In this document: positions 1-64,000 of the stretch, one piece after another
Numbering within the stretch: position 1 is the stretch's first letter
Layout of the letters: each line of letters begins with the position of its first letter
Source: Candidatus Staskawiczbacteria bacterium RIFCSPLOWO2_01_FULL_33_13
GTDB taxonomy: Bacteria; Patescibacteriota; Minisyncoccia; Minisyncoccales; Staskawiczbacteraceae
Direction of reading: 5' to 3'
Assembly (NCBI GenBank): GCA_001820215.1
Contig: MHOW01000006.1
Span: 47,039-111,038, forward strand
Length of the DNA: 64,000 bases
Translations under genes and position numbers: made by a program
Notes under the pieces: generated by a model
Seen by the model: only the letters and a program-made list of their open reading frames with translations
Database searches by the model: none
Told to the model about the DNA's origin: nothing

Positions 1-8
1 ACAAGCAA

Positions 9-650
9 TTGCCTTTATTAAAAAAATTAAATAGCAAACAAGAAGTAAAGCTTGAATTTACTGGCAAGCTAAAAGATAATTGGTTTGTTTCGCCTTCGGA
101 TCAAAATAATGCCCAGATAAAAAATAAGGTAGAAGTATTGGATATTTCGGAAGAATTTTTAACTAAAGTTAATTCAAAAATAGGCTTATCCCAAAAAGCA
201 TATTATTCAACACAAAATGGCATTGAAAATTCAGGACCTATTCCCCCAACTGTAGACAGTATTACAACCTACACAATGGTATGGCAAGCAACAAATTATT
301 TTAATGATGTTAAAAATATAAAAGTTAAAGCAATCTTACCAGCCAATGTTTCCTTAAGCGATAATATATTTCCCGAAGACCAAGCCTCTAATTTTTCTTT
401 TGACAGCGCGAGCAGGGAAATTGTATGGGTAGCCGGAAGCCTTGCTTCTGGGTCTTCGGCCTCACTATCTTTTCAGATTGCAATTGTGCCAAGCTCTTTT
501 CAAAAAGGAACAATTGCAGATTTAATAGGCCAAGCATCAATTTTTGCAGAAGATCAATTTACAGGAGCGGTGACCAAAAGTTCGGCTCTTGGCTTAGATA
601 CCAGCTTACCCGATGATTCAAATAATTCGGGCGGAGGAATAGTTCAATAA
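9..650 (+). CDS. hypothetical protein, 5'-truncated by window edge
   Basis: Open frame running from the window start. Ser/Gly-rich C-terminus. No recognisable motif. Confidence 0.35.
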   Translation: MPLLKKLNSKQEVKLEFTGKLKDNWFVSPSDQNNAQIKNKVEVLDISEEFLTKVNSKIGLSQKAYYSTQNGIENSGPIPPTVDSITTYTMVWQATNYFNDVKNIKVKAILPANVSLSDNIFPEDQASNFSFDSASREIVWVAGSLASGSSASLSFQIAIVPSSFQKGTIADLIGQASIFAEDQFTGAVTKSSALGLDTSLPDDSNNSGGGIVQ

Positions 651-671
651 ATTTAAAAATTATAATTTACA

Positions 672-704
672 AAACCAAATCGGGTTAAAACCCGATTTTT
701 GGTT
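672..704 (+). terminator. Rho-independent terminator-like hairpin
   Basis: Stem aaccaaatcggg ... cccgatttttggtt followed by a T-run, directly after the ORF that ends at 650. Confidence 0.45.
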
Positions 705-732
705 GAAAGTTTTCTGTTTCAAATGTATTATT

Positions 733-779
733 AACCTTGAATTATGAAAGACCTCGAAAGCATTTCATAATTCAAGGTT
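733..779. repeat. MITE family 1, minimal copy (terminal inverted repeats only)
   Basis: Palindrome aaccttgaattatgaaa ... tttcataattcaaggtt. Same gaaagcatttc core as the TTGAATTACGAAATGC family. Confidence 0.5.
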
Positions 780-916
780 ATCAAAGTACAAAATGAACTC
801 AAATAAAAATGATTTAATGGAAAAAATTTACCCAGTTAAATATTTATGCTTTTTTAAAAAAGCATAAATAAAATCCTTTTGGGATTTTATTTAACGGGGT
901 TAATTTCCCCTTAATA

Positions 917-2221
917 ATGAAGGATAAAACAGAAATTATGTCAAATAATATGATGGATAAGATAATCAGTTTATGCAAAAGGCGGGGTTTTGTGTTTCCC
1001 GGATCAGAAATTTATGGAGGATTAGCTAATTCATGGGACTACGGGCCACTAGGAGTTGAATTAAAAAACAATATTAAACAGCTTTGGTGGAAACGATTTG
1101 TGCATCAGCGCGATGATATGGTTGGCATCGATGCGGCATTAATTATGAACCCAAAAGTGTGGGAAGCTTCAGGACATTTAAAAGAATTTTCTGATCCGTT
1201 AGTGGAGTGTAAAAAATGCCATAAAAGATTCCGCATAGATCAAGTTGAATCAAAAAAATGTCCAGAATGCAGGGGTGAATTATCAGAAGCCAAGCAATTT
1301 AACTTAATGCTTAAAACATTTTTGGGTCCTGTAGAAAATGAAGATTCTATAGTATATTTTAGACCAGAAACTGCGCAAGCCATGTTCGTGGATTTTAAGA
1401 ATGTATTGGAAACTTCACGAAAAAAATTACCGTTTGGGATTGCTCAAATCGGAAAAGCATTTAGAAACGAAATAACTCCTGGAAATTTTATTTTCCGCAC
1501 ACGAGAATTTGAACAAATGGAAATTGAATATTTTATCAAAGAAGAAAATTGGGAAGAAGTTTTTGAACACTGGAAAAAAGAAATGCAATCTTGGATGAAA
1601 AATATTCTTGGGTTGCAAGAGAAAAATATTTCTGAATTATCCGTACCAAATAAGGAACTCGCACATTATTCTAAAAAAACTATTGATTTTGAATATAATT
1701 TTCCTTTTGGCAAAAATGAGCTTTACGGTCTTGCATACAGAACAGATTTTGATTTAAAAAATCATTATAAAGAAGAGCCGTATTTAGACATAGAAAAGAA
1801 TGAAAAGCTTTACCCACATGTGATTGAACCGACTTTCGGTGTAGATAGATCTGTTTTAGCAGTGCTTTGTGATGCTTATATAGAAGAAGCCGAAAGAGTG
1901 GTATTAAAGTTAAAACCGGTATTGGCACCATATAAAGTTGCGGTATTTCCTTTGTTGAAAAATAAGCCTGAGTTAGTGGAAAAAGCAAAAGAAATTTATA
2001 ATAATTTGAAAAAAGAATTCACCGTAGCTTTTGACGACCGTGGTAATATTGGCAAACGATATTATAGTCAGGATGAGATTGGAACACCATATTGTGTAAC
2101 AGTGGATTTTAATACTTTAGAAAAAGATGAAGTAACAGTAAGAGATAGGGATACTATGAAACAAGAAAAAGTAAAAGTGAGCCAATTAATTGATTATATA
2201 AAAGAAAAAATATATGTTTAA
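917..2221 (+). CDS. glyQS: glycine--tRNA ligase (class II, alpha2-type)
   Basis: N-terminus LCKRRGFVFPGSEIYGGLANSWDYGPLG is typical of GlyRS. Length 434 aa. Confidence 0.9.
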   Translation: MKDKTEIMSNNMMDKIISLCKRRGFVFPGSEIYGGLANSWDYGPLGVELKNNIKQLWWKRFVHQRDDMVGIDAALIMNPKVWEASGHLKEFSDPLVECKKCHKRFRIDQVESKKCPECRGELSEAKQFNLMLKTFLGPVENEDSIVYFRPETAQAMFVDFKNVLETSRKKLPFGIAQIGKAFRNEITPGNFIFRTREFEQMEIEYFIKEENWEEVFEHWKKEMQSWMKNILGLQEKNISELSVPNKELAHYSKKTIDFEYNFPFGKNELYGLAYRTDFDLKNHYKEEPYLDIEKNEKLYPHVIEPTFGVDRSVLAVLCDAYIEEAERVVLKLKPVLAPYKVAVFPLLKNKPELVEKAKEIYNNLKKEFTVAFDDRGNIGKRYYSQDEIGTPYCVTVDFNTLEKDEVTVRDRDTMKQEKVKVSQLIDYIKEKIYV

Positions 2222-3485
2222 AAAAACTAAATTAAAAAATGGATTAAGAGTTATTTCGGTTCCAATGAAAAATGCTAATAGCGTAACAGTGCTTGTGTTG
2301 GTTGGAACGGGCTCTAAATATGAAACTAAAGACATAAATGGTATTTCCCATTTTTTGGAGCACATGTTTTTTAAAGGAACTAAAAAGCGCCCAACAACCC
2401 TGAAAATTTCAGAAACACTTGATATGATTGGAGGCCAATATAATGCGTTTACCTCAAAAGAAACTACTGGTTTTTGGGCAAAAGTTGATACAAAACATAC
2501 CGATGTAGCACTAGATTGGATTTCAGATATGTTTTTAAATGCTAAATTTGAAACAGAAGAAATTGATCGCGAAAAAGGGGTAGTAATTGAAGAGTTGAAT
2601 ATGTATTTAGATACACCCACTTCTTATGTGTCAGAGCTTTTTGAAGATTTGTTATATAAAGACCAACCTGCTGGTTGGCGCATTGTAGGAGAAAAAGAAA
2701 ACATTATGGCTTTTGACCGTGATAAGGTGGTTAATTATTATAAAACCCACTACTCAAACGAAAATACGGTTATTTGTATTGCAGGAAATATCAACACAAA
2801 ACAAATTGCAAAGAAAATAGAAAAATATTTTGGCGCTTCAAAAAATCAACAAGCCCTACCAAAGCTAGAGGTAAAAGAATTGCAAGAAAAACCTGAAATT
2901 TTACTGCACAATAAAAAAACTGACCAAACCCATTTTTGCCTAGGCGTAAGGGCCTACGATATGTTTGATAAAAGAAGGCACGCCTTAACTTTAATGTCGG
3001 TTATTTTAGGGGGGAACATGAGCTCGCGCTTATTTATTTCAGTCAGAGAGCGCAATGGATTGGGGTATTATGTGCACACTTCGGTTGATACAACTACTGA
3101 TACGGGGTATCTTGTAACCCAGTCAGGAATTAAAAATAATAGCCTAGAAAAAGCTATTGGCTTAGTATTAGATGAATACCGTGATTTAAAAAATAAAAAA
3201 ATCACCGCAAGAGAATTAAAAAAAGCCAAGGATTATATAAGAGGCAGTATGTCGCTTTCTTTAGATAGCACTGATGCCCAAGCTTCTTTTTATGCTAATC
3301 AAGAAGTAATGGGAAAAGAACTTTTAACTCCAGAAGAAAAAATGAAAATGATTGATAAGGTTTCTATACATGATATAAAGAAGGTAGCTGAAGATATATT
3401 TAAAAATGGAAAATTAAATTTGTCAGTAATAGGCCAATTTAATGAAAAAGACAAAGATCGTCTTTTGCAATTATTAAAAATATGA
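2214..3485 (+). CDS. M16 family zinc peptidase (insulinase-like)
   Basis: Inverted zinc motif HFLEH near the N-terminus. About 420 aa. The stop overlaps the next start (ATGA). Confidence 0.8.
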   Translation: MFKKTKLKNGLRVISVPMKNANSVTVLVLVGTGSKYETKDINGISHFLEHMFFKGTKKRPTTLKISETLDMIGGQYNAFTSKETTGFWAKVDTKHTDVALDWISDMFLNAKFETEEIDREKGVVIEELNMYLDTPTSYVSELFEDLLYKDQPAGWRIVGEKENIMAFDRDKVVNYYKTHYSNENTVICIAGNINTKQIAKKIEKYFGASKNQQALPKLEVKELQEKPEILLHNKKTDQTHFCLGVRAYDMFDKRRHALTLMSVILGGNMSSRLFISVRERNGLGYYVHTSVDTTTDTGYLVTQSGIKNNSLEKAIGLVLDEYRDLKNKKITARELKKAKDYIRGSMSLSLDSTDAQASFYANQEVMGKELLTPEEKMKMIDKVSIHDIKKVAEDIFKNGKLNLSVIGQFNEKDKDRLLQLLKI

Positions 3486-4504
3486 CAGAACAAACTCTAG
3501 ATATTTCTTGGAAAACCATACTTAAAATTTTAATTGCCGGTTTTATCTTGTATATGCTTTTTTTAGTAAAAGATATTGTGATTTGGTTTTTCTTTGCATT
3601 AATAATATCGCTTTTAGTTGAGCCGGTAATCAATTTTTTAAGAAGGCTGCACTTTCCAAAAGTAATAGCAGTCGTTTTGGTGTATCTATCAATTTTTGGG
3701 TTGTTAGGCTTGATGATTTACCTTACGGCCCCTATTTTTATTTTTGAAATAAATCAATTATCGCAAAACATTCCTGATTATTTTGAAAAACTCAATCCAG
3801 TATTTAAAAATTTAGGTATTGATGTTGCTAAAAATTTTGAAGATTTTAGCGCAAATTTAATTTCTGGATTGCAAGAAAGTTCTATAAATATTATCAAAGC
3901 CATTTCTGTTTTCTTTGGTGGATTAACTTCTACAGTTTTAATTTTTGTTTTTGCTTTTTATATTTCCTTAGAAGAAAAAGGACCAGAAAGATTCTTATCT
4001 CTTTTGGTCCCCAAAAAGTATGAAGGGTATATTGTAAATATTTTTGAGCGATCTCAATTCCAAGTTTCTGGTTGGTTTGGAGCAAGAATTCTGGCTTGCA
4101 TATTTGTGGGAATTGCCTCTTTTATTGTGTTCTTTTTATTCGGTATTAAGTATGCATTTATTCTTTCTTTAATTTCTGGAGTATTAACCCTTGTACCTTT
4201 CATAGGACCGCTTGTCACTGCTTTATTGGCGCTTTTATTTGTAGGAGCATCTAATTCTTGGTTTTTGGCAGCGTATGTTGTAGTTGCTTTATATATAATC
4301 CAAGTAATAGAAAATAATATTGTTACACCTTTGTTAATGAAAAAATTCTTAGATTTACCGCCTATTTTAGTATTAATATCATTATTAATTGGAGGAACTA
4401 TTTTTGGATTTTTGGGAATGATTTTTGCAGTTCCTGTGTTTGGAATTGTGTACCAGTTTTCAAGAGAATTTTTAATAAAAAAGAGAGAAGAAAATAATTA
4501 TTAG
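3482..4504 (+). CDS. AI-2E family transporter (PerM-like permease)
   Basis: Eight-TM-like hydrophobic profile. Conserved C-terminal IENNIVTPLLM-like segment. Confidence 0.7.
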   Translation: MTEQTLDISWKTILKILIAGFILYMLFLVKDIVIWFFFALIISLLVEPVINFLRRLHFPKVIAVVLVYLSIFGLLGLMIYLTAPIFIFEINQLSQNIPDYFEKLNPVFKNLGIDVAKNFEDFSANLISGLQESSINIIKAISVFFGGLTSTVLIFVFAFYISLEEKGPERFLSLLVPKKYEGYIVNIFERSQFQVSGWFGARILACIFVGIASFIVFFLFGIKYAFILSLISGVLTLVPFIGPLVTALLALLFVGASNSWFLAAYVVVALYIIQVIENNIVTPLLMKKFLDLPPILVLISLLIGGTIFGFLGMIFAVPVFGIVYQFSREFLIKKREENNY

Positions 4505-4506
4505 AC

Positions 4507-5022
4507 CTATTGATAACTTATTAGCACAATACTGATAAAAATTGCTATAGCCTGGGTTAAAATTCTGAAAGGAATGGAGACCAGAGCACTAAAAAGAATA
4601 TTTTTAGTGCTCGGCCGAGCACTCAATTCATTGAGTGCTCTGGTTTTTTTATACCTTAAAAAATGCACTTTTTGGATATGTATTTTATCGTGCAACAATA
4701 AAAATTTATTACTAAATAAAGAGCTTATTATAGTTAAACCGTCCGGTATTAAGGAAACAAAAACGCAAATATATATTATTAGTTGATTTTTAGAAAAGAG
4801 CAAAATTATTATTATGGCTAGGCAAAAATCTAAAAATACTTTTAAAATATCGGGTAGAGATTTTCTCCAATTTTTTTCTCTTATATTATCAATAGAATAT
4901 TCAATGTGAGGGAAAAGATCTAAAAAATAATGGCCTAACAAAGCCAGTATAATAGCTAAAAAAACATTATGAATTACACTTCCAATGGCTGCTCCAAAGA
5001 GCATATGGGCTAATAAGATCAT
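4507..5022 (-). CDS. membrane protein, possibly DUF457 / YdjM-like metal-dependent hydrolase
   Basis: N-terminus MILLAHMLFGAAIGS. Multi-TM. The 3' part overlaps a plus-strand terminator structure. Confidence 0.35.
   Translation of the reverse strand: MILLAHMLFGAAIGSVIHNVFLAIILALLGHYFLDLFPHIEYSIDNIREKNWRKSLPDILKVFLDFCLAIIIILLFSKNQLIIYICVFVSLIPDGLTIISSLFSNKFLLLHDKIHIQKVHFLRYKKTRALNELSARPSTKNILFSALVSIPFRILTQAIAIFISIVLISYQ
4584..4650 (+). terminator. tandem hairpins plus T-tract (terminator for the AI-2E gene)
   Basis: First hairpin gagcactaaaaagaatatttttagtgctc. Second hairpin gagcactcaattcattgagtgctc followed by tggttttttt. Lies inside the antisense ORF 4507..5022. Confidence 0.5.
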
Positions 5023-5063
5023 TGCAGATTTAAGATTTATGATTTAAGATTTACTAATCTATT

Positions 5064-6494
5064 ATGACAAAAAAATTCTACATTACAACTACCCTACCTT
5101 ATGTAAATGCATCTCCGCATATTGGTTTTGCGATGGAAATAATCCAATCAGATGTTATAGCCCGACATAAACATCAGCAGGGTTTTGAAGTTTTTTTTAA
5201 CATGGGTTCTGACGAACATGGCGTAAAAATATTACGCAAGGCCCAGGAATCCAACATGGAGCCCAAGGCCTATTGCGATATTTATGCCGCCAAGTTTGAC
5301 AATTTAAAAGAAAAACTTAATTTAACTTACAACAACTTTATTCGTACAACTGACGATCATCACATAAAAGCCGCGCAAGAATTTTGGTTGCGGTGCCAAA
5401 AAAATGGTGATATTTATAAAAAAAATTACAAAGTAAAGTATTGCGTAGGTTGTGAATTGGAAAAAACCGATTCTGAACTTGAAAATGGCAAGTGTCCGGT
5501 ACACCCTAATCAGGAAATTGAACTAATAGAAGAAGAGAATTATTTTTTCAAATATTCAAATTATAAAAAACCGCTTTTAGATTTTTACGAAAAAAATCCG
5601 GATTTTGTAGTACCGGCATCACGTTTAAATGAGATTACAGAATTTACCAAAAAAGGATTGGAAGATTTTAGTATTTCAAGATTAAAAGCAAAAATGCCTT
5701 GGGGAGTAGATGTTCCTAATGACCCAAACCATGTAATGTATGTGTGGTTTGACGCCTTAGTTGGGTATATTTCAGCGCTCGGCTGGCCCAATAACGATAA
5801 ACAATTTAATAATTTTTGGCCGGGCATACAGGTTGCAGGAAAAGATAATTTACGCCAGCAATCCAGCATGTGGCAGTCAATGTTGATGTCTGCTGGCCTA
5901 CCTAATTCAAAACAGATTTTTATCCACGGCTTTATTACCGTTAATGGACAAAAAATGTCTAAGTCGCTAGGAAATGTCATTGATCCCTTTGAATTAGTTG
6001 AAAAATACGGGGTTGATGTGATTAGGTATTATTTATTGCGAGAAATTACCCCCACAGAAGATGGTGATTTTACTATTGAAAAACTTGAACAACGATACAA
6101 TTCTGACTTAGCTAGCGGTATAGGAAATTTATTAGCAAGAACAATTACTCTCGCAGTAAAACCAAATTTTGAAGAAAAAAAACCAAGTGCAAAAATAAAG
6201 AAAGAAGCAACTAAGACAAAAAAAATCTGTGAACAATATTTAGAAAATTTTAAATTTAATGATTCTCTAAAATCAATTTGGGAACTGATTACTTTTTGCG
6301 ATAAATACATTAACCAAGAAAAACCGTGGATCGCCAGCAAAAAATCTTCCCAAGTTATTTCTGATATTTTATTTGCATTAGAAGAAATTTCATACCTATT
6401 AAAGCCATTTTTACCAGAAACCTCAGAAAAAATAAAAAATATGCTTAAAAGTAAAACATCAGAGATTTTGTTTCCAAGGCTGTTAAAATCCTAA
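5064..6494 (+). CDS. metG: methionine--tRNA ligase
   Basis: HIGH-type motif PHIGFAME. KMSKSLGN motif. Cys cluster CVGC...CPVH. Confidence 0.9.
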   Translation: MTKKFYITTTLPYVNASPHIGFAMEIIQSDVIARHKHQQGFEVFFNMGSDEHGVKILRKAQESNMEPKAYCDIYAAKFDNLKEKLNLTYNNFIRTTDDHHIKAAQEFWLRCQKNGDIYKKNYKVKYCVGCELEKTDSELENGKCPVHPNQEIELIEEENYFFKYSNYKKPLLDFYEKNPDFVVPASRLNEITEFTKKGLEDFSISRLKAKMPWGVDVPNDPNHVMYVWFDALVGYISALGWPNNDKQFNNFWPGIQVAGKDNLRQQSSMWQSMLMSAGLPNSKQIFIHGFITVNGQKMSKSLGNVIDPFELVEKYGVDVIRYYLLREITPTEDGDFTIEKLEQRYNSDLASGIGNLLARTITLAVKPNFEEKKPSAKIKKEATKTKKICEQYLENFKFNDSLKSIWELITFCDKYINQEKPWIASKKSSQVISDILFALEEISYLLKPFLPETSEKIKNMLKSKTSEILFPRLLKS

Positions 6495-6496
6495 GC

Positions 6497-7363
6497 ATGA
6501 TTATTGATACTCATAGCCACCTACAATTTAACGCCTATAAGGACGATGTGAATGAAGTAACAAAAAGAACCCAATCTAAAAATATTTGGTGTATTAATGT
6601 TGGGACCAACTATCCGTCAAGCAAAGACGGGATTTTATTTGCCGAAAAACACGGGGAAAGTTTTTTTTCAGCTATTGGCTTGCATCCGATGTATGCAGGC
6701 GCTGAATTTTTAAAAATCAAAAATGATGATAATGAAAGCAAGGAATTAGTTGAAGAAAATACTTTTGACACTCAAAAATACAGGGAATTGGCTCAATCAA
6801 AAAAAGTAGTGGCGATTGGCGAAATTGGACTAGATTATTACTACAAGCCGAAAACTGCCACGAAGTTAGCGGAGTTTAAAGAGAAACAAAAACAAATTTT
6901 TTTGCAACAACTAGATTTGGCAAAAGAATTAAATCTGCCCGTTATTTTACATTGCCGAATGGCGCACGAAGACATTTTAGAAATTCTTAAATCATATATC
7001 GTAAATCATAAATCAATGAATGGAGTGATTCATTGTTTTACGGGCACAATTGAGCAGGCAAAAAAATATATTGACCTTGGATTTAGTATTGGTATTAATG
7101 GAATTATTTTTAAGTTTAATATAGATGAAGTAATTAAAAATATTTCATTAAGCAACATGCTTCTTGAAACTGATTGCCCGTATTTAACCCCCCTGCCCGC
7201 TGTAGCTTTAGCGAAAGCGGGGCCTGATAGCCACATAAGAAACGAACCGATTTTTATAAAACACACTATCCAAAAAATCGCAGATTTAAAGGGAATTACT
7301 TTTGAGGAGGTTTGCAATAAAACTACTCAAAATGCTAAAAGATTATTCACCCTGGTTAAATAA
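6497..7363 (+). CDS. tatD: TatD family hydrolase
   Basis: N-terminal IDTHSHL. Conserved His and Asp residues characteristic of TatD. Confidence 0.8.
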   Translation: MIIDTHSHLQFNAYKDDVNEVTKRTQSKNIWCINVGTNYPSSKDGILFAEKHGESFFSAIGLHPMYAGAEFLKIKNDDNESKELVEENTFDTQKYRELAQSKKVVAIGEIGLDYYYKPKTATKLAEFKEKQKQIFLQQLDLAKELNLPVILHCRMAHEDILEILKSYIVNHKSMNGVIHCFTGTIEQAKKYIDLGFSIGINGIIFKFNIDEVIKNISLSNMLLETDCPYLTPLPAVALAKAGPDSHIRNEPIFIKHTIQKIADLKGITFEEVCNKTTQNAKRLFTLVK

Positions 7364-7440
7364 TTTTGACCGAAAGTCAAAATTAAAATCCAAAGGATTT
7401 TATTTAACTGGGTAAAAATTTAATCAACGAGGCTATTATA

Positions 7441-7468
7441 AAAAAGCGGTTAAAATCGCTTTTTTTTG
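7441..7468 (+). terminator. terminator-like hairpin after tatD
   Basis: Stem aaaaagcgg ttaaaat ccgcttttttt followed by a T-run. Confidence 0.4.
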
Positions 7469-7500
7469 TGTATAAATTATGATATGATACTTAAAAATAT

Positions 7501-9922
7501 GGCTAAATATAACCCTCAAAAAATAGAAAAGAAGTGGCAAAAGAAATGGTATGACGGAAGCCTATTTAAGGCTCAAAACCCTTCGGCTCGCTCAGGGCAA
7601 GATAGCTCCAAGAAGGAGAAATTTTATATCTTAGATGAATTTCCCTATCCTTCAGGAGATGGCCTTCACATAGGCCATTGCAGGCCCTATATTGGCTTAG
7701 ATATTATTGCCAGAAAAAGAAGAATGCAGGGCCAAAATGTGTTATTTCCAATGGGTTGGGATGCTTTTGGTTTACCCACAGAAAACTACGCCATCAAAAA
7801 GGGCGTGCACCCAAGCATTGTAACCAAAAAAAATACCGATAACTTTAGAAAGCAAATGAAAAATTTGGGGCTTTCTTTTGATTGGAGCCGAGAAGTAAAC
7901 ACTACCGATCCAAAATATTATAAATGGACACAGTGGATTTTTATAAAACTTTTTGAAAACGGTTTGGCATATAAAGATAAACTGGCAATTAATTGGTGCC
8001 CAAGCTGTAAAATTGGTTTAGCGAATGAAGAAGTTGTCGCAGGAAATTGTGAACGATGCGGTACTAAAGTTGAAAAAAGGGAAAAAGAGCAATGGCTTAT
8101 TAAAATTACAAAATATGCAGATAGATTAATTAACGATTTAGCAACCGTTGATTATCAGCAAAGAATAAAAGACCAGCAGATTAATTGGATTGGAAGATCA
8201 GAGGGATCAGAAATTGATTTTTCAATTGTTAATTCCAACGAAAAAATAAAAGTATTTACTACGAGACCAGATACATTATTTGGTTGCACATTTTTAGTAC
8301 TTGCTCCTGATCATGAAATTTTAAAAAAAATAAAAAATAAAATTAAAAATTGGCAGGAAGTTGAAAAATATATTAATCAGGCAAAAAATAAATCTGATTT
8401 AGAGAGACAAGAGAATCAAAAAGATAAAACCGGAATTGAGCTTGAAAGCATCAAAGCAATAAATCCGGCAAATAAAGAACGCTTACCTATTTTTGTGGCT
8501 GATTATGTAATGGTAAATTACGGAACTGGAGCTATTATGGCAGTTCCAGCGCACGACCAGCGAGATCTTGAATTTGCAAAAAAATACAACCAAAAAATCA
8601 TTGAGGTAATTGATAATAAAAAAATGCTGTTAAATTCGGGGGAGTTTAACGGAATGGAAAGCGAAAAAGGAAAAATCGCAATTACTGAACTTGTTGGTGG
8701 AAAAAAATCGGTCAATTATAAATTAAGGGATTGGGTGTTTTCACGCCAGCACTATTGGGGAGAACCAATTCCTATGATTAATTGTACAGCGTGCGGGTGG
8801 CAAACTGTACCAGAAAAAGAGTTACCAGTTGAGTTGCCTAAGGTACAAAAATACCAACCTACAGATACAGGAGAGTCTCCATTATCTGCAATTGAAAAGT
8901 GGGTGAATGTAAAATGTCCAACATGCAAGGGGCCTGCAAAAAGAGAAACTGATACCATGCCAAACTGGGCGGGATCAAATTGGTACTATCTTGCTTATTT
9001 GGCTGCAGATAAGCAGGGAAATTCGAAATTCGAAATTCGAAATTCGAAATTATTGAGCTATTGGATGCCAGTTGATTGGTATAATGGTGGCATGGAGCAT
9101 ACTACTTTGCATTTACTTTATTCGCGATTTATTTTTAAATTTTTGTGGGATATTGGAGCAATTCCAAAAAAAATTGGCAACGAACCTTATAAAAAAAGGA
9201 CTTCCCATGGTATTATTTTAGCCGAAGGCGGAGTTAAAATGTCAAAAAGCAAAGGCAATGTAATAAACCCAGACGATGTAGTAAAAAACTACGGTGGTGA
9301 TGCCTTAAGGGTGTATGAAATGTTTATGGGTCCATTTGAACAAATGATTCCTTGGGATTCAAAAGGAATTGTAGGAGCAAGGCGTTTTCTTGAAAAAATA
9401 TACAACCTTGCCCTAAAATTCCAAATCCCAAATTCCAAATCACAAATAAATCCAAAATTAGAAATTCAAAATCTCTTAAACAAAACTATTAAAAAGGTTG
9501 GGGATGATATTGAGTTAATGAAATTCAATACTGCAATTTCTTCGTTAATGATTTTAGTAAATGGTTTTTATGAAAAACCACAAGATATTACTAAGGAAAA
9601 TGTAAAAAATTTATTAATTCTATTAAGCCCTTTTGCCCCGCATTTGGCCGAAGAATTGTGGGAGAAACTAGGCTCAAAAGGATTGTGTTCACAGCAAAAA
9701 TGGCTAAAGTACAATGAACGCCTAATTAACCAAGAAAAAGTAGTGTTTATGATACAGGTGAATGGAAAAGTAAGAGATAAAATAGAAGTTAATGCAGGTT
9801 TGGATCAAAGCCAAATAGAAGGAATTGCACAAAAGGGATTAAGGATTACGCCATGGATAAATGGCAAACAAATTAAAAAGATAATTTTTGTGCCAAATAA
9901 ATTAATTAATATTGTTATATAG
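7501..9922 (+). CDS. leuS: leucine--tRNA ligase
   Basis: HIGH motif (HIGH at GLHIGHCRP). KMSKSKGN motif. Start placed at MAKYNPQKIEKKWQ, the typical LeuRS N-terminus. The ORF track begins at 7466. Confidence 0.9.
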
Positions 9923-9925
9923 ATT

Positions 9926-10540
9926 ATGGAAAAGATTTCACTGGCAATTATAATCGCAATCTGTATTTTGTTATCAATATTTATTGGATATAAATTCTTC
10001 CTTAATGGGAGTGTTGCCCATAATGAAACGCAATTTAACAACCCCATTCTCACTGAAGATCAGACACAACAAAATAATGAATACAATGAATATTTAGATA
10101 ACCTCAAGAAGGAAGTAGAAAATGAATTTAATACCTATTTAAAAAGTAAACTAGAAAATTGGTCTTTATATATCGCAGATCCAGAATCTTATGACAAGCA
10201 GTTTGGAAGTACTGATGGTTGTGGTGGTACTGTAAAAGTAAGTGATGACTTTGTTGATTATATTAAAAAGTCAGAAAAGGGACCGGTCTATAAATTACCT
10301 CTGAAATACAGATTATATCTTGTGTATACCCCTAATTATAACTATTGGTCAACAAAAAAGTTTTTATCTTTTACAAGCGACGATATGGGGATTTGTGGGG
10401 TGGGTGGACCCATGAGAATATCTGCAACTGCTGATAAAGTTTTATGGATCAATGGAATGTGTGGTGGAGCCGGAGGGCCCGATTGTGATCAAAATTATTT
10501 TCTTTTAGAATTAATAAAAGATTATTTTATCAAAAACTAA
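9926..10540 (+). CDS. hypothetical secreted/membrane-anchored Cys- and Gly-rich protein
   Basis: N-terminal TM helix. Motifs GCGGT, GICGVGGP, GMCGGAGGPDCD. Confidence 0.35.
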   Translation: MEKISLAIIIAICILLSIFIGYKFFLNGSVAHNETQFNNPILTEDQTQQNNEYNEYLDNLKKEVENEFNTYLKSKLENWSLYIADPESYDKQFGSTDGCGGTVKVSDDFVDYIKKSEKGPVYKLPLKYRLYLVYTPNYNYWSTKKFLSFTSDDMGICGVGGPMRISATADKVLWINGMCGGAGGPDCDQNYFLLELIKDYFIKN

Positions 10541-10541
10541 T

Positions 10542-11306
10542 ATGATAAAAAAAGTAGTGGTTGCGGTTGCCGGAACTGGAACCCGAATGCTAGACCTAGC
10601 AAAAGATAAACCAAAACATCTTATTACTGTTTTAAATAGGCCCTTTTTGGCATATTTGCTAGATAATCTTTTCTATGCGGGCTATAAGGATATTATTTTA
10701 GTGGTGGGGCACAAAGGCGAAATGATAGAAAATTTTAAGAATTCATATATTCCTCCGGTAACGGGCGAATTTAAAATACAAGCCATAAGCCAATACGACC
10801 TTTTAGGAACAAAAGAACAGGGAACCTATGGGACTGCTTGCCCCTTAATGTGCGTAAAAGATATTATCGATGAGCCATTTATATTTTTATATGGAGATAA
10901 TTTGTACTCGGTAAAAGATTTAAAAGCATTAAATATTGATGATAATTATAACTATATTGCCGGAATGCACCACGATGCACCAGAAAAATATGGGGTTTTG
11001 ATCTCTGATGAAGAAGGATTTTTAAAAGAGATTATAGAAAAACCGAAAGAATTTGTGGGAAACATGATTAACACGGGGCCATTCAAATTTACTCCAGAAG
11101 TTTTTGAAAAACTGCCTTTGATACAAAAATCTCCTAGGGGGGAATATGAAATTACTGATGTTATTTCTCTCTTAGCTAAAGAAAAGAAAGTAAAAATAAA
11201 AAAAATAGAAGATTATTGGATTGATTTTGGAAAACCCGAAGATGTAGAAAAACTCGCTGAATTTTTAACAAATGATCATAAAAATTTCGCCAAAAATAAT
11301 ACATAA
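10542..11306 (+). CDS. sugar-phosphate nucleotidyltransferase (NTP_transferase family)
   Basis: N-terminal GTGTRMLDLAKDKPKHL resembles the G1P-nucleotidyltransferase signature. Confidence 0.65.
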   Translation: MIKKVVVAVAGTGTRMLDLAKDKPKHLITVLNRPFLAYLLDNLFYAGYKDIILVVGHKGEMIENFKNSYIPPVTGEFKIQAISQYDLLGTKEQGTYGTACPLMCVKDIIDEPFIFLYGDNLYSVKDLKALNIDDNYNYIAGMHHDAPEKYGVLISDEEGFLKEIIEKPKEFVGNMINTGPFKFTPEVFEKLPLIQKSPRGEYEITDVISLLAKEKKVKIKKIEDYWIDFGKPEDVEKLAEFLTNDHKNFAKNNT

Positions 11307-11838
11307 AGTTTCTATATTTTTAAAAAAAGGAGGCCTGGTAATTTGTCCTACTGATACTGTGTATGGATTTTTAGCAGATGCTTCAAACAAAAAAGCTGTT
11401 GATAAAATTTTTAAGATCAAAAAGAGGTCGAAATCAAATCCCCTGTCACTGTTTGTGAAAAATTTTAAAATGGCGAATAGAATTGCTTTTATTAATGAGA
11501 AACAAGCTAATATTTTAAATAAATTTTGGCCTGGGAAATATACATTTAGAATAAAACGAAAACCTAAAAAAGATTTGTACGGCGTTGATAAAAACACTAT
11601 TGCGATAAGAATTCCTAAGTATAAATTCTTAAATGATTTATTAAATAAAATAAATAAACCATTAGTTCAAACATCGGTAAATATTTCTGGAAAAAATCCT
11701 CTTAATAAAATAAATGACATAATAAATACATTTGAGGGTTTAGATATTTTAATAATAAATGGAGGTAATATTAAAAAAGGCAAACCATCAAAAATACTAG
11801 ATTTAACTCAGAATACAATTAAAACCTTAAGAAAATGA
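11272..11838 (+). CDS. tsaC: L-threonylcarbamoyladenylate synthase (YrdC/Sua5 domain)
   Basis: KKGGLVICPTDTVYGF motif of the YrdC family. Confidence 0.8.
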   Translation: MIIKISPKIIHKVSIFLKKGGLVICPTDTVYGFLADASNKKAVDKIFKIKKRSKSNPLSLFVKNFKMANRIAFINEKQANILNKFWPGKYTFRIKRKPKKDLYGVDKNTIAIRIPKYKFLNDLLNKINKPLVQTSVNISGKNPLNKINDIINTFEGLDILIINGGNIKKGKPSKILDLTQNTIKTLRK

Positions 11839-13079
11839 AATTAAAAAAAAGCGATCCGCAAATTGCAAAACTTATTAAATTAGAAACCCAACGCCAAGAA
11901 GATTCCCTACAAATGATTCCTTCTGAAAATCATTGTTCTTTTGCGGTACGCGAAGCTTTGGGCTCAATTTTGACTGATAAATATGCAGAGGGTTATCCTT
12001 CAAAAAGATATTATGGGGGGAATGAATTTATAGATAAAGTAGAAAATTTAGCTATTGAAAGGGTAAAAAAAATCTTCAAAGTTGAGCATGTAAATGTCCA
12101 ACCACATTCAGGTTCGCCTGCAAACGCAGGTGTATATATGGCAATATGCGAGCCAAAAGACACTATTATGGGCATGGCCTTGCAAATGGGAGGCCACTTA
12201 ACCCATGGGTTTAAATTAAGTTTTTCTGGTAAATTTTTTAACGCAGTACAATACGGACTTGATGAAAAAACGCATCTAATAAACTATGATGAAGTTGAAA
12301 AATTAGCAAAAGAACATAAACCTAAATTAATTTGGGTGGGGGGAAGTGCATATCCAAGGATTTTTGACTGGAAAAAAATGGGCCAAGTTGCAGATTCTGT
12401 GGGCGCATATTTAGTAGCCGATATAGCTCATATTGCGGGATTAATAGCAGGAGGCATACACCCAAGTCCTGTGCCATTTGTACATATTATAACTACTACT
12501 ACTCACAAAACACTACGAGGACCAAGGGGAGGCATTATTATGGTAACAAAAAAGGGCATTGAAAAAGACCCTGATTTACCTAAAAAAATTGATAAAGCAG
12601 TTTTTCCTGGGCTTCAAGGAGGGCCGCACGAAAACGCGATTGCGGCAATTGCAGTTTGCATAAAAGAAGCCTCAACTCCAGCTTTTAAAAAATATGCAGC
12701 CCAGGTTGTAAAAAATGCCAAAACACTGGCAGAAGAGTTAACAAAATATGGATTTAACTTAATAAGCGGTGGTACAGAGAATCATCTAATATTAATTGAT
12801 TTACGAAATAAAAATATTACAGGAGCTGATGCGCAAAATTTATTAGAAAAAATAGGAATGTCTATGAATAAAAATAGCATCCCCTATGACCCAGCCCCAC
12901 CTTTTAAGCCTTCTGGAATTAGAATGGGAACTCCTGCAATTACAACTCGGGGAATGAAAGAAAAAGAAATGAAACAAATTGCAATCTGGATAAACGAAGT
13001 AATATCAAACCCAGGGGCAGTAAAAAAAATTAGAGAAAAAATTAAGAAATTCTGTAAAAAATTTCCGTTGCCAAAATAA
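11835..13079 (+). CDS. glyA: serine hydroxymethyltransferase
   Basis: SENHCSFAVREALGS...YAEGYP...RYYGG. PLP-lysine region THKTLRGPRGG. Confidence 0.9.
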   Translation: MKLKKSDPQIAKLIKLETQRQEDSLQMIPSENHCSFAVREALGSILTDKYAEGYPSKRYYGGNEFIDKVENLAIERVKKIFKVEHVNVQPHSGSPANAGVYMAICEPKDTIMGMALQMGGHLTHGFKLSFSGKFFNAVQYGLDEKTHLINYDEVEKLAKEHKPKLIWVGGSAYPRIFDWKKMGQVADSVGAYLVADIAHIAGLIAGGIHPSPVPFVHIITTTTHKTLRGPRGGIIMVTKKGIEKDPDLPKKIDKAVFPGLQGGPHENAIAAIAVCIKEASTPAFKKYAAQVVKNAKTLAEELTKYGFNLISGGTENHLILIDLRNKNITGADAQNLLEKIGMSMNKNSIPYDPAPPFKPSGIRMGTPAITTRGMKEKEMKQIAIWINEVISNPGAVKKIREKIKKFCKKFPLPK

Positions 13080-13096
13080 ATAAATTATAGATCTAA

Positions 13097-13633
13097 ATGG
13101 TAATTGATTCTTATATTTTTGAATTTATTAATAGTTTTGCGGGAAAATGGCAGTTTTTAGATTTATTGGGAATATTTTTTGCAAAATACTTTGAATATTT
13201 TTTACTGTTTGCCTTAGTTATATTTTTAGTTAAAGATTTTAAAAAATATTGGAAAATGGTGACTGGGGCAGTGTTAGTCGCTTTTTTTGTAAGATTTGTA
13301 TTGGTGGAAATTTTTTATTGGTTACACTTTAGGGCAAGGCCTTTTGCAAACGGCTATATAAAGTCCCTGATTGATTATGATCCAGAAAAAACGGCTTTCC
13401 CCTCAGGCCACGCTTCATTCTATTTTGCGCTATCAACTATTATTTACGGATATAATAAAAAAGCAGGAATCTTATTTTTTATTGGAAGCTTTTTAATTGT
13501 ATTGGCTAGAGTTTTTGTGGGTCTTCATTGGCCATCAGATATTTTAGCCGGAGCAATACTAGGAATTATAATGGGAATAATTTTAAATAAACTATTTAAA
13601 AAAATACTACTTAAAAAACACCTTGATCAATAA
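13097..13633 (+). CDS. PAP2 family phosphatase (undecaprenyl-diphosphatase-like)
   Basis: PSGHASF and HWPSD motifs. Membrane protein. Confidence 0.7.
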   Translation: MVIDSYIFEFINSFAGKWQFLDLLGIFFAKYFEYFLLFALVIFLVKDFKKYWKMVTGAVLVAFFVRFVLVEIFYWLHFRARPFANGYIKSLIDYDPEKTAFPSGHASFYFALSTIIYGYNKKAGILFFIGSFLIVLARVFVGLHWPSDILAGAILGIIMGIILNKLFKKILLKKHLDQ

Positions 13634-13636
13634 TTC

Positions 13637-13682
13637 CACATACGAAAAAAGAAGAGATTAATCTCTTCTTTTTTCGTATGTG
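13637..13682. terminator. perfect palindrome, bidirectional terminator
   Basis: cacatacgaaaaaagaagagattaatctcttcttttttcgtatgtg, between the PAP2 gene (+) and tRNA-Leu (-). Confidence 0.6.
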
Positions 13683-13764
13683 CCCGAGGTGGGAGTTGAA
13701 CCCACATGATATTGCTATCGCGGGATTTTGAGTCCCGTGCGTCTGCCAATTCCGCCACCCGGGC
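13681..13764 (-). tRNA. tRNA-Leu (anticodon CAA)
   Basis: Reverse complement folds as a cloverleaf with a 7-bp acceptor stem GCCCGGG/CTCGGGC. Anticodon loop CUCAAAA. Long variable arm. T-loop GGTTCAACTCC. Confidence 0.85.
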
Positions 13765-13800
13765 AATTTATGATAAATTTATCATAAATTGATATTCACT

Positions 13801-15843
13801 TCAAGCTTCTTCTTTCTTAAAGTCACAATCTTTACTTGAGCACTTCACTTTTTTAGATTTTGTTTCAACTAATATTAAACCACATGTCGGACAAAACTCA
13901 TTGATTGGCTTATCCCATGCCGCAAAATCACATTTTGGATAATCATCACAACCATAAAATATTTTGCCTCTCCTGGTTTTTTTAGCTACCACCTGCCCCT
14001 TTTTGCATTTTGGACAAATAATATCTATTTTTATTGCCTGCGCTCCCGGATTATCTTTTATAATTGATTCGGTGTGTTTACAATCTGGAAATCCAGTACA
14101 GGCGTAAAATCTACCAAATCGCCCCATTTTATCAACCATATCTTTACCACATTTTGGACATTTTTTATCGGTTTTAATAGTTAAATCTTCTTTTGGAATT
14201 TCATCATATTTTTCTTTCAAATTTTTAGCAAATGGACCATAAAAATCTCCAACGATTTTTTCCCATACATCTTTACCTTCGGCTATTTCATCAAGCCCTT
14301 TTTCCATTTTTGCGGTAAATTCAATATCCACAATTTGCGGAAAATTTTTCACCAGCATTTCATTAACAATAGTTCCCATTTCAGTAGGCGCAAATCTTTT
14401 TTGTTCGTTTTTTGCTATGTAATTGCGGTCTTGTATCGTAGATAAAGTTGGTGCGTAGGTTGAAGGCCTGCCTATTCCATGAGATTCGAGTGCCTTAATC
14501 AGCGAAGCTTCGTTATAGCGGCTAGGAGGCTCGGTATAATGCTGGCTTGGATTTATTTTCACTAATTCCAATATTTCTTTCTCTTGTAATTTTGGCATTT
14601 CATTTTCTGAAAATTTCATCGGATAGATTTTTAAAAAGCCGTCAAATTTAAGCATTTGCCCATTAGCTCCAAAAATATATCCATTTCCCCCATTAATTTC
14701 AATAGAAGTTGAATCAAATATGGCTGGCGTCATTTGCGAGGCAATAAATCTTTGCCAAATTAAAGTATAAAGTTTAAGCTGCGCACCCTCTAATTCACTT
14801 TTCATAGATTCCGGAGTTTTATCCGCATAAGTAGGCCTTATGGCCTCGTGTGCTTCTTGAGCATTACCCTTAGCTTTAAATAGAGTGCCCTTAAAATAAT
14901 CATTGCCAAAAGATTTTTTAATAAACTCTTCAGATGCAATTAAAGAAGATTGGGAAAGATTCAAAGAGTCAGTTCTATGATAAGTAATATGCCCCTGCTC
15001 ATATAGTTTTTGAGCAACCGACATGGTCATTTTTGCAGTAAAATGGAATTTATTAGCCGCAGTTTGCTGCATGGTGCTTGTAGTAAATGGCGGCAGAGGA
15101 TTTCTTTTTGTTTCTTTTTTAGTAATTTTTTCTATTTGATACTTTGCGTTTTCTAAACCGACTAAAATTTCATCAGCATGTTTTTTATTTTTTATCTCTA
15201 GTTTATCAATAATTTTTCCGTCTTTTTTAATTAAAAAAGCAGAAAAATTTTTATTTTCCTTATTAAAGATTGCCTCAATCTCCCAATATTCCTCTGCAAT
15301 AAATTTTTTAATTTCTTCTTCTCGCTCAACTACTAATCGCACCGCCACTGATTGCACGCGCCCAGCAGAAAGCCCTTTTGATATTTTTTTCCATAAAAAA
15401 GGGGATAATTTATACCCCACAATTCTATCTAAAACCCTGCGGGCTTGTTGAGCATCTACCAAGTGCATATCTATCTTTCCAGGTGTTTTTAGAGCCTCTG
15501 CAATAGCGCTTTTAGTAATTTCGTGGAATACAATTCTTTTTGGATCTTTTAAATTCAGGGCCTCCGCCAAATGCCATGAAATAGATTCTCCTTCGCGATC
15601 TTGGTCAGTTGCTAAAATAACCTCATCAGCTAGTTTTGCCTCCTTCTTTAATTCAGCAATAACTTTTTTGGCTTTTGTAGGAATTACATATTTAGGCTCA
15701 AAGTTTTTTTCAACATTCACACCAAGTTCGCGTTTTGGTAAATCGCGCACATGACCAAAAGAAGCCACTACTTTATAGTTTTTTCCTAAAAAGCGGCTGA
15801 TTGTGCGTCCCTTGGTTGGGCTCTCCACCACAAGTAAAATCAT
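13801..15843 (-). CDS. topA: DNA topoisomerase I
   Basis: Toprim N-terminus LVVESPTKGRTI. Several C-terminal C4 zinc ribbons (CPKCGK..., CPTCG...). Confidence 0.9.
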   Translation of the reverse strand: MILLVVESPTKGRTISRFLGKNYKVVASFGHVRDLPKRELGVNVEKNFEPKYVIPTKAKKVIAELKKEAKLADEVILATDQDREGESISWHLAEALNLKDPKRIVFHEITKSAIAEALKTPGKIDMHLVDAQQARRVLDRIVGYKLSPFLWKKISKGLSAGRVQSVAVRLVVEREEEIKKFIAEEYWEIEAIFNKENKNFSAFLIKKDGKIIDKLEIKNKKHADEILVGLENAKYQIEKITKKETKRNPLPPFTTSTMQQTAANKFHFTAKMTMSVAQKLYEQGHITYHRTDSLNLSQSSLIASEEFIKKSFGNDYFKGTLFKAKGNAQEAHEAIRPTYADKTPESMKSELEGAQLKLYTLIWQRFIASQMTPAIFDSTSIEINGGNGYIFGANGQMLKFDGFLKIYPMKFSENEMPKLQEKEILELVKINPSQHYTEPPSRYNEASLIKALESHGIGRPSTYAPTLSTIQDRNYIAKNEQKRFAPTEMGTIVNEMLVKNFPQIVDIEFTAKMEKGLDEIAEGKDVWEKIVGDFYGPFAKNLKEKYDEIPKEDLTIKTDKKCPKCGKDMVDKMGRFGRFYACTGFPDCKHTESIIKDNPGAQAIKIDIICPKCKKGQVVAKKTRRGKIFYGCDDYPKCDFAAWDKPINEFCPTCGLILVETKSKKVKCSSKDCDFKKEEA

Positions 15844-16949
15844 TTTGAAAATTTATTAATAATATTATATTTATGTATTCCCAGTGCTGAAGCTTTGTGC
15901 TGAATTTCTTGCCATTTTCTACCGGGAAATAGGGATAATAGTTTACTTTTCGGATATGTTCTATAAAACTTTCGTATAATTTCTTCCTCTTCTTTTGTGT
16001 AACCCTTTCTGTATCTTATTTCTACCAGAGAGGCTCTTTGGGCAAGTTTAAATTTCCTTTTAATGTATAGTGTAGAATTCGTGTAAAGATAATCTATTAG
16101 AGTTTTTGCTGAATTTGACCTATACGCTATATAAAAAAGAAACTGACTATTTTCATCTTTTTTTACGCTACATATTTTTGAATAAAGATTAAATGTATTA
16201 AGAAAATGATTCTGTATAAAAGTTATAGTATTTTTCCCTCCGCAAACACTTATGGTGGGGTGATTTCTTTTATCGAAATAAATGCTACCATCACCATCTA
16301 TAACACCTCGTATGAAATCTTTTATATATTCGCGGGGAACAATTGGAACATTTTCCCTTAAACTTTTCCTATATATAATACCCAATTTCTTAAGATCATC
16401 GACAATTATCTGACTAGTTATGCCGAGGTGAAAGGCATTTAGAGAAGGAGAAATTTTGTGGTTTGAAGATAATTCTTTTTTTATTTTTTCTAAAATATCA
16501 ATATCTCTTTTCTGTACTCCAAACTTCAAAGCATCACTATAACCCTTGTATATTCCTTTGACAATACATCCATCAGCCAGAATAAAACCAAGAATATAGG
16601 CCATTTCAGAAGACCATGTTTTAAAATAATTTTCATTAACCGCTAATCGGGGGTGGTTTCTGTTTTGTTTTAATCCCAATCTTTCTCCTTGTGCCCATAT
16701 AGCAGTTTTAGACCTTCTGGGTAAAAATTTTAAAAGTTCTTGTATGTTATGGGTGGGGAAATACTTGTGCAATATTTTATTATCTTTTAATTGCCATAAC
16801 TTTGCCGAAGGAAGCCTTAAGCTTAATGCCTTTGCAACAATGGTAGGTTTAGTTCGATCGGGAAACATTGTAATTAAATCACTTACCCTTTTTACTGGAT
16901 AATATTCTTTCAGGAGAGCAATTTCTTTTTGTGACCATATTCTACTCAT
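15840..16949 (-). CDS. free-standing LAGLIDADG-family homing endonuclease-like protein
   Basis: Two LAGLIDADG-type motifs (ILGFILADGCI and FIRGVIDGDGSIY). Repeated HTH-like modules at both ends. The stop overlaps the topA start (ATGA). Confidence 0.65.
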   Translation of the reverse strand: MSRIWSQKEIALLKEYYPVKRVSDLITMFPDRTKPTIVAKALSLRLPSAKLWQLKDNKILHKYFPTHNIQELLKFLPRRSKTAIWAQGERLGLKQNRNHPRLAVNENYFKTWSSEMAYILGFILADGCIVKGIYKGYSDALKFGVQKRDIDILEKIKKELSSNHKISPSLNAFHLGITSQIIVDDLKKLGIIYRKSLRENVPIVPREYIKDFIRGVIDGDGSIYFDKRNHPTISVCGGKNTITFIQNHFLNTFNLYSKICSVKKDENSQFLFYIAYRSNSAKTLIDYLYTNSTLYIKRKFKLAQRASLVEIRYRKGYTKEEEEIIRKFYRTYPKSKLLSLFPGRKWQEIQHKASALGIHKYNIINKFSK

Positions 16950-17026
16950 GCCCTCATTATACTATAATTTTGGGCTTTCTACTATCACTAAATCCATATT
17001 TTTTTAATTTGATATTTAAAAATTAT

Positions 17027-17890
17027 TTATACAATAGTATATACATTGCCGCCTAGGTTTCGTATCTTACCCGAAATTTCCATTAAGGCAAGTGAAGTTA
17101 CTACTAAAGAAGCATTTAGTTTTGTTTTCTCAATTATTTTGTCAATATATAACGCTTCTTCTTTTAGTGCGGCGAAAATAAGCTGTTCTTGCATATTTTC
17201 GGACGCAAAAATTTTTTGGGAAACTTTCTCTGCCTCAACTCCCAATACATCTAAAATATCTTTTGAACTTTCAACCAGTGTTGCCCCCTCTTTTATTAAT
17301 TTATTCGGGCCCTGTGAATTCAACGAAAAAATTTGGCCGGGTACCGCAAATAATTTCTTTTTTTGTTTTATTGCATAATTTGCGGTAATTAATGATCCTG
17401 ATTTCTGCTTTGCCTCAACGACCAAAACTCCCAAAGACAATGCTGATATTATTCTGTTTCTTTTGGGAAAAGAAAAAACAGATCCGTGTGTGCCAGGTGG
17501 TAGCTCCGAAATTAAACAACCATGATTTTCAATTATTTTTCTTGATAATTCTAAGTTTTGCTGGGGGTATATGCTTTTTTCATCTAATCCTGTGCCTAAC
17601 ACCGCAATGGTTATTTTCTTTTTTTCAATGCAAATTTTATGAGCAAAAGTATCTATGCCGGGCGCCATTCCTGAAACAATAACTAATCCTGCATCCACTA
17701 ATTCTCCTGTAATCTGTAAGGTTGCTTGCTGACCATACAAAGAAGGACGCCTTGTCCCAACAATCCCAAAACAATTTTCATTTTTTGGTAAACTTCCTCT
17801 ATGATACAAAACTTTAGGCGCATCAGGAATTTTTTTTAATAATTCCGGATAACTTTTATCATTTATTGAAATTTCCTGTATGTCTTCCAT
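17027..17890 (-). CDS. dprA: DNA processing protein DprA/Smf
   Basis: GIVGTRRPSLYG...SGMAPGIDT Rossmann-like DprA core. Confidence 0.85.
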   Translation of the reverse strand: MEDIQEISINDKSYPELLKKIPDAPKVLYHRGSLPKNENCFGIVGTRRPSLYGQQATLQITGELVDAGLVIVSGMAPGIDTFAHKICIEKKKITIAVLGTGLDEKSIYPQQNLELSRKIIENHGCLISELPPGTHGSVFSFPKRNRIISALSLGVLVVEAKQKSGSLITANYAIKQKKKLFAVPGQIFSLNSQGPNKLIKEGATLVESSKDILDVLGVEAEKVSQKIFASENMQEQLIFAALKEEALYIDKIIEKTKLNASLVVTSLALMEISGKIRNLGGNVYTIV

Positions 17891-17966
17891 TAATGAATTA
17901 TAACAGATAAACCTAAGTAAACAAAAAATGGCAAAAAGCCATTTTTATATATAATCAGCAAAATTA

Positions 17967-18935
17967 TTAAACCCTTGAAAATCTAGTAAAACCAGAACAA
18001 GCCACAATTTCAATTCCCTGTTTTTCTAATTCATCCATCAGTAAATTCATTCCCAAAGAATCCGAAGACATGTGTCCAGCAATTACAATATTAATATGGG
18101 CCATTTCCGCTTCTTTTTTATGCTCTTCTGAAATATGCATTCCAATTACAGTTCCAATGCCGGCTTGAGCTATTTTTTCGTAAAGCTTTGGAGAGCCTTC
18201 AGTGCCTCCAGTAATTTCAGACAATGCAATTTTGCCGCACCTATTTTCCAGAGAACCCGCAAAAACTTTAGGGCCAACACCTATTTTCATGGCTTCCTTA
18301 TATTCTGGAATTTCTTTTAATGCGTTTATAATATCAGAAACTCTTTCTAATTTTCTTGGCCTGAGTGGTTCTGAAGGGTTACCTTCAATAAAATTCCTTA
18401 AAAATTTAGCTGCTAAATTATCAGACGGGGTATGTGAATTCATTAAATTCACATTTAAAAGTCTTGCGGTATCAACAGTTCTTTGATGATTAGAAGAATT
18501 TACCCCTCTTGCAACCTCTGAAATTCTTTCCCTCATTAAGCCTTCAGCAACATTAATTGGCACTCCATAAAAATTATATACATCACACTGAAGTTCCATT
18601 ACATCTGCTAATTGAGCCAAACCCTTACCTACTGGATGATGGCCAATTACCAAGTCTATGTTTCCAAGTTCACGAGCCAATAAAATTTCTTCAGGTCCAA
18701 TATCAATACCCACTAATACTTTTTTTATTTCTTTATTATCAAAGATATTATAAACCCCAGAATCTAAATAAGGATTTTCTAAAGATTCTTTATCAAATTC
18801 TTCTTGTTCTTTTAAAGAAAGTCTTTGGAATTTTAATTTTTTGTAATCTAATATTTTTTGGACTCCGTCTTTTCCGCGAAAATCCGACTCCATTCCCATG
18901 GTAATAAATAAATTTTGGATATCTTGTATTTTCAT
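17967..18935 (-). CDS. Nif3-like dinuclear metal centre protein (DUF34)
   Basis: VLVGIDIGPEEIL...DLVIGHHP matches the NIF3 N-terminal pattern. C-terminal IVIAGHM. Confidence 0.5.
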   Translation of the reverse strand: MKIQDIQNLFITMGMESDFRGKDGVQKILDYKKLKFQRLSLKEQEEFDKESLENPYLDSGVYNIFDNKEIKKVLVGIDIGPEEILLARELGNIDLVIGHHPVGKGLAQLADVMELQCDVYNFYGVPINVAEGLMRERISEVARGVNSSNHQRTVDTARLLNVNLMNSHTPSDNLAAKFLRNFIEGNPSEPLRPRKLERVSDIINALKEIPEYKEAMKIGVGPKVFAGSLENRCGKIALSEITGGTEGSPKLYEKIAQAGIGTVIGMHISEEHKKEAEMAHINIVIAGHMSSDSLGMNLLMDELEKQGIEIVACSGFTRFSRV

Positions 18936-19037
18936 TCTACTTATTTACTTGCGAGTTCTTTTAATTTCTTGCCTCTGCTTTTTCTCCATCTTTTATTGAT
19001 TCTTCCATTATGTTTTGTTTGCCTAGTTTTCATAAAA

Positions 19038-19343
19038 TTATTTATTCTTAGCTGATTTTTTTATTGTTTTTTTAGGCTTCTTATCTTTTTCTTCTAGTTT
19101 TTCATTTTTCAACTCGGGTGCATCGCTAGGAGATTTTGTCTCTTTTTTATTTAATTTACTATACATTTGGGCTATCATTTCTTCCTGTTTTTTAAAATCT
19201 AAAAACTGAGTCCGTATTCGGGCTTTTTCTGATCTTATAAATCTTCTTGTTGAATTAGACAATTTTTTTGTATAGTTTTTTTCCATATATAAAAGTTTAT
19301 TAAAACAAAAAATGGTTCTTCTAAAACCATTCCTGTTTTGCAT
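19038..19343 (-). CDS. hypothetical Lys-rich basic protein
   Basis: Open frame. Highly basic K-rich C-terminus. The start may be at the internal Met. Confidence 0.3.
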   Translation of the reverse strand: MQNRNGFRRTIFCFNKLLYMEKNYTKKLSNSTRRFIRSEKARIRTQFLDFKKQEEMIAQMYSKLNKKETKSPSDAPELKNEKLEEKDKKPKKTIKKSAKNK

Positions 19344-19434
19344 TGTATACTAAAACAAAGTTTATATCAAGTATTCGCCGCAAAACAAAACTCTCTTTTT
19401 GTGATCCATTTTCTATATGCTTTTTATTGTCGAC

Positions 19435-19611
19435 TTTGAATTACGAAATGCTTTCTAGGCCTGCCTGCCGGCAAGCAGGCATTTTTTTCAAATTTGGAGG
19501 TGAAAATTTGATAGAATTATTTTACCTAGTAAACTAGGTAAAATAATTATTGCGAATTTTTAACCCAAATTTGGATAAAAGACCTGAAATATGCTTTTAT
19601 TGTGCATTTCG
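19435..19611. repeat. MITE family 1, long copy with nested GC hairpin
   Basis: Terminal repeats tttgaattacgaaatgc / gcatttcgtaattcaaag. Internal hairpin tacctagtaaactaggta. Extra GC hairpin gcctgcctgccggcaagcaggc followed by T7. Confidence 0.6.
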
Positions 19612-19637
19612 TAATTCAAAGCTATCGACAATATATT

Positions 19638-20666
19638 CTATCGACCCCTAAGCTTACTTTGAGTATTCACAATACTTATTTCAAGCGTCCTGATTTGAGT
19701 CGTCATATTTTGTAATTCAAGAGTAATACCAAATGACCTTCTATTAAGAGTAGCAGTTAATTCATCTATTTGTGATCTAATTGATTTTATTTTTTCTTCT
19801 TCCCTCAATCTATATTGTTTTTGTTTTGCGCTTTCTGAATCCTTCCCTTTTCCACTAGCATAATCCTCTTTGGCTCGTGAAACCGCGTTAGCACTCAATA
19901 AAGATTCAAGCTCTTTTAATTTGTTTTGCAATGACCTTTTTGTAAGACTATCGGCTAAGTCACCTATTTGTAATTTAGTTGATTCTATTTCTCTTTCTAT
20001 ATTTAATCTATCTTGTTTTTCTTTTCCTGATTCTTCGCTTCTTGTGGGAAGTCCACGAGCAGAATCCCCTATGGCTAATGCAACTGTGGTAGCACTCCAT
20101 AAAGATCTAAGCCTTCCTAATTCTTTTTGCATCGCGTTAATCTCTTTGCGCCCATTAAATATCGCTTCATTAAGATTAATATACAATCTCGTCCTCTCTG
20201 ATATTTGCTGGGCCAACCCCGACCTTAACTCTTGTTTTGTTTTTGGTCCTTCTTGTTTTTGTCCTTGTTGATTTTTATTTCCTTGCGCCTCAGTATTTCC
20301 AACAACACCAGCTAAAAAAGCTGTGGCAAGAATAGATCCTCCAATCTTTTTAAACAACCCCCCACCTTTTTTGGCCAATTTGGGTTTTGATCTTTGTTCT
20401 CCTTGTAATATTTCTACCGCCCCCATATTTTTTTTAAAACTAGAACCTTCACCCTCTTGCCCCATTATTTCTTTTAATTCTGTAGCTAATCTTTCTGCAT
20501 CTGCCATAATTTGATCAGGATTTAAATCTTCGCCTTCAGCTCTAATGTCACCCGCTTCCACCCCACCCCTCAAACTAAAATCGTCTTCATGCAAATCTGA
20601 ATTTGGTAAATCTTTGTTATGCTTTGGCAATTCTTCTTCTGATTCTATTCTCCTTTCGTTAAACAT
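19638..20666 (-). CDS. hypothetical acidic / coiled-coil protein with one TM segment
   Basis: Acidic N-terminus. GGGLFKKIGGSILATAFLAGVVG hydrophobic segment. Long heptad-like C-terminus. Confidence 0.35.
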   Translation of the reverse strand: MFNERRIESEEELPKHNKDLPNSDLHEDDFSLRGGVEAGDIRAEGEDLNPDQIMADAERLATELKEIMGQEGEGSSFKKNMGAVEILQGEQRSKPKLAKKGGGLFKKIGGSILATAFLAGVVGNTEAQGNKNQQGQKQEGPKTKQELRSGLAQQISERTRLYINLNEAIFNGRKEINAMQKELGRLRSLWSATTVALAIGDSARGLPTRSEESGKEKQDRLNIEREIESTKLQIGDLADSLTKRSLQNKLKELESLLSANAVSRAKEDYASGKGKDSESAKQKQYRLREEEKIKSIRSQIDELTATLNRRSFGITLELQNMTTQIRTLEISIVNTQSKLRGR

Positions 20667-21939
20667 ATTTTTTATTTTTTAATAATATTTCCTCTTTTAT
20701 TATTTCTTTATCGCTCCAAGGAATCTTTCTTCCCCCATCAACACACATCCATACTTCCGATCCCTTACCTGTGATTATAACTGTATTTTCATCTTTTGAC
20801 AAGCCTAATGCCTTTTTTATAGCTTCTTTCCTGTCTAACACTATATGATAGTCGCGGTTATTAATACCACTGGCAATTTGTTCCATAATTTCTAATGGAT
20901 CTTCATCGTAAGGGTCTTCATTAGTAATAATTATTTCCTTACAATATTGTTCTGCTATTTTACCCAAAACGGGCCTTTTCCATTTATCTCTTCCGCCCCC
21001 ACAAGAACCAAAAACACAAACCAAATTCTTACCAGGTAAAGACTTATAAACTTGCTCAAGTTGTTCTGGCGTATGAGCGTAGTCTACGATTATTAAAGGA
21101 TTTTTTGACACTATCTCCATTCTACCAAAAATACCCCTAACTTTTTCTAATGCTTTCTTGCAAATTTCTAGAGAAATTCCCTGCGATAGACCAACCGAAA
21201 TTGCAGCCAGAGTGTTGTATATATTAAACTCACCCATTAAAGAAATATTGAATCTGGTATCTTGAATCTTGAATAGTAAACCATCTTTAATAATTTCAAC
21301 ATTATCTGCTTCTATTATTTTTGAATCTTGGGTTGTGTTTTTGAGTTTTGAGTTTTGAGTTTTGAGTTTAAAACCTATTTTTTCTTTTGCCGAAATATCC
21401 CAAAAATATTGTGCGTTATCATCTGCAATATTTATAATATGAATATTTTTTGTCGCTTTAAATAATTTAAATTTCTCATTTCTATAATTTTCAAATCCTC
21501 CATGCGACTCTATGTGTTCGGGGCTTAAATTAGTAAAAACAACTGTATTAAAATTTATAAACTTATGGCGGTATTGTTTGATACCCTCTGAAGTAACTTC
21601 TAAAACAGCATATTGGCATTTTTCATTTACTGCTTCCCTTAAAAATTTGTGAATCATAAATCTTCCAGGCATTGTCATTTTCAGCTCATTTTTCCATTCT
21701 TTGGCCTTAATTTTAAACCTAATAGAAGAAAGAGAGGCAACACTATTGCCATTTTCTTCCAATATTTTTGTTATAAAGTCAACCGTGGTTGATTTACCAC
21801 TAGTTCCTGTAACTCCGATAACAATTAATTTATTTCCCGGAAACCAAAAAACAACAGTGCCTATTAATGCCAGCCCATAGTGGTAAAAATTCAATAAAAA
21901 AGCAGGGGCTAAATTTTTAATTGATTTTTTAATATTCAC
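20659..21939 (-). CDS. Mur ligase family protein (MurE/MurF/cyanophycin-synthetase-like)
   Basis: P-loop IGVTGTSGKSTT. DYAHTPE-like segment. Contains an in-frame 7-bp tandem repeat. Confidence 0.65.
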   Translation of the reverse strand: MNIKKSIKNLAPAFLLNFYHYGLALIGTVVFWFPGNKLIVIGVTGTSGKSTTVDFITKILEENGNSVASLSSIRFKIKAKEWKNELKMTMPGRFMIHKFLREAVNEKCQYAVLEVTSEGIKQYRHKFINFNTVVFTNLSPEHIESHGGFENYRNEKFKLFKATKNIHIINIADDNAQYFWDISAKEKIGFKLKTQNSKLKNTTQDSKIIEADNVEIIKDGLLFKIQDTRFNISLMGEFNIYNTLAAISVGLSQGISLEICKKALEKVRGIFGRMEIVSKNPLIIVDYAHTPEQLEQVYKSLPGKNLVCVFGSCGGGRDKWKRPVLGKIAEQYCKEIIITNEDPYDEDPLEIMEQIASGINNRDYHIVLDRKEAIKKALGLSKDENTVIITGKGSEVWMCVDGGRKIPWSDKEIIKEEILLKNKKYV

Positions 21940-21972
21940 TTTTCTAATAAAACTTTTGATAATAAATAAGAC

Positions 21973-22371
21973 CTACACCACACCAATGTGTAATAATTTA
22001 AATTTTTGACACAAAGGACAAATTTCATTCTTGTGTTCATTGGGCCACCCAATTACATCTAAACCCTCTCTTATACAAAAAGCTTTACACCCCTCACATC
22101 CCACCATAAATCTTCTAGCGCCCCTTTCTTTTTTGCCCCATTCTTCTTCGACTTTATTAAAAATTTTTGAATAATTTTCTATACGCCTAGTCTCTAATTC
22201 TTGAGCCTCGTTTATGCGTGTCTTTTTCTCGCGTATAAAGTATGACTTTGGGAGAACATTATCTTTATTTGGAATTCCTTCAACTCTGCGTGTCTGTTTT
22301 TCACGAATAAAATACGGCTTTTTTGGAACATCGCCTTCGCTTGGATTTAAAAACTCTGGACTATTTGACAT
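21973..22371 (-). CDS. hypothetical protein with internal duplication and C-terminal zinc ribbon
   Basis: Duplicated PKKPYFIREKQTRR / PKSYFIREKKTRI segments. CEGC...CPLC motifs. Confidence 0.35.
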   Translation of the reverse strand: MSNSPEFLNPSEGDVPKKPYFIREKQTRRVEGIPNKDNVLPKSYFIREKKTRINEAQELETRRIENYSKIFNKVEEEWGKKERGARRFMVGCEGCKAFCIREGLDVIGWPNEHKNEICPLCQKFKLLHIGVV

Positions 22372-22389
22372 TTTTTGAAATTTTTAAAT

Positions 22390-22551
22390 TAGACCTAGTG
22401 CATAAAGGTCTTCTTAGTGAAATGGTTAGATTTCGAGCTGCACATTTGATAGAATTTTTAGTTTTACCCTATGGGTAAGACTAAAAATTATAGCGAATTT
22501 GTGGCCGAAATATAGCCGTTGCAGTAGAAAGACCTTTATGCGCTGGGTCTA
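22390..22551. repeat. MITE family 2 variant carrying a family-1 internal module
   Basis: Terminal repeats tagacctagtgcataaaggtc / gacctttatgcgctgggtcta. Internal tttgatagaatttttagttttaccctatgggtaagactaaaaattat is homologous to the family-1 core. Confidence 0.5.
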
Positions 22552-22718
22552 TTTAATAAAAATAATTATCTATGGGCTTACGCCCATAGTATTAAGCAGT
22601 AATTTTATATATCCTGATATAGTATAACTTCTGCGGCTGCAGAAATTACACTATAACAGGATGCTTTTCATCCCTTGTGCTTACGCGCGGGGAATTTCGG
22701 AGGAAAATTAAACCCTAA

Positions 22719-23288
22719 TCAAACTTTTCCTAAACTTTTTAAAGCAATTTTTATCCTTTCTTCCACATTTTTTATATTAGGGGGAACGCTTCTTAAAGCT
22801 TCTTGTGCCTGCTGGCTTGAAAAACCAAGTTGAGTTAAGGCACTTTCTGCATCATCTTTTGGTTTTTTAGATTTCAAACTACTAAGCATTTTAATTTTCC
22901 CTGTGAGTTCTAAAATAATCGTCATCGCTTTTTTTGCGCCAATTCCAGGAATACCTTCAAATATTTTTTCATCTTGGGACAAAATCCTGTCTTTTATTTT
23001 TTCTAATGAACCAAGCGCCGCAATATCTAAAGCGGATTTAGGCCCAACGCCCCTAATATCCATTAATAATTCAAAAAAATCAAGCTCATCATAAGTTAAA
23101 AAGCCATACAGATCTGATGCCTCTTCTTTGACATTGTGAAAACAAAATAGTTTGATATTGTCTGTTTTTTCTGCTACTTTTAATAAAGTTTGGCTGGATA
23201 AAAAAACCTTATAGCCGATTCCGCCCACTTGAACAATAACAAACTTATCTTTTTTTAAAATAATATTGCCTTCTAAATAGCTTATCAT
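22719..23288 (-). CDS. ruvA: Holliday junction branch migration protein RuvA
   Basis: N-terminus MISYLEGNI...VGGIGYKV. HhH region GIGAKKA. Confidence 0.85.
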   Translation of the reverse strand: MISYLEGNIILKKDKFVIVQVGGIGYKVFLSSQTLLKVAEKTDNIKLFCFHNVKEEASDLYGFLTYDELDFFELLMDIRGVGPKSALDIAALGSLEKIKDRILSQDEKIFEGIPGIGAKKAMTIILELTGKIKMLSSLKSKKPKDDAESALTQLGFSSQQAQEALRSVPPNIKNVEERIKIALKSLGKV

Positions 23289-23302
23289 TACTACATAATA
23301 AC

Positions 23303-23470
23303 CTTAAATTACAAAATGCTCAAATAAAAACGAGTTTCTGGTCTTTTATTCAAATTTTAGTCGAAAACTCGCAATAATTATTTTATGTAGTAAACTACAT
23401 AAAATAATTCTATCAAATTTTCAATATAAAATTTGAAAAAAATACCTAGAAAGCATTTTGTAATTCAAGG
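23303..23470. repeat. MITE family 1 copy, opposite orientation
   Basis: Terminal repeats cttaaattacaaaatgc / gcattttgtaattcaagg. Internal modules are the reverse complement of those in copies 19435 and 46602. Confidence 0.6.
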
Positions 23471-23477
23471 TAATAGC

Positions 23478-25445
23478 ATGAAATTCCAACTAATATCCAA
23501 ATTTACGCCTAAAGGCGACCAGCCGCAGGCAATTAAAAAACTGACCGAAAACTTAAAATCTGGCAAAAATCACCAGGTTCTTTTAGGTGTTACGGGTTCT
23601 GGTAAAACATTTACTATGGCTTCTGTAATTGAAAAATGCCAAAAACCAACGCTAATCATTTCGCCAAATAAAACACTTGCGGCCCAACTTTACCAAGAAT
23701 TTAAAGAATTTTTTCCCAATAATGCGGTTCATTATTTTGTTTCTTACTATGATTATTACCAGCCCGAAGCCTATATTCCCCAAACAAACACTTATATAGA
23801 AAAAGATGCAAAAATAAACCAAGAAATAGACCGACTAAGGCATTCTGCGGTGCAAGATATTGTTTCGCGCAAAGATGTAATTGTGATAGCTTCAGTATCT
23901 TGCATTTATAACATTGGATCTCCTGTAAATTACCAATCAGTTTCGCTAATCATAAAAGCAAAACAGAAAATAAAACGCAAAGATTTTATTTTGCATCTTA
24001 TTGCATTGCAATACAAAAGAAATGATATTGAGGCAAAACCAGGATCATTCCGTGTGCGTGGGGATACTATTGAAATATATCTTGTAACAGGAGAAAAAAT
24101 ATTAAAAGTAGAATTTTCTAACAATGGCATAGAAAAAATCCTTGAATCTCCTGCCGGCGTAAATACCAAATACCAAATACTTAATACTAAATACACAATC
24201 TTCCCCGCCACATTCTGGGTAGCTCCAGAGAGTAAGATAAATATTGCGCTTGAAAATATCAAATTAGAATTACAGGAAAGATTAAAAGTGTTAAAAAAAC
24301 AAAATAAATTAGTTGAATATCAAAGATTAGAAGAAAAAACAAACTACGACTTAGAAATGTTGAAAGAAAATAATTGGTGCCAAGGCATAGAAAATTATTC
24401 AAGCCAGTTAGAATTTAGAAAACCAGGCTCGGCTCCCTTTTCACTTGTTGATTATTTTAACCATTTTAACCCTTCGGCAAGCTCAGGGCAGGTTCCCTCT
24501 GATTTTTTAATATTCATTGATGAATCACACATTTCTATTCCCCAAATAAGAGCAATGGCAATTGGAGACAAAATAAGAAAAGAAACGCTGATTAATTACG
24601 GATTTAGGCTTCCGTCTGCTCTAGATAATCGCCCATTAAAATTTCAAGAGTTTCAAGAACGCCAAAAACAAACAGTATATGTTTCGGCAACTCCGGCTGA
24701 CTACGAAAAAGAAAAATCGAGTAGTGACATTGTAGAACAATTAGTAAGGCCTACGGGATTGTTAGAACCATCAATAAAAATTAAAAAAACTGAAAACCAA
24801 ATAAAAGATTTAATAGAAGAGATAAAAAAAGAAGTTGCAAAAAACCATAGAGTTTTGGTAGTAACCTTAACAAAAAGATTGGCAGAAGAAATTTCAGACT
24901 ACTTAGCCGATAAAGAAATTAAAGCTCAATATATGCATTCCGAAATAAAAACAATGGAGCGACCAGAAATTTTAAAAAATTTCAGAGAAGGAAAGTTTGA
25001 TGTGTTAGTAGGAATTAACCTTTTAAGAGAGGGTTTAGACTTGCCCGAAGTAGCCCTAGTTGCTATTTTAGATGCTGATAAAGAGGGTTTTTTAAGAAAT
25101 AAAACAACTTTAATACAAGCTATGGGTAGAGCCGCCCGGCACATACAGGGGCGCATTATTTTATACGCCGATAAAACCACTTTCTCAATGCAAGAAGCCA
25201 TAGATGAAATTAATAGAAGAAGAAAAATACAAGAAAATTACAATAAAAAACACGGCATTACCCCCACGGCAATTATAAAAAATATTAAAAACTGGAGCCT
25301 GTCAAAAAAAGAAGATACTCTTTCTGAATTTTGGATGATCAATGATAAAAAATTACTAGAAAAAGAAATGAAACTTGCCGCCAAAAATATGGATTTTGAA
25401 AGAGCCGCAGAACTTCGTGATTTAATTGAAAAATTAAAAAAATAA
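23478..25445 (+). CDS. uvrB: excinuclease ABC subunit B
   Basis: FTPKGDQPQAI...GVTGSGKT helicase motifs. C-terminal UVR domain (ERAAELRD). Start moved to MKFQLIS because the ORF-track start lies inside the MITE. Confidence 0.9.
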   Translation: MKFQLISKFTPKGDQPQAIKKLTENLKSGKNHQVLLGVTGSGKTFTMASVIEKCQKPTLIISPNKTLAAQLYQEFKEFFPNNAVHYFVSYYDYYQPEAYIPQTNTYIEKDAKINQEIDRLRHSAVQDIVSRKDVIVIASVSCIYNIGSPVNYQSVSLIIKAKQKIKRKDFILHLIALQYKRNDIEAKPGSFRVRGDTIEIYLVTGEKILKVEFSNNGIEKILESPAGVNTKYQILNTKYTIFPATFWVAPESKINIALENIKLELQERLKVLKKQNKLVEYQRLEEKTNYDLEMLKENNWCQGIENYSSQLEFRKPGSAPFSLVDYFNHFNPSASSGQVPSDFLIFIDESHISIPQIRAMAIGDKIRKETLINYGFRLPSALDNRPLKFQEFQERQKQTVYVSATPADYEKEKSSSDIVEQLVRPTGLLEPSIKIKKTENQIKDLIEEIKKEVAKNHRVLVVTLTKRLAEEISDYLADKEIKAQYMHSEIKTMERPEILKNFREGKFDVLVGINLLREGLDLPEVALVAILDADKEGFLRNKTTLIQAMGRAARHIQGRIILYADKTTFSMQEAIDEINRRRKIQENYNKKHGITPTAIIKNIKNWSLSKKEDTLSEFWMINDKKLLEKEMKLAAKNMDFERAAELRDLIEKLKK

Positions 25446-25462
25446 ATTTAATTTATATACAC

Positions 25463-25490
25463 CAAAAAAACAGCCCGCGGGCTGTTTTTT
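25463..25490. terminator. Rho-independent terminator (bidirectional)
   Basis: aaaaaaacagcccgcgggctgtttttt. GC stem flanked by A- and T-runs. Confidence 0.7.
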
Positions 25491-25500
25491 GATGTATAAC

Positions 25501-25725
25501 TTATCTATGTTTTTCAATGTTTGCTATATTGTGCTTAACTTTTATTATTTCATCACTGATTTTTTCAAATTCTTCTTGTTGCTCTTTACTGCGATGCATA
25601 AGAAATAAAAGTTTTTTATATCTTTCTTCTTTTTCTTTCAATTTTTTTATTTCATCCTTTAATACTTCTTCTAAATTTAAAACTGGCATTTCTTGGGTTT
25701 TTTCTGAATCAAAATTTTCTTCCAT
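25501..25725 (-). CDS. hypothetical small coiled-coil protein
   Basis: 74 aa, charged, K/E heptads. Last gene of the 28780->25501 minus-strand operon. Confidence 0.3.
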   Translation of the reverse strand: MEENFDSEKTQEMPVLNLEEVLKDEIKKLKEKEERYKKLLFLMHRSKEQQEEFEKISDEIIKVKHNIANIEKHR

Positions 25726-25750
25726 ATTTTTATGTATTGTGTATAAATTT

Positions 25751-28123
25751 CTATTTTGGTATTTTTACTCTGCGTTTTTTAACTGGTTTTTCTGCTGCCC
25801 TTAATTCATCTCCCCCCAACCAAATTAAGGGGTTTTTATTTTTGGAAGCATGCTCTTTAGAACTCTTCCAAGCACCCGACCAAAATCCTTTAGTAGCTAC
25901 TTTTTTTATCTCTTGGCGCGCTTTTTCATTTTCATATTCTATATTCAATGCAACTTTTTTAACTGTATACCAACTCCCTTTTGCGAAACCCGAAATCTTA
26001 CCCCAAACTCCTTTTGGCGGATTATCTTTTTGTTCTTTTTTATATTCTTCAATTCTCTCAAGTTCAGATTCTATCCCATACAACACCTCATTTTCTTGAT
26101 GTGTATCTACTATTATCTTTTGCTTCTCAATTTTGGCTTTTTGTTTTCTTTTAGCGTATCTGTCTTCATCAATTTTAATTTGCCTTTTTATGAAAGCTCC
26201 CTTTTCTTTGTCCGACATTTTGTTATATTCTTCCTCGGTTATCCCCATAAAAATTTGCATTAACATTTCATCTGTAATTTCAACACCAATCTCATCTTCG
26301 TCCTCTTCATTTTTTAATTTTTTAGGCGCCGTCTTTTTTGCATGTTTATCTTTTACTTTTTCTAATTTTTCTAATAGAAAATCATGCATTTCTTTTTTCA
26401 ATTCTTCAGGCAATCCCCATGCTTTATATGTCGACTCAAATGAATCCTCAAAAGCATTTTTAATTTCCATCCATTCTATGCCCTGATTTAAAGCATCTTT
26501 TGTATCATCTCTTGCAAACTCTATAGCTTGATTGATTGTTTTTGCTATCTCTTCGGATTTGGCTTTAGAAAGGTTATTTGATTTTAAATGCCAACCTGTA
26601 TTCTCATCTCTTTCTAACCATACTTTTGCTGGTTTTAATTCTTTTTTTTCTAAATCGTCTTTTTTTCTTGATGGTGATACCGATTCTGGTTCTACTAAAT
26701 CAGTTTTTGTATCACCCTCACCACTTTCTTTAATTTCCCTTATTTTTGATCTCACTCCCGTTGTCATTGCTGTCACTTTTTTAAATCTTTCTTGATCTTT
26801 TTCTTCACGACGCCGTATCATCATAAGCCTCATAGATTCTCCATCTAAATTTTTCAATATAATTTGCAATTCTTCTACAGTATCTGCATTTTCTATATCT
26901 TCTTTGGTAATTAGTTTTGTTCTTAAGACCTCAATTAACTCTGATTTTGTAGAGTCTATTTTATCTTGTGATACTGACTCATCCATTACTTGTGGCACTA
27001 CTAATTCTGTTTCTGAGGCATCTTTAGAATCGGGCTTTTTCTTGTCTACTTTGTCACCCGAAGGCTCTGTTAATTCTAATAATGGCCTCTCTTTAGTTTT
27101 TCTGGCGTAACCAACTACCCCATCATCATCTACATATTCAACTATCTTACTCCTTAATAATGTTGAAACTGGTTTATTATCAATTTTACCTTTAAAATAA
27201 AAATGGCTATCTATTTTATCAGAATCTCTTGAAACCTTACACTCAATAAATTCCCCATTTTCTCTAAACATAGCAAGACTTTCACCACGCAAAGAATCAC
27301 CATTACCAACTTCTTCATCTGGTTCAACTTCCTCATAATTTCGATATTTTATTGTCTCAATTCTTTGTGGTATTACTTTTTGTTTTCCATCTTTATTATA
27401 AACAAAGGATCCGTCTAAATTAAAGACTGCAAAATTCAATAATTGCTCTCCCATATTATCAGCCCCTATCTTTATTTTTTTATCTTTTTCAACAACAAGC
27501 TGTAAATATTGCTGTTTCCCAGCTTTAGAAAAATAGTAAACTTTCCTGCCCTGCAATTGCTCAAGAAGTTTTTTAGTTCTTTCTTGCCAATCTTTTTTAG
27601 TTTCCTCTTCTCCATTCTCCCGTACTTGTCTTTTTAAAGCATCTAAAAGACTCTTCTTCCCAGGTTTTGGTGATTTTTCTCCTGATTCTATTTCGGGTTT
27701 GGAATCTAAAACTGTTTCAGTGGGCATCTCGGGATGGGTTGTTGATTCTAACTTTTCTCTTCTCTTTAAATCTTCTAAACCCTGTCTCGCTGCATCAATA
27801 GTAGCTTCAGTTCGTTGTTTTTCTTTATCTGCTTCAATTAATCTTTTTAAAATTTTAACTTTTTCCTTTTTTGATTGTCCTGACATCTCAAGTAGTATTG
27901 CACCGACTTCATCAAATCTCTTTATTTCATTGGCGCTAAAATCAACCCTGTTGTGTGTATCTAAATACTCTTGGTTAATTCCCTTTAGGGCAACTATCAT
28001 TTCTTCTATTGTTAATTCTTTGGGTTTTCCAAAGTATCTCAAAATACCTAAAATACTTGTAATATTTTCTGGCTCCTGGTCTAGATATATCTCTGTTATT
28101 TTTGGTTCTTCTCCCCCTCTCAT
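25751..28123 (-). CDS. hypothetical large acidic protein (790 aa), no recognisable domain
   Basis: Long open frame. Very Lys/Glu/Asp-rich. Repeated ITxEDIxNAxTxEEL-type motif shared with the upstream 161-aa ORF. Basic C-terminus KKRRVKIPK. Confidence 0.4.
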   Translation of the reverse strand: MRGGEEPKITEIYLDQEPENITSILGILRYFGKPKELTIEEMIVALKGINQEYLDTHNRVDFSANEIKRFDEVGAILLEMSGQSKKEKVKILKRLIEADKEKQRTEATIDAARQGLEDLKRREKLESTTHPEMPTETVLDSKPEIESGEKSPKPGKKSLLDALKRQVRENGEEETKKDWQERTKKLLEQLQGRKVYYFSKAGKQQYLQLVVEKDKKIKIGADNMGEQLLNFAVFNLDGSFVYNKDGKQKVIPQRIETIKYRNYEEVEPDEEVGNGDSLRGESLAMFRENGEFIECKVSRDSDKIDSHFYFKGKIDNKPVSTLLRSKIVEYVDDDGVVGYARKTKERPLLELTEPSGDKVDKKKPDSKDASETELVVPQVMDESVSQDKIDSTKSELIEVLRTKLITKEDIENADTVEELQIILKNLDGESMRLMMIRRREEKDQERFKKVTAMTTGVRSKIREIKESGEGDTKTDLVEPESVSPSRKKDDLEKKELKPAKVWLERDENTGWHLKSNNLSKAKSEEIAKTINQAIEFARDDTKDALNQGIEWMEIKNAFEDSFESTYKAWGLPEELKKEMHDFLLEKLEKVKDKHAKKTAPKKLKNEEDEDEIGVEITDEMLMQIFMGITEEEYNKMSDKEKGAFIKRQIKIDEDRYAKRKQKAKIEKQKIIVDTHQENEVLYGIESELERIEEYKKEQKDNPPKGVWGKISGFAKGSWYTVKKVALNIEYENEKARQEIKKVATKGFWSGAWKSSKEHASKNKNPLIWLGGDELRAAEKPVKKRRVKIPK

Positions 28124-28189
28124 ATTAGTTTAAAATTTAATGATAATTTTCTATTTATCCTAACCAAACCTATTATTTATTTTTTATAA

Positions 28190-28292
28190 TAGACCCCCTG
28201 CGTAAAGATTTTTCTAGCTCAAAACATTCCTTGATCAGCAGAGCATCCCGAAGGCTGATTTTCGTAACGAAAACCTTTACGCGGTAGGTCTA
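28190..28292. repeat. MITE family 2 copy
   Basis: Terminal repeats tagaccccctgcgtaaag / ctttacgcggtaggtcta. Internal hairpin tcagcagagcatcccgaaggctga. Confidence 0.6.
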
Positions 28293-28294
28293 AC

Positions 28295-28780
28295 CTAGTT
28301 TTTTTCCGTTTCTTTTCTTTTAATTTCATCTATCTTTCCAAAAGCCATCTTTTCTATTTTTACAGATTCGTTAAGCCTTTTTTCTTGAGTCTCACTGGCT
28401 ATACCATTGCCAATAGTTTGATAAATTGCCTCAACCTCCCTCCTTAATAAATCAATCATTTTTTCAAGCTCTTCTATTGTAGTGGCGTTTTTTATATCAT
28501 TTTCTGTAATTTGATTATGTTCCTTCAATTCCAAATTTATTTTATCACTTATTTTTTTTGCTATTTTCTGCCCGATAATTATCATTTCTCCAATTTCCTT
28601 AAGCCTATCTTCTTTTTGCTGGCTTTCGCCAAGATTCTTAATGAGTGCATTCATTTCTAATTGTAGTATTTCAAACATTCTATCAATTTCTTTTATAGTT
28701 TTAGCTTTACCCAAATCTTCTATGGTAATTAGTTTTTCTGACCCTGGCCAAGACTCTGATTCTCTTATTATGTCTATCAT
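28295..28780 (-). CDS. hypothetical coiled-coil protein paralogous to a domain of the 790-aa ORF
   Basis: EKLITIEDLGKAKTIKEIDRMFEIL and ITENDIKNATTIEELEKMIDLL repeat motifs. Confidence 0.4.
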   Translation of the reverse strand: MIDIIRESESWPGSEKLITIEDLGKAKTIKEIDRMFEILQLEMNALIKNLGESQQKEDRLKEIGEMIIIGQKIAKKISDKINLELKEHNQITENDIKNATTIEELEKMIDLLRREVEAIYQTIGNGIASETQEKRLNESVKIEKMAFGKIDEIKRKETEKN

Positions 28781-28915
28781 ATAATTTAAAAATTACTTTA
28801 AACTACAAAATACTTTTAATGTTCGTTAGTAATTTAGAACGAGTGAATAAAATTAAGAAATACACCAACTTAACTATTTCTTAATTATAACATATATAAA
28901 TATAATGTCAAGTCC

Positions 28916-28944
28916 TTGCAAAACCAACAATCATTTGCTATATT
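28916..28944 (+). promoter_or_regulatory. sigma70-like promoter candidate for rpsT
   Basis: TTGCAA, 17-nt spacer, TATATT, about 80 nt upstream of the rpsT start. Confidence 0.35.
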
Positions 28945-29024
28945 TTATCATATTATTGTAAACTGTTAAACAAGTATTAGTCGTTATATTCTCTGTCTAG
29001 CCCCTAAACATTGTACCCAATAAA

Positions 29025-29285
29025 ATGGCAATCATAAAATCAGCTAAAAAAGCTATCAGACAAAATAAAAAAAATAGGATTCACAATCTTATTTATATCA
29101 ACAAAATAAAAAGCCTTGTAAAAGAAACTAAGTCTTTAGTTTTACAAAAGAAAAATAAAGAGGCAAAAGAGCTGTTGCCTAAAGTATATGAGGCTTTAGA
29201 TAAAGCAGCAAAGATTGGAGTTATTAAAAAAAATAATGCTTCAAGAAGGAAGTCTCGAATGGCTAAAGCCATAGGGCGACTCTAA
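29025..29285 (+). CDS. rpsT: 30S ribosomal protein S20
   Basis: MAIIKSAKKAIRQNKKNR... Basic, 86 aa, typical S20. Confidence 0.85.
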   Translation: MAIIKSAKKAIRQNKKNRIHNLIYINKIKSLVKETKSLVLQKKNKEAKELLPKVYEALDKAAKIGVIKKNNASRRKSRMAKAIGRL

Positions 29286-29324
29286 TTTATAAATCACACA
29301 CTAATATACTAATTAAAAGAGTTA

Positions 29325-29723
29325 TTAATCTAAATTAATAACTCTTTTTGGTTTTAAATAGGTGCTACGAAAATTGACTATTAAACCAAGATGTAATTTC
29401 GAAAATTTTAAATATCTTATCATTTGAAAATAATCTTCTTTTGTAATAAATTTTTTAGACTTTATATCAAGTAAAATCTTATCGTCAATACAAAAATCTA
29501 CTTTATTGCTTGCATCTTTTTTGTTAATAATTTCAATTGGTAATATTTTTTCTCTTTCAAAAAAAATATTAGCCTTTTTCAATTCTATTTCTAAAAGATC
29601 TCCGTATTGGATTTCTCTACAAAACCTACCTAACTTATTATGAACCTTAAATAAAACTCCAGAAATCTTATAAGATAGTTCCGGATGGATTAGTTCGATT
29701 TTATTAGTAAATTCGTGTGTCAT
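29325..29723 (-). CDS. GxxExxY family protein (PD-(D/E)xK-like fold)
   Basis: Pattern ...YGDLLEIELKK...IDDKILLDIKSKK...GLIVNF matches the GxxExxY family layout. Confidence 0.55.
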   Translation of the reverse strand: MTHEFTNKIELIHPELSYKISGVLFKVHNKLGRFCREIQYGDLLEIELKKANIFFEREKILPIEIINKKDASNKVDFCIDDKILLDIKSKKFITKEDYFQMIRYLKFSKLHLGLIVNFRSTYLKPKRVINLD

Positions 29724-29740
29724 TAGTAAATTGGTGTCGC

Positions 29741-30742
29741 CTAGATTTCTGATACCAGTAAATCCAGCGCTGTTTCCATTTCTATTTTTCCTGTTTTAAT
29801 ATCTAAGTCAGTTTGGTATATTTTTTTATATATTTTTTTTAATTCTTCGAATGAAAATTGATTGCATGTAAAATAATTCTTTTTGACTACAAAAGGGTGC
29901 AAACCACTTTTTTTTACAATAGAGGCATACATTAACCCCTGTTCTGATAACTCTTTTATTACAAGTAAATTTTTAAATTGATAAGCTATCATTGAAAAAA
30001 GATACAATGGATTATCTCCTCCATCAATGTGCTTATGCAATAAAGAAAGTGCCTGCGGTTTATTTTTTTGAGCTAAAGAATCAATGGTTTTAAAAATATC
30101 GGTTTCAATTTTTGGCTTTGTCAACAAAACCACATCTTCTTTTTTTACCACAAGCCCATTTTTAAAATTTGATAATTTTTTGATTTCACCTGAAAGCCTC
30201 CAAAGATCGTTGCCAACATATGACAAAAGCAAATCTAAGGCATCAACATTTACCCGATTAAATTGTCTCGCATCGCGAGACACCGTTTCGCTTTGCGAAA
30301 CGGATTTAACCGGGTGAATTTTTGTCTTATATTTTTCAAATTCTTTTACTGCCCACAACTTTACATTTTTATTATCTAATAATCCAAACTCTTGGCTTTT
30401 ACATTCTTTTATTAACACCTTAAATATTTTTAATCTTTGATCAACCGTTTCTGATTCGTACACCACAATAATATCCTTTAATGCCTGTAATTTTTTTATT
30501 TCACCCAAAAAGTTTTCTTGAAATTTTTTATTTGAAAAAACATTTTTTAAAATAATAAGCTTTGTTTCTCCAAACATTGAAGAAATAGTAAAATTGCCAT
30601 GAAATTCTAAAAAGTCGGCTTGGTTGGCATCCATATAAACCAAATTCAATCCGCTTTTGCGGATTTTTTTATAATGGTCAACTATTTCATCTAATTTCTC
30701 TTTTGACCTATATGAATCTTCACCATATAAAAATATAATCAT
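29741..30742 (-). CDS. holA: DNA polymerase III delta subunit
   Basis: N-terminus MIIFLYGEDSY is typical of HolA. Start trimmed from the ORF-track 30841 to the third Met. Contains a 39-bp GC-rich double hairpin in frame. Confidence 0.6.
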   Translation of the reverse strand: MIIFLYGEDSYRSKEKLDEIVDHYKKIRKSGLNLVYMDANQADFLEFHGNFTISSMFGETKLIILKNVFSNKKFQENFLGEIKKLQALKDIIVVYESETVDQRLKIFKVLIKECKSQEFGLLDNKNVKLWAVKEFEKYKTKIHPVKSVSQSETVSRDARQFNRVNVDALDLLLSYVGNDLWRLSGEIKKLSNFKNGLVVKKEDVVLLTKPKIETDIFKTIDSLAQKNKPQALSLLHKHIDGGDNPLYLFSMIAYQFKNLLVIKELSEQGLMYASIVKKSGLHPFVVKKNYFTCNQFSFEELKKIYKKIYQTDLDIKTGKIEMETALDLLVSEI

Positions 30743-30810
30743 AATGTAATTCGTTTTCATTAATTTCCAATTCATTAATTTCCAACTGAAAAACCAACAA
30801 CAAGATCCGA

Positions 30811-30829
30811 CGACGCCCGACGTCGTTCT
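30811..30829. repeat. REP-like palindrome (copy 1)
   Basis: gacgacgcccgacgtcgtt, immediately downstream of the RAYT gene. Confidence 0.6.
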
Positions 30830-30849
30830 TAATAAGCACATTGTCTATT

Positions 30850-31614
30850 TTATTCAAGCAAAACATCGCCATATAAAGATGGATCTTTTTTGTACGAAAC
30901 CCATTCTGTCATATTATTTATTATGCCTTTTTCTTTACCCATAAATTCTGTTACGAAAATCCTCTCTGTTACAGAGGGGAAATTTTTAATACCTACATAA
31001 TCCGGAAAACTTGACCACCGATGACCTGTTTTCAAAAAATTAACAACTTCTTCAATCGAATGTTTTTTAATTCCCTGCTCTTTAAAATTTGGCTCGATTA
31101 AGGAAATGGGATTAGCGTGAATATAATTAATCACCATCATTAATTGATTATCGTCTTTAATAATTACAGAGCGAAACCTGTTTTGAAAAACATACCCCTT
31201 GCGCTGATGCTTTTGATTAAAATATCTTCCATATCCACTTCCTAATTTTACCATAAAATCATGTAATCCATTTTCGGTAATTTGCTTTAATAATAAATGG
31301 ATATGGTTAGGCATAAAACAAAATGCTAAAATATCAACCAATTTTTCCCTTATATCTATTTCGAGTTTTTCTATCTCTTCCAACAAATCAACCGACGACG
31401 CCCGACGTCGTCTTATTTGTAATGATATTTTTTCTTTTTGACGCTGTTCTCTGCGCTTCATTATACTTACTGGATTAGAATTATTAAATTCATATATAGA
31501 AAAAATTCCACGGTAAAAATCATCCTTATTTTTAAATATAATATTATTATCTATACCTCTTAAAATAATGTGATAAATATCACCATTAATAAATTCTTCT
31601 TTTCTGTATGGCAT
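30850..31614 (-). CDS. REP-associated tyrosine transposase / IS200-like Y1 transposase
   Basis: HUH motif (MPNHIHLLL) and catalytic Tyr (NYIHANP). About 250 aa. Flanked by inverted GC-rich REP palindromes. Confidence 0.7.
   Translation of the reverse strand: MPYRKEEFINGDIYHIILRGIDNNIIFKNKDDFYRGIFSIYEFNNSNPVSIMKRREQRQKEKISLQIRRRRASSVDLLEEIEKLEIDIREKLVDILAFCFMPNHIHLLLKQITENGLHDFMVKLGSGYGRYFNQKHQRKGYVFQNRFRSVIIKDDNQLMMVINYIHANPISLIEPNFKEQGIKKHSIEEVVNFLKTGHRWSSFPDYVGIKNFPSVTERIFVTEFMGKEKGIINNMTEWVSYKKDPSLYGDVLLE
31391..31409. repeat. REP-like palindrome (copy 2, in-frame inside the RAYT gene)
   Basis: gacgacgcccgacgtcgtc encodes RRRRASSV on the minus strand. Confidence 0.6.
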
Positions 31615-31624
31615 AATTAAGTCG

Positions 31625-31670
31625 ACGTCGGGCGTCGTCTTCGTCGTCTTCCGTCGTCTTCTTTGTCTAT
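31625..31670. repeat. REP-like palindrome (copy 3, inverted) plus 3x cgtcgtctt tandem
   Basis: gacgtcgggcgtcgtc is the reverse complement of copies 1 and 2, followed by ttcgtcgtcttccgtcgtctt. Confidence 0.6.
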
Positions 31671-32638
31671 TTTAATTGTTTTTTTGGTTTAAAATACAAT
31701 GGATCACTTAATATAGTTTTATATTTTACTGGCAAAACTATTCTTGGAATTTTCACATCACTACCTCCTTTGCGACCCATTGTAACAGGAGGCATATCTT
31801 TACCTTTTCGTAAATTATTAATAAAATCTAATTTTCGTGAATAAAGTTTTTCTGGATTCGTTAATGCGACCACCGCGCTTTCGCAAAGATCTTCTCGTGG
31901 ATCAACTTCTCGGGCATACTTAGAAACACATATTTCTGGCATAGTGGTTTCGTATAATGTAGAATCGCCACCGTCAAGGTTTCTAGACACATCTGTAAAT
32001 CTCCAGCCAAATTTTTTTGACCAATTAGCTATAACCAAATCCACTGCACCTTCAACTTTATGAAAAAATTCATGAATAAGGGTTCCCAAAAAATTTGATA
32101 CTCCCTGAAAATTTGGATTTTTTTCTTCTGACCTATAATCATTGTTTAAATCTGTTCCTTTTGGATAAATTCTAACCACATCATCATTGTACTGAACATG
32201 CCCCCTCATTTCTTCGCCAGTATTTTTATTTATTGGTTTTTTATCATCAATAAGTATATATTTTACCCTTCTTAGCGGCTCACCCTCTACTGTAGACAAA
32301 AGTTCTACTGCTCTTTTTAATTCTTCTAAATGTTGCCGCTGTAATTGTTCATTAAAGTTATACAAAGAAATTTCATGCTCTCCAATCTTTATATCAATTT
32401 GTTCTTTTGGCAAACCCTTTTCCTGCCAATATTTTTGTAACCACCAATTTTGTTGAATTAATTTTTCTCTAACAAACTTTTCTATATCAATCTGCAATGT
32501 TTTTGACGAAAAAATTACTGCCTCAAAAGCATCGCCATATCCAGGTTCTCCCTTAAAAACTTCTGTAAGACCTATGTCCTTGGCAGATTGATATTCTGGA
32601 TTTATTCCTTGATTTGGATCTTTTTCAAAACCTTCCAT
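31667..32638 (-). CDS. hypothetical protein with HExxH metallopeptidase-like motif
   Basis: LIHEFFHKVEG. No signal peptide seen. Confidence 0.35.
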   Translation of the reverse strand: MEGFEKDPNQGINPEYQSAKDIGLTEVFKGEPGYGDAFEAVIFSSKTLQIDIEKFVREKLIQQNWWLQKYWQEKGLPKEQIDIKIGEHEISLYNFNEQLQRQHLEELKRAVELLSTVEGEPLRRVKYILIDDKKPINKNTGEEMRGHVQYNDDVVRIYPKGTDLNNDYRSEEKNPNFQGVSNFLGTLIHEFFHKVEGAVDLVIANWSKKFGWRFTDVSRNLDGGDSTLYETTMPEICVSKYAREVDPREDLCESAVVALTNPEKLYSRKLDFINNLRKGKDMPPVTMGRKGGSDVKIPRIVLPVKYKTILSDPLYFKPKKQLK

Positions 32639-32664
32639 AGTAATTTAAAATTTAATCTACACAA

Positions 32665-32853
32665 TAGACCTACTGCGTAAAGATTTTTCTGGTGCAAATT
32701 GAATCTTTTGGCTATAAATTACCAAAATCTTCGTGGCTTATCCAGAGGATAAGCCTTGTCAATTTTTGAAATTTCTAGATCAAAACATTCCTTGATCAGC
32801 AGAGCATCCCGAAGGCTGATTTTCGTAACGAAAACCTTTACGCAGTAGGTCTA
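32665..32853. repeat. MITE family 2 copy with nested insert
   Basis: Perfect 18-bp terminal repeats tagacctactgcgtaaag / ctttacgcagtaggtcta. Same core as 28190 plus an about 90-bp insert containing hairpin ggcttatccagaggataagcc. Confidence 0.65.
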
Positions 32854-32861
32854 ATATATTT

Positions 32862-33737
32862 TTATATCTTTTGGCAATTTGGGCAAAAAAATGCGCTTCT
32901 GCCACCAAATTTTAAACGGACAATAATTGTTTTACAACGAGAACATTTTTCCTTTTCCCTTTTATAAACTTGTCTTTCATTATCAAAATGCCCCTTTTTG
33001 CCATCAACATTCCTATAATCAGAAAAACTTTCGCCACCCAATTTAATTCCAGCTAATAATACTTTTTTTATTGCATTATAAAGCGATTGTAATTCTTTTT
33101 TGCTCAGTTTTGAAATATCTTTTTTTGGGTGTATGCGAGACCACCATAATGCTTCACTAGAATAAATATTGCCTATTCCGGCAATTATTTCGGGTTTCAT
33201 TATAATCTGTTTAACAGTGCCCTTTTTACCCTTAAATAATGCTTCAAATTTTTTAAAGGTAAAACTTTTTTGAAGCGGCTCGGGCCCCCAACTTTTAAAC
33301 TCTTTTGAATTTAATAAATCTTTTGTCTTCCATAATTCCGCTTTAGCAAATTTTCTTACATCAGACAATGCAATCATTTTTTTATTATCCAAAAAGAATA
33401 TTAAATGCAAAAAAGTATTTATTTTTTCTTCAAGAGGCCCTGATTTTAATGGCTTCCACATATTGTTTTCCATTTTCCATTCTGCAACCATTAAGTGGCC
33501 TGTCATTTTTTGGTGAATTAATAAAGAATATCCTCCAGATAAATCGAAAATAACATTCTTTGCTCTGCGATAAATCTTTTCTATTTTTTTACCTTGTAGT
33601 TCTTTTTTAAAAACTTCAAAGTCTTTTGGTTTTTTAACTATTTTTTTCCAATCCGACCACACATCAATAAAGGTCCTTTGTAGGACCTTTGAATTTAAAC
33701 CGTCTACGGTTGTTTGAACTTCTGGTAATTCTGGCAT
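32862..33737 (-). CDS. mutM: formamidopyrimidine-DNA glycosylase (Fpg/Nei family)
   Basis: MPELPEV N-terminus. C-terminal zinc finger CSRC...CPNC. Confidence 0.85.
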   Translation of the reverse strand: MPELPEVQTTVDGLNSKVLQRTFIDVWSDWKKIVKKPKDFEVFKKELQGKKIEKIYRRAKNVIFDLSGGYSLLIHQKMTGHLMVAEWKMENNMWKPLKSGPLEEKINTFLHLIFFLDNKKMIALSDVRKFAKAELWKTKDLLNSKEFKSWGPEPLQKSFTFKKFEALFKGKKGTVKQIIMKPEIIAGIGNIYSSEALWWSRIHPKKDISKLSKKELQSLYNAIKKVLLAGIKLGGESFSDYRNVDGKKGHFDNERQVYKREKEKCSRCKTIIVRLKFGGRSAFFCPNCQKI

Positions 33738-33766
33738 TACTATACCTTGAATTATATTACCCTAAC

Positions 33767-34396
33767 TTACTTTTCCCAGTCACTTTTTGACCACACTGGT
33801 GGCTCTTTTTCAGTAAGCTTAGAAACTTTTTTATTTTTCCCCTTGTTTAATTCTTCTTTTAATTTATTTACCTGGTTTTTTAATTCTGTAGATTCCATCT
33901 CTCTCAATTTGGTTTGTTTTTGTAATTTTTCTAATTCTGTAGATGTTTTTTGAATTTCAAATGTCCTGTTTCTTATCTTTTGCTCTAAGGCATCTATCGT
34001 TTCTTCTAGTGGCTGGGTTCTTGCTTGAACTTTTATGTCAACTGATTTTTCCATCATCTCGGTTTCAGAACGGCTTTCTTGAAGGTTATCAGCTATTTTA
34101 TTAAAAACCCTAGCCAATTCTCCCAACTCATCTTTACTTTCTAAATAAAATCTGCTTTTTAAATCACCCTTACTTAAACTATCGGCTGATTTTAGTAATT
34201 TTCTTACGGGTGAAGAAAAATTTTGGCCGGTGGCAAAACCAAATAAAAATATATAAACAATAAGAAGGAAAAAAATAATATAAAAATCCCTGGTTAAAGT
34301 TCCGTAATTAAATGCCACAAAGGCAACGATTACAAAAAGTCCGGCGATAATTATAGGATAGGCTATTTTTAAAGAAAGTTTTGGCATCGTCAACAT
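33767..34396 (-). CDS. membrane protein with HAMP-like and coiled-coil region
   Basis: Two N-terminal TM segments, then a segment ending ...RKLLKSADSLSKGDLKSR and heptads. Confidence 0.35.
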   Translation of the reverse strand: MLTMPKLSLKIAYPIIIAGLFVIVAFVAFNYGTLTRDFYIIFFLLIVYIFLFGFATGQNFSSPVRKLLKSADSLSKGDLKSRFYLESKDELGELARVFNKIADNLQESRSETEMMEKSVDIKVQARTQPLEETIDALEQKIRNRTFEIQKTSTELEKLQKQTKLREMESTELKNQVNKLKEELNKGKNKKVSKLTEKEPPVWSKSDWEK

Positions 34397-34520
34397 GAAA
34401 ATTAATTTAATAGTTACTTTGAATTTAATTTTACACTAAACAATTATTTTAATCCAGTTAAATAAAATCCTTTGGATTTTAATCTCGCCATTTTATAAAT
34501 GGCGAGATTATTTAACCGGA

Positions 34521-35408
34521 TTAATCAAAAACTAAGCTAGGCAGCCTATCTATAAGGCTTGCAAACCCCATGTTATTAAAAATGGTTTTTACTTTTTCTT
34601 GATCAAATGTGGTAAATTTGCAATTTTCTAAATTAAAATCTAATTCTAAATCTTTTACGGTTTCTACTAATTGCAGGGATAAAAAAGCGCTTTCCTTATT
34701 TTGTTTTAATGCCTCTTTTATTTTTGGTTTTACCACGGCGGTATCTGTTGAAAGCTCGTCATAAAGATTTTTTACACTACCAAATCTTTGTATTAAGTCT
34801 GCTGCTGTTGTTTTGCCAATACCCGGCACACCGGGTATATTATCTGAACTATCTCCCGTTAATGCCTTAAAGTCGTTCATTTGCAAAGGGCTAACCCCAA
34901 ACCTTTCAACCACCTTGTTTTCATCATATAGTACTGCATCTTTTATGCCTTTGCCTAAGGTGTATACTTTTATTTTTTCATCAACAAGTTGTAAATTGTC
35001 TAAATCTCCACTTAAAATATAAATTTGGGCATAAGCCTCATTTTTTTTAGCAATAGTAGCTATTAAGTCATCTGCTTCAAAACCTTCCTTTTCAAAAATG
35101 GGTATATTAAAACTTTTTAACACTTCTTTGATAATGGGTATTTGAGAGATAATATCATCTGGGGTTTTTGGCCGATGAGCCTTGTAATCATCAAATTTTT
35201 CGTGGCGGAATGTTGGCTTTGGTGTATCAAAACAGGCAACAATATAATTAGCCCTTAAATCTTTTATAGCTTTAAATAAAATCAGCAAAAAGCCATATGC
35301 CGCTCCGGTTGCTTGGCCATTTTTATTAGTTAACGGAGGCAACGCATGAAACGCGCGATACAAAAGCGCACTGGAATCAATAATAATTAACTTTTTTTCG
35401 TTTGCCAT
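34521..35408 (-). CDS. 5'-3' exonuclease (Pol I N-terminal / FEN-like domain)
   Basis: LIIIDSSALLYRAFHALP... Conserved acidic clusters. HhH region GIPGVPGIG. Confidence 0.8.
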   Translation of the reverse strand: MANEKKLIIIDSSALLYRAFHALPPLTNKNGQATGAAYGFLLILFKAIKDLRANYIVACFDTPKPTFRHEKFDDYKAHRPKTPDDIISQIPIIKEVLKSFNIPIFEKEGFEADDLIATIAKKNEAYAQIYILSGDLDNLQLVDEKIKVYTLGKGIKDAVLYDENKVVERFGVSPLQMNDFKALTGDSSDNIPGVPGIGKTTAADLIQRFGSVKNLYDELSTDTAVVKPKIKEALKQNKESAFLSLQLVETVKDLELDFNLENCKFTTFDQEKVKTIFNNMGFASLIDRLPSLVFD

Positions 35409-35424
35409 ATTTTATTTTATCATT

Positions 35425-35916
35425 TTATTTATCCATTGTCAGTTCTCTTTTATTTTCGCCCTGAGTGGAGTCAAAAGATTCTTTTGAGCGTTTGAATTTA
35501 ATTACTATTGCATTTTTAAGCATTATTTTTTTTATTTTCTCTGGCCATTCAATGGCAACTATATTTTCTGGATTTAAAATAATTTCCCTAAAACCTAAAT
35601 CTAAAATCTCTTCAGGCTTGTTTAATCTATAACAATCAATGTGGTAGAAAAAATTGAAGCTTGAAGCTTGAAGTTTCAAGCTTGAAGTTGGAATCTTAAA
35701 TTTTTTCATAATAACAAAGGTTGGACTATTTACTTTTTCTTTAATACCTAAACCTTTTGCAAATCCTTGCAAAAAGGTTGTTTTTCCGGCGCCAAGCTCT
35801 CCCTGTAAACCTAAAACTGTCGCAATGTTACCTAAATTTTGCTTTAAAATTTGTTTTGCCAAATTTTCCCCTATTTTTTGTGTCTGTTGAAAATTATAAG
35901 TGGTATTTTTTTTCAT
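35425..35916 (-). CDS. tsaE: tRNA t6A biosynthesis ATPase TsaE
   Basis: Walker A GELGAGKTTF. Conserved SPTF and Y..HIDCYRL motifs. Carries an in-frame heptamer repeat. Confidence 0.8.
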   Translation of the reverse strand: MKKNTTYNFQQTQKIGENLAKQILKQNLGNIATVLGLQGELGAGKTTFLQGFAKGLGIKEKVNSPTFVIMKKFKIPTSSLKLQASSFNFFYHIDCYRLNKPEEILDLGFREIILNPENIVAIEWPEKIKKIMLKNAIVIKFKRSKESFDSTQGENKRELTMDK

Positions 35917-35922
35917 TTTGTA

Positions 35923-36042
35923 GTTGACTCTTCACCCAAAATGACGCTGATATTATTTACTCTCTAAGCTTTTTGTTAAATTTAAATTAAATAAAATGGG
36001 TTACACCTATACTTCAAATGTCATTTTGAGTGAAGAGTTGAC
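35923..36042. repeat. inverted-repeat element (about 120 bp)
   Basis: Arms gttgactcttcacccaaaatgac / gtcattttgagtgaagagttgac in the divergent tsaE / 36088 promoter region. Confidence 0.45.
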
Positions 36043-36087
36043 TTTTGCATATAAATGAATTAGCTTGAAATAAAGTAAATAAACCCC

Positions 36088-37212
36088 ATGGAATCATTAC
36101 AAGAAGCAAAAAAATGTATAGCTGAAGCTAATAATATTTGCATAATTCCATCACAAACTAATGAGCCAGAAAGCTTAACTAGCGCCTTGGCTCTTTTTTA
36201 TACATTAAAAGAATTACATAAAAATGTAAACCCAATAATGGAGGATTTGCCTGAAAAATTAAGTTTTTTAACTCCTTCTTTAGACTTTATATCTTCTCCA
36301 AAAAATTTTGTGATTTCAATACCAAGAGCTCAAGCCGATGTGTCGCAGATTTATTATGAAAAAAATGAAGATAATTTGAAAATATATTTAACTTTAGACA
36401 AAGGAACTCTAAAAAAAGACCAGATATATTTTTATTTTTCAGAAGCAAAACCAGACCTTGTAATAACTTTAGGAATACAAGACTTTCAAAAAGAATTAGA
36501 GGGCAAATTAGACTCATTTGGATTTTTACTTGGTTGTCCTATTATTAATATTGATAATAATGAACAACCCTTCGGCGAAACTCAGGGTAAAAATAAAAAA
36601 TTTGGAACTGTTAATATTATAGAAAACACATCTCTCTCGGAAATAGTATTGGGGTTGATAACATCAATTGATGAAAATGTAATCAAAAAAAATATTGCTA
36701 ATTGCCTTCTTTCGGGTTTAATTATGTATTATAAAAATTTTACAAGTATAAAAACTAATGACCAAGTTTTTAAAATTTCCTCAGATTTAATAAAGAAAGG
36801 GGCAAATCACCAAGAAATAATTGATAATATATACAAAACAAATCCAATAGAACTCCATTTTTTACAAAAAATATTTCAAAACCTAAAATCAACAGATAGT
36901 AATAACACCTCTTTTTCAATATTAGATTCCGATGATTTTCAATATTTTTCAGAAAAAGAAGCTGAATCAACCGTAGAAAAAATAAAAACTATGGGAATGC
37001 AGGGCGACTTATTAGTGTTATGGAAAAGTCATACTTCGCCCAAGATGGTAAAGGGATTCTTCTGCTCAAAAAAGCCACACTTATTAAATAAAATTGCCGA
37101 TAACCAGGCAGGTACCACTAAAGACGGCTGGGTATTTTTAGAAATAAACGAAACAGATATTGATTTGGCAAAAAATAAAATACTGCATTTAATTAATATG
37201 GCTAGTAATTAG
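36088..37212 (+). CDS. hypothetical protein, possibly degenerate DHH/NrnA-like fold
   Basis: Size and N-terminal layout resemble NrnA, but the DHH motif is absent (IPS in its place). Confidence 0.25.
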   Translation: MESLQEAKKCIAEANNICIIPSQTNEPESLTSALALFYTLKELHKNVNPIMEDLPEKLSFLTPSLDFISSPKNFVISIPRAQADVSQIYYEKNEDNLKIYLTLDKGTLKKDQIYFYFSEAKPDLVITLGIQDFQKELEGKLDSFGFLLGCPIINIDNNEQPFGETQGKNKKFGTVNIIENTSLSEIVLGLITSIDENVIKKNIANCLLSGLIMYYKNFTSIKTNDQVFKISSDLIKKGANHQEIIDNIYKTNPIELHFLQKIFQNLKSTDSNNTSFSILDSDDFQYFSEKEAESTVEKIKTMGMQGDLLVLWKSHTSPKMVKGFFCSKKPHLLNKIADNQAGTTKDGWVFLEINETDIDLAKNKILHLINMASN

Positions 37213-37223
37213 AATATTTATTA

Positions 37224-38573
37224 TTGATAAAAAATTACATGGAAGAAAATGCTAAAAAAATATTAGGCTCGGTAGCAATTCCGCCTGAAATAATTGAAGA
37301 AATTAAAAAATCTGTTGCCAATATTGCCGACTTTGGAAAAAAAATTGAAGATCACATAAGCCAAAATACCACCAATCTTTTGGATGTGGTTTTATTTGGA
37401 GCCATAAGCCTTGGCGCTTCTGATATTCATATTGAACCTCAAGAGAATCAAATAAGATTACGAATAAGGCTTGATGGAGTTTTGCAAGATGCTGTTTTTT
37501 TTAACCAAAACATATACCATAACCTTCTTTCAAGAATAAAACTCTTATCAAAAATTAAATTAAATATTACCAATACTCCCCAAGATGGAAGATTTACTAT
37601 TAGCATAGAAGATTTATTAATTGAAATAAGAACATCCAGCTTGCCGGCTGAATATGGCGAATCAATCGTGATGAGAATTTTAAACCCTAAAAATTTAGTT
37701 GGTTTAGAATCGCTAGAATTAAGAGAAGATTTATACAAAATTTTTCAAAAAGAAATAAAAAAACCCAACGGAATGATTATTATTACCGGCCCCACAGGTT
37801 CTGGAAAAACTACCACTCTATATGCATTCTTAATGAAAATACAAAATCCGGAAATAAAAATAATCACCATTGAAGACCCGATTGAGTATCATATAAAGGG
37901 GGTTTCGCAAACCCAGGTGGCGCCAGAAAAAGGATATGATTTTCCAGAAGGACTAAGGTCTATTGTAAGGCAAGATCCTGATGTAATATTGGTTGGTGAA
38001 ATTAGAGATGCAGAAACTGCTTCAATTACGCTACAAGCTTCGTTAACTGGCCACTTAGTATTATCAACAATCCATACCAATGACGCCGCTGGCACTATCC
38101 CAAGGCTAGTTGACTTAGGAATGGAAACTTCGTCTATAGCTTCTTCTTTGAAAATGGTTATTGGGCAAAGATTGGTAAGAAAGGTGTGCAGTAAATGCTC
38201 AACGCTAGCATCTCCTTTGAAAGAAGAATTATTAGAAATAGAAAAGGGACTACAAAATCTTCCAAAAGAATTATTAAAAACTCTACCCGCCGTCGCTGAA
38301 GCTATGGCGGGCAAAGTAAAAATTCCAAAAATATCCGCCAAAGGATGCAAGGACTGTAATTTTACAGGATATAAAGATAGGAGAGGATTGTTTGAAGTAT
38401 TTTTAGTTGAAGAAGATATGGAAAGATTTATTTTAACCAACCCCCCCGTTTCCGAAATTAAAAAAAGAGCCATAGAAAATGGCATGATTACTATTTACCA
38501 ATCTGGATTAATTGAGGTTGTACTAGGTCGCACCACTTTAGAAGAAGTTAAGAAGGTAGTTGAAGAAGACTGA
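37224..38573 (+). CDS. GspE/PilB-family secretion ATPase (type IV pilus / T2SS assembly ATPase)
   Basis: Walker A GPTGSGKTTT. VGEIRD motif. His box SLTGHLVLSTIHTN. Tetracysteine CSKC...CKDC. Confidence 0.8.
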   Translation: MIKNYMEENAKKILGSVAIPPEIIEEIKKSVANIADFGKKIEDHISQNTTNLLDVVLFGAISLGASDIHIEPQENQIRLRIRLDGVLQDAVFFNQNIYHNLLSRIKLLSKIKLNITNTPQDGRFTISIEDLLIEIRTSSLPAEYGESIVMRILNPKNLVGLESLELREDLYKIFQKEIKKPNGMIIITGPTGSGKTTTLYAFLMKIQNPEIKIITIEDPIEYHIKGVSQTQVAPEKGYDFPEGLRSIVRQDPDVILVGEIRDAETASITLQASLTGHLVLSTIHTNDAAGTIPRLVDLGMETSSIASSLKMVIGQRLVRKVCSKCSTLASPLKEELLEIEKGLQNLPKELLKTLPAVAEAMAGKVKIPKISAKGCKDCNFTGYKDRRGLFEVFLVEEDMERFILTNPPVSEIKKRAIENGMITIYQSGLIEVVLGRTTLEEVKKVVEED

Positions 38574-38615
38574 AAAAGCGCTTTTCAAAAAGCGCCTAGC
38601 GATTACAAAGAGAAA

Positions 38616-38757
38616 TAAAAAAATAGCTCTGGAGTTGGAGGTGTCATTATATCTGGGATATAAGTAAGAGTTTGTCCGAGGAGTAGTTGAGCCGGAGCAA
38701 AACTATCCAAACTAAGACAAATTCATATAAAACCTCCAACTCAAGAGCTATTTTTTG
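38616..38757. repeat. inverted-repeat element with 25-bp terminal repeats
   Basis: aaaaaatagctctggagttggaggt / acctccaactcaagagctatttttt with 1 mismatch. Confidence 0.5.
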
Positions 38758-38809
38758 TATAAATAGTAAAAATTAATCGATACATCAATTATATCACCTA
38801 ACAATATAT

Positions 38810-39823
38810 ATGTCAAGTACTATTATAGAAAACCCAGGTACGGGCAATGATATTTTAGATTCTGCCTTAAGGCCCAAAAAATGGCAAGATTATGTGGGCC
38901 AAGAAAAAATTAAGGACAATTTAAAAATTATTTTAACCGCAGCAAAACAAAGAGATCAATCTCCTGATCATTTATTGTTTTATGGCAATTCTGGGCTTGG
39001 CAAAACCACGCTCGCCCACTTGGTAGCCCTAGAAATGGGAAAACAAATTAGAATTACCACAGGGCCTGCTATTGAAAGAGCTGGGGATTTGGCGGCAATT
39101 TTAACTAATCTTCAAGAAGGCGATGTACTGTTTTTAGACGAGATACACAGAATGCACAAAAGCGTAGAAGAATATATTTACCCTGCAATGGAAGACTATA
39201 AGCTAAACCTGATTTTAGGCAAAGGCCCAATGGCACGCACCATGGAGTTAAAATTGCCCCGATTTACTTTAATAGGAGCTACCACACGGCCCGGCCTTTT
39301 ATCAACTCCTCTAAGAAACCGTTTTGGCGCCACTTTTCAGCTTAATTTTTACAAACCTGAGGATATTGAAAAAATAGTTGAAAAATCCGCCCAGATTTTA
39401 CAGATACAAATTGATGCTGAGGCAATTAAAATAATTGCCAAAAGATCTCGTTTTACTCCAAGAGTAGCAAACAGATTATTAAAAAGAGCACGCGACTTTG
39501 CTCAAGTAAAAAACCAAGGTATTATCACAAAAGAAATTGCAGAACAATCTTTACATTCACTGGAAGTTGATAGGATGGGTTTAGAACCAGGGGATATAAA
39601 AATTTTAATGGCTTTAATAGAAAAATTTGATGGGGGGCCCGTAGGATTGCAATCTTTAGCCGCCGCAGCAATGGAAGAAGAGGATACTATTTTAGACATC
39701 TACGAGCCGTATTTAATGCAATGCGGACTTATAGAAAGAACTCCCAAAGGCAGAATTGCCTCCCGACTTGCCTATGAACACCTGGGATTAAAATATAAAA
39801 AAGCACAGAATAATTTACTGTGA
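38810..39823 (+). CDS. ruvB: Holliday junction DNA helicase RuvB
   Basis: [13 protein letters not shown]...[11 protein letters not shown]. Sensor motifs. Confidence 0.9.
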
Positions 39824-39847
39824 ATTACGAAAGCATTTCGTAATTCA
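39821..39847. repeat. MITE family 1 minimal palindrome
   Basis: tgaattacgaaagcatttcgtaattca is a perfect palindrome overlapping the ruvB stop. Confidence 0.5.
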
Positions 39848-39858
39848 AGGCAAATAAC

Positions 39859-41034
39859 ATGAAGTGTAGTAGTTTATTAATATTTTTTGTCATTTTAATT
39901 TTGCCCCTTAGCGCTTTTTCAGTTGAAACTCCTAGTGTTGTAATTAACGAAATTGCCTGGATGGGAAGCGTTACTTCGGCAAATGATGAATGGATAGAAT
40001 TAAAAAACAATACTAATGAAGATATAAACCTAGAGGGATGGTTTTTAAAAACAACTGATGAAAAAATAAAAATATATTTAACAGGAAAAATACCCGCTAA
40101 TGGATTTTACCTACTAGAAAGAACCGATGAAAATTCTGTAATGAATATTAAGGCAGATATTATTTATACTGGGGCGCTTAGTAATAGCGGACAATCCTTA
40201 GAATTATATCAAAACTCAAGCATATTAATTGATCACTTAGGATTTAGCTCAAAATGGCCATCAGGAGATAACACTACAAAACAAACCATGGAAAGAATTG
40301 ATAATAGTAATTGGCAAACTAGCAAAAATCCCGGGGGCACTCCTGGAGGCGAAAATAGTATTATCCAATTAATAGAAATTTTAGAAATAAAACCAGTAGT
40401 GCCAGAAGAAATAAAAAACTTAAAAGAGCCAACCACATACCCTGATGGAATTTTTATTAACGAAATAATGCCGGCTCCCGAAGGCCCCGATGACACAAAC
40501 GAATGGATTGAATTATATAATAACAATAACTTTGCTGTTGATATATCTTACTGGAAACTACAAGATACAAAGGGCGCAATAACAAATTACACGCTCCCAA
40601 AAAATACTATATTACAAAGTAATGGGTACTTGGTTTTAAAAAGAAGCCAAACAAAAATAACACTAAACAATGATGAAGATGTTATAAATTTAATTTTACC
40701 AAATGGGAGAATAGCCGATTCAACTTCTTATAAAGAAGCTTCTAAAAACCAATCTTATAGCAAAACACTGTCTGGCTTTACATGGACCGAAAATACAACT
40801 CCGGGATCAATAAATAATATATCAGCAAGCTCTTTTGAAAAAATAGTATTGTTAAATAAAGAAAAACCTGATAATAGTAAAACAAATACTAACTTTAACA
40901 CCGCAAGCATTACCGATGGAGTTACATCTTTAACCAAAACAAACCCTTGGTTTTTATTTTTGACTGCCCTCGCAGTTGCTATCGTTTCTGGAATAATAAT
41001 TCTTGTAGTAAAGTTGAAAATATTTAAAAAATAG
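39859..41034 (+). CDS. lamin tail domain-containing surface protein
   Basis: Signal peptide. Two lamin-tail-like modules (VVINEIAWMGS...NDEWIELKN and IFINEIMPAPEG...NEWIELYN). C-terminal TM anchor. Confidence 0.55.
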   Translation: MKCSSLLIFFVILILPLSAFSVETPSVVINEIAWMGSVTSANDEWIELKNNTNEDINLEGWFLKTTDEKIKIYLTGKIPANGFYLLERTDENSVMNIKADIIYTGALSNSGQSLELYQNSSILIDHLGFSSKWPSGDNTTKQTMERIDNSNWQTSKNPGGTPGGENSIIQLIEILEIKPVVPEEIKNLKEPTTYPDGIFINEIMPAPEGPDDTNEWIELYNNNNFAVDISYWKLQDTKGAITNYTLPKNTILQSNGYLVLKRSQTKITLNNDEDVINLILPNGRIADSTSYKEASKNQSYSKTLSGFTWTENTTPGSINNISASSFEKIVLLNKEKPDNSKTNTNFNTASITDGVTSLTKTNPWFLFLTALAVAIVSGIIILVVKLKIFKK

Positions 41035-41094
41035 TATAACCAAGCACAAAAATAGTAAACTATTTTGTGCTCGGTGAAAATTATTCTAATTTTC

Positions 41095-41814
41095 ATGTCA
41101 GGACATAGTCATTTTAAAACTGTTGCAGCCACCAAAAACGCTAATGACGCCAAAAAAGGAAAAATATTTTCTAAAATGGCACGGGTTATTACTATTGCTG
41201 TAAAAGATAAGGGCCCTGATGTAGCGAACAACATCCAACTAAAAGCGGCTATTGAAAAAGCTAAAGAATTTAATATGCCCAAAGAAAATATTGAAAGGGC
41301 TATTAAAAAGGGTACTGGGGAATTGGCTGGAGAAAACTTAGAAGAAGTTTCTTTTGAAGCATTTGGACCAGGCGGCATTGCAATTATAATAGAGGGTATT
41401 ACCGATAATAAAAATAGAACCCTTGGCGAAATAAAGGGTATTTTAGGCCAATACGAAGGGAAAATGGCCGGCGAAGGATCGGTGAGGTGGATGTTTGATA
41501 AAAAGGGTTCTATATCAATACACTGCCAAGATACACCAAAAGAAGAATTAGAAATGTTAGCAATAGAAGTTGGAGCAACAGATTTTAACCACCATGACAA
41601 TATGCTTGATATTTATACAAAGCCTGAAGATTTAGAAAAAACAAAAAAAATACTAGAAGAAAAAAATATAAAAATTGAAAGCTCTTCTTTAGATTTAGCC
41701 GCAAAAGAGGAAGTTGTGGTATCGGATAAAGAAAAGGAAAGAATACAGAAACTTTTTGAGGCATTAGATGAAAATGATGCCATACAAAATATTTATTCTA
41801 ATCTAAAAACATGA
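41095..41814 (+). CDS. yebC: YebC/PmpR family DNA-binding regulator
   Basis: MSGHSHFKTVAATKNANDAKKGKIFSK is the canonical YebC N-terminus. Start trimmed to this Met. Confidence 0.8.
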   Translation: MSGHSHFKTVAATKNANDAKKGKIFSKMARVITIAVKDKGPDVANNIQLKAAIEKAKEFNMPKENIERAIKKGTGELAGENLEEVSFEAFGPGGIAIIIEGITDNKNRTLGEIKGILGQYEGKMAGEGSVRWMFDKKGSISIHCQDTPKEELEMLAIEVGATDFNHHDNMLDIYTKPEDLEKTKKILEEKNIKIESSSLDLAAKEEVVVSDKEKERIQKLFEALDENDAIQNIYSNLKT

Positions 41815-42329
41815 TTATTTTAGGCATAGATCCAGGAACTGCAACTACCGGATATGGTGTTATTTCAACAAAAATCCCAAAACATTTACAACAAAATAGA
41901 AATGAAAAACCAATAGTTATTGATTTTGGATGTATTTCCACCACAAAATTTGATTCTGCGGGAGAGAGATTAAAAATAATCCACAATGAAATTAATGTAT
42001 TAATTGATAAGCACAAGCCAGATTTAATTTCAGTTGAAAGTCTTTATTTTTTTAAAAATCTTAAAACCGCTATGCCAGTGAGCCAGGCTAAGGGGGTTAT
42101 TTTATTTACTGCGGCCAATAGAAATATACCTATTTGTGAATTCACTCCCTTGCAAATTAAAATGACCGTAGTTGGTTATGGAAGGGCAGAAAAAAAACAA
42201 GTACAAAGCATGACTAGGCAATTACTTGATTTAAGTAATTTCAATTTAAAAGAAAAAAGTAGAAAAAAAGACGATGCTTCAGATGCGTTAGGGGTAGCCC
42301 TTTGTGCAGTTTTGAAAGGTTTTAATTAA
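41811..42329 (+). CDS. ruvC: crossover junction endodeoxyribonuclease RuvC
   Basis: IILGIDPGTATTGYGVI RNase-H-like N-terminus. Overlaps the yebC stop. Confidence 0.85.
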   Translation: MIILGIDPGTATTGYGVISTKIPKHLQQNRNEKPIVIDFGCISTTKFDSAGERLKIIHNEINVLIDKHKPDLISVESLYFFKNLKTAMPVSQAKGVILFTAANRNIPICEFTPLQIKMTVVGYGRAEKKQVQSMTRQLLDLSNFNLKEKSRKKDDASDALGVALCAVLKGFN

Positions 42330-42345
42330 TAAATCTACATAGCCC

Positions 42346-42373
42346 TTGACAATAGTTTGTGAAAAAATATAAT
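42346..42373 (+). promoter_or_regulatory. near-consensus sigma70 promoter
   Basis: TTGACA, 16-nt spacer, TATAAT. Followed by a leader full of 7-bp tandem repeats. Confidence 0.45.
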
Positions 42374-42503
42374 AGGAACAAGATAATAAAATAATTATCA
42401 ATTATCAAATTATCAATTATCAATCAAACTTTAATTAACTAATTATCAATGACAAAATTATCGTTGATAATTAACAAATTGAAAATTCATTGAAAATTGG
42501 TCA

Positions 42504-42686
42504 TTGAAAATTGAAAATTCATTAAAAACTATGGAGGAGGATTTTTTAAATAATCTTATAAGCCAATCTGATGATACTGACGATGATAGTGTTGTATCAG
42601 ATATAGATGACGAAGAAGGTGAAGACGAGAAAGACCCAGATGCAGAAGACGATGACGACCAAACACCTGTTGAAGAGGAAGAATAA
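42504..42686 (+). CDS. hypothetical hyper-acidic small protein (60 aa)
   Basis: About 50% Asp/Glu (DDTDDDSVVSDIDDEEGEDEKDPDAEDDDDQTPVEEEE). Flanked by a strong promoter and terminator. Confidence 0.4.
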   Translation: MKIENSLKTMEEDFLNNLISQSDDTDDDSVVSDIDDEEGEDEKDPDAEDDDDQTPVEEEE

Positions 42687-42700
42687 TATTGATTATTATA

Positions 42701-42731
42701 AAAAAACAGCCCATCGGGGGCTGTTTTTTTA
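42701..42731 (+). terminator. Rho-independent terminator
   Basis: aaaaaacagcccatcgggggctgttttttt. Confidence 0.7.
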
Positions 42732-42742
42732 TTACGAATTAC

Positions 42743-42923
42743 CTTAAATTACGAAATGATTTTTAGTTATTTATTAGGGAATTTTGTTTCTGGTGAAGGA
42801 AAAATATAAAAAGGTAACTACGCTTACCTTTTTACATTTTTACAAAGCCAGAGACAAAATTAACAATAAATAGCAAAAACTTGCATTTTCTATGGTCATT
42901 TCGTAATTTAAGGTATTATGCAT
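42743..42923. repeat. MITE family 1 copy (divergent interior)
   Basis: Terminal repeats cttaaattacgaaatga / tcatttcgtaatttaagg. Confidence 0.5.
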
Positions 42924-42954
42924 AATAAGTACTTTAAAGTATAATAAGTAAAAT

Positions 42955-45177
42955 ATGCAAAAAAATAAATTTAAGGGACTGCTAAAAAAATATCTTGTTT
43001 TTGTGAAAAAAACAAAAAAGTATTTTCACAAAATAATAACCCTAAAAAACAAAAGGGGCAAATTATTTGTTGTTATTATTGCTAAATACATGCTATTTTT
43101 GTTTTTAGCTTTTTGTATTTTCATATTATTTTTATTTTTTTATTATACCTATAATCTGCCTCGTCCCGAAAAATTCACCGAAACTCCTTTTATACAATCA
43201 ACTAAAATTTACGATAGAACAGGAGACACTCTTTTATATGATATTTATGGAGAAGAAAAAAGAGCAATCGTTGCCTTTGATAAAATTTCAGATAATTTAA
43301 AGCATGCAGTATTGTCTTCGGAAGATGCAAGATTTTACCAGCACAAAGGAGTAGACTTAAGATCAATTATTCGATCAGTGTTGGTTAATTTAAAACTACA
43401 GTCAGTAAGTCAAGGGGGGTCAACTATAACCCAACAACTTGTGCGTTCGGTGTATTTAACAAAACAAAAAACACTATCAAGAAAAATAAGGGAATTAGTG
43501 TTAAGCATAGAATTAGAAAGAAGATATTCTAAAGATCAAATTTTTGACTGGTATTTAAATAAAATCCCTTTTGGAGTAAACACCTATGGCGCCGAGTCAG
43601 CCAGCCAAACTTATTTTAATAAGTCCGCACTTGAACTTTCTTTAGCAGAAGCCGCTGCCTTAACAGCGCTAATACCAGCTCCAAGCTACTATTCGCCATA
43701 CGGGAGACACAAAGATCTGCTTTTACAAAAGAAAGATTATATTTTAGAAAGAATGGAGCAATTGGGATATATTAATAACGAACAATTATTAGCGGCAAAA
43801 CAGGAAGAATTAAAATTTTCTGAAAATCTTGTTTCAATAAAAGCTCCCCACTTTGTAATGTATGTGAAAAAATATCTGGAGGAAAAATATGGAGAAGATT
43901 TTTTAAAAGAAAAGGGATTGAAAGTGTACACAACCCTAGATTGGGAATTGCAAGATTATGCTGAAAAAACAATAAAAGAAGCAGATAAAACAAATGTGCA
44001 ATTTAATGCAAACAACACTGCGCTCGTAGTGATAAATCCAAAAACAGGAGAAATACTATCTTTAGTTGGATCAAAGGATTATTTTGAAAAATCTTATCCT
44101 GAAGGATGTGATCAAAAAACAGGTAAAACTTGTTTATTTGAAGCAAAATTTGATGTTGCAACTATGGGTTTTAGACAACCAGGATCTTCTTTTAAGCCTT
44201 TTGTGTACGCAACCGCATTTAAAAAGGGATATACGCCAGATACAGCACTATGGGATGTGAAAACAGAATTTAATCCAAATTGCAGTAAAGATGCCAGCCA
44301 ACAAAAAGACAGGTATGGTTTAGCTTGTTATCATCCCCAAAATTATGATGGATTGGAAAGAGGTATGGTTTCTTTAAGATCTTCTTTGGCACAATCTCTC
44401 AATATACCTTCAGTAGAGCTTCTTTATTTAACCGGATTAAAAGACAGCCTCAAAACAGCTCAAGATTTTGGCATTACAACCCTAAACGAACCTGAAAGGT
44501 ATGGCTTATCTTTGGTGCTAGGGGGAGGCGAAGTAAACTTATTGGAATTAACCTCTGCGTATGGAATTTTTGCCACAGAAGGGCTTAAAACACCTCCTGT
44601 AAGCATTTTAAAAATAGAAAATAGCAATGGTGACATTATTGAAAAAAATACCAAAGAATCAACTAAAGTGTTAGACACTCAAATAGCTAGGCAAATTAAT
44701 AGTATTTTATCAGATAACAACGCAAGAGCCCCTATTTTTGGAGTAAATAATGCTTTGCATTTTGCTAATTATCAAGTTGCTGCTAAAACAGGAACTACCC
44801 AATATTTTAACGATGCCTGGACAATGGGATATAGCCCCTCTTTTGCAATTGGTGTTTGGGTGGGTAATAATAACAATGCCTCTATAAATAAAAAAACGGG
44901 TATTGGATTGGCGGCTCCAGTTTGGAGAAAAGTCATGGAAAAAGCGATTACCTCTTTACCGAAAGAAAATTTTACAAAACCCGCAGCCGTAAAAGATATA
45001 AACCCTGTGTTATTAGGCCAATTTCCAAAAACAGATGAACCTCACAGTATTTTACACTACATTAATAGAAAGGACCCACTAGGTCCACCACCACAAGATC
45101 CTAATAATGATCCTTTGTATCCTTTCTTTGAAGAGGGCATTAAAAATTGGTTATCATTATCAAAAACTACACCTTAA
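42955..45177 (+). CDS. class A penicillin-binding protein (transglycosylase + transpeptidase)
   Basis: GT51 motifs EDARFYQHKGVD and RKIRE. Transpeptidase SSFKP (SxxK) and KTGT motifs. N-terminal TM. Confidence 0.85.
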   Translation: MQKNKFKGLLKKYLVFVKKTKKYFHKIITLKNKRGKLFVVIIAKYMLFLFLAFCIFILFLFFYYTYNLPRPEKFTETPFIQSTKIYDRTGDTLLYDIYGEEKRAIVAFDKISDNLKHAVLSSEDARFYQHKGVDLRSIIRSVLVNLKLQSVSQGGSTITQQLVRSVYLTKQKTLSRKIRELVLSIELERRYSKDQIFDWYLNKIPFGVNTYGAESASQTYFNKSALELSLAEAAALTALIPAPSYYSPYGRHKDLLLQKKDYILERMEQLGYINNEQLLAAKQEELKFSENLVSIKAPHFVMYVKKYLEEKYGEDFLKEKGLKVYTTLDWELQDYAEKTIKEADKTNVQFNANNTALVVINPKTGEILSLVGSKDYFEKSYPEGCDQKTGKTCLFEAKFDVATMGFRQPGSSFKPFVYATAFKKGYTPDTALWDVKTEFNPNCSKDASQQKDRYGLACYHPQNYDGLERGMVSLRSSLAQSLNIPSVELLYLTGLKDSLKTAQDFGITTLNEPERYGLSLVLGGGEVNLLELTSAYGIFATEGLKTPPVSILKIENSNGDIIEKNTKESTKVLDTQIARQINSILSDNNARAPIFGVNNALHFANYQVAAKTGTTQYFNDAWTMGYSPSFAIGVWVGNNNNASINKKTGIGLAAPVWRKVMEKAITSLPKENFTKPAAVKDINPVLLGQFPKTDEPHSILHYINRKDPLGPPPQDPNNDPLYPFFEEGIKNWLSLSKTTP

Positions 45178-45186
45178 AAAACAAAT

Positions 45187-45216
45187 TAAAAACCCTGTTA
45201 TTTTTACAGGGTTTTT
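45187..45216. terminator. bidirectional terminator hairpin
   Basis: aaaaccctgtaatttttacagggttttt between PBP (+) and dnaN (-). Confidence 0.55.
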
Positions 45217-45255
45217 AATTTGTTTTAAATATAAATTTCTAACTGCTTTTGATTT

Positions 45256-46380
45256 TTATATAGACTTAATGGGCATCGCTACATATACATAACTAGAATC
45301 TCCAACTGGCTTTAAAATACATGGCCCCTCTTCTTTGCTTATATTAAATGCAACTTCTGAACTTTTAATATTTGAAAGCCCTTCTATTAAGTAGCGATAA
45401 TTAAACGAAACCTCTATTGCGTCTCCTTCAATTTTTGCTTGCACACTTGACCTATTTTCTCCAATATCGGTGTTTTTGGCAAAAATTTCTACCTCTTTTT
45501 TCTCTGGTTTAACTGAAAGCCTAACTTCATTAGTTTTATTTGAAAATAACGAAGCCGTTTTTATTTGATTTAAAAATTCATCTTTTTTTAATACGATATT
45601 TGTTTTAAATTTATTAGGAATAATTTCTTGATAATTAGGATATTCCCCCTCAATTAAACGAGAAATAATTTGCACCTGAGGATGTTTTATCTCTTCCATA
45701 GGAAATTCAAACAATGCTTGATTGCCAGAAAAGTATATTTTTAACACGCCTTCTTTATCTTCTAAAATACTCATAATTTCTCTTGAGGGCCTTTGGGGTA
45801 AAATAAATGAATACTCTTTTTTTACAGGACTTTCTAATACTATATTTTTTTCTGCTAACCTAAAACTATCTGTTGCAACGATTTTAATATTATTTTTATT
45901 AAAATTAAAATAAATACCAGATATTTCGGGTCTTGATTGTGATGGCATTGCAATATCAATTACCTGTGAAAGACCTTGGCAAAATTTCTTATTATCAACT
46001 TCTAAATATTCTAAATTTGAAAACTCAGGTATTATAGGAAATTCTTCAGGATTATATCCTTGTATTTGGGTTTTAAAATTACTGCATTCAATATAGAGAT
46101 TTTGACTTTTTTCTTCAATAGTAATTTTTTCGTTTGGCAAAGAAGAAACATAATTAGAAAGGAATTTTGCAGGAATTACCACTTTACCTTTTTTAATAAT
46201 TTTAGTTAAAATCCATAACTTAATAGTAGTTTCTAAATTAGTAGAAATTAAATTTAAAAAACTATCTTCGGTAGTTATTAAAATATTATCTAAAATAGGC
46301 AAAGATATATTTTTACCAATAATTCTTTCGGTAATATTAAGCCCCTTTTTTAAATTTTCCTTTAAGATTTCTATTTTCAT
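45256..46380 (-). CDS. dnaN: DNA polymerase III beta subunit (sliding clamp)
   Basis: MKIEILKENLKKGL... Three-domain length. Immediately downstream of dnaA. Confidence 0.85.
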   Translation of the reverse strand: MKIEILKENLKKGLNITERIIGKNISLPILDNILITTEDSFLNLISTNLETTIKLWILTKIIKKGKVVIPAKFLSNYVSSLPNEKITIEEKSQNLYIECSNFKTQIQGYNPEEFPIIPEFSNLEYLEVDNKKFCQGLSQVIDIAMPSQSRPEISGIYFNFNKNNIKIVATDSFRLAEKNIVLESPVKKEYSFILPQRPSREIMSILEDKEGVLKIYFSGNQALFEFPMEEIKHPQVQIISRLIEGEYPNYQEIIPNKFKTNIVLKKDEFLNQIKTASLFSNKTNEVRLSVKPEKKEVEIFAKNTDIGENRSSVQAKIEGDAIEVSFNYRYLIEGLSNIKSSEVAFNISKEEGPCILKPVGDSSYVYVAMPIKSI

Positions 46381-46776
46381 AATAATATATAATATATTAA
46401 ATATCTTATTGTTATTAGGGTAGTGATTTTTGTTAATTTTTAAATTTTTATTATATTGTCGTATGTGTAAATTTTTAAAAAATAAACTGTGAATAAAATA
46501 GTCTAAAAATATATTAATAAAATATGTGAATTATTTTTATAATTTTTTATAGATAGTTTGTTATGTGTTTTATCCACCATATATTCTATTTTTTTAATTA
46601 CTTTGAATTACGAAATGCTTTCTAGGTATTTTTTTCAAATTTTAGAATGAAAATTTGATAGAATTATTTTACCTAGTAAGCTAGGTAAAATAATTATAGC
46701 GGGTTTTCAACTAAAATTTGGAGAAAAGACCAGAAATTTGCTTTCCAAAGGGCATTTCGTAATTCAAAGTAATATT
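46381..46776. other. oriC-like AT-rich region with DnaA-box-like 9-mers
   Basis: Very AT-rich stretch 46381-46560. ttatccacc at 46570-46578 and ttatccact at 46777-46785. MITE copy embedded. Confidence 0.4.
46602..46769. repeat. MITE family 1 copy
   Basis: Terminal repeats tttgaattacgaaatgc / gcatttcgtaattcaaag. Internal hairpin tacctagtaagctaggta. Lacks the GC hairpin of copy 19435. Confidence 0.6.
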
Positions 46777-48132
46777 TTATCCACTATACACTTTTTGTTT
46801 TATAAGGTTTAATTCTTCTGTTAATTTATTATTTTCTTCACTTTCTTGTAGTATTTTTTTGTATGCGTATATGACTGTAGTATGATCCTTGCCCCCAAAT
46901 TTTCTTGCAATTGCAGGAAATGAATATTTTAATTCTTTTCTTAATAAAAACATTGCTATTTGTCTTGGTCTTACAATTTCTTTGCGTCTTGTTTGGTCAA
47001 AAAGATTTTTTTCATCTAAATTATAAAATTTAGCAACCGTTTCAATTATTTTTTTATAGTTTGCAACATCAAAGGGAGAAAATACAAAACCTCGTAATAG
47101 CTTTTTTGCAACTTCTAAATTCAACACATTGTTGTTGATTTTATGGTAAATTAATAAGCTATTTAAGGCTCCCTCTAAATCTCTGATATTCTTTTTAACA
47201 TTTGAGGCGATGTATTCTAAAATATCTTCTGGTAATTCCATATTTTTCTCTTGAAGTTTGGTTTTAAGTATTACAAGCCTTGTTTCATAATCAGGTAGGC
47301 TTACATCAATAGTCATCCCGCCTCCAAATCTTGATTTAAGCCTTTCTTCTAACTCTGATATGGCATTGGGGGGCCTGTCAGACGAAAGGATGATTTGTTT
47401 ATTTTTTTCATATAAAGAATTAAACACATGAAAAAATTCTTCTTGGCTTTTGTTTTTTCCCGATATAAATTGTATATCATCAATAATGAGCACATCTATA
47501 GGGGTAAAACTAGCCTTAAAGCTTTCCATGCTATTGCTCCTAATAGCTGAAACAATATTAGAAACAAGTTTTTCAGAAGGAATATATTTTACTTTATTTT
47601 TTTTATTATTACTGGCTATTTTATTCCCAATTGACTGCATTAAATGGGTTTTGCCTAATCCAACTCCTCCATATATAAATAAGGGGTTGTAGGTGTGTCC
47701 TGGGTTTTCAGATACTGCTAAAGCTGCCGCGTGAGCCAATTCATTAAATCCACCTACTACAAAATTTTCAAAGGTATAACGAGGGTTAAGATTTGTTTCT
47801 TTGTTAATTTTAAACTCATCAAATTTTAACTGTTCTATATTTATATCACTTTCTAGTTTTTCTTTTGTTTCAAAGTTTTTTGATGGTTGTGGGTTAATTT
47901 TAAATTCTAATTCTTTGATAGTGTTGTCTATGTCATGCATTGTTTTAAGTATTAACTTGTAATACTTATTATTCAGCCACTCTTTAGAAAAGGCATTTGG
48001 AACCGAAATTACTATTTTTCCATTTTCTTTAGATGTTATTTCAGTGTTTTGAAACCAGGTTGCAAAATTTGCCTTAGAAATAAAAAGTTGCATTTGCGCC
48101 AAAACTGATTGCCAAAGCTCACTATTGTCCAT
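46777..48132 (-). CDS. dnaA: chromosomal replication initiator DnaA
   Basis: AAA+ Walker A GGVGLGKTHL. C-terminal DnaA-box-binding domain. Confidence 0.9.
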   Translation of the reverse strand: MDNSELWQSVLAQMQLFISKANFATWFQNTEITSKENGKIVISVPNAFSKEWLNNKYYKLILKTMHDIDNTIKELEFKINPQPSKNFETKEKLESDINIEQLKFDEFKINKETNLNPRYTFENFVVGGFNELAHAAALAVSENPGHTYNPLFIYGGVGLGKTHLMQSIGNKIASNNKKNKVKYIPSEKLVSNIVSAIRSNSMESFKASFTPIDVLIIDDIQFISGKNKSQEEFFHVFNSLYEKNKQIILSSDRPPNAISELEERLKSRFGGGMTIDVSLPDYETRLVILKTKLQEKNMELPEDILEYIASNVKKNIRDLEGALNSLLIYHKINNNVLNLEVAKKLLRGFVFSPFDVANYKKIIETVAKFYNLDEKNLFDQTRRKEIVRPRQIAMFLLRKELKYSFPAIARKFGGKDHTTVIYAYKKILQESEENNKLTEELNLIKQKVYSG

Positions 48133-48222
48133 AATTTTTTGATTAAATATTTAATAGTCTATTTTTTCTTTTTGTTGTTTATTTGTCAAATATAAACAAA
48201 ATATACACATATGTTATTAAGT

Positions 48223-48231
48223 TGTGGATAA
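48223..48231 (-). promoter_or_regulatory. perfect DnaA box (TTATCCACA on the minus strand)
   Basis: tgtggataa, 90 bp upstream of dnaA. Confidence 0.45.
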
Positions 48232-48440
48232 ATTGTGTGATATTTTAAATACAGACGCACAATATATTTAATTAGAAATTTTAAATTTGTAATTAAAACG
48301 CTATTTGACCAAATGTGTTTTTTTTGGTAAGTTAACAATATTATCCTTGAGTTATAAAATACTTTCACAGTCTTTTTATAGAGTATTTGGTGATTTAAGG
48401 ATTTATACTACACTATACAATATTATTAATATAAAAAACA

Positions 48441-48575
48441 ATGAGTTTCACTTATAACCCAAAAAAGAAAAAGAGAAAAAGAACACACGGTTTCTTAAAG
48501 AGAAGCCAAACAAAAAAGGGTCAACAGGTTATTCAAAGGAGAAGGGCTAAGGGAAGGAAGAAATTAAGCGTGTAA
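48441..48575 (+). CDS. rpmH: 50S ribosomal protein L34
   Basis: [44 protein letters not shown] (44 aa). Not in the ORF track because it is under 60 aa. Canonical position before rnpA. Confidence 0.8.
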
Positions 48576-48638
48576 TGAGCTGGTTACAAAACTCCATATT
48601 TATCCTCAAAAGCGAGTTTTGTAACCATCTCAACTTAA

Positions 48639-48980
48639 GTGTTGCCAAAAATAAACAGGTTAACCAAAAAAAAAGATTTTGACTCGGTTTTTAAGAAAGG
48701 AAAAAGCATAAAAGTTGATTTTTTAATATTTAAAATATTAAAAAATGATCTAAAAGAAAGCCGTTTCGGTTTTGTGGTTAGTAAAACTATTTCTAAAAAA
48801 GCTGTTATAAGAAATAAAGTTAAAAGAAGGCTGCGAGAGGCAGTTTTTAAAGGATTAAAAAATCAGGTTACTAATACGGCTAAACCATCAGATATTGTTA
48901 TTATAACTTTGCCAGGAATTGAGAAAAGAGAATTTTTGCAACTACAAGAAGTTGTCGATAAATTTTTAAATAAAATATAA
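48639..48980 (+). CDS. rnpA: ribonuclease P protein component
   Basis: LPKINRLTKKKDFDSVF. Basic, 113 aa. Position rpmH-rnpA-yidC. Confidence 0.75.
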   Translation: MLPKINRLTKKKDFDSVFKKGKSIKVDFLIFKILKNDLKESRFGFVVSKTISKKAVIRNKVKRRLREAVFKGLKNQVTNTAKPSDIVIITLPGIEKREFLQLQEVVDKFLNKI

Positions 48981-48994
48981 TAATTTTTTACACT

Positions 48995-49723
48995 ATGTTT
49001 GGTTTTTTAGTAGATGTCTTTAATATTCTTTTATACCAGCCTCTTTTTAATGCATTGGTGTTAATTTATAATTATCTGCCTGGGCATGATTTTGGTATTG
49101 CAATTATCCTTCTTACAATCATTATAAGAGTTATTATTTATCCCCTTTCGGTAAAATCCCTTAACTCACAAAAAAATCTTCAAAAACTGCAACCACAATT
49201 ACAGGAAATACAAAAAAAATATAAAAATGATAAAGAAAAACAAGCTAGGGAAACCCTAGAACTTTATCGTAAAGAAAAAATAAATCCATTTAGCGGATTG
49301 TTTTTAGCATTGATTCAGCTCCCTATTTTAATTGCATTATATAGTGTGTTTAATAATGGATTAAAATCTATAGAGCTTAATAATTTGTATAGTTTTGTAT
49401 CAAATCCAGTTAATATTAACCCAATATTCTTGGGTGCTATAAATTTATCTTTGCCAAATTTATTTTTTGCCTTCCTTGCGGGTATTGTTCAATTTTTTCA
49501 AACAAAAATGATTATGCCTAAATTGGATAAAAATCAGGCAAAAGAAAATCAAATGACCGCCATGATGCAAAAACAAATGGTTTATTTTTTTCCTTTTATA
49601 ACAGTAATAATCCTTTTAAAATTACCCTCAGCTTTAGGCCTTTACTGGATTGCAAGCGGATTGTTTTCTATAGCACAACAGTATTTTATTCTTAAAGATA
49701 AACCAAATAAGCCTTCTTTGTAA
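48995..49723 (+). CDS. yidC: membrane protein insertase YidC (short form)
   Basis: Five-TM Oxa1-like core. IIIRVIIYPL motif region. Confidence 0.8.
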   Translation: MFGFLVDVFNILLYQPLFNALVLIYNYLPGHDFGIAIILLTIIIRVIIYPLSVKSLNSQKNLQKLQPQLQEIQKKYKNDKEKQARETLELYRKEKINPFSGLFLALIQLPILIALYSVFNNGLKSIELNNLYSFVSNPVNINPIFLGAINLSLPNLFFAFLAGIVQFFQTKMIMPKLDKNQAKENQMTAMMQKQMVYFFPFITVIILLKLPSALGLYWIASGLFSIAQQYFILKDKPNKPSL

Positions 49724-49737
49724 GTCTATTAATAAAA

Positions 49738-50271
49738 ATGGAAGAACAAGATTTAGTAATAATTAAAAAAACTATTGAAGAGTTGTTTGAAAAAATGACT
49801 GTTGTGGTTAGTAGTTTGGAATTAAAGCAAAGCTCTCAAGAAAAAAAAACCGAAAATTTTGATTCGCTTAATAGTATCAATGAAACTGTTTTACCTTTAC
49901 AAAGCGAACCTAGAGAAATAATTCACATAAATATAAATTTAGAAGAACCTCAATTTTTAATAGGCCAGAATGGCCAGACTTTATTTGAACTAGAGCGTAT
50001 TGTAAAGATAATATTAAATAAAAAAATCCAAAAGTTTTTTTATTTGAATTTAGATATTAATAATTATAAAGACAAAAAAGTTGAATATTTAAAAAACTTA
50101 GCAAGGGATTCAGCCAACGAAGTTGCGTTAACTAAACAAGAAAAAGCGTTAAGTCCTATGTTAGCTTATGAAAGAAGAATTATTCATACCGAATTAGCTC
50201 AAAGACAAGATGTTATTACAAGGAGCCAGGGCAATGGAGAAAATAGATGCGTGGTAATATGCCCTCGCTAA
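49738..50271 (+). CDS. jag: Jag/KhpB-like RNA-binding protein (KH + R3H)
   Basis: C-terminal R3H YERRIIHTELA. Follows yidC as in many bacteria. Confidence 0.7.
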   Translation: MEEQDLVIIKKTIEELFEKMTVVVSSLELKQSSQEKKTENFDSLNSINETVLPLQSEPREIIHININLEEPQFLIGQNGQTLFELERIVKIILNKKIQKFFYLNLDINNYKDKKVEYLKNLARDSANEVALTKQEKALSPMLAYERRIIHTELAQRQDVITRSQGNGENRCVVICPR

Positions 50272-50284
50272 AAGGCGTAACAGT

Positions 50285-50322
50285 AAACTAAAAAACGGAT
50301 TTTTAAATCCGTTTTTTAGTTT
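50285..50322. terminator. bidirectional terminator hairpin
   Basis: aaactaaaaaacggatttttaaatccgttttttagttt. Confidence 0.6.
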
Positions 50323-50332
50323 AGGAAGATTT

Positions 50333-51952
50333 TTAATAAGTAGGAATAATATTTATCATGTATATGTACCTTTCTTTTTCTGGATCAAGGATATTATCAA
50401 ATATCAAGCTTATTTTCTTTTTACCGTAATAAATTTTACATTTTTTGTCATCAAGATTACGCCTAAATCTAGAATAAAGAACAATCATATAACTCCTTTT
50501 ATTTTCTACAAGCCCTATACTTCTTGCGCATGTTTTGTCGTTACTAGTACAGTGATTAAACTCTGGTGCATCAGAAGTAAATTGTGTTGAGGGTGGGTCC
50601 GTGCCTATTGGCGATGCTGTATGATCAACGCTCCATAGCCAATAATCAAGTATTCCCAATCTACTTCCATCGGGTGGACTATTCTCGCCATTTCTATGTG
50701 CCCAAAGTTCTCGATCTATAGTACTACTCGATAAAAAATATTTAAAATTTTTGCTTAAAAAGATAATTGCAGGGCTACTAGAAGGCGTTTGGTTTCTGTA
50801 GTGGAAAATGGTTCCATATTTAGGATTAAAATATCTATCATCAAAAGATGTAGATGTGCTTGGGGCTACGGACAAACATATGGTACCCTCGTCCCGTTTA
50901 ATTAGCGAAGGATTTGATGTTGCTAAATTCACTCCCCCTTGTAATTCCGAACACATACCACTTCCGTTTTGTAAAATAACTCCATAGCGGTCTTTTGGAT
51001 CGGCACCACTAATAATTTTTACTGATCGAGTTATGTTGGCAGTGGGAGTTTCATCGGAATCATAGGGTGGTATTAGGCCACTTTCTTTTTGTACATAAGA
51101 GCTTATTCCGGTGCAGTCCTCTGTTAAATAATAATAAATACCAGATTCTTTGATTTTTGATATATAAGAATATATTGTAGAAGAAGAATCATTTGGGCTG
51201 AATGGATCAAAAAGAAGCATTATGCTTGCTGGTTGAATATTATTTAAATCGGGGCTTGTACATGGTAATTCCCAAACTCTTAAATTGCCCAATCCAGATG
51301 CATTTCTTGTTCGGTCTATTTGAAAATATGGTTGATCATATACCCAAAGTAAAAGGGGTTTACCACCTCGACTTGAATCGCAAATATAAACAAGAGCATC
51401 AGTTCCAGGAGGCGCACCATCAAAAATATGACCCGGATCCAAATCAGCACCAGTATCCCAAATATCATCTTCTCGTTCGTTTGCTGCTTGATAATCAATT
51501 ATGGTAGTAACTATGGGTCCAGGCGTGCTAGTGCGAGTTCTATACCAAAGCTGTCCACCTTGACTTCCATAACTTGCCACGCTTGGGTTTATAAAATCTG
51601 GGCTTATTGTCTGAAATACTATCACGGAAATCATTAATAAAACTATTCCTAAAATACAGTCAAAAATCTTTTTTCTTGCATTTCCAATCGCAACCGGGCT
51701 TCCCATAGAAGCCATTATTAAAATGCTATTTATTACTATAGTTATGACACCAATTACACCAGCTGATACTACTAAAAACCAAAAGATATAACCAATATAT
51801 GTTTCTAAAGAAATTCCTACTCCATCTCCTATAGTTGGCCCACCCGGAATATTAGGGTAAGTTAATTCAAGGGCAAAAGCGTATTGGATTGCTAAAAAGC
51901 ACAGTATTATTATTGCAATGATGATAATTGGGTATTTGTATTTTTTGTTCAT
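50333..51952 (-). CDS. pilin-like (VirB2/TrbC-type two-TM N-terminus) protein fused to a large Pro/Ser/Thr/Gly-rich extracellular domain
   Basis: Signal/TM helix, then a second long TM (GYIFWFLVVSAGVIGVITIVINSILIMASMG). About 420-aa C-terminal domain whose DNA is visibly GC-richer than its surroundings. Confidence 0.4.
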   Translation of the reverse strand: MNKKYKYPIIIIAIIILCFLAIQYAFALELTYPNIPGGPTIGDGVGISLETYIGYIFWFLVVSAGVIGVITIVINSILIMASMGSPVAIGNARKKIFDCILGIVLLMISVIVFQTISPDFINPSVASYGSQGGQLWYRTRTSTPGPIVTTIIDYQAANEREDDIWDTGADLDPGHIFDGAPPGTDALVYICDSSRGGKPLLLWVYDQPYFQIDRTRNASGLGNLRVWELPCTSPDLNNIQPASIMLLFDPFSPNDSSSTIYSYISKIKESGIYYYLTEDCTGISSYVQKESGLIPPYDSDETPTANITRSVKIISGADPKDRYGVILQNGSGMCSELQGGVNLATSNPSLIKRDEGTICLSVAPSTSTSFDDRYFNPKYGTIFHYRNQTPSSSPAIIFLSKNFKYFLSSSTIDRELWAHRNGENSPPDGSRLGILDYWLWSVDHTASPIGTDPPSTQFTSDAPEFNHCTSNDKTCARSIGLVENKRSYMIVLYSRFRRNLDDKKCKIYYGKKKISLIFDNILDPEKERYIYMINIIPTY

Positions 51953-52030
51953 TTTTACTAAATTACTAGCTTAAAAATTATTACCTTTATTCTTTAATAC
52001 TACTATATTTTAATCGCCAGTAAAACTATA

Positions 52031-53824
52031 TTATTTTAATTTTCTTCTTGCTTCTTTTATTTTTTCAACTTCTTGGGGGCTGGTAGTTATTATTTGATCT
52101 TCTGTATAGCTGGCTTTTATATTAATATATACATGTTTTTTACCCGCAAAAAACAACCCTTCTCCAACAGGAGCACTTAATAATAATTCTTCTTCTTGCT
52201 TGGTTAAATCAAATATTTTTTCTAATACATCAATAGCCGCAGTGGATTGTTTTAACAGCATTTGCAAAGATGAATTGGTGATAATAGCCTTTCCATAACC
52301 TGAACCCATAAAATCTTCCACATCTTGGGTAATAGTGGTTACTCCCATCCAGTATTTTCTGCATCTTTTTATTAAGCTGAATAAAAATGAAGCTCCGTCT
52401 TCTGATTGCATCAGCCACCAAGCCTCATCAACCACTAAAATTCTCTTTTTTATTTTTGTTCTTACAATATTCCATATGTATCGCATTACAATAAACAAAG
52501 CAATGGGTTTTAAAGATTCTTCCATGTCTCTTATTCCAAATACAATGAATTTTTTATCAATAGTAATATTAGATTTTTGGTTAAAAAATCCAGCAAAAGT
52601 CCCTTCGGTAAATTTTTTAAGGCGTCTTGCTAAAGATTCTGCTCCTTCCATATTTTCTAAAATTTCTCCAAAATCAGACATTAGTGGTATTTTTTCCTCC
52701 CAGGTAGCAGGGTCACTTTGAGGTGTAATATCTCTTATTGCGTAAGTTTCTGTGAGGGCTTGGTCTAAAATACTATCTTCTTCAGCAGTTAATCCTCCAA
52801 GCATTATTCTTAAAAGTCCCACCAAATTTATAATATTTGACCTTAGTATGTCTTCTGGATTATCATCTGGGCCTGGGGTAGGAAGGTCAAAAGGATTTAC
52901 ATGGTTTCCAGAAGACAAAGATATTTTAAAGAAATTACCCCCTATGCCATCGGCTAAAAATTCATATTCATTTTCGGGGTCAATTACAATTACATCAATA
53001 TCCATCATCAAGTATCTTAAAATTTCTAATTTAACCGCGTATGATTTACCCGATCCGGATTTTGCAAAAACAACCATATTGGCGTTTTCTAAGGTGAACC
53101 TATCAAACAATACAAGTGAATTATTGTGCCGGTTAATGCCATATAAAATTCCTTCATTAGAGCTTAAGTCAAAAGAAACAAATGGAAACGCAGTTGAAAG
53201 CGGCTCTGTGTTCATTGGAACATTAATGCCAATTAAGTCCATTCCATAAGGGCTGGCTGAAATAAAGCCTTCTTTTTGCTTAAATAAAGCTGGTTTTATA
53301 TAAATTAAACGAGGTTCAAAAATTGACCTTAGGGTAGTTTCAACTTCACGCATTTCTTCTTCTGAATTTTGATATACGGTAATATAAAGCCCAAATCTAA
53401 ACATTTTTTCTTGGGCGGTTATTATTTTATCTCTAAGGTTTTCAATATCTTGGTAGCCGGTTTCAAGAGCTGGATCGCGAATGAGTCCCTTTTCTTGTCT
53501 TTCCATTAATTCTGAAGATACTTGGGTAACTTTTGACCGTAATTTTTTTAAAATTAATTCACTGCTTACCGGATGTATAAAAAAAGATATATCCATTGGT
53601 ACATTTAGGTTTATTGCGGGAGAAAGCCAGCCGGTATTTAAATATCTTGGATAAGAAAATATAAAAAAAGATTTGGCGATTTTTTCTCCAAGCTTTATAT
53701 AGTTTTGATTTATGCCAACATAAGAAGGCGCTATAACATCCTTTATATTAAGAATTTCTTCTTGAAATATTTTATCATCAATATCAATATTTCTTTTATT
53801 TTTATTTAAAAAATTAAAATTCAC
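52031..53824 (-). CDS. VirB4/TrbE/CagE-family conjugal-transfer-type ATPase
   Basis: Walker A FAKSGSGKSYA. DPENEY and VVDEAW (Walker B) motifs. Confidence 0.8.
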   Translation of the reverse strand: MNFNFLNKNKRNIDIDDKIFQEEILNIKDVIAPSYVGINQNYIKLGEKIAKSFFIFSYPRYLNTGWLSPAINLNVPMDISFFIHPVSSELILKKLRSKVTQVSSELMERQEKGLIRDPALETGYQDIENLRDKIITAQEKMFRFGLYITVYQNSEEEMREVETTLRSIFEPRLIYIKPALFKQKEGFISASPYGMDLIGINVPMNTEPLSTAFPFVSFDLSSNEGILYGINRHNNSLVLFDRFTLENANMVVFAKSGSGKSYAVKLEILRYLMMDIDVIVIDPENEYEFLADGIGGNFFKISLSSGNHVNPFDLPTPGPDDNPEDILRSNIINLVGLLRIMLGGLTAEEDSILDQALTETYAIRDITPQSDPATWEEKIPLMSDFGEILENMEGAESLARRLKKFTEGTFAGFFNQKSNITIDKKFIVFGIRDMEESLKPIALFIVMRYIWNIVRTKIKKRILVVDEAWWLMQSEDGASFLFSLIKRCRKYWMGVTTITQDVEDFMGSGYGKAIITNSSLQMLLKQSTAAIDVLEKIFDLTKQEEELLLSAPVGEGLFFAGKKHVYINIKASYTEDQIITTSPQEVEKIKEARRKLK

Positions 53825-53860
53825 TTTAGTATTTTTTTAATATTATTAAAAAATTAATTT

Positions 53861-53895
53861 CAAAATTCAAAAACCTAAATTCTAAACAAATTCAA
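53861..53895. repeat. left arm of 34-bp inverted repeat bracketing the four-helix-bundle ORF
   Basis: caaaattcaaaaacctaaattctaaacaaattcaa. Confidence 0.65.
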
Positions 53896-53931
53896 AATCC
53901 AAATTTTCTAAATCCAAAACTATTTAATATT

Positions 53932-54294
53932 TTATTTACTATTCTCTAAAATAGATCCAAATATTTTCATTAGTTCAATGCATTCTTTAATGAGCGATTC
54001 TTTGTCTTGTTGATTTTCTTTTAATGGTTCAGATAAATTTAACCACAACCTGCTTTCTTTAGATTCTTTTCTGCAAATCTTTATTCTCATTAGAAAGTCT
54101 TTTTTGCCTAGAGATTCATTTGCTTCAATATAATTGGCTGCCTGTGAACCGGAGGATCTAACGAGTTGTTTTCCGTATTCTATATTTGAAATTGTTCTGA
54201 GAAGAGCCTTAACATACTCTCTTGTTTTTTGAGCAAATAGATAAGTTCTATCTTCTAAATCATATTGCGGTTTTGAATTTTGGATTTCATTCAT
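53932..54294 (-). CDS. four-helix-bundle protein (23S rRNA intervening-sequence protein family)
   Basis: ...YLFAQKTREYVKALLRTISN...QLVRSSGSQAANYIEANESLGKKDFLMRIKICRKESKESRLWL matches the four-helix-bundle pattern. Confidence 0.6.
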   Translation of the reverse strand: MNEIQNSKPQYDLEDRTYLFAQKTREYVKALLRTISNIEYGKQLVRSSGSQAANYIEANESLGKKDFLMRIKICRKESKESRLWLNLSEPLKENQQDKESLIKECIELMKIFGSILENSK

Positions 54295-54328
54295 TTGAAT
54301 TTGTTTAGGATTTAGGTTTTTGAATTTT
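54295..54328. repeat. right arm of inverted repeat (33/34 match to the left arm)
   Basis: ttgaatttgtttaggatttaggtttttgaatttt. Its reverse complement equals the left arm with 1 mismatch. Confidence 0.65.
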
Positions 54329-54361
54329 GGATTTTTGTTGAAATAAATTTCAAATTAGGAT

Positions 54362-55024
54362 TTATTTCAATAATTCCGGTGATATTTTTGGCGAATAACC
54401 TATTTCAGCTTCGTTAGGGTGGTGTATAGTCCAAAATAGTTCAATTAATTCGGGGGTGGTTAAGGGTATTACATCTAAACCACATCTTTTTAATCCCATT
54501 GCTAAAAATTCCATTCTTTGCCAAAGTTGATTTTTTGATTTTTCAAAGTCATCATCTTTAAATTGTTGAATTTTAGCTTTATCTTTACTAAATAAATTCA
54601 AAAAATTAAATTGTTTTGTAACGCCCCCTACACCGAATATTTCCACTAAACTGTAAGGGACTACCACATAAAAATTCTTTGTCATAATTGAGTCCCCTTG
54701 CACCAATTCTTTTATGAATTCCCGATAAGAACCCGTTTGGGCTTTTAGTAATTCATTATCCTGTTTTTCTTCTAAATTTTTAATGCTATCCAAATATGGG
54801 GTGATATTTATCTTTCTTGATTGAATGATAATTTGGCATGAAAAATCTAATGAATTTAAAAAGCTTTGAAAAGAATAAATAATGGCGTTTTGTTCGTCGT
54901 CTGATTTTAATGCAAAATTCATAGAGGAAACCATTAGTACTCCCCTTATATTATTATTTTTTAAAATCAAAACACCTTCTTTAATGTCTTGAATTTCTAA
55001 AAATTCTTGTGTCGTAATGTTCAT
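54362..55024 (-). CDS. hypothetical protein in the T4SS-like cluster
   Basis: No TM, no clear motif. Confidence 0.3.
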   Translation of the reverse strand: MNITTQEFLEIQDIKEGVLILKNNNIRGVLMVSSMNFALKSDDEQNAIIYSFQSFLNSLDFSCQIIIQSRKINITPYLDSIKNLEEKQDNELLKAQTGSYREFIKELVQGDSIMTKNFYVVVPYSLVEIFGVGGVTKQFNFLNLFSKDKAKIQQFKDDDFEKSKNQLWQRMEFLAMGLKRCGLDVIPLTTPELIELFWTIHHPNEAEIGYSPKISPELLK

Positions 55025-55040
55025 AATTGTAAATATAAAA

Positions 55041-55487
55041 TCACTTCTTTGTTTCTATTTTTCTTTTAACTTCCTTCAATTTACTAGCTTGTAATATTGA
55101 AAAATGGGATGGTTTTGTAGTATTTATTTCTTGATTGTCATGCCTTGTAATCAATTTTTCTTTACTTTGTAAATTTGGGTTTAAGCTTTTATATGGATAT
55201 GGGGATTTTTTCTTCTCCCAAATATAGGTTTTATTTTCAAATAAAAATCCAAAAAAGTGTAAAAATACTGTTACTAAAGAAGCATTATCTATTTTTATAA
55301 AAGCTATTACTGAAACTATTCCCATTATTACTATTGAACAAATTACAAAAAAATAAAACGGCAAAAGATAATAAAATACTATAGCAGTACTTAGTCCTCC
55401 CACAAGCAAAAAAAACTGCTTGAAAGTTAAAAAGTAAATTATCTTTCCTTCTTGTTCAATAAATTGTGGAGTTGGATATTGGGCCAT
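55041..55487 (-). CDS. PrgI/VirB3-like small membrane protein
   Basis: 148 aa with a two-TM hairpin (FLLVGGLSTAIVFYYLLPFYFFVICSIVIMGIVSVIAF). Adjacent to the VirB4-like gene. Confidence 0.4.
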   Translation of the reverse strand: MAQYPTPQFIEQEGKIIYFLTFKQFFLLVGGLSTAIVFYYLLPFYFFVICSIVIMGIVSVIAFIKIDNASLVTVFLHFFGFLFENKTYIWEKKKSPYPYKSLNPNLQSKEKLITRHDNQEINTTKPSHFSILQASKLKEVKRKIETKK

Positions 55488-55509
55488 TTGTAATGCTCTT
55501 AATTATTAT

Positions 55510-56061
55510 TTATTCAATCGGTTCTCTATAAGTATCTGGCTTGCTTTCTAGCTTTGGTTGTGGTTTCGGCTCTTCTTTGGTCACTCTTTGTTGGGCATGT
55601 TGAATGTTTTCTGCATTTTCTTCTACATCCAAAATGTCTACTTTTTTAATATAAGAATCAGGTGGCATCTCTTTTGGCACAGGAATATTGCTATTCCCCC
55701 TTATTTTGTTTAACAATTCTTGCCTGTATCTTTCTTTTTGATCCACTTCTTTTTTAACTTCTATTTCTTCTTCTGGTTGGGCTAAGGAAACAACATTATT
55801 TTTTATATCGTGAGCCAATTTATCTGCTTTTTCTTGAGCGATATATAAATCTTTTTTCAGTATTTCTATTATATCTTTCATAGTAACTCCTTTTTCCATT
55901 GCTACAATTTTCTTAGCCACTTTAAATATAACAACTTCTGGATTTTCTTTTTCAAAATCCCAAAAATCTTCTTGGCTAAGAGTTAAATTATGTTTTTTAA
56001 CTAATTCTGAAATTGCTTGATCTATTTGGTCAGAAAAGTTTAACACATATTCTGTTTTCAT
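55510..56061 (-). CDS. hypothetical charged protein in the T4SS-like cluster
   Basis: No TM, charged. Confidence 0.3.
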   Translation of the reverse strand: MKTEYVLNFSDQIDQAISELVKKHNLTLSQEDFWDFEKENPEVVIFKVAKKIVAMEKGVTMKDIIEILKKDLYIAQEKADKLAHDIKNNVVSLAQPEEEIEVKKEVDQKERYRQELLNKIRGNSNIPVPKEMPPDSYIKKVDILDVEENAENIQHAQQRVTKEEPKPQPKLESKPDTYREPIE

Positions 56062-56090
56062 ATAACTTGCATAGAAATAATTTTATAAAA

Positions 56091-59000
56091 TTACCCTTTT
56101 TCTTTTAATTTTTCTTGCATAATTTCTCCCTTCATTTCATCGGCTATAACTTCATAAGCATCTTCAAGGCTCATATATTCTCTTCCTGTTTCTTTAATTC
56201 TTTTATTTAACTCTATCATTCTTTCTGCTATTTTTGCTTTTTCCATATCAGTGAATTCTTCCTTCCCTTCTATTCTAGCTTTTATTCTTTTTAAATATTC
56301 TATTGGATTTGTTTTAAAACCATATTTCCCTCCCCATTGTGCGATATCTTGAGCCTTGTCCTTATCTGTTGCTTTACTTGCTGCTCTTCTTTTTGCTGTA
56401 AGTTTTTCTCTTAGAATTTTTCTCTTTTCTTCTTCAAATCTTCCAGAATAATACTTGGGATCTTTATTAAAACTATTTGAATCTTCAAATACTGCCTTTA
56501 GTTCTCCAAAAGAAGGAAATGTTGGAGGAACTCCAGAAGCATCATATTGTTTTGCAGTTGATTTATTTGATTTTTTTAAATCAACGATTTTTTCTATTAA
56601 ACCATCCCTCTCATTTGTTGTAAGTTTTATGCCCTCTTGTTTCATCTTTTTTGCTTCAACATGATTATAAGCCTCTTTGTGGCTTATAAATGGTGTCTGT
56701 TCATCAATGCCGTATTCTTTTAATTCATCTAGGATTTTTATAGATTCATCTCTTTCTCCTGGAGATAGTTGACCTTCATCTACCCTCTTTTTTCTTAGTA
56801 TTTCTTTTCGGCGAACTTTTGCTCTTAATCCTGCCACTTCCCCTGCTAATTGCTTTTGTTCCTCTTCACTTAGATAGCCCCCACCTATTTTAGAAACTAC
56901 TCCCAAGGCTTCAGTAGTTTCATCTTTTTCTATTTTCGCTTCATCTACTGGGCTCATTCTTATTTCTCCAAAATTCCCCTTAACACCAACTATCTTAGAC
57001 CCTTCTCCTGGTCGCATTTGTGGATCATATGGCTTTGTGTCATCTGGTTTTGCTTCTTCTATGTTTTGTTCGGGTAATTTGTTTGCGCCAGTTACAAATG
57101 CTCTTAAATTTTCTGCTTCCTCAGAACTTGTGCCGACTCCTTGCACATATTTTTCTAGATCCTTAAATCCCTCCGGAGAATTACCGGCTCGATGTATTGC
57201 TTTGGTTGTATAAAATCTCTTTCTAATTTCTTCTTTAACTTCTTTAGTAGCCCCACTTATGGCATCTTCCATCATTGCGCTAGGAATTTGGGCTAAATTC
57301 TTAATGTATTCTGGATCGTCAACATCGGCAACCAAAGATGCATATACCGCTTTTTTTAATTTTGGACCTGCCTTGTCGTCAACAGCTCTCATTTGTTGTG
57401 GGCTATTTGCAATTTGCCTAGCGATTACTGCACCGTATTTTCCACCCAAAACCGAAGAGTCAAGGCGTTCTATATCATACGCGTTTAATGTTTCAGCTTT
57501 TCTTCTAACTACTTCTTCTTTAGCTGCACTGTCTTCGCCAAAAATATGAATACCATCAGAATCTGTTTCGCTCTGTATTCTTTTTACAGCTTCCTTGTCA
57601 AATGCATTCATTCTTATATCTTGTTTCTGATAGTTTCTCCTAGTACTTAAGCCATAATAATCATTTTCTTTCAATAGTTGGTCAATTTTATTTGGATCAG
57701 TTTCCTTGGTATGAAGAAGTTCTCTTCTTGTTAATTCATCTGTAGCCGCTGCTCCTCTCCAGCCACCCTCATCAACCATGGTACGCAAGTCTATATCTGA
57801 AGCCTCTGTTGCAAACTTTCTATCAGCAGTAGAAGCCGCTTGTCTAGTTACTATTTGTTCAGCTTGTTTTTTCATCATAGTGCCCAAAAGACTGTTTGGA
57901 TTAACTATATCGTCTTCGGTGTATTGAAGATCTCGGCCAGTTTTATTGTTGGCAAGATTAACACTACCAACAGCAGTTGTGCCAATAAGTTTTCTTTGCG
58001 CCTCTGCCATTGCCCCCTTATTTAATGTTGCATAATCAGGATCAAAACTTGCAATATCTCTAGCTGAAACCCCTTGGCTTACAGCTTGTTTTACTATTCT
58101 GTCACGCTGTGATTTATCTTTAATAGCATCAAGGGTGCCGTTTCTAGCTAACATTTCGGTGGCCACTGCGCTTTCGGCGGCGGTTCCATTTTCTGCTATG
58201 CTTGCAAGTTTTTTAACATCTTTTATGTTTTTAAATTGTTCTCTAACTGGATCCAATTCTTTTGCTTCTCTATCTTTTTTCACTGTTTCACTTTTGCCCT
58301 TGCCATAAATTTTATCTCTTCCCCAGCTAACTAAACGACTATCAGCTACTTTGTTTTTAACATCTTTTAGGCCATCGGTAATCCCGGTTCTTTTCATTCC
58401 AGCCATGGCGGTAGATGTACCACCCGTTATAATTGCCGATGCTATTTTTGTTGCAACGCTCATAACAGCGCTTGCTATGGGGCCGGATGATTTGTATGTA
58501 AGATGCATTCCTATTGCCAAAAATCCCACTACGATAATAAATTGAAATGTTAAATTTACTAATGCTGTTACGGTGTCTCCTGTAAAAACCCAATTATATG
58601 CCCGTAGCACATTTACCGATAAATTTAAGAAAAAAGCCGCTCCTAATCCAATAAAGCAATATTTTAAAAATTGACCCCACCAGTCTCCAAATAGTTTTTG
58701 GGCTTTTTCATAAGGGAATACATTTAAAGCAAAAGCTAGTGGGGACAATACAAACAAAATAGCTAAAAGCACATACCTTTGTATTAATAACAATGCAAAG
58801 CAAAATAAAATAAATGCCACAAAAAAATAAAGAGCATCAAAAAGCAAGTTAATGCCAAAATAGGCAAAAGCTTTATAAATATTTGTTTCGGCGATTGGTT
58901 CTAATTCCCAAATGGTTTCATTCCACACATCATCTATAATTAATACAATATTGGCTTCTTGATCGCCTCCCACCGTTAAACTTCTCATAATAATATTTGA

Positions 59001-59600
59001 TGAGTCAATAAACAATCCTACTAGCACCACGGAAAAATTAATTAAAATGGCGGTTATTATTATTTTAGGCAGTAAGGCTTTTGCCTTATCAACCATAAAT
59101 CCTAAAATCATCATGGTGCTGGCGGCTATAAATCCTAATACTATTAGCATATTGGCCCAGCTTTTTACCACATTCCATGCGGTGAGAAATTCGGCTCTCC
59201 TAGTTATTGAAAGGTCGGGGTTGTTTATCATTTGGTCTAATACAAACCTGAATAAAACCGCAGATCCATACGCTATATAGAAAAAGATAATAGAGATAAG
59301 ATTAGATATCAATACGACAATAGTAGCAGGCCAGTTAGTGCTTCCCGACATTGCTTCTGAAAATATTTCCCACCCTGTTGCAACAAGGTTTGCCATAAAT
59401 GCAATTCCTTGTGCGGTAAGAACTACGGCATTACCGCTACCAATAACAATATTGCCAAGTGTGGTGCTAAAATCAGTAAACCAGTTAGCTGAAGCTATAT
59501 TTGGCAGAGAAATTCCTATTAAAAAAGCAAACAAAAAAACAGAAAATAGTATTTTCTTTTGTTTAAATATTTTTAATATAGACCTAAAAAAATCAGGCAT
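56091..59600 (-). CDS. VirB6/TrbL-like polytopic membrane protein with about 750-aa charged C-terminal extension
   Basis: N-terminal about 400 aa with at least 6-8 TM helices. Long K/E-rich soluble C-terminus. Confidence 0.45.
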   Translation of the reverse strand: MPDFFRSILKIFKQKKILFSVFLFAFLIGISLPNIASANWFTDFSTTLGNIVIGSGNAVVLTAQGIAFMANLVATGWEIFSEAMSGSTNWPATIVVLISNLISIIFFYIAYGSAVLFRFVLDQMINNPDLSITRRAEFLTAWNVVKSWANMLIVLGFIAASTMMILGFMVDKAKALLPKIIITAILINFSVVLVGLFIDSSNIIMRSLTVGGDQEANIVLIIDDVWNETIWELEPIAETNIYKAFAYFGINLLFDALYFFVAFILFCFALLLIQRYVLLAILFVLSPLAFALNVFPYEKAQKLFGDWWGQFLKYCFIGLGAAFFLNLSVNVLRAYNWVFTGDTVTALVNLTFQFIIVVGFLAIGMHLTYKSSGPIASAVMSVATKIASAIITGGTSTAMAGMKRTGITDGLKDVKNKVADSRLVSWGRDKIYGKGKSETVKKDREAKELDPVREQFKNIKDVKKLASIAENGTAAESAVATEMLARNGTLDAIKDKSQRDRIVKQAVSQGVSARDIASFDPDYATLNKGAMAEAQRKLIGTTAVGSVNLANNKTGRDLQYTEDDIVNPNSLLGTMMKKQAEQIVTRQAASTADRKFATEASDIDLRTMVDEGGWRGAAATDELTRRELLHTKETDPNKIDQLLKENDYYGLSTRRNYQKQDIRMNAFDKEAVKRIQSETDSDGIHIFGEDSAAKEEVVRRKAETLNAYDIERLDSSVLGGKYGAVIARQIANSPQQMRAVDDKAGPKLKKAVYASLVADVDDPEYIKNLAQIPSAMMEDAISGATKEVKEEIRKRFYTTKAIHRAGNSPEGFKDLEKYVQGVGTSSEEAENLRAFVTGANKLPEQNIEEAKPDDTKPYDPQMRPGEGSKIVGVKGNFGEIRMSPVDEAKIEKDETTEALGVVSKIGGGYLSEEEQKQLAGEVAGLRAKVRRKEILRKKRVDEGQLSPGERDESIKILDELKEYGIDEQTPFISHKEAYNHVEAKKMKQEGIKLTTNERDGLIEKIVDLKKSNKSTAKQYDASGVPPTFPSFGELKAVFEDSNSFNKDPKYYSGRFEEEKRKILREKLTAKRRAASKATDKDKAQDIAQWGGKYGFKTNPIEYLKRIKARIEGKEEFTDMEKAKIAERMIELNKRIKETGREYMSLEDAYEVIADEMKGEIMQEKLKEKG

Positions 59601-59613
59601 AATTTCTTACTAC

Positions 59614-59719
59614 TTTGAGTTACGAAATGCTCAAATAAAAAATGGGTTTCTGGTCTTTTATCCAAATTTTCAACCTAAAATTTGAAAAAAATACCTCGAA
59701 AGCATTTCGTAACTCAAAG
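59614..59719. repeat. MITE family 1 short copy
   Basis: Terminal repeats tttgagttacgaaatgc / gcatttcgtaactcaaag. Interior nearly identical to copy 23303. Confidence 0.6.
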
Positions 59720-59768
59720 TTATTCGAAAACTAGCGCAAATTAAGGAATTATATCACATGTTATTTAT

Positions 59769-60593
59769 TTATGGATGTTGATAACTATTTGCTAGATTTT
59801 TCCAATCTTCAATAGAAAGAGTTTCTGCTCTTTGTTTTGGATTGGTAGTATTTTTTAATAGCCACAAATTTACTTTTTCCCTGTTTATTTTTAATGATTT
59901 AGAAAAGTTATTTGCTAATTGTTTGCGTGGCTGACTGAAGCCAGATTTTACAATTTTAAAGAATTTTTCATGAGAAATTTCTTCAGATTTTTTAAAAGGA
60001 ATGATTTTTATAATCGCTGAATCAACCTTTGGAGAGGGCCAAAAGCATTTTTTTGAAATATAGGAAATGATTTTTGGTTTGGCATAAAATTGTACAGATA
60101 CTGAAAGTAAGCTCATATTGGGCGGACTAGAACAAATTCTTTGGCCCACTTCTTTTTGAACCATCAATACCATGCTCTCTGGGGGATTTGCAGATTCTAA
60201 AAATTTTCTAATGATTGGTGAGGTTATATAGTATGGGATATTGGCAACTACCTTATAGTGAGTTGGTAGTGAATAGTTGGTATCAAGGAGAGCGTTTCCA
60301 TGGATAATTTCTACATTTTTGTAATCTTTTAGAGTTTCTTTTAATATTTGCACCATTGCGTTATCTTTTTCTATTGCAATGATTTTTTTTGTTTTTTGCG
60401 CCAATTCTTTTGTAAGACCTCCCAAGCCTGGCCCTATTTCTAAAATGGTGTCTTTTGGGTTTAATTCTGCTGCTTCAATAATTTTATTTAAAGTAAAATC
60501 ATCTATTAAAAAATTCTGACCCATTGTTTTTGAGGGGCTTGAGTCATACTTATCTAAAAGATTTTTTATTTCATTTACAGAAAGTAAATTCAT
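59769..60593 (-). CDS. rsmA: 16S rRNA (adenine1518/1519-N6)-dimethyltransferase
   Basis: MGQNFLID...LEIGPGLGGLT SAM-binding motif. Confidence 0.85.
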   Translation of the reverse strand: MNLLSVNEIKNLLDKYDSSPSKTMGQNFLIDDFTLNKIIEAAELNPKDTILEIGPGLGGLTKELAQKTKKIIAIEKDNAMVQILKETLKDYKNVEIIHGNALLDTNYSLPTHYKVVANIPYYITSPIIRKFLESANPPESMVLMVQKEVGQRICSSPPNMSLLSVSVQFYAKPKIISYISKKCFWPSPKVDSAIIKIIPFKKSEEISHEKFFKIVKSGFSQPRKQLANNFSKSLKINREKVNLWLLKNTTNPKQRAETLSIEDWKNLANSYQHP

Positions 60594-60690
60594 TAGTTTT
60601 TGAATTATTTTTTCATTATATCATAATGAATAGGTTGTAAGTGAATCTATTGACCAAGGCTTTTGAGGATGATAAGATTAATGTATTACC

Positions 60691-61833
60691 TTGTTTACAT
60701 TTTTCTACAAAAAATTCATCTATTTGAAGAGCTTTGTTAAAGGTGAATCTAAAACCAAAAAAACCTCATCTGGATTTGCGCGGCACCTAGAATTTAAAAA
60801 GGGATTTTTGAAGAACCCGTTTTTTTATTTCGGGTTTTTTTCTTTGTTTTTATTTGGATTATTGTTTTTTAGTTCGGATGGTTTAGTGGGAATTAGCCAT
60901 TCTAAAAACAATGCAGCTGGATTTTACAAAAATATAGATAATTCAGAAAATAATGATTTATTTTTCAATCAAAATAAATTACTTGCTGTTGAAACCCCGG
61001 ATTTAAAAATAATCCAAGATAATTTTGTGTATGGTATTTCTACGCCTCATATTGTAACAACACAAGTTTTAGGTTCTATGTTTGGTGAATCTTCCTTGGT
61101 TGATAGAAAGGAAATCATTGAATATTCTGTTGAATCGGGAGATACTATTAAGGGCGTTGCAGGGAAGTTTGGCGTTTCGGAAGATACGATAGCTTGGGCT
61201 AATAATATTTCTAAAAATTCAGCCCTTAAGGTTGGCCAGACTCTTGTTATTTTACCGGTTTCTGGTGTTTTACATATTGTGAAAGCAGGAGATACTATAG
61301 GTGCAATAAGCAAAACCTATAAGGCAAAAATGGAAGATATTATTTCTACTAATAGCCTTTCGGGAGAATTAGATATTTTTATTGGGGATATTTTAATTAT
61401 TAAAGGCGGATCAATGCCCCCAAAACCAATATCTTCTATTGTGAGCGCACCTTTAAATGAAAGTTTGTTTATCTATCCAGCAGAGGGGCAAATTACCCAG
61501 GGACTCCATTTTTATAACGCGGTAGATCTTGCTAATAAATGCGGAGCTCCTGTATATGCTGCGGCTTCTGGTGTAGTACAGCGAGTAAGATATGGTTGGA
61601 ATTTTGGGGGTGGAAATCAGGTTACCATTTTACATGCAGGTGGAATTGTAACTTATTATGGCCACCTTATGACTATTTTTGTAAAACCCGGCGATAGTAT
61701 TGATGTGGGTCAAAGGTTGGGGCTTATGGGGAGCACGGGGCTTTCTACGGGATGCCATGTGCATTTTGGTGTTACTGGTGCCAAAAATCCCTTGGCTAAA
61801 TTTTTCATTGGAAGTGTGATTAAATATAAATAA
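60691..61833 (+). CDS. LysM domain + M23 family metallopeptidase
   Basis: N-terminal TM. LysM (DTIKGVAGKFGVSEDTIAWANN). M23 HxH (GCHVHFG). Confidence 0.8.
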   Translation: MFTFFYKKFIYLKSFVKGESKTKKTSSGFARHLEFKKGFLKNPFFYFGFFSLFLFGLLFFSSDGLVGISHSKNNAAGFYKNIDNSENNDLFFNQNKLLAVETPDLKIIQDNFVYGISTPHIVTTQVLGSMFGESSLVDRKEIIEYSVESGDTIKGVAGKFGVSEDTIAWANNISKNSALKVGQTLVILPVSGVLHIVKAGDTIGAISKTYKAKMEDIISTNSLSGELDIFIGDILIIKGGSMPPKPISSIVSAPLNESLFIYPAEGQITQGLHFYNAVDLANKCGAPVYAAASGVVQRVRYGWNFGGGNQVTILHAGGIVTYYGHLMTIFVKPGDSIDVGQRLGLMGSTGLSTGCHVHFGVTGAKNPLAKFFIGSVIKYK

Positions 61834-61852
61834 ATATATGTCTTGGTAAACA

Positions 61853-61879
61853 TAAAAAACAGCGCATGCGCTGTTTTTT
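61853..61879. terminator. Rho-independent terminator (bidirectional)
   Basis: aaaaaacagcgcatgcgctgtttttt. Confidence 0.7.
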
Positions 61880-61911
61880 ATTGTATTTAAATATTACTTT
61901 TAATTTTTTAA

Positions 61912-63435
61912 TTAGTCTTTTAGTCTATACATTAATGCTTCTGCGATGTGGTCGTGTTGAATATTTTCTGTTCCCGCTAAGTCAGCGATAGTACGAGCTA
62001 CTTTTAAAATTCTATGGTAACCTCGCGCAGAAAGTTTTCCCGAATCAACAAATTGTTTTAACAATATTTGAGACTTTGCATCATGAGTACAATACTTTTT
62101 AATTTCGGGGATTTGCATTTCAGAATTTACTAAAATTTTATCGTTTTTGAAACGCTCTTTTTGAATCTCTCGCACCCTTTCTATTTTTGCCTTTATAATA
62201 CTGCTTTGGTTATCAGTTGAGTCGTGATCTGCCAGTTTTTCATATTTTACAGCAGGAACTTCAATAAAAATATCAATTCTGTCCATTAGGGGCCCCGAAA
62301 GCTTCCTTTTATACATTGAAACTTGTGAAGGCGAACAGATGCAGGCTTTTTCTGGGCTATTTAAAAAACCACACGGACAAGGATTGCTGGCACCCACGAG
62401 CATAAATCGACTTGGAAATGTGAGAGTATTTTTAGCGCGTGAAATAGTAATCTTGCCTTCTTCTATTGGTTGCCTGAGTGATTCTAATACATCTCGATGA
62501 AACTCTGGAAACTCATCTAAAAATAAAACCCCTCTATGAGCTAGTGTAATTTCTCCAGGTCGCAATGGCGTTCCGCCACCTAACAATGAAGCTTCTGAGG
62601 CAATGTGATGAGGGGCACGAAAAGGCCTCTGGTTTACCATTGTTTCATTCTCTTTCAGTAAGCCTGCTACACTATAAATTTTAGTAACCTCTAAGGCCTC
62701 GGTAAAGTTAAGTGCTGGCAAAATAGAGGGAAGTGCTTTTGCTAATAAACTTTTTCCGCCCCCAGGAGGTCCAGAGAAAAACAGATTATGTGCGCCTGCG
62801 GCCGTAATTTCTAAGGCGCGCTTGGCATATTCTTGACCCTTCACCCAACTAATATCAACCATATTTCCTACCTGCGAGGGCGAGTCTTGGTTTTTGACTG
62901 TATGTGGCTCAATCTTTAATCTTTTCTCCAAGTAAGCAAGGGCTTCTGATAAAGAGTCAACGCCGATAATTTTTACTTCTTTAATTAAAGCAGCTTCATT
63001 AGCATTTTGCTTAGGTAAAATTAACTCTTCAAATCCCTTTTTTGCAGCCAATAACGCAAAAGACAAAGCTCCTTTTATGGGTCTTAGTTTTCCATCTAAA
63101 GAAAGTTCTCCTAAAAATATTTTGTCTTCCGGGTTAAAATTAGTTTGTTTTGAAGCAATTAAAAAAGCCAATGCAATTGGCAAATCGTACAAAGAACCCT
63201 CTTTTTTTAAGTCAGCCGGCGCTAAGTTTACTAAAATTCTAAGAGTTCTACTATGAGGTGATAATAATTTAGAGCTTTTAATTGCAGATTCTATTCTCTC
63301 TTGAGATTCTACAATGCTTTTGTCGGGCAGTCCAACAATAGTAAAAGATCGCAATCCGTGTGACACATCAATTTCTACTTCAACTAACTGTGCATCTAAT
63401 CCTACAATGGCAGCTGAAAAAACTTTTGAAGGCAT
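61912..63435 (-). CDS. comM: YifB/ComM family Mg-chelatase-like AAA+ ATPase
   Basis: N-terminus MPSKVFSAAIVGLDAQLVEVEIDVSHGLRSFTIVGLPD. Walker A GPPGGGKS. C4 cluster. Confidence 0.8.
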   Translation of the reverse strand: MPSKVFSAAIVGLDAQLVEVEIDVSHGLRSFTIVGLPDKSIVESQERIESAIKSSKLLSPHSRTLRILVNLAPADLKKEGSLYDLPIALAFLIASKQTNFNPEDKIFLGELSLDGKLRPIKGALSFALLAAKKGFEELILPKQNANEAALIKEVKIIGVDSLSEALAYLEKRLKIEPHTVKNQDSPSQVGNMVDISWVKGQEYAKRALEITAAGAHNLFFSGPPGGGKSLLAKALPSILPALNFTEALEVTKIYSVAGLLKENETMVNQRPFRAPHHIASEASLLGGGTPLRPGEITLAHRGVLFLDEFPEFHRDVLESLRQPIEEGKITISRAKNTLTFPSRFMLVGASNPCPCGFLNSPEKACICSPSQVSMYKRKLSGPLMDRIDIFIEVPAVKYEKLADHDSTDNQSSIIKAKIERVREIQKERFKNDKILVNSEMQIPEIKKYCTHDAKSQILLKQFVDSGKLSARGYHRILKVARTIADLAGTENIQHDHIAEALMYRLKD

Positions 63436-63527
63436 TTTTCAAGCGACACTAATTACTAATCCCACGCTAATTTACCAATATGATATTCGTAAATTCGAGT
63501 GTTATTTGTATATTGGAGTCGCTATTT

Positions 63528-63890
63528 TTATTTATCTTCATTGCACTTCATACATAGCCTTGCTTCTGGGCATACTAGGAGTCTTTTTTCTTCTATATCT
63601 TTATTACATTTTTCACATTTTCCATATTCTTCTTTTGCAATTTTTTCCATGGCTAAATTCACATCTTTAAGCCTTAATTCAAGATTATGCTCTAGGCTGA
63701 TAAGATTGTCATATTCTTGTGATTCATCTGCTTCTTCCTCCATATTCCCTTTTTCTCGTTCAGAGTGGCGCACATCCCAATTATTTTTTATATTCTTATC
63801 CTCCTTAGCAAACATTTCCAATTCTTTTTCTAAGGCAGATTTTTCCTCTTTTAGCTGTTTTTTTAATTTTTCAATTAGTTCTTTTTTCAT
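63528..63890 (-). CDS. TraR/DksA-family C4 zinc-finger protein
   Basis: C-terminal CEKCNKDIEEKRLLVCPEARLCMKC with an N-terminal coiled coil. Confidence 0.55.
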   Translation of the reverse strand: MKKELIEKLKKQLKEEKSALEKELEMFAKEDKNIKNNWDVRHSEREKGNMEEEADESQEYDNLISLEHNLELRLKDVNLAMEKIAKEEYGKCEKCNKDIEEKRLLVCPEARLCMKCNEDK

Positions 63891-64000
63891 TTTTACAAGT
63901 ATCTGTAACGATAATAATTACCAATTGTGCTTCGATCCATAAAAACCATTAAAAGTTTCTCGCAAAATAGATAAATTAGAATCGCTATTATTATTCGCTC

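What the first reader, a model, noticed from the sequence alone, without database searches (positions are those of the whole stretch)
53861..54328. rRNA-intervening-sequence-like cassette (four-helix-bundle ORF bracketed by 34-bp inverted repeat) inside the T4SS-like operon
A 120-aa ORF with the four-helix-bundle / 23S-rRNA-IVS protein pattern sits between the VirB4-like gene and the next cluster gene. It is bracketed by a near-perfect inverted repeat (33/34 match): 53861-53895 against the reverse complement of 54295-54328.

In 23S rRNA, this same architecture (long stem enclosing a four-helix-bundle ORF) is an intervening sequence that RNase III excises. Here it lies in a protein-coding operon. 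If transcribed with the operon, the roughly 470-nt stem-loop would be an RNase III substrate that could split or regulate the polycistronic mRNA. Alternatively it is a mobile IVS-type cassette that has jumped out of rRNA. The repeat arms consist of the same AAATTC/AAATCC-type AT-rich heptamer units seen as in-frame repeats in leuS.
Basis: partly seen in the sequence, partly recalled or inferred. Interest (0 to 1): 0.68.

Follow-up and report, generated by a model that had tools for sequence, protein, structure and literature searches.

The report
Mobile heptamer-armed gene cassette in an operon
The flagged stem-plus-small-gene is real and is one copy of a widespread, apparently undescribed mobile cassette, built like the intervening sequences of 23S rRNA, that inserts between genes of ordinary operons in many bacterial phyla and may explain the unexplained excess of 7-base repeats in bacterial genomes.

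Summary
A 120-aa four-helix-bundle ORF (TIGR02436/PF05635) is bracketed by 41-nt inverted arms (38/41), co-directional between the TraC-like and VirB4-like genes.

It is not a local oddity. About 80 relatives from more than 10 phyla share the plan: a 5' arm of ~7-nt units (AAATCCT type) ending at the ATG, the ORF, then the inverse arm.

- **Discrete unit:** close pairs in unrelated flanks delimit a ~470-490-bp unit.
- **Empty sites:** sister lineages have empty junctions (TAA + 1-16 nt + ATG), or different cassettes at other junctions (four-helix-bundle or GxxExxY ORFs, each with its own heptamer).
- **Context:** none of the relatives checked is in rRNA. The upstream gene is co-directional in 69/72 and host genes are arbitrary.
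- **Selection:** the ORF is under purifying selection. The arms are sequence-conserved and co-vary by unit subtype, but show no G.U bias.
- **Cultured organisms:** Nostoc plasmids and Xanthomonas (Xcc0516, between accB and accC, arms = GGGAATC repeats) show the same plan.

Best reading: a mobile IVS-type cassette riding host transcription. RNase III cutting is plausible by precedent but untested here. How it moves is unknown.

The parts
54335..54361 (-). Outer-left 27 nt between the TraC-like stop codon (54362-54364) and the 5' arm. It starts with an AAATCCT unit that overlaps the stop (TAAATCCTAA) and is probably part of the insert.
   Evidence: Empty junctions in relatives are only TAA + 1-16 nt + ATG, so this stretch is extra.
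54294..54334 (-). 5' arm on the sense strand: AAATCCAAAATTCAAAAACCTAAATCCTAAACAAATTCAA-A. It is an array of ~7-nt units that ends at the A of the start codon.
   Evidence: The family consensus is AAATcCt AAattCt AAAtcCT AAATtCT AAAcAAATTCAA ATG, with a sharp boundary at about -43 and period-7 autocorrelation of 0.47 against 0.26 in controls.
53932..54294 (-). 120-aa four-helix-bundle ORF (TIGR02436 / PF05635).
   Evidence: Purifying selection: closest pairs have dN/dS of 0.07-0.34, and the median pN is 0.26 against pS 0.84.
53897..53931 (-). Spacer between the ORF stop and the 3' arm. It holds further degenerate units (…TTTGGATTTAGAAAATTTGGATTT on the sense strand).
   Evidence: pairs I2, I3. 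TRF reports a period-7 array over 53859-53919.
53856..53896 (-). 3' arm, the inverse complement of the 5' arm (38/41).
53825..53855 (-). Outer-right 31 nt up to the VirB4-like GTG (53822-53824). The last bases (ACTAAA) resemble the native spacer seen in empty sites (L096: TAA ACTAATA ATG).

Best explanation
Window 53825-54361 is an inserted copy of a small mobile cassette of the same design as ORF-bearing rRNA intervening sequences.

Shown:
- It is a discrete unit of about 480 bp: a 5' array of lineage-specific heptamers ending at the ATG, a 120-aa four-helix-bundle gene, and the inverse array.
- It occurs with unrelated flanks in many phyla.
- It is absent from the same gene junction in sister lineages.
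- It has ORF-less miniatures.
- It shares its plan with parallel cassettes that carry a GxxExxY (PD-(D/E)XK-fold) gene instead.
- It sits directly behind the stop codon of the TraC-like gene, in the sense orientation, as family members almost always do.

Inferred:
- It has no promoter of its own and is expressed by read-through from the host operon.
- In that transcript the arms pair into a duplex of about 40 bp that hides the start codon. By analogy with IVSs and with the H. influenzae hmw heptamer hairpin, RNase III cuts this duplex. That would release or inactivate the cassette mRNA and separate the TraC-like and VirB4-like halves of the operon message (my estimate for this step is about 0.5).
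- The heptamers are conserved in sequence per lineage, change together in both arms, and follow the protein tree. The most likely reader of the arms is therefore the cassette's own protein. Its solved relatives (2RLD, 2GSC, Avd) have five chains each, and the Xanthomonas one is reported as a homopentameric ring. The protein would act either in spreading the cassette or in controlling its own expression (about 0.4).

How the DNA moves is not known.
For: 1. Anatomy and chance.
2. Family.
3. Conserved gene-plus-arms unit in 74 of 81 copies from 80 species-representative genomes, with IR score at least 13 against 8 +/- 1.3 for shuffles.
4. Unit boundaries from six close pairs with unrelated flanks: a 470-492-bp block at 85-92% identity, running from 43-58 nt before the ATG to 64-87 nt after the stop.
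5. Empty versus filled junctions. Most TraC-like/VirB4-like relatives have gaps of -19 to +30 nt. The near clade has 430-580-nt inserts at either junction, carrying TIGR02436 or TIGR04256 ORFs, all on the operon strand, each with its own heptamer arms. Some are decayed.
6. The upstream gene is co-directional in 69/72, and the upstream stop lies 36-50 nt before the ATG in 31/76.
7. Host genes are arbitrary: 138 Pfam families over 68 genes. The nearest relatives sit in other operons.
8. The ORF is under purifying selection. Arm identity is 0.58 against 0.26 for control flanks while synonymous sites are saturated. Own arms share the unit subtype in 73% of cases against 42% after permutation. The subtype follows the protein tree, 78% against 43%.
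9. ORF-less miniature at L085:6595-6745.
10. Same plan in cultured organisms: Nostoc pNFSY05 (perfect 31-nt arms) and Xanthomonas accB-[Xcc0516]-accC with GGGAATC arms.
11. Precedents for RNase III: PMC4990558 and PMC12721329.
Against: - There is no direct evidence of transcription, cleavage or translation for this locus.
- Arm mismatches across the family show no preference for G.U on the sense strand (135 vs 157 A.C). In the window, two of the three mismatches are C.A on the sense RNA, and the antisense strand folds slightly better.
- An element's own arms are only modestly more complementary to each other than to the arms of other elements (median 20 vs 17).
- No target-site duplication or target motif was seen, so no transposition chemistry can be named.
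- All ten assemblies of this species carry the cassette at the same site, so there is no within-species empty site for this copy.
- The one within-species polymorphism (the GxxExxY cassette in L004) sits at a recombination breakpoint. It may have arrived by allele replacement, not by insertion.
- The Anabaena cylindrica copy is antisense to its neighbours.
- Phylum labels of some MAGs may be wrong.
Confidence: 0.7

Rival explanations
1. MITE-like DNA transposon. The arms are terminal inverted repeats read at the DNA level by a transposase or recombinase encoded elsewhere. The small ORF is cargo or an addiction-type passenger. Any RNA stem is a by-product.
For: - No wobble bias in arm mismatches.
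- Arms are conserved in sequence, not merely in pairing.
- ORF-less miniatures exist.
- Two unrelated ORF families occupy the same kind of frame.
- Cassette GC is below host GC.
Against: - No target-site duplication was seen.
- There is a 96% sense-orientation bias relative to the upstream gene, although an inverted repeat would fold the same way in either orientation.
- The inner end of the 5' arm coincides with the start codon (median distance -1).
- The ORF is under purifying selection across phyla.
- The heptamer type tracks the ORF lineage, which a shared trans-acting transposase would not require.
- No transposase lies nearby.
Confidence: 0.2
2. Homing-type spread. The cassette gene product promotes a break or recombination at empty alleles, and the cassette is copied in with flanking DNA, as with free-standing homing endonuclease genes in phage operons.
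For: - In L004 the extra GxxExxY cassette lies exactly at the boundary between a 99.9% and an 89.9% identity tract, as co-conversion would give.
- GxxExxY has a PD-(D/E)XK nuclease fold (PMC3424549).
- Cassettes are variably present between conserved genes.
Against: - The four-helix-bundle protein has no nuclease motif or fold.
- Homing cannot explain copies in unrelated flanks.
- There is only one such breakpoint, and the contig ends before the tract can be bounded.
Confidence: 0.07
3. Resident operon feature. The small protein is an accessory component of this T4SS-like or pilus machine, and the stem evolved in place to set the ratio of upstream to downstream gene products.
For: - The site is the same in all ten assemblies of the species.
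- The closest genome relative (L011, 74%) also follows a T4SS-pilin-domain gene.
- Several cassettes cluster in this operon type.
Against: - Orthologous junctions are empty in most relatives.
- The same cassette lineage sits behind aconitase-family, ATP synthase, PheS, cytochrome bd and glycosyltransferase genes and others.
- In sister operons the junction holds unrelated cassettes, including a different protein family.
Confidence: 0.02
4. Accessory protein (Avd) of a diversity-generating retroelement.
For: The fold is the same as Avd (4DWL, 8UB7; TM about 0.6-0.69). A sister-cassette protein gives a weak hit to NF033474 (E = 4e-4, far below cutoff).
Against: - No reverse transcriptase lies within 10 kb.
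- The window ORF has no Avd-model hit.
- Contexts are arbitrary operons.
Confidence: 0.01

Closest known systems
ORF-bearing intervening sequences (IVS) of 23S rRNA (Leptospira, Coxiella; 'S23p' ORF)
   Same: - A unit of about 430-480 nt.
- Terminal inverted repeats forming a long stem.
- An internal ~120-aa four-helix-bundle ORF of the same Pfam family, in the sense orientation.
- Tandem heptamers directly upstream of the start codon inside the stem, and a poor Shine-Dalgarno sequence (PMC4990558).
- Both ORF-bearing and ORF-less forms exist.
   Different: - It lies in a protein-coding operon, not in an rRNA helix.
- The heptamer sequence differs (AAATCCT type against GACAGAT).
- The ORF here is under clear purifying selection, whereas the Coxiella ORF is reported as decaying.
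- RNase III excision has been shown for IVSs but not tested here.
Cyanobacterial STRR repeats and Xanthomonas GGGAATC heptamer repeats
   Same: - Arrays of about four 7-nt units.
- Mostly intergenic, between co-oriented genes.
- Often in convergent pairs able to form hairpins.
- Transcribed, with function stated as unknown (PMC2670836; PMC4692102).

I find that such arrays are the arms of four-helix-bundle cassettes in Nostoc and Xanthomonas.
   Different: Those reports treat the repeats as simple-sequence or G-quadruplex elements and do not link them to a gene. Whether most published arrays are arms or remnants of cassettes is not tested.
REPIN-RAYT systems
   Same: A small gene flanked by its own cognate repeats in inverted orientation, plus ORF-less hairpin copies dispersed in intergenic DNA (from my own knowledge of that literature).
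   Different: The gene here is a four-helix-bundle or PD-(D/E)XK protein, not an HUH/Y1 transposase. Many ORF-bearing copies exist across genomes. The arms are tandem heptamers, not a single palindrome.
H. influenzae hmw 5'-UTR heptamer hairpin
   Same: A heptamer array forms one arm of a long mRNA hairpin that RNase III processes, with effects on expression of the downstream gene (PMC12721329).
   Different: There is no enclosed ORF, the other arm is not an inverse array, it is not mobile, and it is phase-variable.
DGR accessory protein Avd
   Same: The same four-helix-bundle fold. Avd is deposited with five chains and, in 8UB7, as part of a reverse transcriptase-RNA ribonucleoprotein.
   Different: There is no reverse transcriptase and no template or variable repeats nearby, and no hit to the Avd model.

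Membership tests
23S/16S rRNA intervening sequence (IVS) | Inserted in an rRNA gene helix | tested here: not met
   Rfam finds only a tRNA in the window. nhmmer with E. coli 16S and 23S finds nothing in the window or in 80 related loci. Rfam on 20 of those loci finds no rRNA.
23S/16S rRNA intervening sequence (IVS) | Terminal inverted repeats forming a long stem around the insert | tested here: met
   41-nt arms, 38/41. The arms form a terminal stem in the MFE and centroid folds, z = -4.5.
23S/16S rRNA intervening sequence (IVS) | Internal 23S_rRNA_IVP / four-helix-bundle ORF (ORF-bearing subclass), with heptamer repeats before the start codon | tested here: met
   compared with PMC4990558.
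23S/16S rRNA intervening sequence (IVS) | Excised from the transcript by RNase III without religation | not testable with these tools
   No RNA data are available. A regex for the RNase III signature found no rnc gene in these 64 kb, which says nothing about the rest of the genome.
TIGR02436 / PF05635 four-helix-bundle protein family | HMM score above the curated cutoffs | tested here: met
   57.9 bits against a cutoff of 24, and 36.6 bits against 33.8.
TIGR02436 / PF05635 four-helix-bundle protein family | Four-helix-bundle fold like 2RLD and 2GSC | tested here: met
   AlphaFold model with helices 13-30, 35-49, 64-87 and 92-119. Foldseek match to 2RLD with E = 7e-4 and TM 0.68-0.75.
Diversity-generating retroelement (Avd component) | Adjacent reverse transcriptase with template and variable repeats | tested here: not met
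   No RT family appears among the genes within +/-10 kb. No match to NF033474.
MITE / TIR transposon | Terminal inverted repeats at the element ends | tested here: met
MITE / TIR transposon | Target-site duplication flanking the element | tested here: inconclusive
   None is visible at six pairs of boundaries or at the window junction. No truly isogenic filled/empty pair was available.
MITE / TIR transposon | No coding capacity; mobilised by a related autonomous element | tested here: not met
   The element carries a conserved ORF under purifying selection. ORF-less derivatives do exist.
Integron gene cassette | A single attC palindrome at the 3' end, arrays next to an integrase | tested here: not met
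   The two arms flank the ORF and are inverse copies of each other. No integrase is nearby.
Free-standing homing endonuclease gene | Encodes a nuclease; variably present between conserved genes | tested here: inconclusive
   Variable presence is met. The window ORF has no nuclease domain. Sister cassettes carry a PD-(D/E)XK-fold GxxExxY protein.

The most novel reading that the evidence does not exclude
Heptamer-armed cassettes may form one large, unrecognised superfamily of mobile elements that ride host transcripts.

On this reading:
- ORF-bearing rRNA IVSs are merely the copies that landed in rRNA.
- Cyanobacterial STRR hairpins and the Xanthomonas GGGAATC inverted pairs are the arms or ORF-less remnants of such cassettes.
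- Their activity accounts for the long-noted excess of heptameric repeats in bacterial genomes.
- That includes arrays fixed in frame inside proteins, such as the LeuRS loops here.

The cassette protein would be the element's own factor that reads its lineage-specific heptamers. That protein is either a four-helix-bundle protein, whose solved relatives are deposited with five chains (one reported as a homopentameric ring), or a PD-(D/E)XK protein.
Probability: 0.35. Interest if true: 0.85.

Novelty: new variant of a known kind. Interest (0 to 1): 0.72.

Why it matters
- **IVS origin.** rRNA intervening sequences have been called selfish elements of unclear origin and function since 1990. The same design turns out to be a discrete, horizontally moving unit that sits inside ordinary operons (T4SS-like, accBC, ATP synthase and others) in many phyla. 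That reframes IVSs as a special case.
- **Tractable test systems.** Xanthomonas accB-Xcc0516-accC and Nostoc plasmids are tractable, and a crystal structure is already available.
- **A common cause.** The result offers one candidate explanation for three separately reported, unexplained repeat phenomena: STRR, GGGAATC arrays, and the general excess of heptamer repeats.
- **Effects on host operons.** If the arms are cut by RNase III, such cassettes would be a widespread way in which operon mRNAs get split.
- **Annotation.** Thousands of 'four helix bundle protein' and 'GxxExxY protein' genes would be recognised as parts of elements, not as host genes.

Tried and rejected
- **Chance repeat in AT-rich DNA.** Rejected by shuffles.
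- **Other copies in the window.** There is no second copy of this arm pair and no paralogue of the ORF. A cassette of the sister type (GxxExxY) was found.
- **DGR/Avd.** No reverse transcriptase nearby.
- **Defence system.** PADLOC gives no hit for the ORF and only a noise-level hit for GxxExxY.
- **Virus or phage carriage.** There is no relative in IMG/VR by pattern plus tblastn or in INPHARED phages. Plasmids carry only distant cyanobacterial and Bernardetia copies.
- **Own promoter or terminator.** Promoter-like and terminator-like sites around the cassette are not above shuffle expectation.
- **Selected sense-RNA helix.** A G.U-versus-A.C test showed no bias. An own-versus-other arm complementarity test showed only a modest excess.
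- **Target motif or target-site duplication.** None seen.
- **Strain-level covariation.** Impossible, because all ten assemblies are more than 99.6% identical.
- **dN/dS.** A first ungapped estimate was wrong because of indel register. It was redone on a codon alignment.
- **RNase III gene in the window.** A regex found none, which is uninformative for the genome.
- **Literature.** Searches on TIGR02436, PF05635, GxxExxY, IVS, heptamer, STRR and CPR found no description of the cassette outside rRNA. Only open-access text was searchable, and the family curators' own notes were not available, so prior description cannot be excluded.
Full report
**1. The observation**

The arms at 53856-53896 and 54294-54334 are 41 nt, 93% complementary and 397 nt apart. 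The central 35-mer occurs only at these two places in the window, with none expected in shuffles.

The enclosed ORF (53932-54294, minus strand, 120 aa) passes the curated cutoffs of TIGR02436 (57.9 bits against 24) and Pfam 23S_rRNA_IVP (36.6 against 33.8). Its AlphaFold model is a four-helix bundle. The best solved matches are the 'S23 family' proteins 2RLD and 2GSC, followed by DGR Avd.

The ORF is on the same strand as its neighbours. These run: a 1169-aa protein, a 183-aa protein, a PrgI-like 148-aa protein, a TraC-like 220-aa protein, the cassette, a VirB4-like 597-aa protein, and a 539-aa protein.

As RNA, the 511 nt fold with the arms as a terminal stem (-101.1 kcal/mol, z = -4.5). The antisense strand does the same, as any inverted repeat would.

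The window has no rRNA gene. The organism is a groundwater Patescibacteria (CPR) bacterium. The identical protein is found at the identical site in GCA_000989665.1, GCA_001820135.1 and several metagenomes, all more than 99.6% identical over the cassette.

**2. A conserved unit found in many phyla**

A search with an alignment of homologues pulled 80 loci from species-representative genomes. Their labels include Patescibacteria, Omnitrophota, Planctomycetota, Desulfobacterota, Ignavibacteria, Chloroflexota, WOR-3, Nitrospirota, Verrucomicrobia and Bacteroidota, at 55-74% protein identity. Some MAG labels may be unreliable.

In 74 of 81 ORF copies, the 130 nt upstream align with the reverse complement of the 130 nt downstream well above shuffled controls. 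Anchored on the start codon, the upstream arm has a sharp outer boundary near -43. Its consensus is AAATcCt AAattCt AAAtcCT AAATtCT AAAcAAATTCAA ATG. Period-7 autocorrelation is 0.47 against 0.26 in control DNA.

The ORF is under purifying selection. The closest pairs have dN/dS of 0.07-0.34, and overall the median pN is 0.26 while pS is saturated at 0.84. Despite that saturation, 5' arms keep 58% pairwise identity against 26% for flanks further out.

**3. A discrete, inserted, mobile unit**

*Unit boundaries.* Six pairs of closely related copies lie in unrelated DNA: L063/L067, L054/L049, L054/L052, L063/L076, L067/L076 and L049/L052. Similarity starts 43-58 nt before the ATG, ends 64-87 nt after the stop, and covers 470-492 bp at 85-92% identity. 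In L085/L090 the cassette is 92% identical, while the surrounding homologous genes are about 70% identical and the cassette sits at a different junction.

*Empty sites.* I fetched 80 metagenomic relatives of the TraC-like gene. In most of them the PrgI-like/TraC-like and TraC-like/VirB4-like junctions are tight (-57 to +57 nt and -19 to +30 nt). At the nucleotide level they read TAA, then 1-16 nt, then ATG.

*Filled sites.* In the clade nearest the window, one or other junction holds a 426-583-nt insert. Each insert carries one ORF on the operon strand. [quoted passage not shown] Each insert is flanked by inverse arrays of its own ~7-nt unit: AAAATGN, AATTTGA, ATTACGA, ATCTTGT, TAGGATN, AATTATC, TTACTAA or CGCGGAA. 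Some copies are decayed: L096 is frameshifted, L103 is truncated, L105 has lost the ORF but kept the arms, and L111 is a 302-nt remnant. L096 carries an 80%-identical relative of the window's cassette at the neighbouring junction, while its TraC-like/VirB4-like junction is empty.

*ORF-less miniatures.* L085:6595-6745 joins a 5' arm (still ending in CAAATG) to a 3' arm after 16 nt.

*Composition.* Cassette ORFs are more AT-rich than their hosts (0.35 against 0.43-0.44).

In the window the insert follows the TraC-like stop directly. The stop overlaps a first AAATCCT unit, and a native-looking spacer survives before the VirB4-like GTG. I saw no target duplication or target motif.

**4. Where cassettes sit**

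None of the 80 related genome loci matches 16S or 23S rRNA (nhmmer), and a 20-locus subset has no Rfam rRNA hit.

The nearest upstream gene is on the same strand in 69 of 72 cases, and the nearest downstream gene in 61 of 72. In 31 of 76 cases the upstream stop codon is 36-50 nt before the ATG, which is at the edge of the arm.

Host genes are arbitrary. There are 138 Pfam families over 68 upstream genes, none occurring more than three times. Many are subunits of housekeeping operons. Relatives at 75-78% identity lie in a polysaccharide operon and in another secretion or pilus cluster.

An inverted repeat folds alike in either orientation. The orientation bias therefore argues that sense transcription of the ORF from the host promoter matters to the element. 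There is also no room for, and no excess of, promoter-like sites.

**5. What the arms are doing**

Three tests bear on this.

- *Wobble test.* Across 74 elements, arm mismatches are no more often G.U on the sense strand than A.C (135 against 157). A selected sense-RNA helix should show such a bias.
- *Own versus other arms.* An element's arms are only a little more complementary to each other than to the arms of other elements (median 20 against 17). Most of the 'inverted repeat' signal therefore comes from both arms keeping the lineage's unit sequence.
- *Covariation by subtype.* When the unit subtype changes (CT-, CG- or AC-AAA), both arms change together (73% agreement against 42% after permutation). 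The subtype follows the protein tree, not host GC (78% against 43%).

Different cassette lineages have quite different heptamers. This pattern fits sequence-specific recognition of the units by a lineage-specific factor. The cassette's own protein is the obvious candidate. Its solved relatives 2RLD and 2GSC have five chains each, the Xanthomonas protein is reported as a homopentameric toroid (PMC4990558), and Avd sits in the DGR reverse-transcriptase-RNA particle (8UB7). Simple co-inheritance of arms and gene cannot be excluded as the reason for the correlation.

Pairing is still likely to matter. The inner end of the 5' arm coincides with the start codon (median -1), which would hide the initiation site in the duplex.

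RNase III cutting has experimental precedent. It is shown for the Coxiella IVS, which has tandem GACAGAT heptamers before its ORF (PMC4990558). It is also shown for the H. influenzae hmw 5'-UTR, where a heptamer array forms one arm of an RNase III-processed hairpin (PMC12721329). Nothing here tests it for this locus.

**6. The same plan in cultured organisms**

- *Nostoc flagelliforme.* On plasmid pNFSY05, the annotated 'four helix bundle protein' gene is flanked by (AATTCAA)x4.4 and its exact inverse (31 nt, 100%, 433 nt apart). The first array abuts the upstream TAA, and the gene is co-directional with its neighbours.
- *Xanthomonas citri and X. campestris.* The orthologue of Xcc0516 (PDB 2GSC) lies between accB and accC. 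Its arms are GGGAATCGGGAGTGGAGAATGGGGAATCGG, starting 6 nt after the accB stop, and CCCACTCCCCATTCTCGACTCCCTATTCCC, ending at the accC ATG.
- *Link to published repeats.* These are the GGGAATC heptamer repeats described as enriched, mostly four units long, often in convergent pairs, mostly between co-oriented genes, transcribed and of unknown function (PMC4692102). That paper does not mention a gene between the pairs.
- *STRR.* Cyanobacterial STRR elements are likewise described as 7-bp repeats forming hairpins in operon junctions, with unknown function (PMC2670836).
- *CPR rRNA.* In CPR rRNA genes, 23S_rRNA_IVP ORFs have been reported at scattered insertion sites in both 16S and 23S (PMC11270868). 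This fits rRNA being one of many landing places.

**7. Comparison with known systems, and novelty**

In design this is an ORF-bearing IVS, but it fails the defining feature of lying in rRNA. It shares terminal repeats and ORF-less derivatives with MITEs, but it carries a conserved gene and shows no target duplication. It resembles REPIN-RAYT systems in having a gene flanked by its own inverted repeats, but the gene is not a transposase of a known type. It is not a DGR, an integron cassette or a known defence gene.

I found no description of this operon-embedded cassette class or of its arm grammar in the searchable literature. That library excludes most subscription papers and the family curators' notes, so prior description cannot be ruled out. 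I rate it a new variant of a known kind.

**8. Verdict**

The finding is real. The RNase III and operon-splitting idea remains a reasonable inference from precedent. The mechanism of movement and the role of the protein are open.

Noticed in passing
window 29275-29741 (- strand): A second cassette of the same class. A GxxExxY ORF (29325-29723, 132 aa) has 43-nt inverse arms at 29741-29699 and 29317-29275 (35/43; score 27 against 8.7 +/- 1.4 for shuffles). The 5' arm abuts the TAG stop of the upstream 366-aa gene. The RNA folds with a terminal stem (z = -5.3).
   Followed up: partly
window 42330-42954: A 625-nt intergenic region filled with ORF-less palindromes built from heptamers:
- AATTATC arrays with an inverted partner (48-nt arms at 42408-42455 and 42458-42505).
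- A perfect 20-nt inverted repeat containing ATTACGA (42740-42759 and 42896-42915).
- A 38-nt hairpin (42780-42861).

The same unit types form cassette arms in sister genomes.
   Followed up: partly
window 9018-9051 and 9416-9447 (leuS, 7466-9922): Two arm-type heptamer arrays are read in frame as GNSKFEIRNSK and KFQIPNSKSQI. In an alignment with 19 CPR LeuRS homologues, both fall in loops where most homologues are shorter or different. A few other lineages carry similar NxKxQ-type insertions.
   Followed up: partly
window 5026-5053, 6988-7015, 21244-21274, 21339-21369, 24161-24194, 35654-35687: Period 7 is the dominant tandem-repeat class: 10 arrays of 4-4.9 units against 0 in each of 10 Markov simulations. 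Apart from 5026-5053, which is intergenic, the arrays listed here lie inside ORFs, all but one with the A-rich AAAYNCN-like strand as the coding strand. The same dominance of period 7 is seen in 547 kb of other cassette-bearing genomes.
   Followed up: partly
L004:567-1149 compared with window 55025-55040: One strain has an extra GxxExxY cassette between the PrgI-like and TraC-like genes, where the window has 16 nt. Identity to the window is 99.9% over 11 kb on one side and 89.9% on the other, so the cassette marks a recombination breakpoint.
   Followed up: yes
L180 (Anabaena cylindrica pANACY.01) 1300-2080: A four-helix-bundle gene with nested (GTAAAAA)n arrays sits between cas2 and cas1 on the opposite strand. 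This is an exception to the usual sense orientation.
   Followed up: no
L016, L095, L103, L115, L119, L174: Several cassettes often lie within a few kb of each other, sometimes at successive junctions of one operon. T4SS-like or pilus-type operons of this CPR clade look like hot spots.
   Followed up: partly
window 54335-54373 and 53830-53856: Two small palindromes lie just outside the arms. One is a 14-nt stem spanning the TraC-like stop codon. The other is a 13-nt palindrome just before the VirB4-like start. They may be chance in AT-rich DNA or part of the insert.
   Followed up: no
window 45256-50271: The operon lies next to the dnaN and dnaA genes and the rnpA, yidC and R3H-protein genes, so it is close to the likely replication origin (Pfam table).
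   Followed up: no
P0121 (LeuRS homologue), N-terminus: The closest LeuRS homologue starts with GNHKLQITNHKEISNFKFQISN, which looks like another heptamer-encoded stretch. Many LeuRS hits are 340-400-aa 'partial' proteins.
   Followed up: no
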